Below are positions 1-64,000 of a stretch of DNA of 64,000 bases, in pieces. The DNA is from a virus (lineage: Duplodnaviria; Caudoviricetes). Within the stretch, counting starts at the first letter, position 1; every line of letters begins with the position of its first letter. A model generated the notes under the pieces. It saw only the letters and a list, made by a program, of their open reading frames with translations, ran no database searches and was not told the origin of the DNA. The stretch is from positions 32,001 through 96,000 of IMG/VR virus record IMGVR_UViG_2597490325_000001. One strand, given 5' to 3'. Position numbers and translations under genes: made by a program.

Positions 1-43
1 GTAGATTCACTGATGGTTATCTAGTAATTGAGGATGCTGAATA

Positions 44-409
44 ATGCGTCCTAAACTAACTACTGTAATTATAACGATTCTAGCAGTAGCGCTTTGCGTA
101 GCTTTAGTCAATAAAATTGATTTTAGTAAGTATCGTCCTACCAAAGAAATTAAAGAAAACCATGAGTTTACTGTAATTGATGTGGATCCCCCTAAACGAT
201 TCTATATTACCGTACAGGATAATGAAACGGGTGTGATTTACCGTCATATGTACGTATCAAAGCGTTGTGCATTTTATAGTACTAAGGTACCTATTGGTAG
301 TGTATGGAAATTTGACTTAATTACCAAATACTACTATGATGGCAGAGTTGTAAAAGAAGTTGATGGATACTCAAATATCTGTCAAGATTCTTCTAAGCGA
401 ATCAAATAA
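44..409 (+). CDS. Hypothetical protein with N-terminal membrane anchor or signal
   Basis: 121-aa ORF, GAGGA RBS, hydrophobic N-terminus (VIITILAVALCVALV), followed by a hairpin terminator. Confidence 0.75.
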   Translation: MRPKLTTVIITILAVALCVALVNKIDFSKYRPTKEIKENHEFTVIDVDPPKRFYITVQDNETGVIYRHMYVSKRCAFYSTKVPIGSVWKFDLITKYYYDGRVVKEVDGYSNICQDSSKRIK

Positions 410-525
410 AACTACCCTATACCTTCTTCGGAGGGTATAGGGTTCATTCTTTTTTTTTTGTAACTGTAGGCTTAATATACATATATAATTACGATGATCT
501 CTGACTAAGTAAAGGATTTTTAATC

Positions 526-921
526 ATGATCGACAAAAAAGAAATGGTTAAACTAGTAGTAGAGTTCAATTTAAGACATGGATATTTACTACATGGTGCC
601 AGTATGGTTATGCATGGAGTAAAAGATCAAACTAATGACATTGATATACTTATTCATGCTAAATATATCGACCGTCTTGAATTTTCAAGTAAAAAAGCTC
701 AGAAATTCGATTTTGGATTTGGTAGTGTAAGAAATACCATTGATTATGTGCTGATTGATGGTTTTCAGTGTCAAACTCTTGAAAGTATTATTAAAGAGAA
801 AAGGCAACTTGGTAGACCTAAAGATCTAGAAGCTATCGAGTTAATCGAAGCTTTTATAGCTAAAGGTAATCTGCCAAAATCCTATCAATCTATATACCGT
901 AAAGTCGTAATGGACTACTAA
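526..921 (+). CDS. Minimal nucleotidyltransferase-fold protein
   Basis: GASMVMHG..TNDIDI (G[AS]..DxD) and C-terminal RPKD motif; early-type promoter variant at 481-497. Confidence 0.6.
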   Translation: MIDKKEMVKLVVEFNLRHGYLLHGASMVMHGVKDQTNDIDILIHAKYIDRLEFSSKKAQKFDFGFGSVRNTIDYVLIDGFQCQTLESIIKEKRQLGRPKDLEAIELIEAFIAKGNLPKSYQSIYRKVVMDY

Positions 922-966
922 TTAACCCTTATACCTTCTTTGGAGGGTATAAGGGAAGTTTTTTAG

Positions 967-1077
967 AAAAAAGTCCCCATAACTAGGGAAACAAAGCGGA
1001 GCAAAAACCTAGTTATGGGGTCAGAGGAGTAGTAATACACATGGAGAGTAAGCCGAGTGACTCGATCTTAATTTTCT
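967..1077 (-). ncRNA. Putative ~110-nt late sRNA
   Basis: Minus-strand AACA-N6-TAG promoter at 1076-1088, 13-bp hairpin (975-987/1008-1020) plus U-tract, no convincing ORF. Confidence 0.5.
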
Positions 1078-1224
1078 ATTTTAATGTTAGTATGAAAAAA
1101 TTTTCTCTTTGTAGCAATAAAGTATATTAAAATATTTCTATGTTTTCGTAACTGTATATACATTATTGATATATTATTTTAGTGTTAGTAAATAAAAATA
1201 ATCATACAGACTAGGAGAATTACC

Positions 1225-1767
1225 ATGAATACATCTATTTCTACTGAAATCATGAATGCATTCAATACAAATGTACGTGTATATTGCCGTCGTTTAGAAA
1301 TTGCAGAATTGGCTCCATACTTCATTGAGAATGAAGAAGCTCGTTCATCCATTACACGTATTGCAAAGACCTTTGGCTATGATCTGAATAATAAAGATCA
1401 TCTTGGTCGAACTGCAGCTTTTACTGTTGCTACAATTATCAAACTCAAGGCTATGCAAGAAGATACGCCTGAAGGAATGGTAATGATTAGTAAGGAAAAC
1501 TGTATTAAAGTTGCTTCTGTAGCTATAAATATCTTTCATTCAATCAATAAAGATTTTAATGAAGATGGGAATGCAATTAATATCAAGAAAGCGAGACTAA
1601 ACTTTGTCGGAACATTGCTTACTAAAGGTATTAATTATTCCGATGAAAATCTTGATTTAGCTGAAGGGTTTGTAAGAACTTATTTTACTAACCGTAATCA
1701 AGATAAATCCAGTGTAACTGCTACAGTTCTCAATCAAGCTCGTAATGGGAATGATTGGGAGGCATAA
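1225..1767 (+). CDS. Hypothetical early protein
   Basis: 180-aa ORF, AGGAG RBS, early promoter at 1169, terminator at about 1766-1793. Confidence 0.75.
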   Translation: MNTSISTEIMNAFNTNVRVYCRRLEIAELAPYFIENEEARSSITRIAKTFGYDLNNKDHLGRTAAFTVATIIKLKAMQEDTPEGMVMISKENCIKVASVAINIFHSINKDFNEDGNAINIKKARLNFVGTLLTKGINYSDENLDLAEGFVRTYFTNRNQDKSSVTATVLNQARNGNDWEA

Positions 1768-1838
1768 AAAGACCCGAAGGTCTTTTTTTTTTTGATAAAA
1801 ACTCCCTAATCTAATTCATTTTAGATTAGGGAATAATT

Positions 1839-2639
1839 TTAACGCATAATTGACAGAATAGCATCTTGGTATTCTGCTTGAAGATTAGCTTCTACTAAAG
1901 CAAAACCAGCAAGTTTACCAGATTTCTTCTCAGTAATAAGAACTTTACCTTTGTCAACACTAAAGGACATAGCGCCGCCAGACAACTGCATGACATCTTC
2001 AAGCATCATCTGAGTGTTCTTACTATTAGAAGCTACGTACTCAGCCAACATTTTAGCCGTGATAGGTACTTCATTTACATCTTCATTCATAGCTCTAGCA
2101 TAAGCTACTTTGTGTGATGGATAATGAACGTTATCCCATGTAATCAGACGCATAGGGTCTTTTACATAAGCAAGGCCACGTTTATTAACCACATCACCAG
2201 CGCCACGCATAGAGAAGCTAGGAAGCATGTTATTACATACAATCAAACCAGCTAAGTCTTTACCTACTGCGTTACCAGTAGTTTCTACATCACCGATTAA
2301 CAAGTTAGGATTTTCATCATCCCAACGAGGGTTCTTAATTAAATGACATACATTGTGCATATCAATTTTAAGCTGACGTTCCAGACCTAATTTAGCATCA
2401 GGGTGGTTCATCTCACCAAATAATGAGTTAGTAGCAAGCTTTTCTTGAACGAAAGGATGTTGAAGAGAATTATTGATTACACTCTTAGGGTATACACGTT
2501 TATTGCGGTTTTCTGCATCAGCATCCTGAAGAATAGCTTCCATCTTAACTACTCCGTTAGGGAGTACTTTGAATGATCTAATTGCATCTTCTACTGGAGC
2601 CGATTCATAGAAAATCCGTCCTACTACTTGTTCAGACAT
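1839..2639 (-). CDS. Prohead core protease (T4 gp21-like)
   Basis: Motifs NRNKRVYP, GEMNHP, FSMRGAG and WDNVHYPS typical of the gp21 family; late promoter at 2671-2683. Confidence 0.9.
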   Translation of the reverse strand: MSEQVVGRIFYESAPVEDAIRSFKVLPNGVVKMEAILQDADAENRNKRVYPKSVINNSLQHPFVQEKLATNSLFGEMNHPDAKLGLERQLKIDMHNVCHLIKNPRWDDENPNLLIGDVETTGNAVGKDLAGLIVCNNMLPSFSMRGAGDVVNKRGLAYVKDPMRLITWDNVHYPSHKVAYARAMNEDVNEVPITAKMLAEYVASNSKNTQMMLEDVMQLSGGAMSFSVDKGKVLITEKKSGKLAGFALVEANLQAEYQDAILSIMR

Positions 2640-2673
2640 TTCCAGGAATCCTTTGCTAACTATATAGTTTCTA

Positions 2674-3441
2674 TTAGTTTGTTATGTCGAAACACAACAT
2701 ATCTTCTAAAACTTGATTTTTGCCGATGAAGGAAGAAAATACATACTCCCAATCACCCTCATTATGGATACCAAATATACTTATATGGCTAAGATAAAAC
2801 GTTTTCTCTACATTGATTAGAGATTTAGTAATAAAGTCATTAAATGCCATATAAAGAGTAAATTCGTTACTACTTTTTATATTAACTATATGAGTTTTCA
2901 ACTTTCTAGTTGAGTTAGGGAATATAGCTTCTAAATCGGTTGTAGAAGGTAAGAAATTAAGCATTTTATCCACAATAATAGTCTTAGTTATTCCTGCAAA
3001 AGAAGTATCGAGTTCTTTGACAACTCCTTTAATGAACTTTTCAGGATCAGACATCATTGTGCGACTATATTTCAGACCAAACTTAGTTTTGACAGCTTCA
3101 TCATTATTGATTACGTCAGGGATGAAATAATTTCCAGTTAATGGACTATTACCGAAATCTAAGGCTACTATAGAATCAGCTAAAAAGTTAAGATTTAACA
3201 ATTTCTCTTGATTTTCTAAAGTAAGATATCCAAAATCCTCTTTAAATTTAGTATTCATTAAGGAATTTAGATTAACTAAGCCATACTTCTTTCTAAGTAC
3301 ATCATATGCTAAAGCTGCACAAATTTGATAATTACCTGACATTAAAGAAGTGTAGAAATCTTTGGCATCAACTTCAGAATAGAAGAAATCATATTCTTTA
3401 TTTTTTTCTAAATACTCTCCTAGAGTCATATCAAACTCCAA
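2674..3441 (-). CDS. Hypothetical protein
   Basis: 255-aa ORF overlapping the end of the upstream gene. Confidence 0.65.
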   Translation of the reverse strand: MEFDMTLGEYLEKNKEYDFFYSEVDAKDFYTSLMSGNYQICAALAYDVLRKKYGLVNLNSLMNTKFKEDFGYLTLENQEKLLNLNFLADSIVALDFGNSPLTGNYFIPDVINNDEAVKTKFGLKYSRTMMSDPEKFIKGVVKELDTSFAGITKTIIVDKMLNFLPSTTDLEAIFPNSTRKLKTHIVNIKSSNEFTLYMAFNDFITKSLINVEKTFYLSHISIFGIHNEGDWEYVFSSFIGKNQVLEDMLCFDITN

Positions 3442-4822
3442 ACTTGGTAGAAGGAATATTATAGTAATTAGATTCAGTCATAATATTCTTAAGACCTTCT
3501 CTCATAGTAGTTTGCTTCTGCATTTCTACATTATTTACGGTAATCAAGTTATTAGCGATGTTACCAATAGATGATTTAGCCGCGCTATAATCGGCATCCG
3601 TATTAACTCCATTTAAAAGAGAATTAATAGTTCTTGTAGAAGAAGCATTTCTAACCATAGCAGCCATAGATGAGTTTAATGCAGTCTTACCTAAGTATCC
3701 CATTGAAGTATATACTTTAGTAGATTGATTTGCATTAGAAGCATTAGTTTGATAATTAGAATAATTTGAGAAAAGACTCTTAATAGAACTATCAGTAATG
3801 CCGGACACGATACTTGAATTATTATTCAGATAATCATATCGATTATTAGCTCTATATGAATTAGTCTGCTGTTGCATGATTTTAGCTAACTGACTACATC
3901 TTATAGTATCTACGGGGCTAGGAACTTTTATTCCAGGAACTATCTGGATGCCACTATTATTACTGCTATTGTTATTATTAATAGCATTCTTAATAGAAGT
4001 ACCTAAATCTGATAGAATTCCAATTCCAAATAGATCATCAGCAGTTAAGCCAAACATTCTCATTATACTTTCAATAGCATCCCATAGCTCTTGAGCTAAA
4101 TCAATGAATGCTGAAGCATATAATTGAACTTTTTCTATGAATCCTAGTAATGAGTTAGCCGAAGGGGGTAAGTTACTCATTATAGTATTTAAAACACTAC
4201 CTAAAGCTGATGTAGCATAGGATTTAGCCGCTGATACAACATCCCTCATAAGAGAGGCTAGGTCTGATTTAATAGCATTTAGTAATTCTGCAGGACGTAG
4301 ATTAGTTACCGCATTAAGTATAGATTTAGCAGCTCCTAATAAATCTCCTAATAAAGAAGCTTCTGGACATAGTAAAAATTGAGCTATGGATTTAATATAA
4401 GAAGAAATATCACTATAATTTGCAGGATTTATACTATTAGCAAATGAAGTACATGAACCTAAAGCCTTATTACAGCTGGAAGAGATTGAACTCATACTTG
4501 AAGAAATTGAATTCGATACAGCAAATGCAGATAGTGATCTTGAATCAGAATATAATACATTAAGAATATCATTCATATCTTGATTTATACTGTAAAACGT
4601 ATCACTATACAAATTAGAGAGAACTAAAATTCCCTCCATTGCAAAATTATAATCTGCTTTGCTTCCAGCACTAATATAATTAAGGCTTGCCTTAACAATG
4701 TCAATGTTAATGGCCTTTAAGTCATTATTTTCACCAGCCAATAGCTTAGATGAAGTATCTATGGTAGATAACTCCGTTATGATCTTATCATTAAGATCAT
4801 ATACTTTAGCTTTTGCAGTCAT
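3431..4822 (-). CDS. Hypothetical, probable virion protein
   Basis: 463-aa Ser/Asn/Ala-rich ORF behind late promoter 4851-4863. Confidence 0.65.
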   Translation of the reverse strand: MTAKAKVYDLNDKIITELSTIDTSSKLLAGENNDLKAINIDIVKASLNYISAGSKADYNFAMEGILVLSNLYSDTFYSINQDMNDILNVLYSDSRSLSAFAVSNSISSSMSSISSSCNKALGSCTSFANSINPANYSDISSYIKSIAQFLLCPEASLLGDLLGAAKSILNAVTNLRPAELLNAIKSDLASLMRDVVSAAKSYATSALGSVLNTIMSNLPPSANSLLGFIEKVQLYASAFIDLAQELWDAIESIMRMFGLTADDLFGIGILSDLGTSIKNAINNNNSSNNSGIQIVPGIKVPSPVDTIRCSQLAKIMQQQTNSYRANNRYDYLNNNSSIVSGITDSSIKSLFSNYSNYQTNASNANQSTKVYTSMGYLGKTALNSSMAAMVRNASSTRTINSLLNGVNTDADYSAAKSSIGNIANNLITVNNVEMQKQTTMREGLKNIMTESNYYNIPSTKFGV

Positions 4823-4916
4823 GGTATGACTTTCCTATTCGATTAGTATACTAATTTGATGTTCCATCAACATTCATTTAGTAACGTTTATATTAAATTA
4901 AAAAACGGATCAAATT

Positions 4917-5495
4917 ATGGGATTTAACCATTCAGACAATATAGTAAATTTTTTACTAAATGAAGAATCTAGTAAAAGGATTCCCGCATTGTATCATATT
5001 AGTTTCAAAGATAATTTAGAGGGTGAATGGAAGCCCCGCCCACCAGATGGATTTCAAATTAAAGCTAAAGAAAAAAATAAAGAAAAAGAAGTCAATATAA
5101 CTGAACCCAAAACTCCTAGAATATCTTGTTCAACTGACCTTAAGAAATGTTTTTATGCTATTTATCCTAATATTTCTTTCTTTTTTGAAACAAAGAAATT
5201 TCCGTATATGGATTTTACAGTCTATTCACCTAGATTGAATGGTGAAGAAAAGATTTGGACTCCAGAATATTTAACTGATAAGAAATTAGTACATGATGCA
5301 CATGTAACTAACGAATATTGTATTCTAGAGAAAGCCTTTATGCAAAAAGTAGGGCACTTAAGAGTATTTAATCCTCTTAAAAAATCAAATAACCCTCCTG
5401 AGATTTATTATCATCCATTTAATAATGAATCTTATGAAAGAAAATTTCTTGCATATAAGGTAGAAATAAAATACGATTCTATCAAGGAAAAATAA
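4917..5495 (+). CDS. Hypothetical late protein (possible head-internal protein)
   Basis: 192 aa, late promoter at 4869, N-terminal FLLNE possible protease site. Confidence 0.65.
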   Translation: MGFNHSDNIVNFLLNEESSKRIPALYHISFKDNLEGEWKPRPPDGFQIKAKEKNKEKEVNITEPKTPRISCSTDLKKCFYAIYPNISFFFETKKFPYMDFTVYSPRLNGEEKIWTPEYLTDKKLVHDAHVTNEYCILEKAFMQKVGHLRVFNPLKKSNNPPEIYYHPFNNESYERKFLAYKVEIKYDSIKEK

Positions 5496-5497
5496 TT

Positions 5498-8400
5498 ATG
5501 GCTTATTTAAAAGGTTTAGCTACCTCTCTTGCAAAGAGGGTTATTCCTGATGTTGGGAATAAGATATTTGGTGATGAACTTAATACATATAAAGAAATTA
5601 AAGATAAAGTTTTCACCAGTAGAGAGATTTTAAGAGAGACCCAAAGTAATATCAAAACTACTATACAAAGTTTTGAAGGGTTCTCTAAAGTCGGTAGAAA
5701 TCTAGGTCGTCAAGTAAGATCAGGTAAATTTGGCCTGACTCAAGATGAACGTGATGATATCGACATGAAGGCTATGGGCTTTGATTTCGATATGGATTCT
5801 TTAGGGGATTCATTAGACAATGCTCTAGAACAGGATGGTAATGAAAATAGTTCAGGTTCATCCAAAGCTTCCAAAAATATTATTATTCCTATGATGGGTA
5901 AATCTTCTCGTGGTAGGAACGGTGGTTTAGATGCAGGTTCAGCTTTAATTAGCGAAAGACTTGCTTATATTACAGGTATTCAGGCTCAGATTGGCCAAAC
6001 TCAAATTACTCTTTTACAGGGTTTAGGTTCTCAATTAGCTGGTATAGGTAACTTCTTAAGTGAGCAAACGGTTTCTCACTATCAAGGTACTTTAGAATAC
6101 CAGAAATTAATGTCAGATAATCTTTCATTAAGTCGTGAAGTAAATGATTTAATGAAAGAAAAATTAATGGCAGAAAAGAAAGCTGCCGAGAAGAAAATGG
6201 CAACTGGTTCTGGAATAGGTTGGGAAGGTTTTGACCCTACCAGAATAGCTAAAGATATTAATGAAGGCCCACTAGGAATGCTATTTGGTGAGATGTCTCC
6301 ATTGAGAGGTTTCTTCCAACAAGTATCAGTAGATCCATTAGGTACTATTATGGCTTTGGGGTTAGCCCACGGCGCAGGTAGTCTATTTGGCGGCGCTATT
6401 GATAAAGCTAAAGGTGCTTTCAAAACTGCAGGAGTAAGATTACAATCTACTCTTGAAAAATGGTCAGCTACTTATGATGATTCTTTTACAGGAATGTTTA
6501 AATCATGGATAGGTGACACTTTACGAGCTAAACGTGAATCAGCAACTGTTGCGAAATTAGGTGCGTATGATAAAGGTGCCGCTCAATTTGACGGTACCAC
6601 TAGAAAAGCCATTGTAGATGTTATCCCTATGTATTTAGCTAAGATTCTTAAAGCTATTTCAGGTAACTCTACTCATGAAGTATATGATTATAATAAAGGC
6701 GCATTCATTACTTCTAAAGCTGGTGCAGCTGAACACGTTAAAAATGTAAAAGAATTACGTAGGGGTGAATTCTTAGGCGGTATAAGTAATGAGCTTACTG
6801 GTCTAAGGGGAGATCCTTCAGTTTCTAAATCTGATTTCGGTAAAATTAGGGCTTCAATGATTCGTTCAGCGTCTTCATTGAATTCTCATGAAATTAAACT
6901 AGATCAGGTTAAAATGCGTGATGCTAGACTTCAAGAAACTTATGATAAATACATCAAAAGTTTAGACGAGAAATCTAAAGCTAGTCTTTATCACTCCTTC
7001 CAATCTCATAAATATGATGTAGCTGCTAAGTTGAAAGACTATCAGAATTCTATGTATGATGAAAATAAGGGTGTTGAAACTTCAGCCATTCTTGAAGGTG
7101 TTAATCCAAGAATTCTTGGTTATGATGCAGTAGAAAAAGCTAATAAGCGTACTAAACTTGATGAAAATGAGCGTAAAAAACTGAAAGACCGTATCAAAGA
7201 TTCCGTTAAGAAAAAACTTAATGGTATTAAAGATAGACGCCGTGGCGGTGGTAATCCCCCTCCAAGTGGCGGTGCAGGTGATTCAGGTAATAGCGGTGGT
7301 TCTGATGGCGACGATGACGCTGCCGGAGATAGCTGGTTCAAGCGTTGGTTGGGAAAATTCTCTGGTGGAAAAGGTTTCTCATTAACTTCTTTCACTGAAG
7401 GTTTAGTAGGTACTTTAACCATAGGTATGAATAAGCTTTCCAGAGGATTTAACCGCCATATCTTATTCCCAATGAAGAAAGCTTTATTAGGAAAAGATGC
7501 TGATACTAGAACTATTGCTAGAACTCCGTTTATTGCAGCAGTAGGTACTAAATTTGATAAAACTGTTCTGTTCCCATTGAAAAAAGTCTTATTAGGTGGA
7601 AATGAGAAACAGGCCGAGAGTATGAATATTTTTGGCGCTATCCAAAAATCATTCGATAGAAATATTGTATTTCCTTTCAAGAGAACTCTTTTAGGTAAAG
7701 ATACCGATGTAAGAACCATTCTAAAAACTTCATTCATTAAGTCTTTAGGAATTCGTATTGATAAATCTGTATTAACTCCATTTAAGACAATGCTCTTAGG
7801 CGGTAATAAAGTTAAAGCTGAAAAAGTTACTTTCGTTACTGCATTAAAAGATACTTTCAAGAAAAATGTAGTTTTACCTATGAAGTTAGCTTTACTAGGT
7901 AAGGATACCGATCTTAAAACTCTCTTGAAAACACCTTTTACCAAAGCAATAGGGCAGAGATTTGAGCAATCTATCCTGAATCCCCTTAAAGGTCTATTAT
8001 TAGGTAAGCACTCTACTACCAATGGCGGTTCAGTCGATCCTACTAAAACTGGATTCTTTAAAGCATTAGGTTTATCTTTTGATAGAAATATCGGTAGACC
8101 TATCAAGACTATGCTTTTTGGTCAAGGTAACAGAAATAAATCATTCTTTAAAAATATTGGTGAGACCTTATCTCCTTTCTTTAATAAACTACTCTTTGGT
8201 AGCGAGAAGGCTGAGAAAGCTGGCTTTATGGCCAACCTGAAAGATTTTGGTAGCAACGTATTTAAAGGGTTCTCTGATAAATTCATTAAACCTATTAAAG
8301 ATGCTTTCAGTGATTTCTTTGGTAAAACTATGCAGGATTTCATCGGAACTCTGCGTGATTCTGCTAAAGATTTCCTAGGTTCACTCAATATTAATATCGG

Positions 8401-11400
8401 AAAAGGATTTAAAGAAGGTGCTAAAGGTTTCTTTAAAACTGTATTTGGTGACGAAACAGTTAAAATCCTTAGAGATAATATTGTAACTCCTTTAAACGAT
8501 GTCACTAAGAAACTTACTAGTTCTATAGGTATGATTGCTAAACTCTTACTGAGAGTGCCAGCTAACTTTATTAAGGGCATTACTAATACTCTTAAATTAA
8601 ATAGAGTTAAGTCAGGTAAAGGTAATTATTCAGATGAAGAAAAAGCTAGACTTCTTGATATGGAGAAGAAAGGTTCTCTGTTTAATTTCCTAGATGTAGG
8701 TAATGAGGAAAGCAATAAAAAGATATCTTCTCTTAAGAATAAAGTAACAGGCTTCCTTAACAGAGGTAAAAAAGCTACTGATGGTTCGTCATCTGCTAAT
8801 GCCAATGTAGAAACTCTTGATACCAATTCTGCTAATGCTAAAGGTAAAACTGAAAGTATTAGCGATAGAGCTAGAAATCTATTTAATAGAAAAGGTAAAG
8901 CCAGTAGCGTTGATGGTTCCAATAACCCTAATACAGATGCAGATGGAAATATTATTTCAGCATCAAGTACTAATGGTAAAAAAGGAACTAAAACTGGATT
9001 TATCGATGGTTTAAGAAATAGAGTCTCTGGTAAGAATTCTAATAGCGTTGATGAGAATGGTAATCCGGTTGAAGGTGGTAAATCACGCTTCGGTATTATC
9101 GAAAGACTTCCTAGCCGAGACAAAGTTGGTTCTCTGTTCGGTAGAGGGAAAGGTCAAAACTCAGAAGATTCTGTACAGGGTTCGACTAAAACTAAAGCAG
9201 GTACACTCACGGGTATACCTGTTGGAAGTGGTGCAAAACTAGGTGGAATTGTAGGTCATTTGAATGCTCCTAAACTAGCATCCAGAGTAGATACAATCTC
9301 TAAAATGTCTGAATTAACTTCAGCATCTAGTGCAGCTACCGCTAAATCCAATATGGATATCCTTAATTTCTTGAAACACCACTTAAGTAATACTACTCAG
9401 AAATTAACCAAAATAGTTAATGCTGTAGCTAAAGGTAAAACTGTAAGTAAAATTTCAGGAGAAGATAAAGAATCTGTTTCCTTCTTTAGAAACCCATTAA
9501 AATGGGCTATGAGAACTTCCATGAAAGTCCTTGGATTCCCACTATCCATGATGAAAGGAATGTTTTCAGTAGGCTCTAAAATGGTCAAAGGCTTAATGGA
9601 AGTACCTAAGAAAATCATCGGTATCACTGTTGATTTAGGTACTAAATTAGCTAGTATGACATTAAATGTTGCAGCTTCCTTGACCAAAGGAATCTTTAAA
9701 GCTGTAGACTTTGTTGCACAAGGTATTGGTAAAACAATAGAAACTATAGGTAAAGCCGTTAATAGTATTGTAAGAAGTATTACAAGCTTGATTGCTACCT
9801 CTATTGATATTGCTGCCAAAGCCGCCGCAAGCTTAGCTAGAGGCGTTTTAAATGCCACTAAAGCTATAGGTAGAGGTCTATTACCTGCTTTCGAAGGTCT
9901 AACTGCTATGGTCGGAAGACTTGGTAAAGGACTATTCGAATTAGGTACTCTTGTAATAGATGGGTTCGTTAAGTCTATTAAAGGTACTATGAAACTTGCT
10001 GGTCGTATGGCTAGTGGTTTAATGGGTAAAGTGTTTGGTAGAGATAGAAAGTTAAGTGCTAGCTTCTCTTCAATTACTAACTTTAAAGATTTGATCTTAG
10101 CTACTAAAAAACGTCCTATGCATGTTTACATCGAGGATGGTAAAGTAGCTACATATGAATATAAACCACCAACATCTACATTCTTCAAGGATAAGGTAGA
10201 AGATCGTTCTTTACTTAACTCTAAACGGGACAAAGCTAAAGAAAAAGATAATACTAGTATCTTTGGTAAGATTGCTAATGCTCTTGGTTCTCTATTCAGT
10301 GGTGGATTATTAGCTAAAGGCTTAGGTGCTTTAACAGGTATACTCAAAGGTGGTGGCATCTTCGGTAAAATTCTATTAGCCATTACTGTAATGAGTAAAG
10401 GCTTAATGAGTCTTATAGGTACCATAGCTAAAAATGTGGCAACTCTTGTCTTTGGTAGAAAAGCTGGAGACTTGATTGATAATCTTCCAGGAAGGCGTGG
10501 AAGAGGTAAATTAGGTAGAGCTGGTAAAGCTGGAAATATTGCTGACAGATATACTGCAGCTAAAGCTGAAAAACAAGCAATCAAAGATAGAGCCTCTAAA
10601 GCTGCTGATAAGTTAGCTAATGCAAGAAATGCTGTAGCTGAAAAACAAGCATCTGCTAAAACCAGTGGTAATAAAATTGCTGAAAAATTAGCTAATGCCC
10701 GTAAAACTGTTGCTGAAGGTGGTAGTCTCTCAAGAAGTGGTGCAGGAGCCGCAGAAGGTGCTGCAAATGCAGCTAAATCTGGTGGCGGTATGTTCTCTAG
10801 AGCCATTAATGGTGCTAAAGGATTCTTTACTAAAGCTGGTGAAAGACTTGCTACAGGTGGTGGTATCGGTGGAGCTGTTAAAGGCTTTGGCGGTAGACTA
10901 CTTAAAGGTGGCTGGAAAGGTTTTGGTATAAGTGCCATTGGTGGTGGTCTTGCAGATACTTTCTTTGATAAAGGTACTGCTGGTAATGATGTAATGGGTA
11001 CAGGTGCATCATATGCTGGTTGGGGCGCTACAATTGGTTCTGTAATTCCTGGAGTTGGTACTGCGGTAGGTGCAATTATTGGTGGTTTAGTAGGTGCAGT
11101 TAAAGGAGCAATCCCTCACCTGATAGAAACCTTTAAGAAACCTATTATTGGTATGACGGATTACTTTGCTGAAATTCCTGACAGAATTTCTCAGTATGCT
11201 CAAGAACTTCCAAATAAAATATCTGGCTTAGTAGGTAAAATTCCAGAAATGATTAATGGGTGGTTCTTAGGTGATGCCGAAGAAACTCCTAAAATTGATG
11301 AAAAAACTGGTCAGGTAATTCAGAAAAAACCTGGCATCATGGGAAGTCTGTTTAGTTCTATTGGTAGTGCCGTAATGTCTGTAGCTAAAGCATTACCTCG

Positions 11401-13159
11401 TATTGCAGCAACTTTAGTAGAAGGTTTAGTTAAAGGTATTCTTACTACAGTAGTATCATTAATGGGTAACGTTGTTAACTCAGCAATGAACTTTGTAGGT
11501 GGTCTTGGTGTCGATATCAAGATGATGGCAGCTAGAGCTATCGTTGCTATTAAGAATAAAACTTTCCTACTTTCTGATGAAGAAGCTGAGAAACAGTACA
11601 AAGAACTGGATAAACAAGCGGCTGATGAAAAAGCTGCAATAGTAAGTTCTTCTAACACTATGGAATTCGTTAATGGCCTAACGAAAAGCATAGCTAGCTT
11701 TAGTGTTGCAGATAAAATACCTACTGGTATTGAATCTTCTTCAGTAATGCAAGAAAAACTTAATTATGAAAAATCCATGAAGGAATCTAATGGAGATAAA
11801 GCGAAAGCTAAAGATGCATTCATTAAATCTTATACTTCTGGTGGTAAATCTGCTAAAGAAGGTGAAGATGCATGGGCGTATCAGGAGCGTGCTCAAAATA
11901 TCAGAAATGGTACTGATGACGGCGTTAATACTCCAGAATATAAAGGATTCCAAGGAAGTATTTCTGAAGCCATAACTAAAGCTGCGAACGAAGAAGGTGT
12001 TCCAGTAGGCTTGATGATGACTATGGCCAAAATCGAGTCTAATGGTAATCCAAAAGCAATGTCTCCTGGGAATGGTACCTTTAAAGGCCTCTACCAGATG
12101 GGGCCGGATGCTTGGAAGGAAAACTCTCCAAACGTCAATGGTGACATCTTTGACCCTTATCTTAACTCTGTTGCTGCTGCTAGATTTATTAAGAAAAATA
12201 TCAATTACATGAAGTCCAAAGGGGTTCCAATTGATAATACTTCTGTTTATCTGGCTCACCAGCAAGGGCCAGGTGGTATAGTTAAGATTTATAATGCAGC
12301 TAAGAATGGTACTCCTCTTGATCAAACTACTATTCGTAATATGACAAATAACCGTCCACAGGATGGTAATAAGTCAGCTACATCTGACCCTAATGAGTTC
12401 TTACGTCGTTGGGCAGTTGCAGTTAAAAATAAAGGCGGTGGCGATAGCGGTGATTTAACTGATTCTCTACCAGCATTTAATGCTAATAGTGGTATAACTC
12501 AAGGTACTGCAAGTGCTATTTCCGGTATAAACAATGCTACAACTACGGCTACTGGTAGCTCAGGATTTGACCCTTCAGCACTCTTAATGGGTATGAGTAA
12601 AGGTCTAAACCCTAACTTAGTTTCTAGTACAGTAGAAGTTGAAACTGGTAATGGGCGTCCAAATGTAGGTAGTAATCCTAATAGACCAACTGCTCAAGTA
12701 GCAATGAAGTCTTCTATGAATGCTATGCCTACAACTGGTAGCGGTAATGTAACTGCAGGTGCTGCTACAGCTACGGCAAGTCCTTCTGTTACTTCTCAGG
12801 AAGTAGTTAAAGCTCAAGCTGTAAATAATGCTATAGTAACAGCTGATACAGCTAAATATTCTCAGATTAAAGACAATATCAATAATGCTGAAGCGAACTC
12901 CGTTCTAGCTAAATTGCTTGAGAAAACTAACGAAATTCTCACTGGTATTAAATCTGATACTGGCGTTGTCGCTGAAAATACTAAGCACGATGAAGTTACT
13001 GAGAGTATCCGTTATAGCAACCAGTCTTCTAATAAAACAGCTTCTCGTTCAGGTCAGGATGAACGTGTAGGCAGTAACAGAAGATTCTTTGAGAATGGCT
13101 TAGGCGACCTTTACCCAAGTGAAGGAGCTAAAAGAATTGCTCAAGGTGGTGCAAGTTAA
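5498..13159 (+). CDS. Tape measure protein with C-terminal lytic transglycosylase domain
   Basis: 2553 aa, Ala/Gly/Lys-rich amphipathic repeats, glycine-zipper segment, SLT motifs KIESNGNP, GLYQM and YLAHQQGPG at about 11960-12420. Confidence 0.85.
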   Translation: MAYLKGLATSLAKRVIPDVGNKIFGDELNTYKEIKDKVFTSREILRETQSNIKTTIQSFEGFSKVGRNLGRQVRSGKFGLTQDERDDIDMKAMGFDFDMDSLGDSLDNALEQDGNENSSGSSKASKNIIIPMMGKSSRGRNGGLDAGSALISERLAYITGIQAQIGQTQITLLQGLGSQLAGIGNFLSEQTVSHYQGTLEYQKLMSDNLSLSREVNDLMKEKLMAEKKAAEKKMATGSGIGWEGFDPTRIAKDINEGPLGMLFGEMSPLRGFFQQVSVDPLGTIMALGLAHGAGSLFGGAIDKAKGAFKTAGVRLQSTLEKWSATYDDSFTGMFKSWIGDTLRAKRESATVAKLGAYDKGAAQFDGTTRKAIVDVIPMYLAKILKAISGNSTHEVYDYNKGAFITSKAGAAEHVKNVKELRRGEFLGGISNELTGLRGDPSVSKSDFGKIRASMIRSASSLNSHEIKLDQVKMRDARLQETYDKYIKSLDEKSKASLYHSFQSHKYDVAAKLKDYQNSMYDENKGVETSAILEGVNPRILGYDAVEKANKRTKLDENERKKLKDRIKDSVKKKLNGIKDRRRGGGNPPPSGGAGDSGNSGGSDGDDDAAGDSWFKRWLGKFSGGKGFSLTSFTEGLVGTLTIGMNKLSRGFNRHILFPMKKALLGKDADTRTIARTPFIAAVGTKFDKTVLFPLKKVLLGGNEKQAESMNIFGAIQKSFDRNIVFPFKRTLLGKDTDVRTILKTSFIKSLGIRIDKSVLTPFKTMLLGGNKVKAEKVTFVTALKDTFKKNVVLPMKLALLGKDTDLKTLLKTPFTKAIGQRFEQSILNPLKGLLLGKHSTTNGGSVDPTKTGFFKALGLSFDRNIGRPIKTMLFGQGNRNKSFFKNIGETLSPFFNKLLFGSEKAEKAGFMANLKDFGSNVFKGFSDKFIKPIKDAFSDFFGKTMQDFIGTLRDSAKDFLGSLNINIGKGFKEGAKGFFKTVFGDETVKILRDNIVTPLNDVTKKLTSSIGMIAKLLLRVPANFIKGITNTLKLNRVKSGKGNYSDEEKARLLDMEKKGSLFNFLDVGNEESNKKISSLKNKVTGFLNRGKKATDGSSSANANVETLDTNSANAKGKTESISDRARNLFNRKGKASSVDGSNNPNTDADGNIISASSTNGKKGTKTGFIDGLRNRVSGKNSNSVDENGNPVEGGKSRFGIIERLPSRDKVGSLFGRGKGQNSEDSVQGSTKTKAGTLTGIPVGSGAKLGGIVGHLNAPKLASRVDTISKMSELTSASSAATAKSNMDILNFLKHHLSNTTQKLTKIVNAVAKGKTVSKISGEDKESVSFFRNPLKWAMRTSMKVLGFPLSMMKGMFSVGSKMVKGLMEVPKKIIGITVDLGTKLASMTLNVAASLTKGIFKAVDFVAQGIGKTIETIGKAVNSIVRSITSLIATSIDIAAKAAASLARGVLNATKAIGRGLLPAFEGLTAMVGRLGKGLFELGTLVIDGFVKSIKGTMKLAGRMASGLMGKVFGRDRKLSASFSSITNFKDLILATKKRPMHVYIEDGKVATYEYKPPTSTFFKDKVEDRSLLNSKRDKAKEKDNTSIFGKIANALGSLFSGGLLAKGLGALTGILKGGGIFGKILLAITVMSKGLMSLIGTIAKNVATLVFGRKAGDLIDNLPGRRGRGKLGRAGKAGNIADRYTAAKAEKQAIKDRASKAADKLANARNAVAEKQASAKTSGNKIAEKLANARKTVAEGGSLSRSGAGAAEGAANAAKSGGGMFSRAINGAKGFFTKAGERLATGGGIGGAVKGFGGRLLKGGWKGFGISAIGGGLADTFFDKGTAGNDVMGTGASYAGWGATIGSVIPGVGTAVGAIIGGLVGAVKGAIPHLIETFKKPIIGMTDYFAEIPDRISQYAQELPNKISGLVGKIPEMINGWFLGDAEETPKIDEKTGQVIQKKPGIMGSLFSSIGSAVMSVAKALPRIAATLVEGLVKGILTTVVSLMGNVVNSAMNFVGGLGVDIKMMAARAIVAIKNKTFLLSDEEAEKQYKELDKQAADEKAAIVSSSNTMEFVNGLTKSIASFSVADKIPTGIESSSVMQEKLNYEKSMKESNGDKAKAKDAFIKSYTSGGKSAKEGEDAWAYQERAQNIRNGTDDGVNTPEYKGFQGSISEAITKAANEEGVPVGLMMTMAKIESNGNPKAMSPGNGTFKGLYQMGPDAWKENSPNVNGDIFDPYLNSVAAARFIKKNINYMKSKGVPIDNTSVYLAHQQGPGGIVKIYNAAKNGTPLDQTTIRNMTNNRPQDGNKSATSDPNEFLRRWAVAVKNKGGGDSGDLTDSLPAFNANSGITQGTASAISGINNATTTATGSSGFDPSALLMGMSKGLNPNLVSSTVEVETGNGRPNVGSNPNRPTAQVAMKSSMNAMPTTGSGNVTAGAATATASPSVTSQEVVKAQAVNNAIVTADTAKYSQIKDNINNAEANSVLAKLLEKTNEILTGIKSDTGVVAENTKHDEVTESIRYSNQSSNKTASRSGQDERVGSNRRFFENGLGDLYPSEGAKRIAQGGAS

Positions 13160-13242
13160 TAGTTATTAACACTTAAATAGTATATCCCCTGTAGGTTATT
13201 TCCTACAGGGGATTCTTTTTTATGATCTTCAAGGAGAAAATC

Positions 13243-13602
13243 ATGGGTGATATTTCAACTCACTTTAATAGAAAAGAATTTGCATGTAAATGTGGATGTG
13301 GTTTTAATGCCGTAGACAAAGAGCTATTAGAAGTAATTGAAGATGTTCGTACTCACTTCGGGAAACCATTGATTATTAATTCAGCTAATCGTTGTGAAAG
13401 CCATAATGCTAAAGAAGGCGGTTCTAAGAACAGCCAACATCTTAAAGGTATGGCAGCGGATATTCGCATTAATGGCGTAACTCCTAATTCAGTAGCGACC
13501 TATTTACTTAATAAATATCCTAATAAATATGGTATCGGTATGTATAATACTTTTACTCATATTGATGTAAGAACTGTTAAGTCTAGATGGGATTATCGTT
13601 AA
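13243..13602 (+). CDS. Peptidase M15A family endolysin-like protein
   Basis: HFNRKEFACKCGCG, INSANRC..HN, SQHLKGMAADI and FTHIDVR; AAGGAG RBS favours the ATG at 13243. Confidence 0.88.
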   Translation: MGDISTHFNRKEFACKCGCGFNAVDKELLEVIEDVRTHFGKPLIINSANRCESHNAKEGGSKNSQHLKGMAADIRINGVTPNSVATYLLNKYPNKYGIGMYNTFTHIDVRTVKSRWDYR

Positions 13603-13612
13603 GAGGTAGTAA

Positions 13613-14986
13613 ATGGAAATCATCAACACAGCGATGAACGCATTAAATACTGCTACGTCATTTGTATCAGGTGTTTCAAACTCCAATACTGGTAAAAGTT
13701 TTGCGGTTGGTGATAACCCTTACTCAAATCTTTACAATGACTCTGCAGGATTTATTTTTGGTAAGCCTTTAGCATTTAATCCTAAAGCTGACCCAAACCA
13801 AAGAGTATTCCAAAGAACCCTCTTAAGAAATGATACTATTGTAAACTTTGTTCCGGGCGTACCATATACAAACCAAAGTATGGTGGATCAGGCTAATACA
13901 ATACTAACTGCACATAGAGAGAAATTAGATATTCTTCTAAACTCTCCGGTTCCTGATGAGAGAGCCATAGCTAATCTTTGTCAAGATACTCAAGATGCTT
14001 TATTATCTCAGCAGTGTGATTTACGTTATTACACTTTTAAACAAGATGTAGCAGGTTTCTTAAGAGCCTTACAGATAATGGTTAACCGAGTAGGCACCTC
14101 TGTATTCGGCTGGAATCAAGGTGTTTCTGGATTCGTATCTGACTTAGTAGCATCTAATGTATCTGAAGATATGATGCTACGTGGATTTAAAGTATGGGTT
14201 GATAAAGCTACCTCTATCTCTGAATCAGTAGATAACAGTTTTACTCAGTCGGTATTAGAAAGTACTCAAAAGAGTATATCTAGTGCAGTTAAACAAGCTA
14301 GATTCTTAGGTGGTGCTGCTAATATAGCTGGCATGAATGCTGAATCAGTAGTCAAATCTTCTGATGCAAATCTTGAAGCAGTTGGTAATATGAACGAATT
14401 AGCAAGCCGTACATTAGCTGGTTCTTCCTTCCAATTCCCCCAAGTATTTGATGATAGTAAATTCTCCAGAAGCTATGAGCTATACTTCAGATTTATGTCA
14501 CCATATGGTGATGATAGAAGTGTATTCTATCATGTATTATTTCCATTCTTAGCAATGCTAACTGCAGCATTACCTAGACAAGATAATATCTCCGGCTATA
14601 CCTCTCCATTCATTATGCAAGTCGATGCTCCCGGATACTTTAGTTGTCCTATGGGTGTAGTAACAGCACTGTCTTTCATCAAAGGCGGCGATGAGAAGTT
14701 ATTCAATAATAGAGGTTTACCGTTAATTATTGAAGGTACATTATCTATTCAAGATTTGTACTCTAACTTAAGCCTACCTTTAAGTTTTGATCAGTTTGCT
14801 ACAAACTTAGGTACTTCCGCTTTCCTTAGTAATATGGGTGGTATGAGCCTTTATTCAGTTATGGATGTTAGTGCAAGAAACTATGTACAGAACTGGTCTA
14901 AAGATACATTGACTAAATTCATTCAACCATATAACTGGATGAATGAAGAATCCCTTAAAGTTCGTCGTTATTTCGGTCTTTATTAA
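13613..14986 (+). CDS. Probable baseplate or tail-tube-like structural protein
   Basis: 457 aa in the tail module after the tape measure; beta-rich C-terminus (FPQVFDDSKFSRSY..YTSPF); function inferred from context. Confidence 0.5.
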   Translation: MEIINTAMNALNTATSFVSGVSNSNTGKSFAVGDNPYSNLYNDSAGFIFGKPLAFNPKADPNQRVFQRTLLRNDTIVNFVPGVPYTNQSMVDQANTILTAHREKLDILLNSPVPDERAIANLCQDTQDALLSQQCDLRYYTFKQDVAGFLRALQIMVNRVGTSVFGWNQGVSGFVSDLVASNVSEDMMLRGFKVWVDKATSISESVDNSFTQSVLESTQKSISSAVKQARFLGGAANIAGMNAESVVKSSDANLEAVGNMNELASRTLAGSSFQFPQVFDDSKFSRSYELYFRFMSPYGDDRSVFYHVLFPFLAMLTAALPRQDNISGYTSPFIMQVDAPGYFSCPMGVVTALSFIKGGDEKLFNNRGLPLIIEGTLSIQDLYSNLSLPLSFDQFATNLGTSAFLSNMGGMSLYSVMDVSARNYVQNWSKDTLTKFIQPYNWMNEESLKVRRYFGLY

Positions 14987-15028
14987 CATTAAAATAGTGA
15001 ATTTTTTATTAAATAAAGGATCTTTTTA

Positions 15029-15565
15029 ATGTTTGAACCTACTGAGCTAATGACAGATCTTGCAAGCACTCTAATGGAAGAACTCGATCTTACTGATAAA
15101 GATTCTGATATCATTGAATCCGAATATGAAAAATATATGGATTTAGATAGCTATCAGAAGATTGAGTTTACCTATTATGGTACTCCAAAAGCACAAGCTA
15201 GGGCAAGGATTACTAGTAATTTTACTCACTTCTTTGACCCTGATAAATCGTTTAAACAGTTTGTAAATGAGCAGGTTAGATTTGCTATCGGAAATGATTT
15301 TAAACCTATCAGTAAAGAAATTTACTTTACTGCTCGTTTCTACAGACAAACCCCTAAAAAATTACGTAAGAAAGATATAGTTCTTGCAGAATTAGGTATT
15401 ATTCGTCCAACTACTAAACCGGACTTGGACAACTATGAGAAATTGTTTTATGATGCATTAAATGGATTCTTATATACAGATGATGGTGTAATTATTCATG
15501 GTAATCATTCCAAATTCTTTAGTTGCAAGCCTAGAGTAGAAGTTACTATCCTATATAGGAAATAA
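15029..15565 (+). CDS. rusA: RusA-like Holliday junction resolvase
   Basis: PKAQARAR, KPDLDNYEKLFYDALNG..DD and PRVEV match the RusA catalytic pattern. Confidence 0.88.
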   Translation: MFEPTELMTDLASTLMEELDLTDKDSDIIESEYEKYMDLDSYQKIEFTYYGTPKAQARARITSNFTHFFDPDKSFKQFVNEQVRFAIGNDFKPISKEIYFTARFYRQTPKKLRKKDIVLAELGIIRPTTKPDLDNYEKLFYDALNGFLYTDDGVIIHGNHSKFFSCKPRVEVTILYRK

Positions 15566-15566
15566 C

Positions 15567-16997
15567 ATGGCTGATGTATTCATAAAGAATATACCTTTAA
15601 CTTTCCTGAAGGAACAAGGAAGTTCCTTTTTTGAAAGCGATAGGTATAAAAATGCAGTAAATCTTTTCAATAAAATTAAAGAATCTTCATCATCTGAGCC
15701 AGGTGATGAAGAACCTACTTCGATTTTACCTTTTAGCTACATGGAAGATGTATTAGTTAAAAGATTTAATGATGAAGAAATTACAGATATTACTATGGAA
15801 GATCAACAAAACCGAGTAATAGCTGTACTTTATGGAATTTATGATACTAAACCTATCGAAACAGTTCCTAAAATCAATATAACGAAATGTACTTCTTCTC
15901 TTCCAGATATGTCTTATTATCTAGAACCATATTATGGTCAAGAGATACTTAAAAGAGCTAGAAATACATATAATGGGTTAACTCATAATGATATTTCAGT
16001 AGATAGTTCTCTACTCCCTCCTGAAAAAACAAATGATCCTGTTAAAGATGTTGCTACCAAATCTACTTATTATGATGGAATTCTCCATCCAGATATGTAC
16101 GATGATAAAAAGTATACTCAGTATATTCTGTCATCAATAGCTGGAGGTACTAATATTTCTATAAGTAGTGGTGATACTATAGACCTTTATAGAAATAAAG
16201 TATATAATAAGTATTATTTTAATGACAATGTTTTACTTGCATCCATAGAAGATTTAAAAACTAGACTCGTAGATAAGTTTTTAGTGGCTATAGGTAAATC
16301 AACTTATATTAGTAATGAGGAAGTTGCATATTCCCATTCTACGTTCCAAGCAGATGTTACGAATAATATAAAACGATTATTCAGTAGAAAGACTCTTCCA
16401 GGAAGATTAAGTACATACTTCTTTGAACAAAATGAGTTGTTAGCTAAATGGGAAATATCTCATGGATTAGGAATTTCTAATTATAGATTATTTGTATATG
16501 AAAGAACTAGTTCAGGGTATACGTATTTAAATGAGTTTACGACTTCAAATAAAACATCTGAAAGTTTTGATATAACCTTTAATGTTGCCAAAGAAGGTTT
16601 AGCTGTATTGGTATTCGATACATATAGTGAAACTAATATCAATTCTATAAACTTTAGACAATATATTGATATAACTAATGGCGACCTTGATAGCACTAGT
16701 TATTATAAATATGAAAATGGTATTCATAAATATTATATTGATGGAATATCTGTAAGACTTTGTGGATTTGAAATTTATGATATTTCAAATAATCTTCTAA
16801 AGAATGATGAATTCACATTACAAATAATTCCAGATACTGATGAATTATGGATTACTACTGATAAAGTGCTTAGTGATACATCATTAATTTACTTACATGG
16901 TGCCAAAAATTGTACTGGTTCGAATACAATTAAAGTAGATAGTATTGAAGATATCTATTCTGTACAAGAAATAATTAACCGTTATAAGGTGGTATAA
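15567..16997 (+). CDS. Hypothetical, probable virion protein
   Basis: 476-aa ORF in a late operon. Confidence 0.65.
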   Translation: MADVFIKNIPLTFLKEQGSSFFESDRYKNAVNLFNKIKESSSSEPGDEEPTSILPFSYMEDVLVKRFNDEEITDITMEDQQNRVIAVLYGIYDTKPIETVPKINITKCTSSLPDMSYYLEPYYGQEILKRARNTYNGLTHNDISVDSSLLPPEKTNDPVKDVATKSTYYDGILHPDMYDDKKYTQYILSSIAGGTNISISSGDTIDLYRNKVYNKYYFNDNVLLASIEDLKTRLVDKFLVAIGKSTYISNEEVAYSHSTFQADVTNNIKRLFSRKTLPGRLSTYFFEQNELLAKWEISHGLGISNYRLFVYERTSSGYTYLNEFTTSNKTSESFDITFNVAKEGLAVLVFDTYSETNINSINFRQYIDITNGDLDSTSYYKYENGIHKYYIDGISVRLCGFEIYDISNNLLKNDEFTLQIIPDTDELWITTDKVLSDTSLIYLHGAKNCTGSNTIKVDSIEDIYSVQEIINRYKVV

Positions 16998-17257
16998 TGG
17001 AAAGTACTGAAAGGCTATCGTATCTAGATAACCGACAACTAAATGAATCGGTTAAACGAATTGTTACAACTGCTGTAGAAAATTATGTAAAAGTACAGCA
17101 AAGTAATGCTGATTCAAATAGTAATGTAACTGATAGGGCTATTGAGGCTTTAAAAAATCAATTATTCTTAAAATTTACTGGAATAGACTATGAACTCCTT
17201 TTCCAATCAGTTTATTTAGATAGAAAATTGAATGGAGGTTTTACTATTTATGAGTAA
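16997..17257 (+). CDS. Hypothetical protein
   Basis: 86-aa ORF with TAATG coupling to the upstream gene. Confidence 0.65.
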   Translation: MESTERLSYLDNRQLNESVKRIVTTAVENYVKVQQSNADSNSNVTDRAIEALKNQLFLKFTGIDYELLFQSVYLDRKLNGGFTIYE

Positions 17258-18344
17258 GCCATGTAGTCTTAACTGTTATGGAAATACTAAAGAGGATGTG
17301 GTAAATTCATTAAAAGAAAATCTACCAATGAATCTTTTAAATTTCCTATTAGGTCTATTAAATTGCGCCAATAATAACACATTAAAAAATGCCTTTGGTA
17401 ATTGGAACGGCTTAAATATCTTTGCTATGCAAAAGTTAGTAGATGATATTAATGATGTTAATAACGGTGGTGGTAGGTATGATATATCAGATTATAATAA
17501 TATCCCTGACAATATTTACAATAATCTGATAAATGATTATAATGATCTTCTGTGTAGAGGTCAAGGTGGCGGTCTTATTGATATAGATGATAAATATAAT
17601 GGTAATGGTGACGGTAGTTATGTTAGACCTCTCTTCCCAGATGGTCTAACTGATGCCGACAAAGACCTTATAATTGATCATTTAAATAATAATAACAATG
17701 GTAATGATAATATTAATAATGGTGAAAATAACTTAGTTATCGTTCCCCCTGATTATACAGATGGGAGCGGTACAGGTTCAGGTTCAACTAATGATGATAT
17801 TTTTGGTGAGTCAGGCAATCCTATTTATAATATACCTAATTATGAATTCGATAATGGTATAGATATAAATAAAAGTGTATTTAAATGCTTTGAACCAGTT
17901 TTTAAACTAGATAACTACATCTATTCTAATTCAGAAAAACTATTCATAACTCCTACTAAAGTAGCCAATATCAAGCGCGTTCACAATGAAATTTTACTAC
18001 CTTTATATAATTTCTACTATGGTAATACGACAGCCCCTTCCTGTCAGATTAAAGTGTTCTTTGGTATAGGAAGTCGCTCAGAAATTAACAGCGTAGCTGC
18101 AGGTAGTAGCTTTAGCCGTCATAGTAGAGGTGAAGCAGTTGACTTTACAATGGTTGGTATAGATTATAAGAAATTTCTTAGTGATTTGAAGAGTGGTTCA
18201 TTAAATCTTAATTTCGGTATTCTTATTCCAAGTAACGGAATACATATGACTTTACCTTATACTTATGAGGGTTATACTATACAGAATACTGTAATAAACT
18301 CCCCAAGTAAATCTGCTAATAGTCTTTCAATAGAATACCTATAA
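17250..18344 (+). CDS. Probable virion protein with C-terminal peptidase M15-like domain
   Basis: SRHSRGEAVDF..IHM resembles the SxHxxGxAxD..xH zinc-binding pattern; Asn-rich N-terminus; GGAGG RBS favours the ATG at 17250. Confidence 0.55.
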   Translation: MSKPCSLNCYGNTKEDVVNSLKENLPMNLLNFLLGLLNCANNNTLKNAFGNWNGLNIFAMQKLVDDINDVNNGGGRYDISDYNNIPDNIYNNLINDYNDLLCRGQGGGLIDIDDKYNGNGDGSYVRPLFPDGLTDADKDLIIDHLNNNNNGNDNINNGENNLVIVPPDYTDGSGTGSGSTNDDIFGESGNPIYNIPNYEFDNGIDINKSVFKCFEPVFKLDNYIYSNSEKLFITPTKVANIKRVHNEILLPLYNFYYGNTTAPSCQIKVFFGIGSRSEINSVAAGSSFSRHSRGEAVDFTMVGIDYKKFLSDLKSGSLNLNFGILIPSNGIHMTLPYTYEGYTIQNTVINSPSKSANSLSIEYL

Positions 18345-18399
18345 AAAATAACTAGTTGAACCTCTTTTTAGAAATCAATTCACCTCAGAAGGTCTTACA

Positions 18400-19002
18400 A
18401 TGTTGGACGAAAGCTTACTTGAGAGTGAAGATAATAAAAAGCTTTCCGAACAGATCCTACTGTTTAGAAAAACCTTATCTTCTCTCATCAACAGAGATAA
18501 CTTAGTAGTAATTATTCGTGAATTAGTAGAAGAATCACCATACCTTTCTTTCACTTCTAAACGAGCAGCTAAATTTATTGATAAGATCAGACCATCTGTG
18601 TCTGTAAACTTTGATCTAGAATTAGCTGAGAAAAATTTTCCTAAGAAGGTTTTTCGATTGGCAGGAAAAGAGACTCTTCTAAAAGAAGTTCTTACTAACC
18701 GTCAGCGTTTAATTCACGATGAAATAGCCTTCCCTCTTTCCAGAGCATTAGGTGTAATCCTAGCCCGTGTGTCTAAAAAGAAAGAAGCTGAAGAAGAAAG
18801 ATACATCCAAATTGCAGATCGTCTTATTGAAGGTCTGGATATGGAAGGTATTGAGAATCGTATTTCAGATGTAATCAAAGAAGATCCAGAAATGGGAGAT
18901 CTAATGTTCTCCTTCATGAATCTTTCGGCATGTATGTTCCCTACTTACGAGGGTGCAGATGTTGATGAAGATCTAGAAGTATTATTCTCTTATATGATTT
19001 AA
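18400..19002 (+). CDS. Hypothetical protein
   Basis: 200-aa ORF, late promoter variant at 18359, terminator downstream. Confidence 0.7.
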   Translation: MLDESLLESEDNKKLSEQILLFRKTLSSLINRDNLVVIIRELVEESPYLSFTSKRAAKFIDKIRPSVSVNFDLELAEKNFPKKVFRLAGKETLLKEVLTNRQRLIHDEIAFPLSRALGVILARVSKKKEAEEERYIQIADRLIEGLDMEGIENRISDVIKEDPEMGDLMFSFMNLSACMFPTYEGADVDEDLEVLFSYMI

Positions 19003-19123
19003 TTTTTCCCCTATAGTCTATCAAGGCTATAGGGGAATTTTAACTTTCTCATCAAGGATATATTATCTTTGTGATCAAATGTGAGGGCGGTCGGGTAGGT
19101 AAATTTTTTTAAAGGGCTTTTTA

Positions 19124-19738
19124 ATGAAACAAAGTATACTTAATGTAATTGAAAAATCACCATCACTTTTTTTAATGTCTATTGAAGATTTAATGAATAT
19201 CGAAATTAGCTCTAGTGAATTAAATATAATTAGGAGAGCTTTATTGAATATTCATGTTAGCGAAAGAGAACTTCTTTCGGTAAGTACAAATTTGGTAACT
19301 GAAAAGCTTATTGAAGTTATAAAGAACTATGATAGTCATTTTTATACTGAAACCATTATATTTATTTCTATCGGATTAACTATGTTACACTCCCTAAAGT
19401 ATAATGATTTCTTATTATCCTTGGCAGTATCATACTCTAAAGTTACGAATGACCGTATAAAACCAAAAAAGGTTACTAACCTTATAAAAGAATTTGCACC
19501 TGCGGAGTTATTCCTTTCATTTACAAGAGACATTAAGTTGTCTCCTAGCCAAAGAAGTATACTAGGATTTATTCATAATAATATGCTTTTTAGAGTTTCG
19601 CAATCAGAAATGTCTTATATAGCTTCCCTACCAGATATTAATAATCTTTTGAACACTCGAATTAGTAAACTCACTAAAATTATTCCATTAGAAGATATAC
19701 TTAAAATTCAAAACGAGGTAAAAAACAATGCAAACTAA
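19124..19738 (+). CDS. Hypothetical early protein
   Basis: 204-aa ORF after early promoter 19058. Confidence 0.7.
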   Translation: MKQSILNVIEKSPSLFLMSIEDLMNIEISSSELNIIRRALLNIHVSERELLSVSTNLVTEKLIEVIKNYDSHFYTETIIFISIGLTMLHSLKYNDFLLSLAVSYSKVTNDRIKPKKVTNLIKEFAPAELFLSFTRDIKLSPSQRSILGFIHNNMLFRVSQSEMSYIASLPDINNLLNTRISKLTKIIPLEDILKIQNEVKNNAN

Positions 19739-20423
19739 TAAATATACTGCTTTGTGTGAAGGTCTTTCCCTCCCACCAAAAGTATTTAAAACACTATATA
19801 ATACCGAAGAAATTGAAGCAGTATTATCTCTCTTTGATAGAGTAGGATATGATGAGGAAGGTAATATTGGTTATGATGAAGATGATTTTACTGATTTAGA
19901 ATTAGATATCTTAAATGGTATAAGAGCTAAAGAGAATCAATTTGGTATAGTGGCTAATATGATTGAGGCTACCATTACTTGCTTCTTAGGTATTATGATG
20001 ACTGATAAAGATTTCATTAAAAATCTAGCCGAAGTCATTGAACCCGCTTTAATTGATACCGACAAACGTTCTGTTAAACAGATCTCTACTAGTATTGATA
20101 GGTTATTTACATTATTCTCTTTCAGAGAATTAACTATGTCTCCGCCATCATATTCTAAAGTGCTAAGTAATATTGGTAGTGATATGGATACTGTAAAAAT
20201 ATTAGATATCATTAATCATATGGAATTAGCTTTAGGTGAAGATATCCACGATATTATGAATTCTTTTGCTGGATTTACTTTATTCATTGAAACGGTTATT
20301 CCAGAAGCTATAATTGATCCAGTTACAAATCATGGCATTTTCCGTTCAGAACTCTTAGATGAAGTTGATGTTGAAGAGATTATGGGTGCTGATGATTCCT
20401 CTTCAGGTGAAACAATTCATTAA
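19728..20423 (+). CDS. Hypothetical acidic protein
   Basis: 231-aa ORF, GAGG RBS. Confidence 0.7.
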   Translation: MQTNKYTALCEGLSLPPKVFKTLYNTEEIEAVLSLFDRVGYDEEGNIGYDEDDFTDLELDILNGIRAKENQFGIVANMIEATITCFLGIMMTDKDFIKNLAEVIEPALIDTDKRSVKQISTSIDRLFTLFSFRELTMSPPSYSKVLSNIGSDMDTVKILDIINHMELALGEDIHDIMNSFAGFTLFIETVIPEAIIDPVTNHGIFRSELLDEVDVEEIMGADDSSSGETIH

Positions 20424-20511
20424 AAAATATAACTTCCCTATCATTGATATATTATTTTAATGTGAAATTTTGTGGAGGTAGGGTAGGTTAATTTTTTATA
20501 AGGAAGAGCCA

Positions 20512-21009
20512 ATGGCATTCACTACTAACATGTATAAAGTTAAATTTTTTAAGAAAGATTTAGCTTATCAAAAAGAAATAATCTATCACACTTATTATCC
20601 TTTCCGTGATGAGACTTTAAATCCTTATCCTGTTTGGTTGGTAGACTATTTTGCTTTTTATGGGTTATTCTATTATTTAAATATAGTGATTAATCCAAAA
20701 GATTTAATGCGTATCCATAATACAGAAATTGAATTTCATCTGATAAATTCTTTCAAAGAAGTTCCTGCTTTTGTAAGTAGTAATTTTCATTCTAAAGATG
20801 TGGATTATATTAGAGACTCAATAATTTCTTTATTGCATCATTATAAAATAAAATTTGTAATGATTGCACTTGATAAGAATATACCTCTTCCTTCAGCAGT
20901 AATTCATCATTGTGTGAATATGGAAGAGACAATTCGTAAATCCGGTGTAGAAGCATTTATTCCCCATCCAAAATTTAATCTATTTAGACTTTATGATAGA
21001 TTGATGTAA
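20512..21009 (+). CDS. Hypothetical early protein
   Basis: 165-aa ORF after early promoter 20447. Confidence 0.7.
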   Translation: MAFTTNMYKVKFFKKDLAYQKEIIYHTYYPFRDETLNPYPVWLVDYFAFYGLFYYLNIVINPKDLMRIHNTEIEFHLINSFKEVPAFVSSNFHSKDVDYIRDSIISLLHHYKIKFVMIALDKNIPLPSAVIHHCVNMEETIRKSGVEAFIPHPKFNLFRLYDRLM

Positions 21010-21054
21010 TAAAACCCCTATATCCCCTTTTGAGGGATATAGGGTATTTTTTTT

Positions 21055-21420
21055 TTAGCCGCCAGCACCTTCAAGTGCAGCAATTCTAGCAGCCAGAGGA
21101 TCTGTAGCCGCTTTAATAGCAGCATTCATTGCCTCGGTAGTAACGCCACCACCTGAACCGCCAGCCGCAGCTGCGAAATCAGTAGTGAATTTACCTTCAC
21201 TGTTAGGGGCACGAGTTTTCTGAACAACTGCGCCAGCATCTACATAAACGATAGTCTGAGTAGAAGCAGTAGAAGATTTAGCGAGAACCGGAGTTCTGGT
21301 AGTGATCAGAGTTACCTGAGTATCTGCAGCATTGGCTACCAATGCAGACAGTTTTACGATGTTATAAGAAACACCTTCAGGGAAAAACTTAAGATCATTC
21401 AGTTTTGGATTGAGAGCCAT
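21055..21420 (-). CDS. Small late protein, probably a virion component
   Basis: 121 aa with Gly linker and C-terminal coiled coil (LAARIAALEG); late promoter 21472-21484; AAGGA RBS. Confidence 0.7.
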   Translation of the reverse strand: MALNPKLNDLKFFPEGVSYNIVKLSALVANAADTQVTLITTRTPVLAKSSTASTQTIVYVDAGAVVQKTRAPNSEGKFTTDFAAAAGGSGGGVTTEAMNAAIKAATDPLAARIAALEGAGG

Positions 21421-21554
21421 TTTTATTCCTTAAATTTTCTATATAGAAATATCTCTAGCCTAAACTATAGACTATTAGTGTGTTTATAAATCATAATACT
21501 TTTTATTAGAAAAAATAATAACACGGTATTAGTTACTAAAAGGTTAAAATAAAA

Positions 21555-22064
21555 ATGAAACTGGTACACACAAAGAAATTTGGTAGGCGTACTATTGTTA
21601 TAATTCCTATTTGCTTAGGTGTTGCATTAACATTTTATGGAATCATTCCAATATTTGTTATAATGCATCAGACTTTTAGATTTTCTTTTGTGTTTATCCC
21701 CATAATGTTTATCAAAGTTAAAGATAAAACTGAGCTTCCATTTGAACTAGTAACCCACGAATGTGTACATATTTCTCAATTCTTTAGCACATTTGGTTTA
21801 TTTTGTTTTTTATACTCATTCTCTGAAAAAAGAAGATTAGCATTTGAAATAGAAGCATACACAGAGCAATTGTTCTTGCTGATTGGTGATGAAAGAAAAA
21901 TATTCAGGTTAATGACAAATCATCCAGAATATATGATAGGTATAATAGAATCAGCAATATTCTCATCAAACGTATATAAGCTACAATCTAACTATGAATC
22001 TCGATTTATAAGAAATAAAATTGCATACTTTATTGAAAAGAAGTACTACCAAATTTTTTACTAA
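21555..22064 (+). CDS. Membrane-associated HExxH zinc metallopeptidase-like protein
   Basis: THECVHISQ and FEIEAY motifs, hydrophobic N-terminal segments. Confidence 0.6.
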   Translation: MKLVHTKKFGRRTIVIIPICLGVALTFYGIIPIFVIMHQTFRFSFVFIPIMFIKVKDKTELPFELVTHECVHISQFFSTFGLFCFLYSFSEKRRLAFEIEAYTEQLFLLIGDERKIFRLMTNHPEYMIGIIESAIFSSNVYKLQSNYESRFIRNKIAYFIEKKYYQIFY

Positions 22065-22168
22065 ACTATTACCCATATCTCTCTATTGAGGGATATGGGT
22101 AAATTTATAAATTTTTTTATTAATATATTATTAAAATGATCTCATAACAATAGTAGGATTGTAATAAA

Positions 22169-24241
22169 ATGGCTAAGAAAATTCACTTTACTAAAAACTA
22201 TCCAATTCTTAAAAAATCTATTGGTACGGCTATTGATATCTTGAAGAAAGATGTTCGAGAAAGCATCCAATACGATCATTTTAATGATCGCCTTAAATTA
22301 ATGGGTATTGACAAATATCAGTTAGTGCGTACTATTTATCATGCTGCTAAAGCAGCTTATCACTCCAAGGGTGAAATCAAAGATATCATTATCGGGAATG
22401 ATATTAACACTGAAACCCTTAAAACTTTCTTAACACAAGCTTTAGCTGCTTCTTCAAATGGTATTATTGATAATATAACCATTAATTCTTTTGGTAAGCA
22501 TAAAGTATCTCTTCAGAATGAGAAACAAATTCGTAAAGAATTAGATAAGCTCAATGGTCGTAAAGATAGTTTAGAAGTTCTTGTAAAAGACTTTAAATTA
22601 GGTCTTACTGTTCCTAAAAATAGTGATAAAGCCACAGATGACAAACGTCAATTTATATTTAAATCACTAGTACAAGAAATCTTATTAGGCTCTATTGTAG
22701 TTCAAAACTATCGTCGAAATCTTAATGCGGAAAATATTTTCTATGATCCGAATGTAATGGCATTTGGTACAAGCCTCATTCGTCTCTCTGAAAAAGATTG
22801 GCGGGGAAATACCTCTGAATTTCGTTTTAGCAATTATATCCACGAATATGATGAGTTTAAAGATACTACATACCGTCTTTATGAAGAAGGTTATAATCAT
22901 ATCCGTTATGCTGACGTTAGTAAATTCTTTGATAACATTAGTCATGATTTAGTTGTTGATGCATTGTGGGTAGGATTTAATACATTTAACTATAGTGATG
23001 AAGTTTTAGAGAAAGCTAAGTTCCGTACATTTGTAAAATCATTACTGAATGTAAATGGGCGTGATTCCGGTCTTACTATTGAATCACACTTCCAGCATTT
23101 GATTGCTAAGATTATTATTGAATATATGTTTAAAGATTTCTCTACAAGAATTAAACGTAATTCATATCGTAATGTCGATGATTTTAAAATCCTATTCTAT
23201 GTAGATGACATTATCATACTGACGAAAGCGGAATGGGATGCTAACAGAGTTCTTGATGGTGTAAATGAAATTCTTGAAGAAAATGGTTTTAAACTTAATG
23301 AAGCTAAATCTTCATTTATCTCTAGTAAAGCTAAACGTAAAAAAACTGATAAAAATTCCACTACTTTCGAAGACTTAAAAACCTTAGTACGTCTTCCAGG
23401 AACCCATTATTTTGATATCGATGAATTAGAATTATCGCTTGAGTATGGCGGTGATTCTGTAGAACTTTATCGGAATTCAATGGAGCAAATTCATAAACTG
23501 TCTCATTATTTTAATGAAAAAGGTGAATTACTGGTTGAAACAGATATCGTTAGCTTCTTAAAAGATCTTGATGAAACTGGTGCGTCTGGATATCATAGTG
23601 ATCGATTCCTATCACAGATCGTTAAATGCTGCATGTATACAGCCCGTGATCAATATCTTTCATTATTGTATAAAGAAGATGCAAATATTTATATTGAGAA
23701 TCTTAAAAATAAAGGATTTGAAGAAAGAATTTTTGCTGAAAAAGAATATCCATATGTAATGAATACATATCTCCGTAATAAATTTAAACTACGAGATATC
23801 ATGTTCCTTTACAAAAATAAAGATAAATTTGTCTTTAGTGAAACTAAAGTAGAATTCTACATGAATGCCATCAAAGTAAGAAATGACGAAGAGATTCTTA
23901 ATGCTCTACAATATTTCTATCTTACCAAACTTCATGATGCTAATATGTTGGCTAATTTAGTTCAGTTGGTATTGGAGAATTATCCTAGTAAAATTAAGTT
24001 CCTTGCAGCAATCGTTAAACGCAAACTTGCTGAAATGAATGGTCTTAATTATACCACTACTAAGTTAGAATTTACTGACGTGTATAATAAATTTATGATG
24101 CAACACTTTGCGGTAAATTACCAAACTCAGCTTAAATCGTACTTGATTCAACCCCCTTCAGCTCGTACTAATGATGCTATGTTCTTCTTTACATATCGTA
24201 TGTTTAAGAATGTAGTTAACTTAGTAACGATTACTGAATAA
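22169..24241 (+). CDS. Reverse transcriptase, Abi/UG-like, with helical C-terminal domain
   Basis: RT motifs in order: VPK..KRQF, YADVSKFFDNISH, GLTIES..LIAKI, FYVDDIII and GFKLNEAKS; 690 aa; own early promoter (22123) and terminator. Confidence 0.85.
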   Translation: MAKKIHFTKNYPILKKSIGTAIDILKKDVRESIQYDHFNDRLKLMGIDKYQLVRTIYHAAKAAYHSKGEIKDIIIGNDINTETLKTFLTQALAASSNGIIDNITINSFGKHKVSLQNEKQIRKELDKLNGRKDSLEVLVKDFKLGLTVPKNSDKATDDKRQFIFKSLVQEILLGSIVVQNYRRNLNAENIFYDPNVMAFGTSLIRLSEKDWRGNTSEFRFSNYIHEYDEFKDTTYRLYEEGYNHIRYADVSKFFDNISHDLVVDALWVGFNTFNYSDEVLEKAKFRTFVKSLLNVNGRDSGLTIESHFQHLIAKIIIEYMFKDFSTRIKRNSYRNVDDFKILFYVDDIIILTKAEWDANRVLDGVNEILEENGFKLNEAKSSFISSKAKRKKTDKNSTTFEDLKTLVRLPGTHYFDIDELELSLEYGGDSVELYRNSMEQIHKLSHYFNEKGELLVETDIVSFLKDLDETGASGYHSDRFLSQIVKCCMYTARDQYLSLLYKEDANIYIENLKNKGFEERIFAEKEYPYVMNTYLRNKFKLRDIMFLYKNKDKFVFSETKVEFYMNAIKVRNDEEILNALQYFYLTKLHDANMLANLVQLVLENYPSKIKFLAAIVKRKLAEMNGLNYTTTKLEFTDVYNKFMMQHFAVNYQTQLKSYLIQPPSARTNDAMFFFTYRMFKNVVNLVTITE

Positions 24242-24243
24242 TT

Positions 24244-24272
24244 AAAATAGCGGGGAAACCCGCTATTTTTTT
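24244..24272 (+). terminator. Intrinsic terminator of the RT gene
   Basis: AAAATAGCGGG-GAAA-CCCGCTATTTTTTT. Confidence 0.85.
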
Positions 24273-24336
24273 ATCCATTTTTAAAAAATTTGATTTATAG
24301 AACAATTCATTACATAAATCAAATGAGGTTTATCTG

Positions 24337-24996
24337 ATGGCTAAAGCACCAGTAATGAAAACCATTAAGATGAAAGAGCTAAAGCTCTTAAATGATCCAG
24401 AGTATGCTACTTTCAACATGTTTAATGGCATTGACCATTCTACATTCAAAGATTTTTCTAAATTTTTAGAAGATATTATTACTAAAAATAGAGAAATTGA
24501 TGAAAAAGAAAGAAATCATAAAGCTAAAATGGCTTTTGATAAGAAAAATGACCCTAAAGCTAAAGCTGAATATCTTCCATCAGAGACTAAGATTAAACGA
24601 ATTAATCTGAATATTAATAGTCATGGAGGATACGTTAGTGTAATGCACAATATTGTGATGCTTATGGAAACTTCACCAATTCCTATTGACACATATTGTT
24701 TTGCAGATGCACAAAGCGCTGGTTTCTATATTTTTATTCATGGAAAACAGAGATATCTTGGTAAATTCGCTATGCCTATGAGCCATAGTATGTTTGCTTG
24801 GAATATTGGTACAGTTCCAGCTATAGCTAGATATACTGAAACACTGGTAGCCACAAATAAAGGTATCCAGGATGTTATTGCTAAGAAGACTAAAATTCCT
24901 AAAAAATTCTTAGTTGAAAAAGAAGATGTTGATGTCTTCTTTACAATAGAAGAATGTGTTAAATATAAAATAACTGACTTTGTCGTAGAGGACTGA
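24337..24996 (+). CDS. ClpP-like protease
   Basis: INSHGGYV, AQSAG (catalytic Ser), MSH (His) and DVFFT..ECVKYKITD. Confidence 0.8.
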   Translation: MAKAPVMKTIKMKELKLLNDPEYATFNMFNGIDHSTFKDFSKFLEDIITKNREIDEKERNHKAKMAFDKKNDPKAKAEYLPSETKIKRINLNINSHGGYVSVMHNIVMLMETSPIPIDTYCFADAQSAGFYIFIHGKQRYLGKFAMPMSHSMFAWNIGTVPAIARYTETLVATNKGIQDVIAKKTKIPKKFLVEKEDVDVFFTIEECVKYKITDFVVED

Positions 24997-24997
24997 T

Positions 24998-25396
24998 ATG
25001 TCTAGCGTTAAGATTACACCTGTAGATAATACTACTTTTCGTATGAATTCTAAATTACCACATGGTAGTATTATGCTTACCAATGAAGGTATCCGTCTAA
25101 GTGAAAAACTTGGTAAAACTATTTATAATAATCTAAAAGGCGTAGCAAAGAAATCAAGTAAAATCTTAGCTGGACTAAGTTTAGATGATTCAGGTAGTTT
25201 TGTAGTAAGGTTTAAAGATGTCATTGAAAAAGAAGGTTTCACAATTCGCCGTGATTTTAATTTGTATCCTTGTCTTATTAATCTCAATCGTGATGAGTTA
25301 TTTGGACTTTACGATATAATTGGCGGTCTTGAACTGGAAGTAGCTAGTATTGATTTCAATGAAGATAAAGAATTCATTGGATTTACCGTAGTGTAA
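24998..25396 (+). CDS. Hypothetical protein
   Basis: 132-aa ORF, GAGGA RBS. Confidence 0.7.
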   Translation: MSSVKITPVDNTTFRMNSKLPHGSIMLTNEGIRLSEKLGKTIYNNLKGVAKKSSKILAGLSLDDSGSFVVRFKDVIEKEGFTIRRDFNLYPCLINLNRDELFGLYDIIGGLELEVASIDFNEDKEFIGFTVV

Positions 25397-25451
25397 TAAA
25401 ACTCCCTATATCCCTCTTTCGGGGATATAGGGGTTTATTTACTTTTTTTTT

Positions 25452-28400
25452 TTACTCTTCTAGGATATCTAAAACTTGGCGTTTAAGTTCAATAAGAACT
25501 TTGTTAGCTCCACCTTGTAAATAGAAGTCCATTGTCATACGGCTAATGATTGAGAGAGGCGACAATAGTGCTGATACTTCTTCCTCTGGATGAAGTTCAG
25601 AATAAGGCGCTTTCTCAGTATCAACTGTATTAGCAACGATGGTTTTAAGACTAGTAAAGAACGTAATTTTATCACCAACATCTAATGGGTCTAAATGCTG
25701 AATGAGATATTGAATAACTACACCTTGTACTTCATTACCCATAAGTTTATTCGATTCGATCATTTCAGTAGAAGGAGTCTGAATAAATTCATCAGGAGAG
25801 ATATTCTTAAGAGAAGATGATTTTTCATCATATTTTTCAATATAACTTTGTACTACTTTTCTTAAGGTAGGGTGCATTTTTTCAATAGGAGTATTATAGT
25901 AGAGTTTCATATCTACTATTCTACCAGCATACTTAGCTTTTGCAGAAGAACGAGCCAACTCACTAATGGAAGCTTGAGTTTGTTTATCAAGTTTTTCTAA
26001 GGCAGCAATAGCTAATGCTTCATCATTCCCTACTTCTTCAAAGATAACAAGCGCATCATTAACTTCGATTTCATCACCAACTTGAGCCATTTTGATGATT
26101 CGGGAATTAGCCTTAAGGATAACATCACGTTTGTTAATAACTTCAGAAGAAAGATCTTTAGAAAGGGTATCAGTTACTACAGCACTATCCTCAAATGTTT
26201 CAGGGAGAGCCATAATAGCAACTTTAGATAAACGTCCACCTGCAAAGCAAATGCTTCCATCAAGAGTTTCTTTAAAGAAATTCTTATCATATGCTATTAC
26301 TTTACCAGCTTTAAACTTGCTTCCAACTTTAATACCATTAACTAAATCCAATTTATTTTGGATGTAGAAACCGCCACCTGAGTTTTTAGCAGCTTTCATA
26401 CTGATATCGATTGCAGAAGTTGTACCATCAATATATTCAATGAATACAAGATTTTTTTCTTCATCAATACTAGTAATTTTACCGTCTTTAACCGCTTTCC
26501 AAGCAAATTCTTGACCAATAATATGAGCAAGAGCCTTATCAACACCAGTACCTACAAGAGTAGGATGCTGAACTTTAGTATTAATAATATGCTTGTTCTG
26601 AGTAGTTGCCATGATTGCCCTAGGAGCATCAGCATGTTTTGGAGTAAACCCGTTAACCAACTCAGCAGCACTAAATAAGTTATCTGCAGTGAAATCCTTG
26701 ATATCCTTCTCACGAATATAGCCCCTAATTGTATCAATTTTGGGGTTAAACGCCATAGAACGGTTTACACCTATCTGTGCCGAAATTGGTGAGAAAATAC
26801 CATAAAGACCGAGCATTGTCTTACTATAAGCACGGTTCTCAGCAATATAAGAATCTTCTGAGTTCAGACCAGATGGCCCTTTAAATGTAACCTTACTTTT
26901 CGCTTCAATTTCTTGAATAGGGTTAAGAGTTGAATATTCTTCAACGTTAGGCATAGCCTGAATACGTCTAATAACATCATCTCTCTTAACTGAAATAGTT
27001 TGAGGTACACCAGAACCAGTAGAACGCTTATAGTTGTTAAATGCATCCACTAAAGAGTTATAAAAAGCTACTGCAATTACTTCACTATCACGGATACGAA
27101 AATGATACATGTCATTTTTTCTATCACGTTGGTAGTCACCTAGAAGGTTATTACCGTATAACAGAAGTTCTGTGAAGTTAGTAGGCATTTTAAGTTCTTT
27201 AAGAATCTCTAGAGTGATAGGATCAATCATGGAGTTTTCAAAGTTAACCAATGCTTTTGCAGTGTTACGACTACCTGAATGAGTCTCAAAATAATCAAGG
27301 AAGATAGGAGACATTCGAGTAGCTTCTTCCAGTTTATATTCATTTGCATTCAAGAATAATAAGCCGTTAGCAAAAAGTTCTTTTGCTGGATCAAACTTAG
27401 TATCAATAAATACATAAAAATCACTGAAAGTTAATAGGACTTCGGAATCAGTTTTAGCTACACGTTTCTCTTCAATACGATAAGGAATATCATAAAGATC
27501 AAGAGCTGGAAGGAGACCTCTATATGCTGCTACCAGTACACCCAATGCTACAGATGTAGATACAATCTTCATGTTTGTATAAGACAAACTTAGAGACGGT
27601 TTAGTAGATTTTAATGCATCTTGAATTTCAGGGTCTTTACTACCAGTAAGAATATCTAGAATAAACTTAGTAAGATTATCTGAAAGAGCTTCATATTTCT
27701 TACCAGTTTCATAACCTACGATATTTCTTGTAGCAATTTCTTCTAAAATAACTGTTTTACCTTTGAAACCAATAGGAATATACTTATCGTAATCAATAGT
27801 AATTTTCTTATTAGCTAAAGTTTCCCTGATTTCCTTTTGGTTAAGACGAATATCATAACCTTCAAGAGAAATAGCAAAGAGCTTACGGGATAAATAGTTA
27901 TATGGAATACTGATATTAAACTCTAAGTTGGATTCGTAGCTGTTACCATGTTTCTTAGTGATACTAGCTATTTCTTTACCAACTAGAATTCGAATTACTC
28001 TATCGATTTGACCATTAATCTTATCTCCTTTACGATATAAGAAGGTCTTTTTATAGTTAGTAGTAATTTGAACCCTATCGTTCGCTTCTTTGATTACTGG
28101 AAGAACGATAGATTGTTTAGCAATAAAGTTTTTGTTACCATTAATCAGCATGAAACCATCATGTGAAAGAATAGGAACATTTACCCTAAATTGATGGCGT
28201 TTGAAAGTTTTATCCATATATTCGATATGGTATTCATTAGCCTTAGTCAAAGGGTTAGATACATTAGTTACTTCGAGTTTAGTTACTACTACAGGATGTT
28301 CAGGATCATTATTCAAACATTTGATAATATTTGCAATGTCCTTTTTAAATCCTTTCTTATAATAACTATGAGTAATAGAACTAGTACGGAAAGATTTTAC

Positions 28401-29633
28401 TTTAGGGTTAATGATACTATCATCATTTACTCTAATATCTTCAAGCGTATTAGATTCAGCAAGTTTATTTGCTTCTAATTCAAATTCTTTTAATGCAGCT
28501 TCTTGAAGCTTTAAGTTATTATTAAGGAATTTTTCATTTTCCTCTCTAACTTTTTCAGTATAAGCATTAACGGTAGATGTATTTAAAACAGTATCTAAAT
28601 CAATATCACCATCTTTTAAAGCACCATCTACAATTTCTAAATCAGGAGCTTCACTATCAGTAGAACTACCAATAGTGTATTTATCGTCTTCTACAGAATC
28701 ATTATCAGTAGAATTATCGTCATTAGTTTTTTCTTCAGACTCATCTTCAGTGGAATCATCTGTAGCAGTGAATCGTTTAGAATCAGGTTCATTATCTGTA
28801 GATTCTGAATCATCTTCATCTTCGTCATGCTGATAAGCTAATGATTGATCATATAACTCTTGATCTTTAGGGTCAATTTTAGTTACTACTTCTAAATCAG
28901 GATCATTTACTTCCTGTTTCTGAGCAATAGCTTTACCAAGTTTAATTACTTTATTAATTAAATTGATAATTTGAGTTTTCTTATTAATATCATTCAAATC
29001 AGGTCTATAAACTAGATTACCAATTTGATGGAAGAAAACTAAATCAATTCCCTTAAAGAGATCATTAATTACTTTAGGTTCTTTTTTCAAACCATATAAG
29101 AAAGTATTGATAAAGAAATCAGGTTCTTCATCTAAGTCAAGAAATAATTGATAATCTACTTTCTTAGGTAATTGACTGATAAAGCTCTTAATGATGTTCT
29201 TAAACATCATGTAACCAGTTACATAAGTTTTCTTTTTATTTGCACAATATTGGTTATATGATTCTCTATATTTAGACAAATCAGCAAATACTGGCTTATT
29301 GGAGAACTTAGGTGATTCAATTAAATCAATGGTTTTTAATCTAGAAAAAAGAATACGAGAGTTCTTTAGCTCCAGATAGTAGTCATTAGCTCCTACAGAA
29401 TCTTTCCTAGTAGTCATTGTATTAGGATTGATTTTAATAGGAGGATAAAAGATTTTCTTAGTACTATTAGGTATGACTCGAATCATCTCAAAGTCACGTT
29501 CTATACTAGTAACAGAGTTGTCATTAAATAAAATATTACATAAAGGTTTCTTTCTTTTAGAGATATTAACTAAAAGTTTTTCCACTTTGTATATTTTATT
29601 AGGTCTTACTCTATCTATATTGATGATAGCCAT
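25452..29633 (-). CDS. rpoB: Phage RNA polymerase beta-like large subunit (probably the virion RNAP)
   Basis: GFMLINGNKNFIAKQ, HADAPRAIMATTQNKH, TFEDSAVV, GDKITF and LSPLSIISRMT correspond to conserved beta regions; lacks the beta C-terminal clamp segment; late promoter at 29667-29679; likely start is the ATG at 29633. Confidence 0.9.
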   Translation of the reverse strand: MAIINIDRVRPNKIYKVEKLLVNISKRKKPLCNILFNDNSVTSIERDFEMIRVIPNSTKKIFYPPIKINPNTMTTRKDSVGANDYYLELKNSRILFSRLKTIDLIESPKFSNKPVFADLSKYRESYNQYCANKKKTYVTGYMMFKNIIKSFISQLPKKVDYQLFLDLDEEPDFFINTFLYGLKKEPKVINDLFKGIDLVFFHQIGNLVYRPDLNDINKKTQIINLINKVIKLGKAIAQKQEVNDPDLEVVTKIDPKDQELYDQSLAYQHDEDEDDSESTDNEPDSKRFTATDDSTEDESEEKTNDDNSTDNDSVEDDKYTIGSSTDSEAPDLEIVDGALKDGDIDLDTVLNTSTVNAYTEKVREENEKFLNNNLKLQEAALKEFELEANKLAESNTLEDIRVNDDSIINPKVKSFRTSSITHSYYKKGFKKDIANIIKCLNNDPEHPVVVTKLEVTNVSNPLTKANEYHIEYMDKTFKRHQFRVNVPILSHDGFMLINGNKNFIAKQSIVLPVIKEANDRVQITTNYKKTFLYRKGDKINGQIDRVIRILVGKEIASITKKHGNSYESNLEFNISIPYNYLSRKLFAISLEGYDIRLNQKEIRETLANKKITIDYDKYIPIGFKGKTVILEEIATRNIVGYETGKKYEALSDNLTKFILDILTGSKDPEIQDALKSTKPSLSLSYTNMKIVSTSVALGVLVAAYRGLLPALDLYDIPYRIEEKRVAKTDSEVLLTFSDFYVFIDTKFDPAKELFANGLLFLNANEYKLEEATRMSPIFLDYFETHSGSRNTAKALVNFENSMIDPITLEILKELKMPTNFTELLLYGNNLLGDYQRDRKNDMYHFRIRDSEVIAVAFYNSLVDAFNNYKRSTGSGVPQTISVKRDDVIRRIQAMPNVEEYSTLNPIQEIEAKSKVTFKGPSGLNSEDSYIAENRAYSKTMLGLYGIFSPISAQIGVNRSMAFNPKIDTIRGYIREKDIKDFTADNLFSAAELVNGFTPKHADAPRAIMATTQNKHIINTKVQHPTLVGTGVDKALAHIIGQEFAWKAVKDGKITSIDEEKNLVFIEYIDGTTSAIDISMKAAKNSGGGFYIQNKLDLVNGIKVGSKFKAGKVIAYDKNFFKETLDGSICFAGGRLSKVAIMALPETFEDSAVVTDTLSKDLSSEVINKRDVILKANSRIIKMAQVGDEIEVNDALVIFEEVGNDEALAIAALEKLDKQTQASISELARSSAKAKYAGRIVDMKLYYNTPIEKMHPTLRKVVQSYIEKYDEKSSSLKNISPDEFIQTPSTEMIESNKLMGNEVQGVVIQYLIQHLDPLDVGDKITFFTSLKTIVANTVDTEKAPYSELHPEEEVSALLSPLSIISRMTMDFYLQGGANKVLIELKRQVLDILEE

Positions 29634-29734
29634 ATTACCTACCAATATGAGTTATGTATGTAAATTCTAAAACTATGTTTGAAAAATACTAAAATTACCA
29701 CTTTTCTAAAAATAGTAAGAATTTACATTGAAAT

Positions 29735-30016
29735 AAAATTCCCTATTACACTTTAGAAATGTAATAGGGGTTTAACTTTTGTTCTGTATTCCTTGCTAAT
29801 TATTTAATATTTCGAACGTTAGTGAGAAATATTAAATAATAATTAGGTTTATATCGAAATTAGATTTATTTACGTAGTAAATAAATTTAATGAGATATAA
29901 ACATCCTAACCCCTAAATCCCCTTTCCTTCGTGACATTTTGGAAGTTTAAGAGAATCTAGGAATTAGTTAATGTTTAATGGTAAATTTTATACTCATTAA
30001 TTATTTTTCTATTTCT
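29735..30016 (-). other. Non-coding region with two long AT-rich hairpins; candidate replication origin or ncRNA
   Basis: Inverted repeats at about 29797-29846 and 29847-29902, minus-strand late promoter at 30015-30027, terminator-like hairpin at 29741-29769. Confidence 0.4.
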
Positions 30017-30219
30017 ATCAGAATGTTAGTAAATTTAAATTTTAAATTTTTGATAAAAATTATTACATCTTTAAAAGATTTATTATTTAATACAAAATTT
30101 TTAGATAATTAAAATTTTAAAATGATAATTAAAGACATATTATTTACTTGACTTAAGATAGTTATTAATCTATAATAATATTAATAACGAATTACAACCA
30201 AAGGCGAGAAACGAAAGAT

Positions 30220-31296
30220 ATGCAACCTATTGAGGGTATTGACAAAGCTATTAAAGATCTTACCAGTCTAACTAAGTCATATCAACATCTACCAGTATCG
30301 AATAATATACAAGTAGAAATTGCGAATCTTTTCAAACTTCGTGATCTTGTTAACTATAATTGTAGTCAGTTTCCAAGTCAAACTGAACTAGCTGCAATTT
30401 ATCGTCGTATATCTGGTAATGTTACGTTTGAAAAGGCAGTTAATAAAGGTCGTAGAAATGTTAGTAATTTCAATCTACGATTTGCAACCACGAATAAACA
30501 TAAGCTGAAAGAATTTCTAGAGTATGTAGAATCTGATCAGACTTATCAATGTATGTCTGCTTTCTTCAATGTAAGTGACAAAGTACTTGAAGAACTAGAC
30601 GTACCAGAGACAGAAACTTCGTTTACTTATAATGCATTATTAAAATCTAATAAGTATTCTGAAAAGTATCTTGATTCTCTAATCATGTCTGAGGATTCAG
30701 GCTTGATTGTACCTATTCTTGGATGTAACGTTCCAGGAGTAATTTCGGCTCGTTATGGTTTTCAAAATGAAGGCTTAGAACTGGCTGAAAACTTCCGTAA
30801 GTATTATATTACAGAAACTACTATGACATCTAGTCAAAAGGAAGAATGTAATCGTTTACTAGATAACCGAGATATTCGAAATTGTGTAGTTATTCTATGT
30901 TCCATTGTAGAAAAAGCTCAAAACGATTTAGAAAATAATTATCCAGCTATCCTTACTACAACTGCAGCTTTGTCATATCATGGAAAAGAAATCCGCAATG
31001 CAACTGGTACCTTAAATGGTATTATTAGTACTAGACTAATTAAGAGTCTTTTTAGTAATAGTATTGGCGTTAAAGATTTTCTATTAGCGCTTCGTGGTTT
31101 TGGTTACAATCCGATTTTCCAAATTTCGGAATCTTATATGCCTTATGATGACCACGGGGTATTATTCTCTGTAGCATCAACAGTAAGATTAGAAGATACG
31201 AAAGGTTATTTCAACCATCGTAGAAATGCATTTAACGCAGTTTTATTAAGTCTTATCAGTTCTGTAGTTTTACCTTCCAGCGAATTCGAAAGCTGA
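30220..31296 (+). CDS. HAM1/RdgB-like non-canonical purine NTP pyrophosphatase
   Basis: FATTNKHKLKEF, ET..SF..NALLK, SEDSGL..LG..PGVISARY, GFGYNPIF and NHRRNAF. Confidence 0.85.
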   Translation: MQPIEGIDKAIKDLTSLTKSYQHLPVSNNIQVEIANLFKLRDLVNYNCSQFPSQTELAAIYRRISGNVTFEKAVNKGRRNVSNFNLRFATTNKHKLKEFLEYVESDQTYQCMSAFFNVSDKVLEELDVPETETSFTYNALLKSNKYSEKYLDSLIMSEDSGLIVPILGCNVPGVISARYGFQNEGLELAENFRKYYITETTMTSSQKEECNRLLDNRDIRNCVVILCSIVEKAQNDLENNYPAILTTTAALSYHGKEIRNATGTLNGIISTRLIKSLFSNSIGVKDFLLALRGFGYNPIFQISESYMPYDDHGVLFSVASTVRLEDTKGYFNHRRNAFNAVLLSLISSVVLPSSEFES

Positions 31297-31491
31297 AGGT
31301 AATCTATAGGGTTTATAAAAGATCTTCACCACATAACAGGTTTATGTGAGACTAGGATACCGACATCCTAAAAACCTACTTATTGAAAATTTAAAGCATA
31401 AATTGCTGATATATTATTTTAGTGAGTAGGATGACGTATTTGTCAATCACTTTATCATTTCAAACAAATCTCTAAACAAGGAATACTTATC

Positions 31492-32535
31492 ATGGCTAAA
31501 AAACCTGGCTTTCTGGACAAACTGAAAAAAGGCAAAACCGCTTCTAAAGAAGAAGAAACTCTGAAAAAGGGTAAAGCTGCTGTAGAAGACGATGAAGAGG
31601 AAGAAGAAGAGGAGGAAGAAGTTGCTCCTAAGAAATCTTCTAAAAAGCCTGTCCTGAAAAAAGGTAAGAAACCTGTCGTCGAAGAAGAAGAAGACGATGA
31701 GGAAGAAGAGGAAGATGATGCTGAAGAAGAAACCGAAGACGATGAGTCTGAGGAAGAATCTGATGATGAAGAGGAAGAAGAAGAAGAGGAGGAAGTAGCT
31801 CCTAAGAAATCTTCTAAGAAATCTCTTCCTGTTAAGAAAGGTAAAAAAGCTCCTGTCGTTGAAGACGACGAGGAAGAAGAAGAGGAAGACTCCGAAGAGG
31901 AGGAAGAAGATGATGAAGAGGAGGAAGTAGCTCCTAAGAAATCTTCTAAGAAAGTAGCTCCTAAAAAAGCTGCTGCTCCTGCTAAGAAAGCCGCTAAGAA
32001 ATCTAAAGCTTCCGATGATGAAGAGGAAGATGAAGAAGAATCTAACGGTGGTAAACCTCTCTTCGGCGGTAAAGCTAAGAAAGCTGCAACTCTGCGTACT
32101 CCGAAAGAAGGCGCAACAATGCCGCGTGAAAATATCATTTCCATGATCGCTGAAAAGCTGGATTGCACTAAAGCTGAAGCAAAAACTGCTCTGGTTGGTA
32201 TTGAAGAAGTCCTGAAAGAAGTTGGTGAACAATACTCCTTCCGCTTCATGGATTCCAACTTCCGTCGTCGTGTAGTTAATACTCGCGATTACAAAGGTGC
32301 AGGTGGTCTGACTGAACGTGTATCTAGCGATGTTGCTGCTATGACTACTCGTGTCGAATCCCACGTTTCCCTGAAAGGCGAAGTAACTTACGATCGTCGT
32401 ACCATTCGTGGTGTTGGCGAAGGTGATGACTTCCGTGAAGGTAACATGGTTAATGGTAAATTCGTAGCTGGTACCTGGGATGAAGAAGGTAACTTCACTC
32501 CATCTGAAAAGAAAGTCAAAAAAGCTAAAAAATAA
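31492..32535 (+). CDS. Histone-like protein: acidic/basic repeat region fused to an HU-like domain
   Basis: Three E-rich + VAPKKSSKK repeats, then MPRENIISMIAEKLDCTKAEAK (HU-like N-terminal helices); early promoter at 31409. Confidence 0.7.
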   Translation: MAKKPGFLDKLKKGKTASKEEETLKKGKAAVEDDEEEEEEEEEVAPKKSSKKPVLKKGKKPVVEEEEDDEEEEEDDAEEETEDDESEEESDDEEEEEEEEEVAPKKSSKKSLPVKKGKKAPVVEDDEEEEEEDSEEEEEDDEEEEVAPKKSSKKVAPKKAAAPAKKAAKKSKASDDEEEDEEESNGGKPLFGGKAKKAATLRTPKEGATMPRENIISMIAEKLDCTKAEAKTALVGIEEVLKEVGEQYSFRFMDSNFRRRVVNTRDYKGAGGLTERVSSDVAAMTTRVESHVSLKGEVTYDRRTIRGVGEGDDFREGNMVNGKFVAGTWDEEGNFTPSEKKVKKAKK

Positions 32536-32633
32536 TATTGACTAATAGTTAATATTAGATAAAGATTCCCCATAACGTTTAAAAGCGTTATGGGGATCCT
32601 TCAATATTATTTTTATATAAGAGGCTAAGAGAA

Positions 32634-34445
32634 TTGGAAACTATAGATCTCAACTTCGTCAATAATAAGAATCCAGAAGAAGTTTTTGAAATCACTGACG
32701 GATTGATTGAAATCTTCCGTGATGATTGGCATAGAGCCTTTGAACAAGTAAAGATTAAAATTAAAAAAGAAACTAAGGTTATCAACCTTAACTCACTGTT
32801 CACTGGTCTTATCTATTCAACTACAAGATTCCCTTTAGATAGAGAACTGACAGTTGATGATTTAGTACTGGACTTAACATCTGGTGTAAATGAAAATATT
32901 GCTAACTATTTAGATGATACTATCTTAGAATTCACTAAGCAAGATGGTGATATTTCAGAGCTGTCATTATTCATTAGTAAGGCACTTTCCAGAGCAGCTA
33001 GTTATAGTTGGAATATTAACCACTTCCGTGGTAATACTATTAATATTTATGATCTCATTAAACTCATGCAAGAGAATCCTGATCTGCGTAAGATCATTAA
33101 CTTTGAGAGCAATGAGAATCTACAGTTCGCTGAAATTGAGTCAAGCGTAGAAGAGCAAACTAAAAAACTTGTAAAAATTCTACGTTCCAAAGAAGTTGAC
33201 TCATGTTTTAAAAATATCATTCCATCTGTATCTATCAAGCAGTTCCAACAGGTATTTGTCAATATTTCTCTTAAGCCAGACTTGTATGGTATCATTATTA
33301 GTAAACCAATTAATACAAGTTTCTTTAGAGGTATGCGTAATAGTACTGATTACTATATCAACGCTCAAGGTGCCCGTAAAGCGCTTGTAACTAACGCAAC
33401 AAGTGTTAGGTCTGCTGGTTATCTTGCTCGTAAGCTCATTCTTCTTTGTCTTGGTACTCAACTCGATAGAGAAGTGGAAGATTGCGGAACTAATAATCTC
33501 ATTGAACTTAAACTTGATAATAAAGATCAAGCTAAACGTTTTACAAATAGTTTCTATAAGCTTAAACCTAGTGATAAGAAATTGTCATTGGTTACTAATA
33601 AAAACTACATGGATATTGTAGGTAAAACAGTACACTTCCGCTCTCCAATTACATGTAAATTAGGGGATGGTAAAATCTGTAAAACCTGCTATGGACATTT
33701 GTCTCATACTAATAATTTCCATATTGGCATTTCAGCTATACTGGTTCTATGTAATCAACTTATTCAACGTCTACTGTCGTCTAAACACCTATTACAAGTC
33801 TCAACTGAAAAGATTGAACTTGATGAGACAATTAGCAAATACTTCTATGTAGATAAAGATATCTTAGTTGCAAAAGAGACTTTCAAATTGTCTCTTACTG
33901 AGGTAACTGAAGCTCATAACGCTAAGCAAGTTCATGGAATTAAAATTGTAGATGAGTCTGATGAGATATTAGATTATCAGTTCTTGGATATGGAAGTATT
34001 CGATTCTATCATTTCTGAGAATTTAGATAAAGACAATTCTATAGATGTTGAACCAAATCAGCCTATTTTCAAATTTAACGTTGAGAATACTGAGATTTCT
34101 GCTCCACTTAAAAAGCTATTATCTTTGATCGAATCTGAGGTAGAGCTTAACAAACGTTCTTCAGTTAATGAATTACTTAAAGATTTAATTGATCTCTTGA
34201 ACTTATCAGGTATTCGTTTATCTGCTACAGGTCTTCAGATTCTAGTTAAATCACTGGCTAGAGATCCTTCCAATATTATGGAAAGAACTACTGATTTGAA
34301 TGATGTATACTTCCTACGTGTTCATAATGCCATTCTTAACAGTAAATCATTGTCTATCGGTTTAGCATACGAACGTTTAAAACTTCAATTAGAATCGAAT
34401 ATCTTTGATAAGACAGAGTCTTCTGTCTTGGATGTACTTTTCTAA
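32634..34445 (+). CDS. rpoC: Phage RNA polymerase beta-prime C-terminal subunit (probably the non-virion RNAP)
   Basis: Bridge helix YYINAQGARKAL..SAGYLARKL, zinc site RSPITC..ICKTCYG, trigger-loop-like QLIQRLLSSKH; TTG start. Confidence 0.88.
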   Translation: METIDLNFVNNKNPEEVFEITDGLIEIFRDDWHRAFEQVKIKIKKETKVINLNSLFTGLIYSTTRFPLDRELTVDDLVLDLTSGVNENIANYLDDTILEFTKQDGDISELSLFISKALSRAASYSWNINHFRGNTINIYDLIKLMQENPDLRKIINFESNENLQFAEIESSVEEQTKKLVKILRSKEVDSCFKNIIPSVSIKQFQQVFVNISLKPDLYGIIISKPINTSFFRGMRNSTDYYINAQGARKALVTNATSVRSAGYLARKLILLCLGTQLDREVEDCGTNNLIELKLDNKDQAKRFTNSFYKLKPSDKKLSLVTNKNYMDIVGKTVHFRSPITCKLGDGKICKTCYGHLSHTNNFHIGISAILVLCNQLIQRLLSSKHLLQVSTEKIELDETISKYFYVDKDILVAKETFKLSLTEVTEAHNAKQVHGIKIVDESDEILDYQFLDMEVFDSIISENLDKDNSIDVEPNQPIFKFNVENTEISAPLKKLLSLIESEVELNKRSSVNELLKDLIDLLNLSGIRLSATGLQILVKSLARDPSNIMERTTDLNDVYFLRVHNAILNSKSLSIGLAYERLKLQLESNIFDKTESSVLDVLF

Positions 34446-34466
34446 ATAACTTTAATAGGGATCAAA

Positions 34467-34982
34467 ATGTCTAGTAATAACGAGTACGATATCGTAAAAA
34501 AGATGTTTGATCACGCTATTGTTGAAGCTAATGCGTCTCCAGATACTCGACAGAAAGTAGGTGCTGTTATTGCAACTGGTGATCTAAGTAATATTATCTC
34601 TACGGGGTGGAATGGTCGCCCCGTTGTAGATAAAGATTTCAATAAATGTGTGAATCCTAAAACATCATCATCTTTCCCACAACTGATTCATGCAGAAGAA
34701 CGTGCTATTATTAAAGCAGGTTTTGATAAGTGTAATGGCGCTACTATTTTTGTAACACATTGCCCTTGTTTAAGATGTGCTGCCAGAATTATTGAATCTG
34801 GTATTAAGCGTGTTTACTTCATGAAAGAACACGATGAACTGGAAGGAGCTGAATATCTTCTAGCCAACGGCATTGAAGTTAGTCAAGTACCTTTCTTAAG
34901 ACGAACTATTTCTCCCAACGATCAATTCTTAAGCGAATTGGTTCCTGGAGAAGTAAAGAGTTTAAAAGAAACTGGTAAGTAA
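34467..34982 (+). CDS. dCMP deaminase
   Basis: KVGAVI, STGWNG, IHAEERAI and THCPCLRCA..I. Confidence 0.9.
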   Translation: MSSNNEYDIVKKMFDHAIVEANASPDTRQKVGAVIATGDLSNIISTGWNGRPVVDKDFNKCVNPKTSSSFPQLIHAEERAIIKAGFDKCNGATIFVTHCPCLRCAARIIESGIKRVYFMKEHDELEGAEYLLANGIEVSQVPFLRRTISPNDQFLSELVPGEVKSLKETGK

Positions 34983-34983
34983 T

Positions 34984-35211
34984 ATGTATAAAGTGACCGA
35001 AGTAATTAGTAACTCTGTAAATATTCATTTTAAAGCACAAGAAGATTTATTATTTAAATTTGGAAGAGGTTATGTGACAAGTCTCCAAATGGAAACTCTT
35101 TTCTTAGCTCAATCTAAATTTTATGCAAAATTGGATTTATGGAAAAGTAGTAGCTTCGATATGAGTGAGGTTATCTCTAGAGGTTCTACTATTCGAATTA
35201 CTGATAACTAG
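34984..35211 (+). CDS. Hypothetical protein
   Basis: 75-aa ORF in operon. Confidence 0.55.
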   Translation: MYKVTEVISNSVNIHFKAQEDLLFKFGRGYVTSLQMETLFLAQSKFYAKLDLWKSSSFDMSEVISRGSTIRITDN

Positions 35212-35219
35212 GTTACTTT

Positions 35220-35480
35220 ATGCTTACTTTAAGAATTCTCAAGGATGAGAAACGCCCTTTTCATTTTAATGGTACTTCATTTAAACATACTGTAGAAGTT
35301 TGGTTCAGTGAAAGTGTTAAATATATAGCTAATCCTTTAAACGGTATGATGAATTTTTCAGTCAAGTACAAATTTGTATTGGATTCTGAAAAATTTTATT
35401 CAAAGGTAAATTATTTTGCCATTCGTACTGGTTATCGTAATAAAGTATATGTATTAACTATTAGATCTACAGGCTTCTAA
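35220..35480 (+). CDS. Hypothetical protein
   Basis: 86-aa ORF in operon. Confidence 0.55.
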   Translation: MLTLRILKDEKRPFHFNGTSFKHTVEVWFSESVKYIANPLNGMMNFSVKYKFVLDSEKFYSKVNYFAIRTGYRNKVYVLTIRSTGF

Positions 35481-35489
35481 CAGAAAGTT

Positions 35490-35582
35490 AGAAATGAAAG
35501 ACTAAAGCTTCCATTCCTGACTCATTTAGTAATTTCTTAGCCTTTTTATAGGGATAATAACTTTTCATTATCCCTTCTTTTC
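35490..35582 (+). ncRNA. Putative sRNA or tRNA-operon leader (similar to 39149-39270)
   Basis: Starts at late promoter 35479; 5' hairpin with a C/U-rich loop, then a GGGATAA..TTATCCC hairpin. Confidence 0.4.
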
Positions 35583-35617
35583 ATAAAGTACTTACGAGTA
35601 TATTATGAAAAGAATTT

Positions 35618-35651
35618 CGGTGCATAGCTCAGTAGGATAGTAGCAACTGCA
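35618..35651 (+). pseudogene. Truncated 5' half of a tRNA (Arg-like)
   Basis: CGGTGCA-TAGCTCAGTAGGATAGTAGC-AACTGC gives an acceptor 5' strand and D arm, with no anticodon loop or T arm. Confidence 0.55.
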
Positions 35652-35658
35652 TCAAATT

Positions 35659-35735
35659 CGGGGTGTAGCATAATAGGATAATGCACCGACCTTCTAAGTC
35701 GGCTTACGTGGGTTCGACTCCCTCCGTCCCGACCA
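35659..35735 (+). tRNA. tRNA-Arg(TCT)
   Basis: Cloverleaf; anticodon arm CCGAC-CTTCTAA-GTCGG, GGTTCGACTCC, encoded CCA. Confidence 0.92.
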
Positions 35736-35746
35736 AATTAATTTAT

Positions 35747-35828
35747 GCGAATGTGGCGAAATTGGTAGACGCCCCAGATTTAGGTTCTGGTATCGAAAGG
35801 TGTGTGGGTTCGACTCCCTCCATTCGCA
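35747..35828 (+). tRNA. tRNA-Leu(TAG)
   Basis: Acceptor GCGAATG/CATTCGC, CCAGA-TTTAGGT-TCTGG, long variable arm; CCA not encoded. Confidence 0.92.
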
Positions 35829-35837
35829 ATCTATTCT

Positions 35838-35925
35838 GTCTGCTTGTCCAAATTGGTAAAGGAAGGAGACTTAAAATCTCCCGGCTGTAACAGCCTTATG
35901 GGTTCGACTCCCTTAGCAGATACCA
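35838..35925 (+). tRNA. tRNA-Leu(TAA)
   Basis: Acceptor GTCTGCT/AGCAGAT, GGAGA-CTTAAAA-TCTCC, long variable arm, CCA. Confidence 0.92.
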
Positions 35926-35942
35926 CTTATAGGAATTTCTGA

Positions 35943-36035
35943 GTGAAACAAGAAATCCCAATTGATTTAAAATCATATGAAAAAATGATTAGAGACCTAG
36001 TGAATTCTGCATTAAGTAGAACTTATCAAGGTTAA
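35943..36035 (+). CDS. Possible 30-aa microprotein between tRNAs
   Basis: AGGAA RBS, GTG start, MKQEIPIDLKSYEKMIRDLVNSALSRTYQG; fills the spacer. Confidence 0.35.
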   Translation: MKQEIPIDLKSYEKMIRDLVNSALSRTYQG

Positions 36036-36042
36036 GTATTAT

Positions 36043-36120
36043 GGGCCATTAGCATAGTGCTCTAATGCAGCCAGCTCATAACTGGAAGATCACCGGTTGG
36101 AATCGCGGTATGGCCCACCA
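36043..36120 (+). tRNA. tRNA with CAT anticodon (Ile2 or Met); atypical D and T loops
   Basis: Acceptor GGGCCAT/ATGGCCC + ACCA, CCAG-CTCATAA-CTGG; T loop TTGGAAT. Confidence 0.8.
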
Positions 36121-36222
36121 TTAAATAAAATTTCCCATATCCTTCGAAAGAGGGATATGGGAGTTTATTTCTTTTTTATTCATATATAATTATAATAGAA
36201 TATAACTTTATAGGAAAATATA

Positions 36223-36750
36223 ATGAAAGACAAGATGCAAAAAATTTTAGATAATATTAAAAAAGATGAAAATGGCTGTTGGATATGGCAAAGGTCTTTA
36301 ACTGGTTCAGGATATGGTCAAATATTTGCTGAAGGTAGAAATCATTCAGTACATAAATATGTATTTGAATTAATTAATGGTAAAGTTCCAAATAAATACG
36401 TAGTTCGTCATAAATGCCATAATCGTAAATGCTGTAATCCAGATCATCTACTATCTGGAACAAATAAAGATAACTATCATGATTCTATTGAAGTATTTAA
36501 AAAAATTCATAAAAGTAAAAGACTTAAATGGATTATAAACGATGTTTCTTATCCTAATTCAAGAATTTCGTCTAAGATAACTAAACTTTCTCAGAGTATA
36601 ATTTGTAAGCATATGGATAAAGAAACTAGAATATTTGATTATGATAGTTATGCTAAAGCGTGTAAAATAGCCAATGTTGAACCTAAGAAGTTACCAACTC
36701 TTAAGACTCTCACTAAAGAGCAGAAGAAACTCATTGAGGATAATATGTAA
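36223..36750 (+). CDS. Free-standing HNH endonuclease
   Basis: CWIW..GYG..VRHKCHNRKCCNPDHL..GTNKDN. Confidence 0.88.
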   Translation: MKDKMQKILDNIKKDENGCWIWQRSLTGSGYGQIFAEGRNHSVHKYVFELINGKVPNKYVVRHKCHNRKCCNPDHLLSGTNKDNYHDSIEVFKKIHKSKRLKWIINDVSYPNSRISSKITKLSQSIICKHMDKETRIFDYDSYAKACKIANVEPKKLPTLKTLTKEQKKLIEDNM

Positions 36751-37037
36751 TGCTTAGAATCCATAGAAATGCTGCAATTTTCAGCATTTCAGAAATTGAT
36801 GAGTGTATGCTTTTTCTAGGTTTTATAAAGACCTTAAAACATGTAAAAGATTATACTAAGATAGATGATGAAGATGATTATAGAAAATCATTTTATATTA
36901 TTGGCCCTAATCCTGAAATGAAAGGTATGAATAGAGTTCAGGTAATAGAGCATAGTAACCCATTAAGGAAATCTCATACTTTCTTTTATTCCATAGAGAA
37001 AAAATATAATGCTAAAAGTATCTGGCTCAAGAAATAA
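36750..37037 (+). CDS. Hypothetical protein
   Basis: 95-aa coupled ORF. Confidence 0.6.
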   Translation: MLRIHRNAAIFSISEIDECMLFLGFIKTLKHVKDYTKIDDEDDYRKSFYIIGPNPEMKGMNRVQVIEHSNPLRKSHTFFYSIEKKYNAKSIWLKK

Positions 37038-37218
37038 ACTTATTACTTATTCCAGATATCATGAGTTTATTGCATATTTTGAGGATAACTTAGGTATTGA
37101 AAACTTAACTATAAAACGTATAATTTATCGTACCAAAAGGACTTATAATAATATAGAAACAATAAATTTCTGGTTTGCTGAAAATGTATTATGGAATAGT
37201 AAACTATGTTTATTATAG
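37009..37218 (+). CDS. Hypothetical protein
   Basis: 69-aa overlapping ORF. Confidence 0.5.
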   Translation: MLKVSGSRNKLITYSRYHEFIAYFEDNLGIENLTIKRIIYRTKRTYNNIETINFWFAENVLWNSKLCLL

Positions 37219-37445
37219 GTTATGTAGTACCTAATAAAATTAATCACCATAGAACTTCTTTAGTTACTCATTCATTATTTAATGTAATGGGAGTAGATGA
37301 TGATTATGATATAGAAAATGATTACTTTTTAGAGATATTTATCGATTTAGAAAATGTACCTATTGATGATTCAAATAAAGTAGTAACTATACAGCATCAT
37401 GTAGGTCTATGTGAAAATAAATGGTTAGTATTTACTCCTTATTAA
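37206..37445 (+). CDS. Hypothetical protein
   Basis: 79-aa overlapping ORF. Confidence 0.5.
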   Translation: MFIIGYVVPNKINHHRTSLVTHSLFNVMGVDDDYDIENDYFLEIFIDLENVPIDDSNKVVTIQHHVGLCENKWLVFTPY

Positions 37446-37530
37446 AGTACGAATAAGCAACAGTTTAGTAGTTAGTTGAGAAACACTAACTACAATAGAA
37501 ACTAGTACTCAGAAATAAGGAAGACATAAA

Positions 37531-37965
37531 ATGTCTATTACAGTAAAAATTATGAATGACACTCACCCTAGACGTGGTGACGATAATATTTCATCAAGAT
37601 TTAAGCTTGTGCATATTCCTGATGGTGGTTCTTTTCAGATTAACCGCCCTCAAGCAAGAGACCTTAATGAAGATCTTTCAATAGATTCCCCATTAGTTGG
37701 TAGACCGGATTTAGGATATTGTACGTTATCTGTATTTGGTAGTGATGGTTCCGATTTAGGTGCATTACATGTCATTAATGGTAATATGTATGTAATGGAT
37801 AATGGTAAAACCATCTCTACATTTTGGGGATGTTCTTATCCTATTGACGACCCTAAGCTATCAGACCTCGAACCAATGGAAGTTAAAGAAGATAAAGTTC
37901 TAGATAAAAATAAATCTTTCATTACTCCTCTAGAGCATCAAGAGATTTTAAGATCTCGATTATAA
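37531..37965 (+). CDS. Hypothetical late protein
   Basis: 144 aa, TAAGGA RBS, late promoter at 37459. Confidence 0.72.
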   Translation: MSITVKIMNDTHPRRGDDNISSRFKLVHIPDGGSFQINRPQARDLNEDLSIDSPLVGRPDLGYCTLSVFGSDGSDLGALHVINGNMYVMDNGKTISTFWGCSYPIDDPKLSDLEPMEVKEDKVLDKNKSFITPLEHQEILRSRL

Positions 37966-38143
37966 GTATTAATATTTTAAATATTAAAAATAACCCATAT
38001 CCTTCCAAAGAGGGATATGGGAGTTTTATTACAAAATGTAGCGGCGGTATAAATAAGCATATATTATTACCATGAAGTAGCATAGGAAGCTGACATAATG
38101 ATTATTAATATCATTTAAACCGTACGGTAATGGGGTATATAAT

Positions 38144-38431
38144 ATGATCGCTGAAAATATATCTTTACTTGTGAACGATATGTATGCTGAATTAGTTAAC
38201 CATTTAGATGATAATTTATCTGGTAAGCCTAGCTACATAACCGAGTATAATTTAGAAGATTTGACTATAGAACAGCTGAATGACTTATCTGAATCATTAG
38301 TTGATAAACTGACTAATGAGCTAATAGAGAATCCTTTAGCTGCAAGAGTTGAAATATCTATCTCTATCACTAACAAATCTGAAATTTCAGTAGAGGAAAA
38401 TCTGATAGAACATGACAATCTACCAGAATAG
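38144..38431 (+). CDS. Hypothetical acidic early protein
   Basis: 95 aa, early promoter at 38059. Confidence 0.65.
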   Translation: MIAENISLLVNDMYAELVNHLDDNLSGKPSYITEYNLEDLTIEQLNDLSESLVDKLTNELIENPLAARVEISISITNKSEISVEENLIEHDNLPE

Positions 38432-38482
38432 TAACTAATAAAGCCTACTTAGGTAGGCTTTATTTTTATATAAGGAATACAA

Positions 38483-38689
38483 TTGTATATTCACACTTAT
38501 AACAAAGAACTTCCAGATAGCTCTAATGAAAATATAAGATCGATTCTTATGGTCTATGCTTCATCTGCATATGCTGTTAATTCAGCTGTATCACTTGATA
38601 TAGTTCAGTGGTTTGTAAAATTACATGAAATAAAAGAATCGCAAATTCTAATAAGGGTACACAGTGAATATTTTAAGGTGGAGGGGTAG
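38483..38689 (+). CDS. Hypothetical protein
   Basis: 68 aa, TAAGGA RBS with TTG start. Confidence 0.55.
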   Translation: MYIHTYNKELPDSSNENIRSILMVYASSAYAVNSAVSLDIVQWFVKLHEIKESQILIRVHSEYFKVEG

Positions 38690-38873
38690 GCAACCTATTC
38701 AAGAAGTACAAGACACTCTTTCAGAAATTAATCAGAGAGAAATTTCACAATTGGTTCATGATATAGTTGTTGATCGTCTTCCAATGAGTAGTATAGCATA
38801 TGAAGAAAAGATGGTATTCAATGGTAGAACTAGCTATCCTTATATAAGATTATTATGGATTAGAAAATGTTAA
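38664..38873 (+). CDS. Hypothetical protein
   Basis: 69 aa, GTG start, overlapping. Confidence 0.5.
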   Translation: MNILRWRGRQPIQEVQDTLSEINQREISQLVHDIVVDRLPMSSIAYEEKMVFNGRTSYPYIRLLWIRKC

Positions 38874-39133
38874 CTTTATTACGTATTAATAAATCTAGAG
38901 AGCATCGCTTAGAAATATTAGTAGAGTCTAAACGATTTTCTGCTTTAGCTGAAGCTGAGGTTCTATTATTACCTTTTTCTCGTAGATTTGAAACAGAATA
39001 TTTGTATTTCCATACTAGCTTTAAAAAATCTGAGAAACCTATAAGTCTTCGTTGCTCGCCAGAATTTGTAAATTTTTGTAACAAAAATACAGGATTCTAT
39101 GATTCTTCTTTAGAAGAACAAATTGTTTTCTAG
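38867..39133 (+). CDS. Hypothetical protein
   Basis: 88-aa overlapping ORF. Confidence 0.55.
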   Translation: MLTLLRINKSREHRLEILVESKRFSALAEAEVLLLPFSRRFETEYLYFHTSFKKSEKPISLRCSPEFVNFCNKNTGFYDSSLEEQIVF

Positions 39134-39148
39134 AGCTAACAAAAAAGT

Positions 39149-39270
39149 AGAAATGAAACCTCCGGCTGTGAGCGCATCCCGATTCGGTTACTTTCTAGCT
39201 TCTTTCATATCCTTCTTATTGTTATGGTCTCTAGGAAGTGGGATAAATGGATTTTATCCCACTCCTATTT
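39149..39270 (+). ncRNA. Putative sRNA
   Basis: Starts at late promoter 39138; 5' hairpin, pyrimidine-rich linker, terminal hairpin AGTGGGATAAA/TTTATCCCACT. Confidence 0.45.
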
Positions 39271-39272
39271 AG

Positions 39273-39388
39273 TATTTTTATTGTAGGGCAGGTACTTACT
39301 TTTAATCTACAGGAAAATCCTGGGGTTATCCACAGAGAGTATGCAACGTATTGGGCTATACATTGAAACTTGCCCTACAATAAAAATA
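39273..39388 (+). ncRNA. Putative structured RNA closed by a ~20-bp stem
   Basis: TATTTTTATTGTAGGGCAG pairs with TTGCCCTACAATAAAAATA. Confidence 0.5.
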
Positions 39389-39410
39389 TTTTATAACAAA
39401 AGAATTAGAA

Positions 39411-39520
39411 GAGTATTTAATGATACTGTATTAGGTTTTCCCTCTTCCTTTAAACCTAATTAAGCCTGGGTTGGTTAGCCGAAAGCAATAGTAACTAATA
39501 CAGTATCGATTAAGTATTTT
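39411..39520 (+). ncRNA. Putative structured RNA closed by a long stem
   Basis: GATACTGTATTAG pairs with CTAATACAGTATC; internal hairpin with CCCTCTTCCTT loop; followed by a T-tract. Confidence 0.5.
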
Positions 39521-39535
39521 TTTTTTAAGAATTTA

Positions 39536-39613
39536 GACTCGCTAGCTCAGTTGGTTAGTAGCGGATGACTGTTAATCATCAGGTCGCAGGTTCAAGCCCT
39601 GCGCGAGTCGCCA
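39536..39613 (+). tRNA. tRNA-Asn(GTT)
   Basis: Acceptor GACTCGC/GCGAGTC, GATGA-CTGTTAA-TCATC, GGTTCAAGCC, CCA. Confidence 0.93.
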
Positions 39614-39623
39614 TATTTATTAT

Positions 39624-39698
39624 TGTCCCTTAAATTAGTGGCTAGACAAATCCATTGTAAAATGGGCGGCACCAGTTCGATCCTGGTAGGGACAACCA
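39624..39698 (+). tRNA. tRNA-like RNA with non-canonical anticodon loop and degenerate D arm
   Basis: Perfect acceptor TGTCCCT/AGGGACA + ACCA and T arm ACCAG-TTCGATC-CTGGT; anticodon loop is 6 or 8 nt (TTGTAAAA). Confidence 0.6.
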
Positions 39699-39699
39699 A

Positions 39700-40048
39700 A
39701 TTAGTCTTATTCCATTAAGACTTACAGACTTAGCTACCAGCTTGGTATCTGAGAGCCTTCTCCCAAGGTTTACCCATAGTTCTATTCGAATAAGGTGAAG
39801 AATAGTTCCGATATAATCACTTCTTAGGAAATGATTAGTGTCTCAGCAAACCGTATGAGACTGAAAGGGTTGAAATAAACGGTTCCTCTAAATTAATAAG
39901 ATTGAATATATCGATCTTAGTGCCAAAGTCGCCAGATACATACGGCATAAATAAAGAGGAGTAGACTAATCAACTACCCTTCTTTATATAAAAATTTCCT
40001 TGTTGAAATGGTAAGGAAGGTAGTTATGCCTGATTCGAAAGAATCTAA
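39700..40048 (+). ncRNA. Putative large structured RNA
   Basis: Pairings GTATCTG/CAGATAC, GTCTCA/TGAGAC, AACCGT/ACGGTT, TAAGATTGA/TCGATCTTA and GGCATAA/TTATGCC; no ORF of 60 aa or more. Confidence 0.45.
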
Positions 40049-40320
40049 ATAACAAAAAAATAGAAGTCCTCGCTTCTAGATGACGGATCAATTTTTTGTT
40101 GTATAAGTCATTAAATTTGAGGTTTTGAGAAAAACTGAGGTTTTTGTCATTAGGCTCTTTACATTTTTGCCCTCACAATTTGTAATTACTTTGCCACTGC
40201 ATATCTTCTTTATGAAGAAAAAATCTACTGTCAGAAGTAGAAACATGAATTCCTTTCAGGCTGAAAGGTGGATGCCCTTATTTAGATAACTCTAGATAAG
40301 GGCATTAACAACCCACGATT

Positions 40321-40561
40321 ACGGGGATGTAGTGTTTATTTTTCTAGGTAGTGAAAGCGTGCACCAGTAACTACCATGTTTACCTCCCACTAAAATGGTG
40401 AAGAGTTAGATCAACTCTTTACTAGGCTACATAGGTATGTAGGGTATTGGAGGTTAAACATTCTATAAATACCAAATGTTAAATTGGTGGAATGCCTATC
40501 CGAGATAACTATCAGATAGAATAGTTAAAAGGGCGTTAGAAAAATTTCACTGCATCCCCGT
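40321..40561 (+). ncRNA. Putative ~240-nt multibranched RNA
   Basis: Closing stem ACGGGGATGTAGTG/CACTGCATCCCCGT with nested ATGTTTACCTCC/GGAGGTTAAACAT and several hairpins. Confidence 0.55.
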
Positions 40562-40585
40562 TCCCTAATTTATTAAGGAACGAAA

Positions 40586-40741
40586 ATGTCTGCTAGTAAA
40601 GAACTTGAAATTGATATCGATAGCGTAGTGTTTAATGAAGATGAGCTTCAAGAGTCCGTTAAACATAACGAAGAGAAAATTGATTCTCAAGAAGTAGTTG
40701 AAGCTTCCGATGAATGTGATGGCGGCGGCTGTAAGATTTAA
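40586..40741 (+). CDS. 51-aa acidic microprotein ending in an NrdA-like CxxxxCKI tail
   Basis: TAAGGA RBS; MSASKELEID...EASDECDGGGCKI; terminator directly after; below the ORF-track cutoff. Confidence 0.7.
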   Translation: MSASKELEIDIDSVVFNEDELQESVKHNEEKIDSQEVVEASDECDGGGCKI

Positions 40742-40909
40742 AAACTTCCCATATCCTCTATTAAGGGGATATGGGGTTTTCTTTCCTTCTTAAAAACGTA
40801 TTTGGTAAACCTTTAAGAATATATTATTTTAGTGATATTGGGTGTTAAAACTCAATGTTAAACAAAAACAAACACTAATTCTAATAAGCAATAAAAGGAA
40901 TACCACAAG

Positions 40910-41338
40910 ATGTCCGACAAACATGTAGTTTATTCTAAAATTGAAAACTTTTTCTCTAAAGTGGCTAACCGTGACTTTGAACCAGTGCTCAGTTCATTGT
41001 TCGGCGGTTTACGTAAACAAGTTCGGTGGGATGTAGTATTTGAAGAAATTCGTTCAATGGATGTGAACGCAATTCCACTTGACAAGTTTAAAGTGATGAG
41101 CAAGGGCGATGTCATTTCTATCTCTGATAATGGAGACACAATCTTTGTTGAAGATATGTTTAATGGTAAGTATACTCTTAAACGTAAACAAGGTATCATT
41201 GAAATGACTGTTGACGGCGAACATTTCACTTTTAAAGATAATAACGATGAAGCTGAATCTGCCAGCTTTGTTGCACCCGTTGATTTCCCTCCGGTGCCAA
41301 ACGGATTTATCGCTAATATCCGTAACCTATTAGCGTAA
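40910..41338 (+). CDS. Hypothetical early protein
   Basis: 142 aa, early promoter at 40819, AAGGA RBS. Confidence 0.75.
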   Translation: MSDKHVVYSKIENFFSKVANRDFEPVLSSLFGGLRKQVRWDVVFEEIRSMDVNAIPLDKFKVMSKGDVISISDNGDTIFVEDMFNGKYTLKRKQGIIEMTVDGEHFTFKDNNDEAESASFVAPVDFPPVPNGFIANIRNLLA

Positions 41339-41392
41339 CGTCATCCTCTTGTGCCCCCGAAAGGGGGTATAACTTTTATTGGAAAAACAAAA

Positions 41393-41722
41393 ATGAATCA
41401 ATACAGCGAATCTTACAAAAGTTCCATTATGGGTTACTTTAAAGATCGTTATTTAGTGCTAATTACTGAGCGCTTTAAAGATCTACCGCAGCTTACTTTT
41501 ATGAAGTTAAAAGTTAAATCTGTAGCAGTAATTAATAACTCTGAATGGGATGATGATTTACTTAAAGCTAATATCCGTTGCTTCTTCTCTCAAGAAATCA
41601 AAGATCATTCAAAATATGAAGATTGGATGACAAGACTTGATGAAGTATTTGAAGAATCCTGCCAGTATGCTAAAGATCAAACATTCATTAAAGCTATGGG
41701 TTCTTTGAGTTTGATTAACTAA
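41393..41722 (+). CDS. Hypothetical protein
   Basis: Likely starts at the ATG at 41393 after a hairpin (track start 41351 lies within the hairpin). Confidence 0.65.
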   Translation: MNQYSESYKSSIMGYFKDRYLVLITERFKDLPQLTFMKLKVKSVAVINNSEWDDDLLKANIRCFFSQEIKDHSKYEDWMTRLDEVFEESCQYAKDQTFIKAMGSLSLIN

Positions 41723-41736
41723 AAAAGGATTGTATA

Positions 41737-42111
41737 ATGACTACTATGTACAGAGCAGCCAATAATTTTAGAAGAAAAGTTACACGTTTCTATTCTAGAA
41801 TTGTTAGAAAAGAATTTGAAAAAGAAGTATCAATGCTAATAACTGATAAAGAATCAATAAATACTTTCTTTACCAGTTTAGAAAAATATGATTTTAATCC
41901 TAGACATCTAATTATGACTTGTTTCCCTGTTGGTAAATTAGAAGAAGGAAAAAAATTATTAAATAGTATTCAGAATAGAGGTATTGAGTTTGCTTTAAAT
42001 GAAATATCTTTAGAAGAAAAAAGACTTATTTTAACTGCTATGAATACACCTGATTTTTCTGAAATAATGAATAACCTTTCTGACTCTCTCCTACCAGAAA
42101 AAGTTATTTAA
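41737..42111 (+). CDS. Hypothetical protein
   Basis: 124 aa, AAGGA RBS. Confidence 0.68.
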   Translation: MTTMYRAANNFRRKVTRFYSRIVRKEFEKEVSMLITDKESINTFFTSLEKYDFNPRHLIMTCFPVGKLEEGKKLLNSIQNRGIEFALNEISLEEKRLILTAMNTPDFSEIMNNLSDSLLPEKVI

Positions 42112-42247
42112 TATTTTAATTTTAAAAAAAGACCTTATAAGGTCTTTTTTTTTTTCATGATGTACATTACTATTTAGAATTTATCTATTTTTTAAACAAA
42201 GAATTAGTGTCTTGCATGAAAAATAGATAAATTTTATAGGAGTTTTC

Positions 42248-43783
42248 ATGGCAACTATAATTCAAAGAAAAAGAATTCTGATTAAAGATTTTTATTCAGA
42301 TGATGAAATGAAGAAGTTTTTTAGATACATGTCTATGGATAAAACTAACATGTATGGGGCTGTTGAAAAGTCATGGATAGCTGGCTACGAAACAGAATTT
42401 GAAGGTGAGCATTATATTGCTGTACCTAGGCGTATAGATACTAAACTTTTAGAAGACTTAATAGATGCTGATGCTGGAGTAGATAAGCGTTTAATTCCAC
42501 CTATTCCTGTAAGAAAAAATGTCTTTAGCTGTTTTGCTGAGCCTAGAGATATTACTCAGCAAGTTATTTTAGATTTTATGATGGGTAGAAATAGTTATGA
42601 AAGTATAACTACTAAACAGCATAGAAAAGCATTATTTGCTCAAACTGGTAGTGGTAAAACATACTTAACTATCAAATTTTGTGCTGAAAATAATCTATTA
42701 CCTTTCATTAACTGTCCAGATAAGAAAGCAATTCTTACTTGGCAGCAAGAGTTCGGTAAGTTTACTGATATTAAACCTGAAGAAATATGTGTTATTATGG
42801 GTAAAGATTCAGTAATACGACTTATTAAAAAATTTGAGAAAAAACAATATAAAGTTATTCTCTGCTCATCTAAGACTATGACATCTCTTATTCTTTCTAA
42901 AGACTTTGCTCTTATAGAAGAATTATTTACGCATTTAGGCATTGGTCTGTTAGTACATGATGAAAGTCACTTGAATTTAATGGTTCTCTTTTACTTAGAA
43001 ATGATTTGTAATACTAGACATACTTTATTCTTAACTGCTACTCCTAGTAGACGTATGTATAAAGAAGATAGACTACTCAAATCGTTAATGCCTCCTGAAA
43101 AAGCGATATATGTAGAAGAAGCTGAACAGCGCTTTACTTATGTAAGGGGTTGTTATTTCTCTAATATGGATAAGAAAGCCTATGCAGGTATAGCCCTTCC
43201 AGCTGGTACTAATTTATCTAGATATTTTGATCAAGTATTGAATAAGAAAGAAAACTATGAGTTCTTTAGGGATGAAATTTTTGCACCAGTAGTGAATTAT
43301 GCATTGAGAAAAAGATCCAAAACTGATAAAGATGATTTTACTAAATTAGCTTTTTTATGTAACAGTAAAAAAGAGAATGAGTTCTTTTACAATATGTTGA
43401 AAGATCTTTACAAAGACAAATATTCTATCGGTATTTTTAATAGTGATATTGAGAATATGGATGAGCGATTTAAAGAAACTGAAAAAGAAATCATTATCAG
43501 CACTGATAAATCTTTTGCTGGTATTATAAACATACCTGGATTAGAGATAATCATAAACCTTTATCCATATAGTTCAGATTCCCATATTAAACAAGTAATG
43601 GGCCGTATTCGTAAAGAAAAAGGTAAAAAGAGTATATTTATTCAGATGGTAGATGCTTCTTTAAAACGATTCAAATCTGTTGAGTCTAGAGAAAGGTCAG
43701 CAGTAGCGGATATTTGCGCTAAAGTATTTATGAAAGAATTGAATACTCAGATATCTGTATTTAATAGTATAGAAGAAGACTAA
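42248..43783 (+). CDS. SF2 DExH helicase (UvsW-like)
   Basis: AQTGSGKT, HDESH, TATP and QVMGRIR. Confidence 0.88.
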   Translation: MATIIQRKRILIKDFYSDDEMKKFFRYMSMDKTNMYGAVEKSWIAGYETEFEGEHYIAVPRRIDTKLLEDLIDADAGVDKRLIPPIPVRKNVFSCFAEPRDITQQVILDFMMGRNSYESITTKQHRKALFAQTGSGKTYLTIKFCAENNLLPFINCPDKKAILTWQQEFGKFTDIKPEEICVIMGKDSVIRLIKKFEKKQYKVILCSSKTMTSLILSKDFALIEELFTHLGIGLLVHDESHLNLMVLFYLEMICNTRHTLFLTATPSRRMYKEDRLLKSLMPPEKAIYVEEAEQRFTYVRGCYFSNMDKKAYAGIALPAGTNLSRYFDQVLNKKENYEFFRDEIFAPVVNYALRKRSKTDKDDFTKLAFLCNSKKENEFFYNMLKDLYKDKYSIGIFNSDIENMDERFKETEKEIIISTDKSFAGIINIPGLEIIINLYPYSSDSHIKQVMGRIRKEKGKKSIFIQMVDASLKRFKSVESRERSAVADICAKVFMKELNTQISVFNSIEED

Positions 43784-43837
43784 ATAGCATTATAGTCTTT
43801 TTTATTGATATATTATTAAATTGATTGTTTTAAATAG

Positions 43838-44446
43838 GTGGGAATAATGATTAGTATTACGGAAAGACTTTTAAATATTGGTAAGTTACAATTGAGTGTT
43901 ACTGCTCGCCTAGGAAGTAAAGATAACCCTTATCATTTTTATGGTAAGGGTGACTATATTTCTATGAATAAAAGCTCATTTATCATTCTAGGCTTCCATG
44001 CTAAAGGAAAAGATAAGGAAGAAGTTTATATTTCTGTACTTGATTTTCCAAAGATAATGGAAGCTATAGAGACTATTGATTATCTGATGTTAAATTTGGA
44101 TGATCATACTGAGACTGTAGGAGAAGAAGGAACTCTCCGTTTTAAATCAGGCTCAAAGGTTTCTTATAGAATGCAAATGCGCTCTACTGGTGTGTGTCTG
44201 TTCTCTCCAGTAGTTTGGAATAGTAGGAAACATGGTGGTCAAATTATTGCAGTAAAAATACTTATTGGTGGCGATACTAATAAAGTAATGCTTGAACCGG
44301 AAAACTGGTTGGCTTTCTCCATGCAGTTGAAAAATTGTATGGAGAACTTTACTGCGATAACAAACTCTATTCTTACTTTAGGGCTACAGAATAAAAGGAA
44401 TACTCCTAGAGAAAGTATTAAGTTTAGTGAAATTGCTGAGGAGTAA
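43838..44446 (+). CDS. Hypothetical early protein
   Basis: About 200 aa after early promoter 43808 (start may be the ATG at 43847). Confidence 0.7.
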   Translation: MGIMISITERLLNIGKLQLSVTARLGSKDNPYHFYGKGDYISMNKSSFIILGFHAKGKDKEEVYISVLDFPKIMEAIETIDYLMLNLDDHTETVGEEGTLRFKSGSKVSYRMQMRSTGVCLFSPVVWNSRKHGGQIIAVKILIGGDTNKVMLEPENWLAFSMQLKNCMENFTAITNSILTLGLQNKRNTPRESIKFSEIAEE

Positions 44447-45039
44447 TGATGAAACATAACGTTATTAAATATGGTGCTGCTATCATATTTCATTCCTTAG
44501 AAATTGATGAAAAAGTTTTACCTTATCTTTCTAGAGAACAGTTTTTAGTATTTTCTAGGGATGGTGAGGTTCCTAACAACAGCCAGTATGCCTGTAATGA
44601 AAATTCTCTTTTAGCATCAAACTCACGTTTAGCGGCACTAGTGTTAGGCTTACGTATAAATCTTCAAATTAAATCATTTGGGCAAGATCCAATTACTAAT
44701 GATTTAATTGATTCTTTATCAGGTAGCATAAAGAATCAATTGAAAGGAAAGATATACACGGTTAATTTAAAACTTATTAATGGGGATTTTATCTCAAGAG
44801 TTACATATCCTACACGTTTTTCTGAACTTGAGTTTGCATTAGGTTATAAAAGAGATTTGTCTGAAGAATCTAGTCAAAAAATCACCATTTGTAACGGATA
44901 TAATATATCATTTCTTAAAGAAGAATGGAGCTTTTATATTGAAGAAAATAATGCATTCAATGAAAGTGATTGGATTAATATCTTAACCTTTACCAATAAT
45001 AAAAATGAATATAAAATAATTGTAGTGGAAGAAATATGA
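44446..45039 (+). CDS. Hypothetical protein
   Basis: 197 aa, GAGGAG RBS. Confidence 0.7.
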   Translation: MMKHNVIKYGAAIIFHSLEIDEKVLPYLSREQFLVFSRDGEVPNNSQYACNENSLLASNSRLAALVLGLRINLQIKSFGQDPITNDLIDSLSGSIKNQLKGKIYTVNLKLINGDFISRVTYPTRFSELEFALGYKRDLSEESSQKITICNGYNISFLKEEWSFYIEENNAFNESDWINILTFTNNKNEYKIIVVEEI

Positions 45040-45226
45040 AAATAAAAAAGTAATACAGCGATTTCGTATTCTCTTTAAAAAGATTAAGAAATTGCTTAAA
45101 CAGTACAAAGAAGCTGGTAATGAACTTATCAGTGAAGAAATAATACCGTTCAAAAAGAAGCGTCATGGAGATAGTTTTCTCGAAACGCTTAAAGACAATC
45201 TGTTGGATGATAAAAAGGATAAATGA
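45036..45226 (+). CDS. Small basic protein requiring a -1 frameshift (or a frameshifted pseudogene)
   Basis: ATG AAA ATA AAA AAG TAA; the -1 frame is open to 45226 and abuts the next ATG. Confidence 0.4.
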
Positions 45227-46012
45227 ATGTACAGCTATAAAATGACTGTTAAGGGTAGTATTCCATTCGGAATGTTTAAAACTATGGTAAACATGATTAA
45301 TCATGGACTTCGTTCTGGAACTAGCGATTTCGATTTAAAGAACAAGTTAAAAGGTTATTTGCCACCTAAAGAAATTTCTGGTTTCCTAACAGTAGTGAAG
45401 GAATACTATATGTTAGATAAGCTAAAAGGACGATACATTCTCCATCCAACTCATTCATTTATTGCTAATCAAATAAGTGAAAGACATGGTAAGAACGCTG
45501 TGGTGGAACATCTTTATGATTCATTTGAGGAAAATATTGTTGCAGATTCTTTAGTTATAAATGCCAATGACATTATAACTGCCAGTGCTCTTAATAATGC
45601 GGAAGTACGAACTGATATATTTGATAGAAAATGGATTGGTATGATCATGTCTAATTTATCAAATAATACTGTTCTTCCATTAACTTCTGGTACTGAACGT
45701 GGCATAGCTACCTTCCGTAATCCTTCTGATTCTAAGACTTCCTTTATAACAAGAAAATTCTTTACTAAAGAAGGCGAAGCAGGATGGACTGCAAGTACGG
45801 ATGTTACTACTTTTGATCTTGATGAGACCCCCGTTTCTCATATTAGTAAAAATAATATTTTCTGTTTCACTGAAGTAGATAAATATGGTTTCTATCAAGG
45901 TAATGACAAAGTGATAGAAACTATAGATTTTCATAGTATCATGAGAGCACCTAATTTAATTGATCTGATTTTAACCTTTATGAGTGATAAAGGATTTAAA
46001 ATTAAATTTTAA
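45227..46012 (+). CDS. Hypothetical protein
   Basis: 261 aa, AAGGA RBS. Confidence 0.7.
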   Translation: MYSYKMTVKGSIPFGMFKTMVNMINHGLRSGTSDFDLKNKLKGYLPPKEISGFLTVVKEYYMLDKLKGRYILHPTHSFIANQISERHGKNAVVEHLYDSFEENIVADSLVINANDIITASALNNAEVRTDIFDRKWIGMIMSNLSNNTVLPLTSGTERGIATFRNPSDSKTSFITRKFFTKEGEAGWTASTDVTTFDLDETPVSHISKNNIFCFTEVDKYGFYQGNDKVIETIDFHSIMRAPNLIDLILTFMSDKGFKIKF

Positions 46013-46027
46013 TATTCGTTAATTAGT

Positions 46028-47026
46028 ATGGTAAATATCATGTTAAAATTACAGTCAACCATTCAGTCATTTAGTTCCCGTATTACAACTACTGTTTACA
46101 AAACTTGTAGAAATACATTATTTGATAAACAGGAATTAAGTAGTTACGAGTATAATTTCTTTAAAGACGATGCTGAAGATTTTAAAGCAGACTTTTTACT
46201 TTCTGTCATTCCGGCAGAGTTAGGATCTATGGTTTTAGGTATTATTCTTAAAATAGATCGATTAACGAAGGAATCTAATCATTCATTAGATATAACAAAA
46301 GAAGTATATAAACTTTGGATAGTATACCATGATGTAGAAAATGGTATAAACGCTATTAATCAGGTAATTAATACTATGGTTAATAGTGAAGTGTCAATGG
46401 AATTAAATTCAGTAGCTTTTTCTATGATCCATGAATTACTTCCAGGAGTTATTTCTATACCTCGTTTAATTGGGGAGAGTAGTGATAAGGATGAGTTTTC
46501 CTATAGCTTTAATAGAAGCTCATGGAAAATGGATTCAGTATCCAAACATGGTAAATATGTAGAGTCATTACTCAATGAAGTTCCAATGATGATGCAATTT
46601 ATTGAAGTTGAAAATGGTAAAGGGGATGATGAAACTTTATATTCTAATACCATTTTAAATGGAGCCGTTGTTCTCTTAGGTGATATTTACAAAACTCTCC
46701 CATGTGATGATAGAGAGCATTTAAGAGTATACTTCAATATGTTGGTTGGCGGAAATATTCTTACTAATGGTTTTACTTCCAAAAGTACCAATATTAAATC
46801 TACTAAAGAACAATTTGTTATAAATGGTGCTGTCGCATATGACAAATATGACGATTCCGACCAATTTGAAGTTTTTACAGCTCTACCAACAGTAGGGTTC
46901 GCTGTATCTGGATGGTCAGTTAAAAGCAATCCAGTAAACCCACGTTATACTTCTTTAATGACATGGGTAAATCCTGAAGGTAATTTCAGGTATTTAAAAA
47001 TTAATAAATATTCAGAGGGAATGTAA
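46028..47026 (+). CDS. Hypothetical protein
   Basis: 332-aa ORF. Confidence 0.7.
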   Translation: MVNIMLKLQSTIQSFSSRITTTVYKTCRNTLFDKQELSSYEYNFFKDDAEDFKADFLLSVIPAELGSMVLGIILKIDRLTKESNHSLDITKEVYKLWIVYHDVENGINAINQVINTMVNSEVSMELNSVAFSMIHELLPGVISIPRLIGESSDKDEFSYSFNRSSWKMDSVSKHGKYVESLLNEVPMMMQFIEVENGKGDDETLYSNTILNGAVVLLGDIYKTLPCDDREHLRVYFNMLVGGNILTNGFTSKSTNIKSTKEQFVINGAVAYDKYDDSDQFEVFTALPTVGFAVSGWSVKSNPVNPRYTSLMTWVNPEGNFRYLKINKYSEGM

Positions 47027-47548
47027 GTGAAACGAGAAGAACTTGATTCTTTACTTCATTACTACAGGAATATTATGCTTAATAGGCATATTACTGAAGA
47101 TAGTAATGATGCAGTGTCCACTGACTATCTGAGTATGCTAAATGAGAATTATTCTATTTTAGAACTTCTTAGACAGCGCTTGGCTAGTGGTGAAGCAAGT
47201 AACTATAATTTTAATCAAAAAGTCATTGAAGCTTTATATCATGATACAATGGATAGAATCTTTCTCTTCCAATGCGAATGGAATTTGTCCTTTAGATTAT
47301 GGTATGACGGGTTTAAAGCTGATAAGAAAAACAGAGAAGAAATTCTCCGTGATGGACTTGAATCAGTCCAGTTAGCTTATCAGAATATGTATCCTTCAAT
47401 TACTGAGATAATGAATAATGCATCAAATATCAGTACTAGTATCAATACTAAACTTGATATAATTGATGAATACTTCAAAGTACATCCATTCAACTTTTTA
47501 AAAAGAAGACAAGTTTTAAGCAGACTCTTTTACGGTTCTGGCGGTTAA
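47027..47548 (+). CDS. Hypothetical protein
   Basis: 173 aa, GTG start, GAGGG RBS. Confidence 0.7.
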   Translation: MKREELDSLLHYYRNIMLNRHITEDSNDAVSTDYLSMLNENYSILELLRQRLASGEASNYNFNQKVIEALYHDTMDRIFLFQCEWNLSFRLWYDGFKADKKNREEILRDGLESVQLAYQNMYPSITEIMNNASNISTSINTKLDIIDEYFKVHPFNFLKRRQVLSRLFYGSGG

Positions 47549-47583
47549 CATATAAATAGTTCAATAGAAAAAGGCTATTTGTT

Positions 47584-47754
47584 ATGTCAACTGTAAATGC
47601 TCAAGAAGTTGCTTCATCCAATATTCCTAATATTCCAGTGAATGATGGTTTCATTACCCTTAATGATACGGAAGCGGATAAAACCCAATTCCAAGAGAAT
47701 GATAATCCATCTATCGGAAAAGAGCATAAGTTTGCTGCTGTTCTTCATGGTTAA
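47584..47754 (+). CDS. 56-aa late microprotein
   Basis: Late promoter at 47547, AAGG RBS, MSTVNAQEVASSNIP...FAAVLHG, terminator at 47771-47800; not in the ORF track. Confidence 0.65.
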   Translation: MSTVNAQEVASSNIPNIPVNDGFITLNDTEADKTQFQENDNPSIGKEHKFAAVLHG

Positions 47755-47876
47755 ATCATAAAATACTTTTACCCTATACGTACTTAGTTGCGTATAGGGT
47801 AGAATATTTTTTTTTATCTTTTTAATGAAGAATGAAACAACTCTTTAGTTTAATATAGAAAATTAAAGGCTTTCCT

Positions 47877-49199
47877 ATGGCTAAAGTAAAGAAAATACTT
47901 ACAACGGAAGAGCTAGTAAATCGTAACTTAGAACAGTTTACTAAAGATTCTACTGAAACCTATCCAGCGTTTCAGGAATCTACACCTGTATTCGTAACTT
48001 ATTATAATAAGTCTGCATATGCTAGTGATGCTGATATAAACTTTGAAAACTTCAATCAAGCTGTTGGGGTTGAATCACCTAATCTATTTTATGAAATTGC
48101 TAGCTTACCATTGTATGAGATGACTACTGCTGACTTCTCAACGGAAGAAACAGATAGTGGTAGAAAATCTAATATTACTGGTACATGTACTATTATTCCT
48201 GGAACGGTAACTCCTAGTGTAGAAGATCAGTTCCTTTTTGATTATCATTCTCAGAAGTATTTATTTGTAATCACTTCTATAGAGCCTGATAACTTCAATA
48301 ATAAGAAATATTATCGAGTATCTTATCAATTAAGTCCTAATACTTTAGATGAAATTAAGGCTCAAGTATATAAGGAAATGGTTGTAGATTACAATCTGAT
48401 TGGTAGAACGGATTCAGCACTAATTGAAAGAAAGTACTCTGATTATCTTAATATTATTAGAGCTGTCTTTGATGAGTTTAGAAAATCTTATAGATATTCT
48501 TACTATGAAGAAAATCAGTCATGCTTTGCCAATAAACGTACTGAAGTAATAGATCAGTTCATCAACTATTTTGCTGCTAATAACGATATTTTACCAGCAT
48601 TTGAGGATTATCGTAATACTTTAACTATACATAATAAGATAATTGATGATGTATCAAGACAGCAATATAAATTGTCTCCTTTCTTTGATCTGGAAAAACG
48701 TAGAGATCCCGTCTCTGTAGTATCCGTATTTGTAGAACCAGTAGATAGAACGCCTTATAAATTTGCATTCTTTTATAAGACTAAATATAACTTTACAAGA
48801 TATGTCAAGTATACTGATGAAGAAGTAGAGATTCCTAGTGCTGAAGAATTGGCACAAATGACTGAAGAAGAACAGTTGGCAGTCATGGATAGTATAGTTA
48901 AAGGAAAATACAACCTTCTTCCAGAACTTTTAGAACCTATTAATAGTAACGACCCATATAATCTGCAATTTATCAAGAAATATATTGCATTTTCTAAATT
49001 AAGGAAAACCCAAGATTATAAGAGTCAATTAATAGAATGCCTGGACATGGTAGAGGATTTAGAGGAATACTTCTGTGATGCTCTTTACATTAAGGGTGCG
49101 AGTGATTCTGATAAAAAAGAATACGACTTTAACTACTATATAGGTATGATAGTGCTTTTCGCACTTAAAGACCTATATTCGTTTATTACCAATTCATAA
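47877..49199 (+). CDS. Probable virion structural protein (possibly neck or head completion)
   Basis: 440 aa, late promoter at 47836; function inferred from context only. Confidence 0.55.
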   Translation: MAKVKKILTTEELVNRNLEQFTKDSTETYPAFQESTPVFVTYYNKSAYASDADINFENFNQAVGVESPNLFYEIASLPLYEMTTADFSTEETDSGRKSNITGTCTIIPGTVTPSVEDQFLFDYHSQKYLFVITSIEPDNFNNKKYYRVSYQLSPNTLDEIKAQVYKEMVVDYNLIGRTDSALIERKYSDYLNIIRAVFDEFRKSYRYSYYEENQSCFANKRTEVIDQFINYFAANNDILPAFEDYRNTLTIHNKIIDDVSRQQYKLSPFFDLEKRRDPVSVVSVFVEPVDRTPYKFAFFYKTKYNFTRYVKYTDEEVEIPSAEELAQMTEEEQLAVMDSIVKGKYNLLPELLEPINSNDPYNLQFIKKYIAFSKLRKTQDYKSQLIECLDMVEDLEEYFCDALYIKGASDSDKKEYDFNYYIGMIVLFALKDLYSFITNS

Positions 49200-49242
49200 T
49201 TGCTAACACTTTAATAGCATTTAATCCTATAGGAATTGCATA

Positions 49243-49875
49243 ATGAAAGATTTAACTAACGAACTGCTTACTGGCGGTAATCTGCTGGCTGAGTCAGTTG
49301 ATCAGGTTGAAACCAATGTGGCTATTCAAGAAGAATTGCAGAACATGGCTAACCCTACTGCACTGCTGGCTGAAAGCATGGAAGACATGCTTTTTAGCGA
49401 AGATGCTCGTATTGATGGTAATAACATTGAAATGCCATCTGATGCAGGTATTGATTCACTTCAATTCTTCAATCAGGATAACGTAGGTCAAAGCGTAGCT
49501 GATTCTACCCTGACTGGTCTTGATCCTGATCGTCAAAATGATTTCGGTAATGCTGCATTTGCCTCGTCTAACCCTAAAGGTAAAGATATGGTTCAACTGC
49601 GTAGCGTTGGTGACAACGTAGCATTAGGTGAATCCGGTATTCCTTCTCTGTTCACCGAAGGTGGTGATGAAGAATGTGATGATACCGAAACTAAAGATAT
49701 TGCTAATGGCGTAGACGACCAAACTAATAGTATTGGTGATGATGCTGGCGATTCTCTGGAAGAAAGTCTGAAACTTTTTAAAGAAGATGATGACAACGAT
49801 GATTCTGAATCCGATGTCGAAGAAGACGATGAAGATGAGGATGACGACGAGTACGAAGATGAGTTAGGTCTGTAA
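49243..49875 (+). CDS. Acidic head-internal or scaffold-like protein
   Basis: Late promoter, highly expressed codon usage, many L-x-E sites (LLAE twice, LGE, LEE) plus LFSE, LFTE and LFKE, acidic tail. Confidence 0.6.
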   Translation: MKDLTNELLTGGNLLAESVDQVETNVAIQEELQNMANPTALLAESMEDMLFSEDARIDGNNIEMPSDAGIDSLQFFNQDNVGQSVADSTLTGLDPDRQNDFGNAAFASSNPKGKDMVQLRSVGDNVALGESGIPSLFTEGGDEECDDTETKDIANGVDDQTNSIGDDAGDSLEESLKLFKEDDDNDDSESDVEEDDEDEDDDEYEDELGL

Positions 49876-49946
49876 TCTAGTTCGTCTATGCAGTAAGAAT
49901 CTCTTATGGTTCTTACTGCATTTTATTTAATGGAAAAGGAGATACT

Positions 49947-50552
49947 ATGTCTAATTTAGACCCTGTATATTACGTTACCATTTCTACGGCTAGACAGATC
50001 CCATTTATCAATCGCCGTGGCCCAATCACTTCTAAAATTTCTATGAAGAAATCTACTATTGATACCCTTAAAGCTATGGGTTTTGATGTCAAGATTATTT
50101 CAGAAGTAAATTTGGATAAGAATGGTAAACAATATGCTGATGATGCATCTAAATTTGTACCAGCTGACAACCAAAGTGAATCAAATGTAGATGTTAATAT
50201 TGTTGATGCTATTAAACCTAATGACGAAGAGATTTTCTCTGGTTCTACAGAAGGCTTAGAAGCAAAAAAGGATGACCTTTCTCATTCTCAACAAGAAGAG
50301 GAAACACCTGAATCCGAAGAAGAAGTAGATGACACTCAGGAAAAACCTGCAGAAGAATCTACCGAGGAAGAAGAGGATGATGACTTTTCTCTAGAGTCCT
50401 ACGAGACTTATGAGAAATGGAATGCCACTAAACTGAAAGCTTATATTAGTGACACTATTATTCCTCGCTTGGAAGAAGAGGATGTACCTGATCCAATTCC
50501 TACAAGTAAGAAGGATTGTCTTGCTTTCCTAAAAACTCTCTTAGATGAATAA
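49947..50552 (+). CDS. Hypothetical acidic protein
   Basis: 201 aa, AGGAG RBS. Confidence 0.7.
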   Translation: MSNLDPVYYVTISTARQIPFINRRGPITSKISMKKSTIDTLKAMGFDVKIISEVNLDKNGKQYADDASKFVPADNQSESNVDVNIVDAIKPNDEEIFSGSTEGLEAKKDDLSHSQQEEETPESEEEVDDTQEKPAEESTEEEEDDDFSLESYETYEKWNATKLKAYISDTIIPRLEEEDVPDPIPTSKKDCLAFLKTLLDE

Positions 50553-50728
50553 GAGAGACGAAAAGTAAAGAGTTCTTGGATTATCAAGAACTCTCCCTAT
50601 TTTTCAATATTAAAAAAATTTTTACTAACAAAAAAGTAGAAATCAGAAACGTTAAAGTTTAGAAACCGAAATCTAAATAGTTTCTGTTTTACCCCTAATC
50701 ATAAAATTACACATTAAGGAATACCATC

Positions 50729-51091
50729 ATGGCAACTGTAAATGATCTGCTGGCTCAAGTACAAACTAACCTGAAAGCTCAAGGCGTAGACTCTACTAAG
50801 AAAGAGTGTGGCGTTGCTCTGGAAGCCGTTCTGAATGCAATTCAGACTGTAGCTCTGGATCAGGGTTCTATCCGTACTGCAATCGGTACGTTTAAACGTA
50901 AAGAATGCGCAGCTCGTCAGGCACATAACCCTAAAACTGGTGATAAAGTTGATGTTCCAGCTAAAATCACCGTTAGCTTCAAATCCTATTACAATGAAGT
51001 AGTAGGCGAGAAAAAAGCTGCTAAGAAAGCCGCTCCAGCGAAAGCTGCAGCTCCGGCTGCTAAAAAAGTAGTTAAAAAAGGTAAAAAATAA
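50729..51091 (+). CDS. HU-family DNA-binding protein with Lys/Ala-rich tail
   Basis: IGTFKRKECAARQAHNPKTGDKVDVPAKITVSFK is the HU/IHF arm signature. Confidence 0.9.
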   Translation: MATVNDLLAQVQTNLKAQGVDSTKKECGVALEAVLNAIQTVALDQGSIRTAIGTFKRKECAARQAHNPKTGDKVDVPAKITVSFKSYYNEVVGEKKAAKKAAPAKAAAPAAKKVVKKGKK

Positions 51092-51221
51092 TTTACCTTG
51101 AGTAAGTTATAATTCTTTCCCCATATCTCCTGAAAAGGTGATATGGGGTTTACTTTGCACTTAAATTCTTTTTATTGATATATAATCATATTGAATAATC
51201 ATAAAGTGAGGTTGTATAGAA

Positions 51222-51506
51222 ATGAATGTAATAAAGATAGCCTTAATAACAATATCTCTAGGCTTATCATCCAATTCTTTTGCTAAAGAGTTTGAAGCTG
51301 AATTAGTTGCATTAGACTCAGTCAAAGGTACATTCTATATTCATTCTATTGAGCACTTTTTCTCAGTACCCAATAAAGATTGTCCAGTTTTGGTTAATAC
51401 ATCATTACATAAGACATTTAAAGTCGAAGGTAAACCAGTAGAAGAAGGTTATTATACCTTCTATGGTGTTAAAGAAGAATTATGCAGGTCTATTAATCTT
51501 CTTTAA
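51222..51506 (+). CDS. Hypothetical secreted or periplasmic protein
   Basis: Signal-peptide-like N-terminus ending in SFA. Confidence 0.65.
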   Translation: MNVIKIALITISLGLSSNSFAKEFEAELVALDSVKGTFYIHSIEHFFSVPNKDCPVLVNTSLHKTFKVEGKPVEEGYYTFYGVKEELCRSINLL

Positions 51507-51553
51507 CTAAGCTAAGACCTCCATAGCGGGGTCTTTTTTTTTTTGAGGTTTTT

Positions 51554-52018
51554 ATGACTTTAATAGAACAGTTGTTGAATGACAAAAAAATTATTAGTGG
51601 TTTTCCTGGAATTGGTAAGTCTGAATTATTTAAAATTTATGGTGAAGCTAGAGTAAGCGATAGTGATTCAAGTAAATTCCCTAAAGATAGCTTCCCTGCA
51701 AATTATGTAGCTCATATTAAAGATTTAATAGTAAATAGTAATAAAAAATATATTTTGGTTAGTTCACATAAAGTAGTTCGTGATGCATTGGTTGCTGAAG
51801 GAATTCCTTTCTTCTTAGTGTATCCTAATGAAAATTGTAAAGATGAATATATCAATCGATACATTAAACGTGGCTCTCCAGAAGCATTTGTATCACTGCT
51901 TTCTAATAACTTTAACAACTTTGTACAAGAATGTAAGACTACTAATTCTCCTATTGCAACTCATATAGAATTGTCTGATGGACAATACCTAAGTGATGTA
52001 CTTTCTACAATTGGCTGA
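51554..52018 (+). CDS. P-loop kinase/ATPase
   Basis: Walker A IISGFPGIGKS. Confidence 0.75.
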   Translation: MTLIEQLLNDKKIISGFPGIGKSELFKIYGEARVSDSDSSKFPKDSFPANYVAHIKDLIVNSNKKYILVSSHKVVRDALVAEGIPFFLVYPNENCKDEYINRYIKRGSPEAFVSLLSNNFNNFVQECKTTNSPIATHIELSDGQYLSDVLSTIG

Positions 52019-52112
52019 ATGTTAAAATTAAGTGAAAACTCAATTAATATAAAATCCTAATAGCTAACATACTTTTAGAAATCAAGTTTAAGATACAGGA
52101 GCGTGTTATAGC

Positions 52113-52799
52113 ATGTCTGCTTTATTCCTAAGCACCTTACTTCAGGAAGACGAGGATTCAGCAGATGGTGGCGCAAAATCATCTGCTGATCTTGATCTTG
52201 GTACTGACAAAGGTGATTTAAAAGATCAAAAGGATGTAAAGTCTGATTCAGATGATTCTGATGAAGATAATACTAATGATGATAATGACGATGTATCAGA
52301 TGATAATTCTTCAGATACTGAAACAGATGATTCTTCTTCTCCAAATGACTCTTCAGATGACACTGAAGCAACAGATGATGACAATGACTCCGAAGAAGAT
52401 GATGAAGTTCTCAATCAAAAAGAATTGGAAGAGCAACGTAAGAAGCTTAACCGTTATAATCAGCTGAAATCTTTAGTTGTTACCTATAGAAATCTAGATG
52501 GTATCTATGACAAACTATTAAAGCTTGATTTGCCTGGAGGACTACCGAATACAATTCGAATGTTCAAAGACAAGATTGCCTATAATAGAGAATCATTAGA
52601 TAAATTGTTATTGGATCCAGTAATCTTTAATAACAATACTGTCTCTGAATTGACCGCGATTCATAATGTATATATGTCAGACTTAAGAGCTGTATCTACT
52701 AATTTAAAAGTACTTTATAACTCTTCTGTCTTGAACCATACAAAAGACAATCGTGCGATACTTAGCATAATCTCTAGGGATGCTGAAAATCGTCGCTAG
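52113..52799 (+). CDS. Acidic late protein, possible prohead scaffold
   Basis: Late promoter, TLLQE site, Asp/Ser-rich N-terminal half, directly upstream of the capsid gene. Confidence 0.55.
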   Translation: MSALFLSTLLQEDEDSADGGAKSSADLDLGTDKGDLKDQKDVKSDSDDSDEDNTNDDNDDVSDDNSSDTETDDSSSPNDSSDDTEATDDDNDSEEDDEVLNQKELEEQRKKLNRYNQLKSLVVTYRNLDGIYDKLLKLDLPGGLPNTIRMFKDKIAYNRESLDKLLLDPVIFNNNTVSELTAIHNVYMSDLRAVSTNLKVLYNSSVLNHTKDNRAILSIISRDAENRR

Positions 52800-52900
52800 G
52801 TTTTAAATAAATTTTAAAACTGAGTGATCAACATTAAAATAGAAATCCGGTTGACCTAAAAAGTCATCTCTAGGTAATCACTTCATAAAGGAAATTAATA

Positions 52901-54457
52901 ATGTCTGTTGATTATGGCTTTGCTAATCTGCGTAGCAAAACGAAGCATAATTCTAAAGCTACTGCACATCTTAAAACTCTGGTAGAAGACTACAAAGGCG
53001 ACGAAGTAGATATTCTGTCAGAAGGCGTATATGACGTTGTACGTGACCAAGTTGCGTTCCAAGAATACGTTGAACGTCTTTCCGAAGGTACTTCAGAAGA
53101 AACTGGCGAACAGCTGGCTATTCTGTCTGAAAACACCCGTATGGTAATGCTTCAAGAAAGCATGATTGGTGGCGTTAACCCTATCGCTGCCCTGTCACTA
53201 CCTATGCTGCGTATCGGCTATCCGAAAATGGCTGTACGTGAAGGTCTACCTACTGAACCAGTAGAACAGCCGAAATTCAAAGTAACTACCAAACGTCCTT
53301 ATGTTCTGGATACCGCTACTGGTGAAAAACACTGGTTGCCTGGTGCTTTCCAGACTAAGAAAGAACTGTTTGGTTTACCACGTCTGCAACAGAATGATAT
53401 TACTGTTCCGGCTGGCGGTCTGATTGATTATGATATGCTAGCTCCAATCAGCAAAAATGCTCTGCTTGGTGACGAAATCGATCCACGTTTCACCGTTGTA
53501 GAAGTTACCGATTCTGCTGATGTTGCTATCTCTGTATCCTTCGAACTGGATACTAACCTGAACGCAATCGTTGGTTCTTTCGTTGATAGTACTAACGCTG
53601 CAGTACAGGTTCTGGGTAAAGTTGACCGTTCTAAAGGTCTTCTGACTCTGGTAACTGTTCCGGGCAATGCTATTAAGAAAGTAAAAATTCAGGGTTACGT
53701 TTCTTCTGAAATGAATAACGCTGCAACTCAGGTTGGTTTCGATATTGACGGTGTTGATATTACTATCGGTACTGGTCAGCCTATCGAATCCCCAATCAAT
53801 ATTCAGCAGATGACTGACGTCATGGCTATGTATAATGTAGATTCCACTCTGACTCACATGGAAACTATGTCTACTGCTCTGGCACAGTCTACTGACCTTG
53901 AAGGTGTTCAGTTTATCTATGATTGCTTCGACCGCAATACTAAGAAAATCCAAGAAACCTTCGACGCTATGCCTCCTTCTAACTTCCTGGCTGGCCCTGT
54001 TGAATGGCGTAAAAATATTCATCGTAACTTTGACCGTCTTGTGTCTCAGATGCAGACTGAATTCAACATCTATACTGGTCACGCAGTAGTATTCTGTCAC
54101 CCACTGGACGCTCAGGTTGTTGCTGATGTTCGTTGGATGTACACTAATACTGAACAGCCTAACGATGTTGCTGTTGACTTCCGTGTTGGTACTTACACCT
54201 CCGGTACTACTACTTATGTAGTCCTGCAGTCTCCGAACTTTGTTCAGGGTCATTACGAAATCGTATACATCCCGTCCGAAGCTGACTTTAAATCTCTGGT
54301 ATACTACCCGTATGCGTTCAACGTGATTCGTGGTGCTGCATCACCTAACACTCCGAACCTGCCAGCTATCCAGATGATTAAACGTTACCGCTTCCAGAAG
54401 TTCAACAACATGGTTGCACGTCTGAACATCGTTAATAACGGTGTTGGCGAAGTTTAA
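52901..54457 (+). CDS. Major capsid protein precursor
   Basis: 518 aa, late promoter at 52830, strong RBS, highly biased codons, N-terminal propeptide with ILSE/RLSE/MLQE sites, terminator downstream. Confidence 0.75.
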   Translation: MSVDYGFANLRSKTKHNSKATAHLKTLVEDYKGDEVDILSEGVYDVVRDQVAFQEYVERLSEGTSEETGEQLAILSENTRMVMLQESMIGGVNPIAALSLPMLRIGYPKMAVREGLPTEPVEQPKFKVTTKRPYVLDTATGEKHWLPGAFQTKKELFGLPRLQQNDITVPAGGLIDYDMLAPISKNALLGDEIDPRFTVVEVTDSADVAISVSFELDTNLNAIVGSFVDSTNAAVQVLGKVDRSKGLLTLVTVPGNAIKKVKIQGYVSSEMNNAATQVGFDIDGVDITIGTGQPIESPINIQQMTDVMAMYNVDSTLTHMETMSTALAQSTDLEGVQFIYDCFDRNTKKIQETFDAMPPSNFLAGPVEWRKNIHRNFDRLVSQMQTEFNIYTGHAVVFCHPLDAQVVADVRWMYTNTEQPNDVAVDFRVGTYTSGTTTYVVLQSPNFVQGHYEIVYIPSEADFKSLVYYPYAFNVIRGAASPNTPNLPAIQMIKRYRFQKFNNMVARLNIVNNGVGEV

Positions 54458-54571
54458 TCTTTGCTAGTATAAAATACCCATATCCTCTATAAAGGGGATA
54501 TGGGGTTTTCTTTACAATTTTTTCATGCATATATTATAAGAAAGATATCAATATTAACATGAGACCTGATA

Positions 54572-55096
54572 ATGTTTATTAGAAAAATACTTACAGAAGA
54601 AACTCCTTTAGGGTTTGATATTAATCTAGTTATGGAAATGATAACTAGATCATATGAAATGGAGTTAAACGATTTTAAGAAAGGAACTATTGTTACATCA
54701 CTAATGCTAAGTAATCTACTTATGAGTAATTTTGATTTTCTAATCTACAATACTACAGATAACTACCTTGGGTTTGATGAAATTTTGATAAATGAATCTG
54801 AAGGGTCAGTTGTTTTAGGGCGAACTAAGCATAATTCTATAGAATTAAGTGTACCATCGCCATTTGAGGATGAAGGAACAGTTCCTATTCAAGATCTATA
54901 TAAAAATGGGCTTGATAAGTATACCATGTTTACTCATACTCAGATAAACTATTTTAGTATCCACATAAATGAAACTAGTGGAAGATCACATAAACCTCTT
55001 CCAAATGTAAAATATAGGGTGGCATTGAAGACTATGATGATAGATTTAATTACTAGCTTTAAGATGCGTTTTCCAAAAGTTATCAAAGATATATAA
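54572..55096 (+). CDS. Hypothetical early protein
   Basis: 174 aa after early promoter 54529. Confidence 0.65.
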   Translation: MFIRKILTEETPLGFDINLVMEMITRSYEMELNDFKKGTIVTSLMLSNLLMSNFDFLIYNTTDNYLGFDEILINESEGSVVLGRTKHNSIELSVPSPFEDEGTVPIQDLYKNGLDKYTMFTHTQINYFSIHINETSGRSHKPLPNVKYRVALKTMMIDLITSFKMRFPKVIKDI

Positions 55097-55126
55097 TTTT
55101 ATTAGATAATTGGAGGGAGTTATTAA

Positions 55127-55552
55127 TTGATGGTTATTATAAGAAATTGTCTAGACACCAAAATACTACATTACGCCGCTACTTTTGGCAGTGAAATCTA
55201 TATTGAATTAACACAGATTCTTAGACAGGAAATATCAAAATCTTGCATTTCTTTGTTAAAGATAGGGGATATATGTAAACCCGATGCAGAATATGGTAAT
55301 ATAAAATATTATATGAATATAGGCCAAGTATATGGTCATAATTGTTTAAGTAATTTAGATTATACTAATATCCATGTACTAGATAAAGATTGCCCTATAT
55401 TCACTAAAAGAGAACATCAAGATTTAGTAGAATATATTCATGAAAATCTAGTCAATCAGTACACTAGTATGATGGCATATGAAGATATTCTTGATGTCTT
55501 CTCAAATATCTATTTTATCTTCAATAAAACAAATCAAGGTTCTTTCCTATGA
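55127..55552 (+). CDS. Hypothetical protein
   Basis: 141 aa, GGAGGGAG RBS. Confidence 0.65.
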   Translation: MMVIIRNCLDTKILHYAATFGSEIYIELTQILRQEISKSCISLLKIGDICKPDAEYGNIKYYMNIGQVYGHNCLSNLDYTNIHVLDKDCPIFTKREHQDLVEYIHENLVNQYTSMMAYEDILDVFSNIYFIFNKTNQGSFL

Positions 55553-55962
55553 GAACTGTGCAAGCTAGATGGTTTCGCATCAAAGAAAAGGATGGTACAT
55601 TTAGGGAAGTAATTTTCTCTGATTCAACTATCAGAGATGCTTTGAGGCGTTTATATAAAAAACATATCAATATCCTGCTTCCGAGTAAAATTTCTTTAAA
55701 AATTGGCTTATTTGATCATCCACCAATAAAAACTTTATTCTTTGTTAATTCACCATACATAAATCTCAATTATATAAACACGCTTATTGTTCATCCATTA
55801 GACTTTAATGTAAAAGATCTAACTGGAAATGAACTTAGTGAATTGATCTCATTAAATCATGTTCTTCATGTTAGATTTTTCTCTGACGTAAATAGGGATC
55901 ATTCAGTGATATATAATTATTATGAAGGTTTTAATATTAATAAGAATCGGAGCAATTATTGA
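55549..55962 (+). CDS. Hypothetical protein
   Basis: 137 aa, ATGA coupling. Confidence 0.62.
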   Translation: MRTVQARWFRIKEKDGTFREVIFSDSTIRDALRRLYKKHINILLPSKISLKIGLFDHPPIKTLFFVNSPYINLNYINTLIVHPLDFNVKDLTGNELSELISLNHVLHVRFFSDVNRDHSVIYNYYEGFNINKNRSNY

Positions 55963-56360
55963 TGTTTGAGACACTAACTGGTCTAGTCGGTTATCATAAT
56001 AATTTACTTAAAGATAAAACCGACAAAGAAAAATCATATATAAAAAAAGTCGTCAAAAAGACGATGGTGGAAGACCTAAATTATGTCTCTTTTAAATTAT
56101 TCGTAAATAAACGTTCGCTAAATCGTTTTATCAATGATAATGGAATTTCTCCTCCAGATATCTTTGATTTAAATTTACTCTTAATGGAAAATTCTAAGGA
56201 TTTCTTAGAAAATATCATTAAGAAGGATTATAGTACATTAGTACTGGATGTGACTTCATGGAATTTACTATGTATTAATAAATCATTTCTTTATAATGAA
56301 AACCCCTATATAAAAATAAGAGCTACATATGCGTGTGATACAAGTAAAAATCCGGTATGA
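55959..56360 (+). CDS. Hypothetical protein
   Basis: 133-aa coupled ORF. Confidence 0.62.
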   Translation: MMFETLTGLVGYHNNLLKDKTDKEKSYIKKVVKKTMVEDLNYVSFKLFVNKRSLNRFINDNGISPPDIFDLNLLLMENSKDFLENIIKKDYSTLVLDVTSWNLLCINKSFLYNENPYIKIRATYACDTSKNPV

Positions 56361-56709
56361 ACTTCTGTCATATGGAATATATAGAGAAATCATTTCAGAT
56401 CACTATTTTAAAAATCATATAGAAGCATTTAATCTCCTTATTCCAAATAACCAACCATTTAAAGAAATCCCTAATCATTTCGGATTTACTAAAAGTATAC
56501 TTTCTCTTTCTGATCTAAAATATGAATACCATTTATTGGATTACGTTACAAATCGTAGTCCTCTTGATGAAAACAAAGTATTGAAACAAATGTATATGGT
56601 CGAATATACTAAATCTTCCCTAAAGCTTAGCAAATCTAGTTACCGATATATTCCTGTCATTAATTTAGACTATAATATTTCAATGATGATTCCACACTAC
56701 GCTATATAG
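56329..56709 (+). CDS. Hypothetical protein
   Basis: 126-aa overlapping ORF. Confidence 0.58.
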   Translation: MRVIQVKIRYELLSYGIYREIISDHYFKNHIEAFNLLIPNNQPFKEIPNHFGFTKSILSLSDLKYEYHLLDYVTNRSPLDENKVLKQMYMVEYTKSSLKLSKSSYRYIPVINLDYNISMMIPHYAI

Positions 56710-56793
56710 GATACTAGGAGAAACTTTAAAGTTTCTCCTTTATATCTTTATTTTTATTGTACATTTTTTTAGTTAATTGAACAAAGGTGTATT

Positions 56794-57279
56794 ATGAATA
56801 TATCACAATTTAATAGTATAGATACTCCTACAATTGGTAGTTTAGATGATCATTATAAGACAACAGCCGTTAAACCTCTAGTAGTTGTACCTATAAAGAA
56901 ATCCCCCACCGAAATATCTGATGTACTTAGTATAAAAGATAATAAGCTAGTTATAGATTTAGAAATGTTAGATGGTATAGAAATTAAGGGTTCTAGCCCA
57001 AAAGTAATGAAATTTTTATCAACTCTTATTCTTGAATCTGATAAGAATATTTTCATCAATTCTAATTTTGATGATAAAGATAATCCTAAGAAGTATAAAG
57101 TATGGTTTAACACTGAAGACCCTAAAACTGGTAAACGTGTTGATAATGAAGATTTAGAAAATTATGCTGAATTACAGTATGCCTTAGAAAAAAATAGCAT
57201 ATCTGACTTTTCTTATAAAAATGAATGCTCATGTGGTAAATGTGGGGGTAATGATGCCAGCAGTAGTGAGGTTGGGTGA
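56794..57279 (+). CDS. Hypothetical protein
   Basis: 161 aa, late promoter variant TACA-N6-TAG at about 56760. Confidence 0.65.
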   Translation: MNISQFNSIDTPTIGSLDDHYKTTAVKPLVVVPIKKSPTEISDVLSIKDNKLVIDLEMLDGIEIKGSSPKVMKFLSTLILESDKNIFINSNFDDKDNPKKYKVWFNTEDPKTGKRVDNEDLENYAELQYALEKNSISDFSYKNECSCGKCGGNDASSSEVG

Positions 57280-57541
57280 TCAAGATACTGGACACGGATG
57301 CTATCCACCTAGAGCAAATAATGGTTCTTGTAGTACTGTATTTGCCGATGGTAAACTAATACATCGTAAAGGAGACTCATGGAATGTGCATTCATGCCCT
57401 GATAATCCTCCACACGATGCAACTCTTTCAGGTGGTAGTGGAACTGTAATGGTAGAAGGTGCCGCTGTAGGTAGAGTTGGTGATAGTGTATCATGTGGCG
57501 GTGCCGCTGCACAAGGTTCTTCAACTGTTTTTGCAGGTTAA
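57251..57541 (+). CDS. PAAR-repeat spike-tip protein (T4 gp5.4-like)
   Basis: MPAVVRLGD..GHG, VFADG, H..H, GRVGDSVSCG..GSSTVFAG. Confidence 0.9.
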   Translation: MMPAVVRLGDQDTGHGCYPPRANNGSCSTVFADGKLIHRKGDSWNVHSCPDNPPHDATLSGGSGTVMVEGAAVGRVGDSVSCGGAAAQGSSTVFAG

Positions 57542-57544
57542 TTT

Positions 57545-58174
57545 ATGATTTTATCTAATGAAGAGTATTATATACATACTCAAACACGAAATATTTCCTT
57601 TATTAAAATGGCTAGGTATTTAAAAGATAGAGGTATTGAAAACTATTCCTTTATGCTTAAGCTATATGATAAAGATTTAATGAAAGTTAATCCACATGCA
57701 AGAAATCTTTCTCCCATAACTAAGAGTAAGATTATTGTAGAGTGTACACGAAATCCTTGGTATGCCTTAAGGGAATGCTATATGATTTCTGCTCCTGGTG
57801 GTTCAAGAGTATTCTTTGAGCTTCATCCAGGTAACTTAGCTATTATATGGGCTATTCTTTTAAGTCTATCTGTTATAGTATTACTTCCTCGACAGAGAGG
57901 TAAAACTATCTCTATAGCTACTATATTATCTTACATCTTTTACTTTGGTACCAAAAACACTGCAATGTTATTTGGTAATAAGTCTGGTAAAGATGCAGAG
58001 AACAACTTAGCACGTTTTAAAGATATTACTTTAGGTTTACCTTCTTATTTGAGAGACACATTTGTTGACTCCAAAGACACTGATAACGTAACTCAGATAG
58101 TATCAGTTAAACGTAATAACAAAATTGACATACATGGTCAGCCAGTTTCTGAAGAAGCTGCTGATAAACAGGGT
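57545..58174 (+). CDS. terL: Terminase large subunit, exon 1
   Basis: ECTRNPWY..RE and Walker A LPRQRGKT; ends ..ADKQG at the 5' splice site. Confidence 0.88.
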
Positions 58175-58356
58175 TAACCTACGGCTCTGTATAAATTCCG
58201 TTAGATGACTGGAACCCCTTCAATCTTAAGGCAACCAGCAGTAATGAAAAACCGTATCTTGCATATAATTAAAGATATATTATTTAGGTGATAGAATAAT
58301 AAAGATAATGAAATCTTTATTATATTAACCCATTAATTATAGCGAGGTATTATCCT

Positions 58357-59937
58357 ATGGCTAGCATCAATTCTCTGAAAGCGAACTCTTCTCAGCTGTC
58401 TTTTTCTATGATCCGTAAAATGTTCGAAGATAAAGGTATCTTCGAAACCATCAAAGAAATCGGCGCGGAATTCCTCGATCCAGAAAACATCGCGGAACAT
58501 CGCTACATCAAGTTTAATAATACGAAATACGCTGGCGTGGTTCATCCAAGCCAGAAACGCGCATTAGCTCTTTTGAGCTTACTGGACGTGGTATCAGATG
58601 AAAATCTGGATAAAACGTTTAAACGGAACTCTCCGGTTTCCCGTGTTTTAAGCGGGTACACGTTCTATTCATATCTTTTAGAAAACATTGATCCTGAAGT
58701 CAAATCGAAAGAAATTGACGTCAAGACCATTCTGAAAGACTATGTCAAGGCAGTTTCCCTTGATTTCAAAGGTATGTCGAATTCTGCAATTCGTACAGTC
58801 CTTGAAAACACGGCTAAAAATCAAAGTGATCATATTAAAGCACTTTGGGATTTGGCGGTTAAAGATAATAAGCTGGCAGATAAAGACTACCTGAAAGAAG
58901 AAGATCTTCGTCAGGTTCGGTCTCATCTGAGTCACGTAAATGAAGCTTTGCGTGACAACTTTGTCGGCCCTATTATGGCTAACCGGAAAATTACCGACAT
59001 GGACAAACTGGTACAAGTTTGGGCTATCGGCGAACTGGCTGATGAAATCCTTAAGGAGTGCGAATCCTTAACTGATCTCACTCTGCTGTCTTCCTCCTAT
59101 CCAATCAAAAAGTATTTCGAAGATATTAATACTAAATCAGAGGCTAAACCAATGAAACACACTGCTACCACCGTACCATCTACCGCCGAATCATCATCAT
59201 CATCTGTTACGGCTGCATCAGCTAAAAAAGATGATATCCTGACTGAAACACAGGGTATCATTAAAGACGTTAAAACCGTCATTGCTGGTGAACAGCCAGC
59301 TACTTTAGAAGTTCCTGAAGTAGCAAGCACTGTCGTTAAAGAAGAAGTGGTTACTACCACTAAAACTACTACGACCGCAATTAACGATGACGAAGCGGCT
59401 GAAGCATTAGCTGATCTTGCTGGTCTGTTTGGCGAAGTCGAAATCAGCCTGGTCTTCAGTAAAGAAGACAAAAAGCTGAGCGACATCATTTCCAAAGAAG
59501 TAACAACTCTGGAAAACCGTCTGAAAGAAGTTACTCATTTGGGTAACACTCTGGACGGCGCTTTTGCTTCTATCCGTACTGCCAGCAGCTTGTCCGGTCG
59601 TATTGAAGGACTGCGTGATCTGGTCTTCCTGCTGTCAAAAGCTAAAACTGAAGACAACATGTCAGACAAAGCGAAAGCAAGTCTGCAAACTGTTATCGAT
59701 AAGCTGAACGAAGTTATTACTGTTTCACACGCATATCAGATGGCTACCAACGCCAAAGATAAGCGCAGTATCTTCCGTAAAGCAATCGATCTGGTCATCG
59801 GCTTCTTTGCTGGTATCATAAATGCGTTCATGCTCGTTATTCGTAAACTCATCGATTTCTTCTTTAACTGGAATTCTGATGATTACAAAAAACGTGCTCC
59901 GAGCCGTGATCCGGTAGTTGAACCTGTAGGCGTTTAA
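58357..59937 (+). CDS. Intron-borne 526-aa protein with C-terminal membrane segment and no recognisable nuclease motif
   Basis: Lies in the P6 loop; own early promoter at 58275 and GAGGT RBS; hydrophobic IDLVIGFFAGIINAFMLVI; no HNH, GIY-YIG or LAGLIDADG motif seen. Confidence 0.8.
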   Translation: MASINSLKANSSQLSFSMIRKMFEDKGIFETIKEIGAEFLDPENIAEHRYIKFNNTKYAGVVHPSQKRALALLSLLDVVSDENLDKTFKRNSPVSRVLSGYTFYSYLLENIDPEVKSKEIDVKTILKDYVKAVSLDFKGMSNSAIRTVLENTAKNQSDHIKALWDLAVKDNKLADKDYLKEEDLRQVRSHLSHVNEALRDNFVGPIMANRKITDMDKLVQVWAIGELADEILKECESLTDLTLLSSSYPIKKYFEDINTKSEAKPMKHTATTVPSTAESSSSSVTAASAKKDDILTETQGIIKDVKTVIAGEQPATLEVPEVASTVVKEEVVTTTKTTTTAINDDEAAEALADLAGLFGEVEISLVFSKEDKKLSDIISKEVTTLENRLKEVTHLGNTLDGAFASIRTASSLSGRIEGLRDLVFLLSKAKTEDNMSDKAKASLQTVIDKLNEVITVSHAYQMATNAKDKRSIFRKAIDLVIGFFAGIINAFMLVIRKLIDFFFNWNSDDYKKRAPSRDPVVEPVGV

Positions 59938-59958
59938 GCTACAGGCGCTAGCCATAAT

Positions 59959-59988
59959 AAAAAACAGGGTAAGCCCTGTTTTTTTTTT
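59959..59988 (+). terminator. Intrinsic terminator inside the intron
   Basis: AAAAAACAGGG-TAAG-CCCTG followed by 10 T. Confidence 0.75.
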
Positions 59989-60127
59989 CATTATTCAACG
60001 ACTATTTGTAGAAATCAAGCGATTTCGAAATGCGGAACATAGAAAAAATCTATGAAGATATAGTCTAAACTTATAGGAAACTATAAGCCCTATGGTAACT
60101 ATTTAGCGAATAGTTATAAATGTAAAG

Positions 60128-61543
60128 CGTGGTATGTCAATCCCCTTCCTATGGGAAGATGAGTTAGCATTCTTAAAATATAATAAAACTATCTTTGAAG
60201 CAGCAACTCCGGCAGTAAACCGTATATCGGATATTGCAGAAGCTAATGGTGCTCCACATGCTAAAATTATTTCCACTACCCCTAATAACTTAGACTCACC
60301 AGCTGGTGCTTATTGTAAAAGTACTATTGATAGCGCCTGTGTATTTATTGAAGAAATGTATGATTGGTCTCGTGAAGAAGTATTAGCCTATATTCACGAT
60401 AACTCAATAAACGACTTCTTATATATTAAATATACGTGGAAACAACTTGGTTACAGTGATGATTGGTATGAGAAAGAATGTCGTTCTCTGCAGTTTAACT
60501 GGTTAACCATCAACCGTGAAATCAACTTAGTATGGACTAAATCTACTGATAACTCTGTATTTAACGAAGAACAGTTAATGACTATATCTAAACTTCTTAA
60601 GAATGAGTCAGAAAACTTATTAATCGAAGTAACCCGTTATGATGCAGTAGTAGAAGAAGTAGTTAAGAATACTCTTAAAGTTGAATGTTTTGATGAAATG
60701 AATCCTGATAAATGTTACTTTATAGGAGTGGACGTTGCAGGTGGTCTTGATCAAGATAACTCTACATTTGTAATGACTGACCCTACAGATAATTACAGAC
60801 CAGTAGCATTCTTCAAAAACCCTAAAATTGATACTACTTTGTATTCAAGATTTTTGACTAAGTTTATCAAAGAGTATTTCCCTAAATCAATTCTCTTTAT
60901 AGAAAATAACTCATACGGTCGTGGTTTAATCACTAACTTACTTGATACTATTCCTAAAAATATTTATTATGACTATAGTTTAACTGATAAAAACAAGACT
61001 GCTAGAAACCCTGCTACTAAAACAGATAATATCCGTTGGGGGATAAACACTAACGAAACTACCCGTCAGTTAATGATGGATGTATTAGTTGAATTAGTAA
61101 ATGATACCCCACAGATACTAGCCTATCCAGACCTATATGATGATCTACGTGGTTTAATTTATAATAAACGTGGTAAGATTGAGCATGAGCAAGGTATGCA
61201 TGATGATACCTTAATGGCCTATTTAGTATTACGTTATGCGGTTCAGTATGGTAACAACATTACTAAATTCTTGAGAGAAATTCGAGAAGGTAAAGTAAAT
61301 AATGGAGTTACTAAACTTAAGAACGTAGTGAATAATAATATAGATGACCCTGCAGTAGCAAAAGGTGCAAATATCAATATTTTAGATGTAGCAACTATGG
61401 TTTCTAACGGGATGAGTGTAGAAGAAGCTATGGCTATTATAACTGGTAAAGTCGATAAAGGCGGTACTAAGATCAATAATGCTGCAGTAAATACTATGCT
61501 AAATAAAAATTTAAATTATAATTCAAAATTAAAAGGTAAATAG
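60128..61543 (+). CDS. terL: Terminase large subunit, exon 2
   Basis: RG..WEDELAF (Walker B), ISTTP, nuclease motifs IGVDVAGG..D, IENNSYG and HDDTLMAY; spliced product is 681 aa. Confidence 0.9.
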   Translation, partial: RGMSIPFLWEDELAFLKYNKTIFEAATPAVNRISDIAEANGAPHAKIISTTPNNLDSPAGAYCKSTIDSACVFIEEMYDWSREEVLAYIHDNSINDFLYIKYTWKQLGYSDDWYEKECRSLQFNWLTINREINLVWTKSTDNSVFNEEQLMTISKLLKNESENLLIEVTRYDAVVEEVVKNTLKVECFDEMNPDKCYFIGVDVAGGLDQDNSTFVMTDPTDNYRPVAFFKNPKIDTTLYSRFLTKFIKEYFPKSILFIENNSYGRGLITNLLDTIPKNIYYDYSLTDKNKTARNPATKTDNIRWGINTNETTRQLMMDVLVELVNDTPQILAYPDLYDDLRGLIYNKRGKIEHEQGMHDDTLMAYLVLRYAVQYGNNITKFLREIREGKVNNGVTKLKNVVNNNIDDPAVAKGANINILDVATMVSNGMSVEEAMAIITGKVDKGGTKINNAAVNTMLNKNLNYNSKLKGK

Positions 61544-61544
61544 T

Positions 61545-62276
61545 ATGGAATTGGATTTTGTAAGAGAATCGTATTCTACATTAGATGGAGCTTTAGAAGA
61601 TTTCTTATCTAGTAAAGCTGATTTATTTAGTTCCGCTCCAAGGAATGATTTCCTTGAAGGATTAATGTCTAGAATTGATTCAGCTAAACTTTCTGAAGAT
61701 CTTGATTCAGATGATAAAGATGAATTACAAGGTTTAGAAAGTGCATTATACCATAAAATCATTTCTCACTTCAGAAAGGATTATTCTATTAATGAAGAAG
61801 AAATTGCTAATATTTTTGAGAATGCTCAAATTACCAGATTCTATATTCAGAAGATTTATGATCTTTTTTATACTGGTAAACGAGAAATTCTTATTAATTT
61901 CCTAGCTAACTTTATTTTTGATAATAAAGGTGATTTTGCTAAGCAATATAAAGCTCAAGTAAGTAAAAAAGATTATGAATATTACTCTCTTCGTAAAGAT
62001 CTTTCATTGTCTAAACCTGAGTATTATTGTATTATCATTAAAGCTGTAGAAATTGTCAATGATATTTTGGAAGATACCGAGAGTTTTGACTTTAAAGAAG
62101 TACTCCTTGGTAGTGATTTAGAAGTTGAAGATGTAGAAACCGTCTATTCGTTATTTGATAGCAGTTCTGATAACTTCTCTAGATTTATCGATACTTTGAT
62201 TGGAAGTATTAACCAAGACCGAATTTCTCTAGAAGTTAAAGATAAATTAGGTAATATGCTTAAAAATGCTAAGTAA
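61545..62276 (+). CDS. Hypothetical protein
   Basis: 243-aa ORF. Confidence 0.7.
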   Translation: MELDFVRESYSTLDGALEDFLSSKADLFSSAPRNDFLEGLMSRIDSAKLSEDLDSDDKDELQGLESALYHKIISHFRKDYSINEEEIANIFENAQITRFYIQKIYDLFYTGKREILINFLANFIFDNKGDFAKQYKAQVSKKDYEYYSLRKDLSLSKPEYYCIIIKAVEIVNDILEDTESFDFKEVLLGSDLEVEDVETVYSLFDSSSDNFSRFIDTLIGSINQDRISLEVKDKLGNMLKNAK

Positions 62277-62312
62277 ATAACAAAAAGTTAGATCACACAA
62301 GGATACCGAATA

Positions 62313-63119
62313 ATGTCTAATGTACCTACTCAAGAACAAATCGCTGGTTCAGTTAATGCTGTAGAACAGAAAGTGAATGATATCCCTTCTCTGGACAGTA
62401 ATATGCAAGAAGCAGCTGATGAAGTAACTAAATTAGGTAAAGAGTATACCGCTACAATTGCAAATGCAGCGCGTCATACTGCTGAAATTCTGTCAGAGTA
62501 TATTGCTTCTCTTCGTAAAGAAGCTACGAATGCTATTAATGTACTCACTGCAAAAAATGCTGAAGAAGGTTTAACTGATGCTGAATCTATGGATTTAGGT
62601 GCTGCTATTATTACTAAGCAGAACATTCTAGAATTGGATACTCAGCAACCTCTTTATCTTTTTGCCGCTCAGAATAAAGTTAGTATTGAAATCGCTAGTT
62701 GTAAACCGCGAGTACTACAAGCGTACGAAGTATTTAAACATTACTGCCGTACACGAAAACTGCGTCATGCCGACATGATGGTAGCTTTTGATATGGTAGA
62801 TAAAGATTCCGAAGAATTCCATAAGTCTAAAATGGTATTTGCTTATTATGTCTTTAAGATGTTTGAGCAGAATAAAAAGACTATGGATAATCGTATTCTT
62901 TATATGCATCTTACCACTCAGGTATTACTGACTGCATTTGCTACTAATGCATCAACTCAATTCATCGAGAAGTTTGTCAAAACTATCTATCCAGAAGTAT
63001 TTACTGAAGAAATTTTCAATAAAGCTATGGATACTACTGCATTGGACTCAGAGGGAGAACTCTCTGATAAGGTTGAAGTAGATGAAGGTGAAGCTGATTC
63101 ATCTTATGTAGCCCAGTAA
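62313..63119 (+). CDS. Hypothetical late protein
   Basis: 268 aa, late promoter at 62279, AAGGA RBS. Confidence 0.72.
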   Translation: MSNVPTQEQIAGSVNAVEQKVNDIPSLDSNMQEAADEVTKLGKEYTATIANAARHTAEILSEYIASLRKEATNAINVLTAKNAEEGLTDAESMDLGAAIITKQNILELDTQQPLYLFAAQNKVSIEIASCKPRVLQAYEVFKHYCRTRKLRHADMMVAFDMVDKDSEEFHKSKMVFAYYVFKMFEQNKKTMDNRILYMHLTTQVLLTAFATNASTQFIEKFVKTIYPEVFTEEIFNKAMDTTALDSEGELSDKVEVDEGEADSSYVAQ

Positions 63120-63190
63120 AAATTAATTCCCCTATAGTCTGAACAAGGCTATAGGGGATTAACTCTTATTTTTTATATAGGAATTCTAAA

Positions 63191-63889
63191 ATGGCTTCAA
63201 AAAAAGTAGAGAAATATATAGTTAAGAAAGGTACTTCTTTAGTCTGTAAACAGGATGTAAAGATTATCATACCTAAAACTAACTTTGATAACAATCTATC
63301 TGAATTTAAAGATTCTCAGATTATAACTCAAGGTTTATTTAAAATGAGTTCACCGGATGGTAAAGATCAGTTTGAAGTTAAATTACCATTGAGCGTTAAA
63401 CTTAATTTTTACGATATGACCAGTGATAGTGATAACTTCTATTTCCCATATAAAGAAAATGACGTTATTATCGAAGACATGGTTTTCATCCCAAACGTTA
63501 AGCAAGCTTCAGCTTTCCTTAATCTTTTAACTGCTGGTAAGATCAATACTAATTCATTTACTGATACAGTAGATGTATTCAAAAAGTCAATGGCTTATAA
63601 TAAGGTTAATATTAACGTACCTTCTGAACTAGTTGAATGTATGATTGCTGAAATGGCTCGTTATAAGAGTGATACAACTATTCCATTCAGAATAGCCTAT
63701 GGTACTATTAAAGGTGTATCTGAAAGTGATTATACAATGTTTAACTATAAAGACATTGCACGTATGACATCCGTATTTGGTGCTGTATCATTTGAAGACA
63801 TCAAAAAATCTATGCAGTCTGCTGTTTTCATGACACGAACCAATCAGGATCAGACTATCACCCCTACTGAGTCTGTACTCAAGTATTAA
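63191..63889 (+). CDS. Possible small RNAP subunit matching the extreme beta-prime C-terminus
   Basis: ECMIAEMAR..SVFGAVSFEDIKKSM resembles beta-prime SF.SAASFQET and the C-terminus of the 32634-34445 protein. Confidence 0.5.
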   Translation: MASKKVEKYIVKKGTSLVCKQDVKIIIPKTNFDNNLSEFKDSQIITQGLFKMSSPDGKDQFEVKLPLSVKLNFYDMTSDSDNFYFPYKENDVIIEDMVFIPNVKQASAFLNLLTAGKINTNSFTDTVDVFKKSMAYNKVNINVPSELVECMIAEMARYKSDTTIPFRIAYGTIKGVSESDYTMFNYKDIARMTSVFGAVSFEDIKKSMQSAVFMTRTNQDQTITPTESVLKY

Positions 63890-64000
63890 AAATAATAAAA
63901 GCCATCCTGTTTCTGAGTAACATAAAAATAGAATGTACTCATATGAAATATATTAGTATATAGTATTTCATTCAAGTAGTATTTCTTTTATAAAGGAAAT

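What the first reader, a model, noticed from the sequence alone, without database searches (positions are those of the whole stretch)
39138..40561. ~1.4-kb island of tandem uncharacterised structured RNAs around tRNA-Asn
Seen: an otherwise gene-dense genome has about 1.45 kb with no ORF of 60 aa or more. It contains two late promoter motifs (39138, 40051) and a chain of discrete folded modules: 39149-39270, 39273-39388, 39411-39520, tRNA-Asn, a tRNA-like RNA, 39700-40048 and 40321-40561. Several are closed by 13-20-bp stems. Known: large ncRNAs such as GOLLD and ROOL occur beside phage tRNA genes; I cannot match either by eye. Inference: a polycistronic ncRNA operon processed at the tRNAs and long stems into several new RNA species.
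Basis: partly seen in the sequence, partly recalled or inferred. Interest (0 to 1): 0.82.

Follow-up and report, generated by a model that had tools for sequence, protein, structure and literature searches.

The report
Orphan structured-RNA island beside phage tRNA-Asn
A giant AR9-like phage carries a 1.4-1.8 kb protein-free stretch around a tRNA-Asn gene that has its own strong late-type promoters and folds into unusually stable RNA modules matching no known RNA family, but it is found only in this phage lineage, so its function remains unproven.

Summary
Window 39134-40909 is the longest stretch without an ORF of 60 aa or more in the 262-kb phage genome: 1,776 bp, against 615 bp for the next longest. 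It is also the genome's densest patch of stable local RNA folds.

It contains tRNA-Asn and a tRNA-like minihelix that lacks a normal anticodon loop. It also holds two exact and one imperfect copy of a 16-nt motif that fits the AR9 late-promoter consensus. Elsewhere that motif sits in front of the tail-sheath gene and a DNA-binding-protein gene. Three modules are closed by long stems: 39266-39395, 39407-39524 and 40321-40561.

Nothing but tRNA matches Rfam 15, and GOLLD and ROOL do not match. No small ORF looks clearly coding, and no frame hits Pfam or PHROGs.

The island lies inside a 7.3-kb insertion that related phages lack. I found no homologue in the relatives I could reach, so covariation could not be tested. 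A roughly 95% identical variant in public runs keeps most modules, tolerates 1-nt indels, and replaces the tRNA-like element.

Best reading, at about 50%: several late-transcribed, lineage-specific non-coding RNAs alongside a tRNA unit. This is a new member of the known but poorly understood kind "tRNA-adjacent stable RNAs of large phages".

The parts
39137..39152 (+). Late-promoter-type motif P1 (AACA at 39138-39141, predicted start A at 39149).
   Evidence: Exact 16-mer. It fits the AR9 late consensus AACA-N6-TA/G (PMC5312081, passages read). A 19-nt stretch is identical to the copy in front of the DNA-binding-protein gene.
39149..39283 (+). Module 1: a short unit running from P1 to a terminator-like hairpin (39237-39263) and a U-rich tail. 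It contains a 39-aa ORF (39153-39272) that scores as non-coding.
   Evidence: Terminator scan. Fold z is only -2.1. Coding score is -0.06, below 97% of real 40-codon chunks. No homologue was found for the 49-aa frame.
39266..39395 (+). Module 2: a long hairpin RNA with arms at 39266-39293 and 39368-39395 and a 74-nt interior.
   Evidence: Inverted repeat I1. An 18-nt perfect arm match. Fold z is -7.3. It is part of the genome's top RNALfold hit, z -9.10.
39394..39411 (+). Imperfect third copy of the promoter motif (P2, with a 1-nt longer spacer).
   Evidence: Read directly from the sequence. The RNALfold element 39407-39524 starts at its predicted start site.
39407..39524 (+). Module 3: a hairpin-shaped RNA with a 13-bp perfect core stem (39422-39434 / 39495-39507) that extends to about 24 bp. 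It ends in a run of nine U.
   Evidence: z is -5.9 on the + strand and -4.0 on the - strand.
39536..39613 (+). tRNA-Asn (GTT) with an encoded CCA.
   Evidence: ARAGORN. Rfam RF00005 at 58.5 bits.
39624..39699 (+). tRNA-like minihelix: a 7-bp acceptor stem, a canonical T arm and an ACCA 3' end, but no D stem and no 7-nt anticodon loop.
   Evidence: RF00005 at 27.1 bits against a cut-off of 29. ARAGORN does not call it. In the variant strain this element is replaced by 374 other letters (joint 39617->39728).
39700..40048 (+). Module 4: a chain of hairpins downstream of the tRNA-like element. Its overall closure is uncertain.
   Evidence: z is -4.05 and -3.5. The variant keeps 39728-39894 with 5 differences in 167 nt, and replaces 39895-39921 with 88 letters.
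40050..40065 (+). Late-promoter-type motif P3 (predicted start A at 40062).
   Evidence: Exact 16-mer.
40062..40320 (+). Module 5: a hairpin chain that starts at +1 of P3 and ends in a 15-16-bp hairpin at 40272-40305.
   Evidence: z is -4.4 on + and -2.6 on -. Inverted repeat I3. The variant has a 1-nt deletion at 40092 and +AAA at 40217, both in unpaired homopolymer runs.
40321..40561 (+). Module 6: a 241-nt multi-branched RNA closed by a 14-bp stem (40321-40334 / 40548-40561). It contains no ORF of 30 aa or more on the + strand.
   Evidence: z is -7.5 and -7.47. The closing stem has P(paired) 0.93 when folded in wider context. The variant carries two separate 1-nt deletions, at 40437 and 40527. 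A covariance model built from it finds nothing in the relatives.
40586..40741 (+). A real 51-aa acidic protein gene immediately downstream. It may be the coding part of the P3 transcription unit.
   Evidence: Coding score 1.25. Three homologues at 79-94% identity.
40747..40776 (+). Intrinsic-terminator-like hairpin that closes the P3 unit. An early-promoter-type motif follows at 40818-40834.

Best explanation
The island is a lineage-specific accessory RNA locus of an AR9/PBS1-like jumbo phage. It sits inside a 7.3-kb insertion (34982-42248) between the non-virion RNA polymerase beta' gene cluster and the helicase gene.

Three promoters of the phage's late (non-virion RNA polymerase) type are predicted, with starts near 39149, 39407 and 40062. 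They would drive short + strand transcripts that do not code for protein:
- a roughly 125-nt RNA ending at a terminator (module 1);
- a roughly 118-nt hairpin-shaped RNA (module 3), whose read-through would feed tRNA-Asn, the tRNA-like minihelix and hairpin chain 4;
- a roughly 500-nt structured RNA (modules 5 and 6) that runs on into a 51-aa protein gene and a terminator.

What is shown: the absence of coding signal, the exceptional fold stability with a + strand bias, the promoter-type motifs, the presence of the island in RNA-library contigs, and its retention at about 95-97% identity in a variant strain.

What is inferred: late timing; excision of the tRNA and tRNA-like elements by RNase P/Z; cutting of the 20-bp-class stems by RNase III; and any trans-acting role for the released RNAs.
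For: Non-coding:
- It is the largest ORF-free gap in the genome.
- ORF 39153-39272 scores -0.06 and ORF 40125-40289 scores -0.20, both like spurious ORFs. The neighbouring 51-aa gene scores 1.25.
- Of the 30 stop-to-stop frames of 25 aa or more, 24 were scanned. None hit Pfam, and PHROGs gave only three chance-level hits with E of 0.0086 or higher.
- The variant strain carries 1-nt indels at 39960, 40092, 40437 and 40527.

Structure:
- Island coverage by structures with z of -5 or lower is 69%, against 13% genome-wide, and it contains the top hit in the genome.
- The + strand folds better than the - strand for 4 of 5 modules.

Promoters:
- The motif fits AACA-N6-TA/G.
- The loose motif falls in non-ORF space in 53 of 152 + strand cases, although that space is only 16% of the genome. 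G follows the start site in 58% of those 53.
- The other two extended copies precede a DNA-binding-protein gene and the tail-sheath gene.
- No early-type motif lies inside the island. The flanking ones are at 38058 and 40818.

RNA:
- Five RNA-seq runs from two studies hold all sampled words of the island.
- In run X2 a contig identical to the window spans 36000-40945 at depth 186.6, while adjacent contigs reach 2,971-8,966. A spread that wide indicates RNA rather than carried-over DNA.

Constraint (my divisions of the counts, table 8):
- The variant differs by 3.1% over 39728-40593 and 4.9% over 39062-39490.
- Flanking accessory genes differ by 7.1% (36656-37808) and 7.4% (40655-41415).

Rfam can detect known RNAs in this genome: it finds a group I intron-like match elsewhere. 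That gives its silence on the island some weight.
Against: - No homologue of any module was found. I checked the syntenic place in 6 relatives, the whole records of 5 relatives by BLAST, and 5 records plus 19 loci with a covariance model of module 6. There is therefore no covariation evidence at all.
- The read-laying table displayed only 40 of its 319 substitution rows, and none of those lay inside the island. Compensatory changes could not be counted.
- The variant strain replaces the tRNA-like element and part of module 4, so at least those parts are dispensable.
- Contig depth over the island is no higher than over neighbouring genes, and contigs cannot show transcript ends or strand.
- The raw-read run X23 held no read from this phage.
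- Stable folds are not unique to the island: 40 distinct loci in the genome reach z of -6.5 or lower.
- Two ORFs, 39247-39366 and 39341-39463, have intermediate coding scores of 0.28 and 0.30.
- Of the five indels visible in the variant, two (39960, 40437) fall at predicted paired positions.
Confidence: 0.5

Rival explanations
1. Regulatory reading. Most of the island is transcription punctuation plus one long structured leader. Modules 1-3 would be terminators or insulators that close the upstream early operon, sitting between stacked late promoters. Modules 5-6 (40062-40585) would be a roughly 520-nt 5' UTR that controls the 51-aa gene, not free-standing RNAs.
For: - A terminator-like hairpin at 39237-39263 follows the 88-aa ORF.
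- Modules 2 and 3 are long hairpins followed by U runs.
- No promoter-type motif lies between 40051 and the 51-aa gene, and the next terminator is at 40747-40776.
- The 51-aa gene is real and conserved.
- A 17-nt segment of module 6 is 82% complementary to the gene's start region (I4).
Against: - The I4 complementarity is at chance level by my estimate: about 7 such pairs are expected in 1.5 kb.
- Folding in context leaves the SD and AUG neither clearly sequestered nor clearly free, with P(unpaired) of 0.26-0.57.
- No riboswitch, leader or T-box family matches.
- Terminators do not need 70-nt interiors, and this reading does not explain 1.4 kb of sequence.
Confidence: 0.2
2. Non-functional mosaic DNA. 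The island would be a recombination-prone accessory region filled with decaying tRNA genes, promoter copies and hairpins that persist by hitch-hiking and have no RNA function of their own.
For: - It lies in a 7.3-kb insertion that 6 related loci lack.
- An HNH endonuclease gene and tRNA or pseudo-tRNA genes are close by.
- The variant strain swaps whole segments, and homology with it starts abruptly at 39062.
- No homologues were found.
- Published work reads the pseudo-tRNAs of related staphylococcal jumbo phages as degenerating genes (bioRxiv 10.1101/2020.12.14.422802, passage read).
Against: - Decay does not generate 18-21-bp perfect stems or the strongest fold signal in the genome.
- The island is less diverged in the variant than flanking accessory genes are.
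- No pseudogene trace was found in any frame.
- Half of the genome's extended strong-promoter copies sit here (2 of 4), plus a fifth, imperfect copy.
Confidence: 0.15
3. A set of short protein-coding genes (39-54 aa, several hydrophobic), some translated from near-leaderless late transcripts.
For: - ORF 39153-39272 begins 4 nt after the predicted start site and encodes a hydrophobic 39-mer.
- ORF 39247-39366 has an AGGAAG motif 8 nt upstream of its start and a coding score of 0.28.
- The +AAA insertion at 40217 in the variant is in frame with ORF 40125-40289.
Against: - Coding scores of -0.06 and -0.20 match spurious ORFs.
- The 49-aa query found no protein sharing enough words with it in the 5.8-billion-protein collection.
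- No family hits.
- Module 6 has no + strand ORF of 30 aa or more and tolerates two separate 1-nt deletions.
- Hydrophobic peptides arise by chance in T-rich sequence.
Confidence: 0.08
4. A DNA-level element, such as a replication origin or packaging site, whose inverted repeats act as cruciforms.
For: It is the largest non-coding stretch in the genome and has long inverted repeats.
Against: - There is no turn in cumulative GC skew and no switch of gene strand here.
- Folds are better on the + strand because of G-U pairs, which DNA cruciforms cannot use.
- The region holds promoters and tRNA genes.
- No direct repeats or iterons were found.
Confidence: 0.05

Closest known systems
[quoted passage not shown]
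   Same: These are small stable RNAs of unknown role, encoded among the tRNA genes of a large virulent phage (PMC3014915, one passage read). From my own recall, the T4 tRNA region also holds a homing endonuclease gene, as the wider 7.3-kb insertion does here.
   Different: The modules here have their own promoter-type motifs. Module 6 (241 nt) is larger than those RNAs (size recalled, not checked).
tRNA-Asn + pseudo-tRNA + conserved hairpin-chain RNA of staphylococcal jumbo phages (MarsHill, PALS_2, Madawaska, LY01, SA1, AH12, Machias)
   Same: - The phage group is the same: the helicase and beta' proteins match at 25-29%.
- The layout is the same: a tRNA-Asn, followed 5-10 nt later by a tRNA-like element with a non-canonical anticodon arm, followed by a hairpin chain.
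- The pseudo-tRNAs are in print (PMC10638138, passages read; bioRxiv 10.1101/2020.12.14.422802, passages read).
   Different: - A covariance model of the staphylococcal hairpin chain gives only 19.6 bits (rough E 0.03) at 40399-40530, against 17.2 bits of noise in 308 kb of other loci, and finds nothing in the own-genome search.
- A model of their tRNA-like element hits the window's three canonical tRNAs but not this tRNA-like element.
- The conserved loop motifs of the staphylococcal RNA are absent here.
- The genomic position differs.
GOLLD (RF02032) and ROOL (RF03087), large ornate RNAs of phages and prophages
   Same: They are large structured non-coding RNAs near phage tRNA genes, with no known biochemical job (PMC12286853 and PMC5737381, search listing and abstracts only).
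   Different: No match. cmscan of 38800-40900 at E up to 10 lists neither family. The best GOLLD hit in the genome is 8.4 bits, lies outside the island, and compares with a cut-off of 150. ROOL gave no hit. The modules here are 110-350 nt, not the 400-600 nt of those RNAs.
The two tRNA-adjacent lncRNAs of staphylococcal phage K
   Same: They are abundant non-coding transcripts placed beside phage tRNA genes, with unknown function (PMC9241854, passages read).
   Different: Phage K belongs to a different phage family. Those sequences were not compared here. Abundance has not been shown for this island.

Membership tests
tRNA (Rfam RF00005), applied to 39536-39613 | Cloverleaf scoring over the curated cut-off, with a 7-nt anticodon loop | tested here: met
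   58.5 bits against a cut-off of 29. ARAGORN calls tRNA-Asn with anticodon GTT.
tRNA (Rfam RF00005), applied to the tRNA-like element 39624-39699 | Score over the cut-off, a D stem, and a 7-nt anticodon loop | tested here: not met
   27.1 bits against a cut-off of 29, with mismatches marked in the D and anticodon stems. ARAGORN does not call it. The acceptor stem, T arm and ACCA end are present (read).
GOLLD RNA (RF02032) | Match to the covariance model over 150 bits | tested here: not met
   The best hit in the genome is 8.4 bits at genome 65455-65503, outside the island. It is not listed for 38800-40900 at E up to 10.
ROOL RNA (RF03087) | Match to the covariance model over 99.1 bits | tested here: not met
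   No hit at E up to 10 in the genome. The control genomes also gave no hit, so this call alone is weak. cmscan of the island likewise lists none.
Hairpin-chain RNA of staphylococcal jumbo phages (my model R1, built from 7 phages) | Four hairpins with conserved loops directly after the tRNA-like element | tested here: inconclusive
   The best window hit is 19.6 bits (rough E 0.03), inside module 6 and not after the tRNA-like element. Noise reaches 17.2 bits in 308 kb of other loci. The own-genome search gave no hit. The conserved loop words are absent.
Pseudo-tRNA of staphylococcal jumbo phages (my model R2) | Specific match of the tRNA-like element to a model of theirs | tested here: not met
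   R2 hits the window's tRNA-Leu, tRNA-Arg and tRNA-Leu (25-33 bits). It does not hit 39624-39699 at E up to 10.
AR9-type late (non-virion RNA polymerase) promoter | AACA-N6-T followed by A or G at the start site, upstream of late genes | tested here: met
   Sequence level only. Both sites fit the consensus. Sister copies precede the tail-sheath gene and a DNA-binding-protein gene. The loose motif is enriched 2.2-fold in non-ORF space. Promoter activity and timing cannot be tested with these tools.
T4 RNAC/RNAD-type stable RNAs | Stable small RNAs processed out of tRNA-region transcripts | not testable with these tools
   No Rfam model matched, and no T4 sequence was compared. The available RNA data are contigs without ends.

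The most novel reading that the evidence does not exclude
Modules 2, 3 and 6 are free-standing, highly expressed late RNAs of a new class. They would be excised from their transcripts at 14-24-bp closing stems and at the tRNA and tRNA-like elements. Together with the anticodon-less tRNA mimic, they would act in trans as decoys or scaffolds, for example for host RNases, tRNA-targeting defences or translation factors, during infection by a nucleus-forming, uracil-DNA-type jumbo phage.
Probability: 0.15. Interest if true: 0.7.

Novelty: new member of a known kind. Interest (0 to 1): 0.42.

Why it matters
Large phages repeatedly turn out to carry structured RNAs of unknown function next to their tRNA genes: T4 RNAC/RNAD, the phage K lncRNAs, GOLLD and ROOL. 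None of these has an established function.

This locus adds a compact case with explicit, testable transcription signals. Half of the genome's four best copies of a strong late-promoter motif appear to be spent on non-coding RNA. It also includes a 241-nt multi-branched RNA.

The phage is evidently present and transcribed in public RNA-seq runs, so transcript mapping should be straightforward. If the RNAs prove discrete and abundant, they would be good material for asking what tRNA-island RNAs do.

As it stands the island is lineage-restricted and has no comparative support, so its value is that of a well-described candidate, not a discovery.

Tried and rejected
Searches for homologues, all of which came up empty:
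- GenBank phages by blastn: only the tRNA-Asn part matched, 97 records. A second query covering the tRNA pair gave only tRNA hits.
- IMG/VR by protein anchors: the 142-aa protein, the helicase alone and the 51-aa family found nothing.
- A helicase alignment found 15 loci. Six of them show beta', the 171-aa gene and the helicase adjacent, with no island, no tRNA and no DNA similarity.
- Exact DNA words from the tRNA-like element, tRNA-Asn and module 4 found nothing in IMG/VR or in JGI metagenomes. The 142-aa protein found nothing in metagenomes.
- The GTDB genome scan with the 51-aa family gave one spurious 24-residue hit.
- Whole-record searches of relatives by BLAST and with a single-sequence model of module 6 found nothing.

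Other work that led nowhere:
- The raw-read RNA run X23 held no read of the phage, so it provides no test.
- The fixed-window fold scan at 120 nt with a 60-nt step cuts through the modules and did not single out the island. I replaced it with RNALfold. One search timed out.
- A search for antisense targets of the island elsewhere in the genome found nothing longer than 15 nt.
- The indels visible in the variant are too few to test the structure: 3 of 5 lie in unpaired runs and 2 of 5 at helix ends.
- The notebook of earlier scan findings held nothing for this genome or for look-alike stretches.
Full report
**Context.** The window is bases 32001-96000 of a 262,391-bp virus record that CheckV rates as complete. 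Its beta' subunit matches PHROG 3015 at E 8e-115. The beta' subunit and the SF2 helicase find Bacillus phages AR9, PBS1 and BpSp, and the staphylococcal jumbo phages, at 25-34% identity. The AR9 counterpart of the beta' subunit is annotated as the non-virion RNA polymerase subunit. The phage is therefore a distant member of the AR9/PBS1-like jumbo phages. Its GC content is 32.5%.

- No ORF of 60 aa or more lies between 39133 and 40910.
- This 1,776-bp gap is the largest in the genome. The next are 615 and 549 bp, and ORFs of 60 aa or more cover 92.8% of the genome.
- Module fold z-scores against dinucleotide shuffles are -7.3 (39273-39388), -5.0 (39411-39520), -4.05 (39700-40048), -4.8 (40049-40320) and -7.5 (40321-40561). 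The module at 39149-39270 reaches only -2.1.
- The long closing stems are present.
- In a genome-wide RNALfold z scan of the + strand, 69% of the island lies in structures with z of -5 or lower, against 13% overall. Only 0.03% of equally long windows reach that coverage, and the top hit of the genome (z -9.10) is 39213-39405.
- Taken one at a time the modules are not unique: 40 separate loci reach z of -6.5 or lower, several of them inside genes.
- The + strand folds better than the - strand for modules 3, 4, 5 and 6 but not for module 2. This fits RNA made from the same strand as the tRNAs and neighbouring genes.

**Promoters and terminators.**
- The 16-mer TAACAAAAAARTAGAA occurs four times in the whole genome with up to one mismatch, always on the + strand. 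The reversed control gives zero.
- Two of the four copies lie in the island, at 39137 and 40050. A fifth, imperfect copy with one extra spacer base lies at 39394-39411.
- The motif fits the late-promoter consensus AACA-N6-TA/G that was determined experimentally for AR9, where the final A or G is the start site (PMC5312081, passages read).
- The other two copies sit upstream of a DNA-binding-protein gene (phrog_379) and the tail-sheath gene (phrog_19666).
- The loose consensus is 2.2-fold enriched outside ORFs, and in 58% of those cases a G follows the start site.
- AR9-like early-promoter motifs flank the island at 38058 and 40818, but none lies inside it.
- Terminator-like hairpins lie at 39237-39263 and 40747-40776.
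- Module 3, as delimited by RNALfold (39407-39524), begins at the predicted start site of the imperfect motif and ends in nine U.
- The island therefore looks like three small late transcription units, not one operon.

**Known RNAs.**
- Rfam 15 finds tRNA-Asn at 58.5 bits and, below the cut-off, a tRNA-like element at 39624-39695 (27.1 bits against 29). That element has a perfect acceptor stem, a T arm and an ACCA end, but no D stem and no 7-nt anticodon loop. No other match in 38800-40900 comes near its family's gathering score.
- GOLLD (RF02032) and ROOL (RF03087) do not match.
- Rfam does detect a group I intron-like element elsewhere in this genome and a fifth tRNA at 36043-36116. The method therefore works on this genome.

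**Coding?**
- A dicodon score was trained on the phage's own long ORFs. It gives -0.06 for the hydrophobic 39-aa ORF right after the first promoter and -0.20 for the 54-aa ORF. Both look like spurious ORFs.
- Two 39-40-aa ORFs overlapping module 2 score 0.28 and 0.30, which is ambiguous.
- The neighbouring 51-aa gene scores 1.25.
- The 49-aa frame found no protein sharing enough words with it in the 5.8-billion-protein collection.
- Of the 30 stop-to-stop frames of 25 aa or more, 24 were scanned. Four 25-27-aa frames and two frames outside the island were left out. None hit Pfam, and PHROGs gave only three chance-level hits.

**Relatives.**
- In six related IMG/VR loci (helicase identity 35-47%) the gene order is beta', a 171-aa gene, then the helicase, with about 200 bp between the last two.
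- Here 7.3 kb is inserted between them: four tRNA-family genes, an HNH endonuclease gene, small ORFs and the island.
- None of those loci holds a tRNA or any DNA similarity to the island. The whole records of five relatives hold no similarity either.
- A covariance model of module 6 finds nothing in two complete relatives, one partial relative, MarsHill, AR9 or 19 other loci.
- Several word and protein scans of IMG/VR, JGI metagenomes and GTDB genomes were empty.

**Public runs.**
- Twenty runs from nine studies hold at least part of the island, and five RNA-seq runs from two studies hold all of it.
- In RNA run X2 a contig identical to the window spans 36000-40945 at mean depth 186.6. Contigs over the next genes (40914-41849) reach 2,971-8,966, and the helicase contig is at 251. 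This 16-48-fold spread points to RNA rather than carried-over DNA. Contig depth is flat, however, and says nothing about the island's own level, ends or strand.
- Runs X6 and X13 hold a variant phage. Its homology with this phage begins at 39062. It keeps modules 1-3 and tRNA-Asn. It replaces 39618-39727, the tRNA-like element, with 374 other letters, and 39895-39921 with 88 letters. It keeps the rest.
- The variant has 1-nt deletions at 39960, 40092, 40437 and 40527, and +AAA at 40217.
- Dividing the counts in table 8, the island differs by 3.1-6.1% against 7.1-7.4% for two flanking accessory gene blocks and about 2% for the helicase. This suggests constraint, but phage mosaicism could produce the same pattern.
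- Only 40 of the 319 substitution rows were displayed and none lay inside the island, so compensatory changes could not be counted.
- Three of the five visible indels fall in unpaired homopolymer runs and two fall at helix ends.

**Comparison with staphylococcal jumbo phages.**
They carry tRNA-Asn, a pseudo-tRNA 5 nt later, and then a hairpin chain with invariant loops and visibly compensating stems.
- The layout resembles tRNA-Asn plus the tRNA-like element plus module 4 here.
- Homology is not supported. The hairpin-chain model scores 19.6 bits inside module 6, against 17.2 bits of noise, and finds nothing in the own-genome search. The pseudo-tRNA model hits the window's ordinary tRNAs but not this tRNA-like element.
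- The resemblance is one of arrangement only.

**Other readings.**
- There is no turn in GC skew and no strand switch at the island, and no iterons. This argues against an origin of replication.
- Modules 5-6 may be a long leader of the conserved 51-aa gene. Folding shows no clear sequestration of its ribosome-binding site, and the one complementary segment is at chance level.

**Verdict.** This is a real, non-coding, strongly folded locus that carries promoter-type motifs. It is most likely a set of late, lineage-specific non-coding RNAs around a tRNA unit. It resembles T4 RNAC/RNAD (PMC3014915, passage read) and the phage K lncRNAs (PMC9241854, passages read) in kind, but it is a member of no described family. 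It has no covariation support, and its function is unknown.

Noticed in passing
window 36043-36116 (+): A fifth tRNA-family gene with anticodon CAU and an irregular T arm scores 34.9 bits (cut-off 29) in a local Rfam scan. ARAGORN and the window-wide gathering scan both missed it. It ends in ACCA. A terminator hairpin follows it at about 36131-36165 that closely resembles the one at 40747-40776.
   Followed up: partly
L046:55-413 (genome 124454-124812, outside the window): The genome's second-largest ORF-free gap holds a group I intron-like match: RF00028 at 44.1 bits against a cut-off of 50, E 1.3e-9.
   Followed up: no
window 34982-42248: A 7.3-kb insertion relative to six related phage loci, where the 171-aa gene and the helicase are adjacent. 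It carries tRNA-Arg, two tRNA-Leu, the tRNA(CAU), an HNH endonuclease gene (36223-36750), small ORFs, the RNA island and three genes of 123-142 aa.
   Followed up: partly
window 40914-41849: The 142-aa and 123-aa genes just downstream of the island have contig depths of 2,971-8,966 in RNA run X2, against 186-251 for their neighbours. They are among the most highly expressed genes in that run. They have no PHROG match, and the only Pfam hit is a sub-threshold Tail_tube match for the 142-aa protein.
   Followed up: no
window 22883-23326 (genome 54883-55326): A reverse transcriptase domain (RVT_1, 44.8 bits) lies in a 694-aa open frame 16 kb upstream of the island. The staphylococcal relatives also encode an RT. 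No link to the island was seen.
   Followed up: no
window 1168, 19057, 20446, 22122, 31408, 38058, 40818, 43807, 58274 (+): A motif (G/A)ATATATTAT-N6-G recurs and resembles the AR9 early-promoter consensus. At the stringency used, the count (12 against 7.4 expected) is not significant on its own.
   Followed up: partly
window 40738-40830 vs L007:17791-17882 and L006:10733-10832: The only DNA similarity between this region and related phages is a terminator plus early-promoter segment, at about 70% identity over 95-106 nt.
   Followed up: no
window 29671-30219: The third-largest ORF-free gap (549 bp) contains a stable local fold, 29689-29943 at z -7.05. It has no Rfam match at E up to 0.5 (L045).
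   Followed up: partly
Rfam accession in earlier notes: Several earlier notes of this scan cite GOLLD as RF01998. In the Rfam copy used here RF01998 is group-II-D1D4-1, and GOLLD is RF02032.
   Followed up: yes
L034:1561-1685 and its counterparts in 6 other staphylococcal jumbo phages: The hairpin chain after their pseudo-tRNA has invariant loops, and two of the loops are complementary to each other (…UAUGCC… and …GGCAUA…). The stems change in a compensating way between phages.
   Followed up: partly

What the first reader, a model, noticed from the sequence alone, without database searches (positions are those of the whole stretch)
58175..60127. Group I intron in terminase carries a complete transcription unit encoding an apparent non-nuclease membrane protein
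Seen: a canonical group I core (P1, P3, P4, P7, P8, P9, P10, terminal G) interrupts terL, and splicing restores the GRG motif. The P6a stem (TAATGAAAAA 58242-58251 / TTTTTCATTA 59984-59993) encloses about 1.7 kb. That loop holds an early promoter motif (58275), an RBS, a 526-aa ORF with a helical domain, Thr/Ser linker, coiled coil and C-terminal hydrophobic helix, and its own terminator. Known: ORFs in phage group I introns are almost always homing endonucleases. Inference: this intron shelters an early, host-facing cargo gene inside an essential late gene. Its codon usage (CTG, ATC, AAC, GGC) resembles the phage's highly expressed genes rather than a decaying nuclease.
Basis: partly seen in the sequence, partly recalled or inferred. 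Interest (0 to 1): 0.92.

Follow-up and report, generated by a model that had tools for sequence, protein, structure and literature searches.

The report
Terminase intron carrying a non-nuclease gene
A self-splicing-type intron in the DNA-packaging gene of a giant Yersinia phage carries, instead of the usual DNA-cutting enzyme, a complete gene for an abundant, probably membrane-anchored protein of unknown function.

Summary
The window lies in a 262,391-bp phage genome whose coordinates match published phiR1-37; the ORF is its g144. terL is split at 58174|60128. In-silico splicing gives a TerL that aligns without a gap across the junction to the uninterrupted BpSp TerL. Bacillus phage AR9 has an ORF-less, Rfam-passing group I intron at exactly the same terL codon, and it aligns to both halves of this one with compensatory changes. 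Relative to AR9, a 1.7-kb cassette sits in the P6 loop. It holds the phage's AT-rich promoter motif, an RBS, the 526-aa ORF and an intrinsic terminator.

The ORF is a real gene. It has 6 metagenomic homologues and dN/dS of 0.2. Its codon usage resembles the major head and sheath genes (rank 8 of 252). It has one C-terminal hydrophobic helix.

No nuclease signature was found by Pfam, PHROGs, NCBIfam, PADLOC, PDB or an exhaustive profile search. A GIY-YIG-like hairpin was not significant. Structure models were too poor to exclude a cryptic fold.

Splicing, timing and membrane location remain untested: RNA contigs showed no spliced junction.

Unchecked notes from this scan report non-nuclease cargo in phage group I introns on other DNA.

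The parts
57545..58174 (+). terL exon 1 (210 codons; Walker A PRQRGKT); published gene g143 by inference from numbering
   Evidence: (phrog_32359 and phrog_2, terminase large subunit)
58175..60127 (+). group I intron (IA-type core), 1953 nt; begins with UAA, which is the stop of the exon-1 frame, and ends with G60127
58168..58190 (+). P1 hairpin: exon end ACAGGGU plus U58175 paired to the internal guide 58183-58190, with a U58174-G58184 wobble at the 5' splice site. 58179-58183 (CUACG) can pair with exon-2 bases 60128-60132 (P10)
   Evidence: The exon A58170/guide U58188 pair is U/A in AR9
58196..58238 (+). P3 5' strand (58196-58201), P4 (58209-12/58235-38) and P5 (58217-20/58228-31)
   Evidence: Aligns with two other introns of the same genome and with AR9 intron 1
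58242..58251 (+). P6 5' arm UAAUGAAAAA
   Evidence: exact complement of 59984-59993
58252..59983 (+). 1732-nt cassette looped out of P6; absent from the same-site AR9 intron
58275..58290 (+). phage promoter motif ATATATTAT-TTAGG-TG. By analogy with the AR9 consensus the transcript would start at about G58290
   Evidence: AR9 consensus from PMC5312081
58344..58347 (+). Shine-Dalgarno GAGG, 9 nt before the ATG
58357..59937 (+). g144: 526-aa ORFan. Helical N-domain (1-262), variable Thr/Ser/Val/Glu linker (about 263-345), conserved helical C-domain (346-476), hydrophobic helix 477-495, basic/acidic tail
59090..59192 (-). published antisense RNA misc_5 (genome 91,090-91,192), 'antisense to middle part of g144'
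   Evidence: PMC4848604 Table 1
59959..59988 (+). intrinsic terminator. Its 5' arm AAACAGGGT (59962-59970) repeats the last 9 bases of exon 1, and its T run overlaps the P6 3' arm
   Evidence: note e1-6203330
59984..59993 (+). P6 3' arm UUUUUCAUUA
59994..60127 (+). ribozyme 3' half: J6/7 + P7 5' (GACUA 60000-04), hairpin 60011-26, P3 3' (60032-37), P8 (60039-53), J8/7 + P7 3' (UAGUC 60061-65), P9 (60070-87, GAAA loop), P9.1 (60097-60115), terminal G60127
60128..61543 (+). terL exon 2. It begins CGU GGU AUG, and the in-frame ATG at 60134 explains why it can be called as a separate ORF

Best explanation
Shown. terL of this phiR1-37-type phage is interrupted, eight codons before the Walker-B/catalytic WEDE, by a group I intron. 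The intron is homologous to an ORF-less intron at the identical codon in Bacillus phage AR9.

Shown. Compared with AR9, the P6 hairpin loop holds a 1.7-kb expression cassette. It contains a copy of the phage's conserved AT-rich promoter, a Shine-Dalgarno site, g144 and an intrinsic terminator.

Shown. g144 belongs to a lineage-restricted family under purifying selection. Its codon usage resembles that of the major head and sheath genes.

Inferred. Transcripts that start at the internal promoter lack the 5' half of the ribozyme. They end at the terminator and serve only as g144 mRNA. Transcripts that start upstream read through the terminator, fold P6 across the cassette, and self-splice to give TerL mRNA.

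Inferred. g144 is not a homing endonuclease. It is an abundant helical protein held at the inner membrane by a single C-terminal helix, with its bulk in the cytoplasm. The intron serves it as a site from which it cannot be deleted imprecisely without destroying an essential gene.

What g144 does biochemically is not established. My best guess is an early or continuously made membrane-associated factor, for example exclusion of competing phages or anchoring of a phage process at the membrane.
For: Intron:
- Gapless junction alignment to BpSp TerL.
- AR9 exon 1 ends at the same residue, 210.
- The AR9 intron at L002 2604-2850 scores 82.3 bits in Rfam.
- It aligns with the 5' half here at 79% column identity and with the 3' half at 69%.
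- There are double changes that keep pairing in P1 (A-U to U-A), P3 (2 of 6 pairs) and P9 (4 of 7 pairs), by my reading of those alignments.
- Against the environmental relative L003, the 8 substitutions in 59994-60127 are 3 in P9 that keep pairing and 5 in loops or junctions. None breaks a helix.
- The Rfam partial hit has E 5.7e-6.
- The same genome has three further Intron_gpI hits, one at 69.8 bits, that share the 5'-half pattern.

Cassette:
- Promoter motif statistics and terminator.

Gene:
- 6 homologues at 98-68% identity, all full-length ones starting MASIN.
- dN/dS is 0.195 against L003.
- The arrangement recurs in all 3 contexts I could see: the window, L003 (which lacks the 5' part) and a 7.2-kb metatranscriptome contig with only in-frame changes.
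- Codon log-likelihood rank is 8 of 252 ORFs, and GC3 is 0.40 against a median of 0.23.
- In three RNA-seq runs of two studies, the short contigs inside g144 carry word depths of thousands to 95,000. The contigs over the terL exons carry 125-1,060. The tool warns that this is a poor measure of expression.

Not a recognisable nuclease:
- No family in Pfam, PHROGs, NCBIfam or PADLOC.
- No PDB sequence match below E 0.6.
- An exhaustive profile search of 1.84 billion representatives found only its own 2 clusters.

Membrane:
- A single 19-mer with hydropathy 2.35 at 477-495, and no hydrophobic N-terminus.
Against: - No spliced junction was seen. RNA contigs of 4 runs bridge both intron-exon boundaries unspliced, and no joint was reported. 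Contigs drop rare forms and may include DNA.
- The Rfam score is below the family's gathering score.
- A fold-level nuclease test failed for lack of a usable model.
- Residues 49-68 (RYIKFNNTKYAGVV......KR) resemble the GIY-YIG hairpin plus helix. The 3' end of this intron is closest to an intron region in L090 that holds two GIY-YIG ORFs.
- High codon adaptation equally fits a virion protein. I could not read the virion proteome (Skurnik 2012 is not held).
- g142, directly upstream of exon 1, is classed early (PMC4848604, section 3.3), so 'late terL' is not secure in this phage.
- A hydrophobic helix can be buried in a helical bundle rather than in a membrane.
Confidence: 0.6

Rival explanations
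1. g144 descends from, or still is, a homing endonuclease. An I-TevI-like layout (N-terminal catalytic domain, long linker, C-terminal binding domain) would have diverged beyond recognition, with or without retained DNA cleavage.
For: - Intron ORFs in phages are normally homing endonucleases (PMC12908238 passages; PMC3984707 passage).
- The AR9 precedent g190 is HNH.
- The related L090 region with several group I introns holds two ORFs carrying the GIY-YIG motif.
- Both models predict a beta-hairpin at residues 51-58 followed by a helix.
- hhalign's single best local match of the family to 4 GIY-YIG domains is exactly this hairpin.
- In one member (P0004), an unfiltered HMM alignment runs in the expected register across residues 52-131.
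Against: - hhalign gives probability 0.44% and E 0.13 over 12 columns only.
- The GIY-YIG HMM built from 16 domains scores 3.6 bits on the N-terminal 140 residues, and 19 of 1000 shuffles reach that score. The hypothesis was chosen after seeing the motif.
- His47 and His63 are not conserved: they are Q and D in P0004.
- Pfam lists no nuclease family even at E up to 10 in any of the 6 members.
- Strong codon adaptation and apparent high RNA level are the opposite of what I recall for tightly limited homing endonucleases.
- A C-terminal membrane-type helix is unexpected for a DNA enzyme.
Confidence: 0.15
2. g144 is an abundant morphogenetic or virion protein (scaffold-like, decoration, or an ejected protein with a membrane-inserting helix). 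It sits in the intron simply because the intron lies in the structural/packaging module. It is not an early host-directed factor.
For: - Its codon usage groups it with the major head protein, sheath and g326.
- It lies between the major head gene (52901-54457) and the downstream genes that match the AR9/BpSp terL-to-sheath block.
- Its length, helical content and flexible linker resemble those of many virion proteins. The only weak fold hits in BFVD besides itself are tape-measure-like long helices (not significant).
- The phiR1-37 paper found that most virion genes are expressed 'constitutively' (PMC4848604, section 3.3).
Against: - The major head gene has no copy of the ATATATTAT motif upstream, while g144 has one that fits the consensus.
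- There is no PHROG family and no homologue in AR9, PBS1, BpSp or any of 50,697 phage records, whereas virion core proteins of this group are shared.
- It is not among the named highest-expressed virion genes in PMC4848604 section 3.3. That list names only annotated genes.
Confidence: 0.2
3. There is no splicing. The ribozyme is defunct, and TerL is made as two polypeptides (g143 and g145) that assemble. The ATG at 60134 would serve as the start of the second.
For: - An in-frame ATG lies 6 nt after the 3' splice site.
- The exon-1 product has a PHROG of its own, 210 positions long and named terminase large subunit, so the halves may be annotated as separate proteins.
- No joined RNA contig was seen.
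Against: - All core helices are intact, and relatives conserve them with compensatory changes.
- There is no Shine-Dalgarno-like sequence before 60134.
- The split falls 8 residues before the Walker-B motif, inside the ATPase domain.
- AR9 annotates its same-site intron as spliced, with the CDS joined from 5 pieces.
Confidence: 0.05

Closest known systems
Phage T4 td intron with I-TevI (group IA2)
   Same: A group I intron in an essential phage gene, with a stop codon right after the 5' splice site. T4 annotation shows I-TevI inside the joined td CDS. From recall: the ORF is looped out of P6, and I-TevI is separately transcribed.
   Different: The cargo here has no GIY-YIG or other nuclease signature. 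It is twice as long, is codon-adapted like structural genes, ends in a hydrophobic helix and has its own intrinsic terminator.
AR9 g190 inside the intron of g189 (virion RNAP beta subunit)
   Same: In the closest characterised relative, a gene with its own early promoter lies inside an intron of a late gene (PMC5312081 passage).
   Different: g190 is an annotated HNH/AP2 homing endonuclease of 225 aa. g144 is an ORFan.
AR9 terL intron 1 (L002 2614 to about 2906)
   Same: The same insertion point (after ...DK-x-G, before RG), a homologous core, and the same P1/P10 logic.
   Different: It is ORF-less, with a short P6 hairpin where the 1.7-kb cassette sits here. BpSp has no intron at the site.
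Organelle group I introns that house ordinary genes (corallimorph/hexacoral mitochondrial ND5-717; fungal rnl intron with rps3)
   Same: Group I introns whose loops carry non-endonuclease genes. For ND5-717 I saw only the search listing and the start of the abstract of PMC6545197. The gene content and the rps3 case are recalled.
   Different: Those are organellar housekeeping genes without their own promoter and terminator. This is a phage, and the cargo is a lineage-specific accessory gene with its own transcription signals.
PhiPA3 intron-encoded HNH endonuclease gp210 acting in phage-phage competition
   Same: A jumbo-phage intron ORF that benefits its phage rather than being purely selfish (PMC11620839, search listing and start of the abstract only).
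   Different: That effector is a nuclease. No nuclease is recognisable here, and no competition phenotype has been tested.

Membership tests
Group I intron (Rfam RF00028) | P1 with a U-G wobble at the 5' splice site, formed with an internal guide sequence | tested here: met
   58168-58175/58183-58190 with U58174-G58184. The exon/guide pair covaries with AR9.
Group I intron (Rfam RF00028) | Terminal G at the 3' end, and P10 with the 3' exon | tested here: met
   G60127; CUACG 58179-83 pairs with CGUGG 60128-32 (my reading).
Group I intron (Rfam RF00028) | Conserved catalytic core (P3-P8, with the P7 strands in the R and S elements) recognised by the covariance model | tested here: inconclusive
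   32.6 bits against a gathering score of 50, E 5.7e-6, 3' half only. A 1.7-kb loop cannot be spanned by the model.
Group I intron (Rfam RF00028) | Homology to an intron that does pass the model, with base pairs kept by compensatory change | tested here: met
   AR9 intron 1 scores 82.3 bits. Alignments A5 and A6 show double changes in P1, P3 and P9.
Group I intron (Rfam RF00028) | Exon ligation restores the host reading frame | tested here: met
   In silico only: a 681-aa TerL, gapless across the junction against BpSp.
Group I intron (Rfam RF00028) | GTP-dependent self-splicing, or spliced RNA in vivo | not testable with these tools
   Only assembled contigs could be laid; raw reads were not available.
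Homing endonucleases (GIY-YIG, HNH, LAGLIDADG, PD-(D/E)xK, EDxHD, His-Cys) | Match to a family profile | tested here: not met
   No such family in Pfam (E up to 10, all 6 members), PHROGs, NCBIfam or PADLOC. The PDB profile search gave nothing below E 0.6.
Homing endonucleases (GIY-YIG) | GIY...YIG hairpin, Arg on helix 1, and Glu after strand 3, in register with the domain | tested here: inconclusive
   There is a look-alike at residues 49-68 and E109. hhalign gives probability 0.44%. The HMM scores 3.6 bits, reached by 19 of 1000 shuffles.
Homing endonucleases (any) | Nuclease fold | tested here: inconclusive
   Model pLDDT is 44 (full length) and 35 (residues 1-268). Only generic helical-bundle matches appear, with Z up to 8.9.
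Homing endonucleases (any) | Cleavage of the intron-less allele | not testable with these tools
   Needs an enzyme assay.
C-tail-anchored inner-membrane protein | A single hydrophobic helix near the C-terminus and no N-terminal signal sequence | tested here: met
   Hydropathy is 2.35 at 477-495. The next-highest windows away from this helix are 1.24-1.38 at residues 349-350. The N-terminus MASINSLKANSSQ is polar.
C-tail-anchored inner-membrane protein | Membrane localisation | not testable with these tools
   Needs fractionation or microscopy.
phiR1-37/AR9 AT-rich (virion RNAP, 'early') promoters | Match to the conserved element with G/TG at fixed spacing | tested here: met
   58275-58290 is one of 39 genome sites and also fits T-6, T-5, A-4 and G-1. 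The AR9 consensus AAATATATATTAT-N6-G is taken from PMC5312081.
phiR1-37/AR9 AT-rich (virion RNAP, 'early') promoters | A mapped transcription start and early kinetics | not tested
   Table S2 of PMC4848604 would show this, but supplements are closed.

The most novel reading that the evidence does not exclude
The intron is a two-state expression device. The internal promoter makes large amounts of g144 mRNA that stops at a terminator. The 5' arm of that terminator is an exact 9-nt copy of the exon-1 end (the P1 substrate strand).

Only transcripts that begin upstream carry the internal guide sequence, which can pair with that arm. This pairing would prevent the terminator hairpin and allow read-through into the ribozyme 3' half and exon 2.

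If so, terL expression is gated by promoter-specific antitermination built from intron parts. g144 itself would be an abundant early tail-anchored protein that acts at the host membrane, for example to exclude rival phages. Together these would make the intron a beneficial, non-nuclease 'safe-harbour' module.
Probability: 0.15. Interest if true: 0.85.

Novelty: new variant of a known kind. Interest (0 to 1): 0.62.

Why it matters
Phage group I introns are treated as vehicles for homing endonucleases. This one is in a cultivable, published phage with existing RNA-seq data. It carries a large, codon-optimised, apparently highly transcribed gene that no method recognises as a nuclease, and it has its own promoter and terminator.

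A same-site ORF-less intron (AR9) and an intron-less allele (BpSp) are available for comparison. That makes it possible to test directly whether introns in essential genes serve as protected sites for accessory genes. The tests would be deleting the cassette, following splicing and termination, and localising the protein.

It also corrects the reading of terL in this genome: the two ORFs are two exons of one gene.

I found no description of the intron or of g144's placement in the papers I could search or read. The original genome paper was not available to me.

Tried and rejected
- **Rfam at gathering threshold** on the whole window gave only four tRNAs and no intron.
- **Near-DNA and protein searches of 50,697 phage records.** Nothing was found for the ORF. 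The only near-DNA hit was a 37-nt core match in a Bacillus phage.
- **The search for related loci.**
  - With the ORF in IMG/VR: one locus, L003.
  - With the ORF in JGI metagenomes: none of 94 pattern matches was confirmed.
  - With TerL exon 1 in IMG/VR: none of 20.
- **19-nt core pattern scan** gave 102 stretches, of which 80 were listed in the output. Only L003/L015 was a close relative, and L090 shared 74 nt at 88%.
- **Five large IMG/VR records** held only distant TerL (27-39% identity), several split at other places. They are not informative for this site.
- **ESM Atlas**, whole protein and residues 30-135: no usable feature hit, and structural rows had TM below 0.5 on a model of pLDDT 0.38.
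- **AlphaFold**, full length (6-row alignment) and residues 1-268 (4 rows): pLDDT 44.3 and 34.7.
- **Fold searches.** BFVD found only the protein itself (G4KK83). VIA-wide against PDB found only generic four-helix-bundle and helical-hairpin matches, with Z up to 8.9. That is below the level the tool calls meaningful for helical models. No nuclease fold was listed, which proves nothing with such models.
- **Read laying.** No joint was seen at 58174/60128 in the contigs of four RNA runs. Contigs X1 record 1, X2 record 9 and X3 record 17 run unspliced across 58174/58175. X1 record 8, X2 record 16 and X3 record 24 run across 60127/60128. Contigs cannot show absence of a rare spliced form and may contain DNA.
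- **Depth inside g144** is reported as a weak hint only.
- **Papers not held:** Skurnik 2012 (phiR1-37 genome and proteome) and Lavysh 2016 (AR9 genome). Supplements are closed, so Table S2 of PMC4848604 (expression class and confirmed promoters of g143-g145) could not be seen. It may settle the timing question.
- **PMC6893735** turned out to concern another phage.
- **HNH reading rejected.** I considered residues 47-63 (H...NN...H) as an HNH motif and rejected it because both histidines vary within the family.
Full report
**Identity of the DNA.** The window is bases 32,001-96,000 of a single 262,391-bp virus record with 32.5% G+C. The phiR1-37 transcriptome paper lists an antisense RNA at 91,090-91,192 'antisense to middle part of g144' and another at 242,633-242,957 inside g326 (PMC4848604 Table 1). 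In this record those coordinates fall inside the 526-aa ORF (90,357-91,937) and inside a 445-aa ORF (241,918-243,255). The same paper names a PAAR-repeat protein, g142. The ORF directly upstream of terL exon 1 (57221-57541) reads to me like a PAAR protein (my reading, no family search). I therefore treat the genome as Yersinia phage phiR1-37 and the ORF as g144. By numbering, g143 and g145 would be the two terL pieces.

**The split terminase.** ORF 57545-58177 matches terminase large subunit families, and so does ORF 60134-61543. Joining 58174 to 60128 in a script gives 681 aa. This aligns to the uninterrupted 658-aa TerL of Bacillus phage BpSp at E 1e-145, running straight through ...EEAADKQG|RGMSIPFLWEDELAFLKYN.... 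The stop of the first frame is the first triplet of the intervening sequence, and the last intervening base is G.

**The intron.**
- Rfam's group I model does not reach its gathering score. In a search of the region alone it matches 59924-60087 at 32.6 bits, E 5.7e-6, with near-perfect agreement over AUGAAGAUAUAGUCUAAACUUAUAGGAAACUAUAAG.
- Reading the sequence gives P1, P10, P3, P4, P5, P6, P7, a P7.x hairpin, P8, P9, P9.1 and the terminal G at the coordinates listed under parts.
- The strongest support is comparative. In AR9, whose terL CDS is annotated as joined from five pieces, tblastn places the end of exon 1 at the same residue 210.
- Rfam finds four introns above threshold in AR9 terL. 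The first, at L002 2604-2850, scores 82.3 bits.
- The AR9 sequence reads ...AAACTGGGT|TAAC...CTTG|CGTGGT..., which is the same splice context.
- The 5' halves align at 79% column identity and the 3' halves at 69%.
- Where the two differ in helices, pairing is kept. In P1 the exon A / guide U here is U / A in AR9. In P3, U-A becomes C-G and G-C becomes U-G. Four of the seven P9 pairs are exchanged.
- An environmental relative, L003 (TerL exon 2 97.9% identical), has 8 substitutions in the ribozyme 3' half. Three are in P9 and keep pairing, and five are in loops or junctions.
- Two other introns in the same genome share the 5'-half pattern UAAA-P3-...-CUGGAA-...-CAGCAG.

I conclude the intron is real. 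BpSp (no intron), AR9 (ORF-less intron) and phiR1-37 (ORF-bearing intron) are three states of one site.

**The cassette.** Where AR9 has a short P6 hairpin, this intron has the 10-bp helix 58242-51/59984-93 enclosing 1,732 nt.
- Twenty-four bases into the loop lies ATATATTAT-TTAGG-TG.
- The 9-mer occurs 54 times in the genome (44 on +, 10 on -), and 39 of these are followed by TG after five bases. Base composition would predict about one in twenty (my arithmetic).
- The intron copy also has the preferred T-6, T-5, A-4 and G-1.
- The AR9 transcription paper gives the AR9 early (virion RNAP) consensus as AAATATATATTAT-N6-G(+1). It says the phiR1-37 motif is of the same kind, with a start 6 nt downstream (PMC5312081 passages).
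- The phiR1-37 paper itself confirms 56 such promoters but could not separate early from late promoters by sequence (PMC4848604, section 3.4).
- GAGG lies 9 nt before the ATG. An 11-bp hairpin plus T run follows the stop codon.

**The gene product.**
- *Family.* g144 has six relatives in a 5.8-billion-protein collection (98, 91, 81, 69, 68 and 68% identity; two are fragments). It has none in a profile search of 1.84 billion representatives beyond its own two clusters.
- *Conservation.* The alignment shows a conserved N-domain, a linker that varies in length and sequence, and a very conserved C-domain.
- *Selection.* Against L003, dN/dS is 0.195 over 300 codons, compared with 0.03-0.11 for four neighbouring genes.
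- *Composition.* GC3 is 0.40 against a genome median of 0.23.
- *Codon usage.* In a codon log-likelihood test with the major head protein, sheath and g326 as reference, g144 ranks 8th of 252 ORFs, or 5th among non-reference ORFs. PMC4848604 names g326 among the genes with the highest read counts (section 3.3).
- *RNA level.* In three RNA-seq runs of two studies, the short contigs inside g144 have far higher word depths than the long contigs over the exons. The tool cautions against ranking by this.
- *Hydropathy.* A single peak at 477-495 and a polar N-terminus suggest a C-tail anchor.

**Is it a nuclease?** No library recognises one.
- I noticed that residues 49-68 look like the GIY-YIG hairpin and the Arg of helix 1. 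I also noted that the nearest relative of the intron's 3' end lies in a region of L090 that holds two GIY-YIG ORFs.
- A profile-profile comparison with four GIY-YIG domains picked out that hairpin, but at probability 0.44%.
- An HMM built from 16 GIY-YIG domains collected from the fetched loci scored 3.6 bits without filters, a value reached by 19 of 1000 shuffles.
- Two structure predictions were unusable, and the fold searches returned only generic helical matches.

A cryptic or degenerate nuclease is therefore not excluded. I put it at about 15%.

**What is and is not new.** A promoter-driven gene inside an intron of a late gene is already documented in AR9, but there it is an HNH endonuclease. 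Reviews and recent surveys that I read in passages treat phage intron ORFs as homing endonucleases. My searches found no paper describing this intron or discussing g144 beyond the antisense-RNA table. The 2012 genome paper could not be read. Earlier unchecked notes of this scan report non-nuclease cargo in phage group I introns on other DNA, including a terL intron of an uncultured jumbo phage. I did not test those.

**Other observations.**
- The terminator's 5' arm is identical to the last nine bases of exon 1. Its 3' arm differs by one base from the guide sequence. I verified this; it was first noted in e1-6203330.
- Against a 7.2-kb metatranscriptome contig, the intron with its cargo has 8 differences in 1,953 nt while the terL exons have 23 in 2,046 nt, all 23 synonymous (Fisher p 0.011).
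- Against L003 the cargo is instead the more diverged part: dS is 0.97 against 0.455 for exon 2.
- The cargo and the exons therefore seem to have partly separate histories.

**Verdict.** This is a new variant of a known kind, it is testable in a cultured system, and the function of g144 remains open.

Noticed in passing
window 59962-59979 versus 58166-58190: The terminator hairpin inside the intron copies P1. Its 5' arm AAACAGGGT equals the last 9 bases of exon 1, and its 3' arm GCCCTGT differs by one base from the guide GCTCTGT. Its T run is also part of the P6 3' arm. L003 keeps AACAGGGT...GCCCTGT with a different loop.
   Followed up: partly
window 57200-61600 versus an RNA-run contig (record 25) and versus L003: History looks mosaic. 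Against the close relative, the intron plus g144 is about 2.7 times less diverged than the terL exons (8/1953 against 23/2046, p 0.011). Against L003, g144 is the more diverged part (73% aa identity and dS 0.97, against 97.9% and 0.455 for exon 2).
   Followed up: partly
window 58881, 59031, 59151 (+); published asRNA 59090-59192 (-): Sequencing-adapter letters abut these places in RNA contigs of three runs, with 59151 seen in two runs. This suggests abundant short fragments inside g144. The two published 'antisense RNAs' misc_5 and misc_10 lie inside g144 and g326, two of the most codon-biased genes, so they may be strand leakage from very abundant sense RNA.
   Followed up: no
genome 234911-235216, 124454-124812, 253291-253406 (outside the window): There are three further Intron_gpI matches in the same genome (69.8, 44.1 and 31.1 bits), so this phage carries several group I introns. 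The first two share the 5'-half pattern of the terL intron.
   Followed up: partly
L002 2604-3949 (AR9 terL): Four Rfam-passing group I introns (92.7, 83.2, 82.3 and 70.6 bits) are packed within 1.35 kb of AR9 terL, separated by very short exons.
   Followed up: partly
window 57221-57545: The upstream ORF 57221-57541, which I read as the PAAR-repeat gene g142 (classed early in PMC4848604), ends 3 nt before the terL start. A terminator-like hairpin lies further upstream at 56716-56739. terL exon 1 may therefore be co-transcribed with an early gene.
   Followed up: no
window 60134: An in-frame ATG lies two codons after the 3' splice site, which lets exon 2 be called as a stand-alone 469-aa ORF. 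This is probably why the terL halves look like separate genes.
   Followed up: no
L090 2200-5700: An environmental phage region has four group I intron matches and two ORFs with the GIY-YIG motif (303 and 235 aa). One intron's 3' end is 88% identical over 74 nt to the terL intron here.
   Followed up: partly
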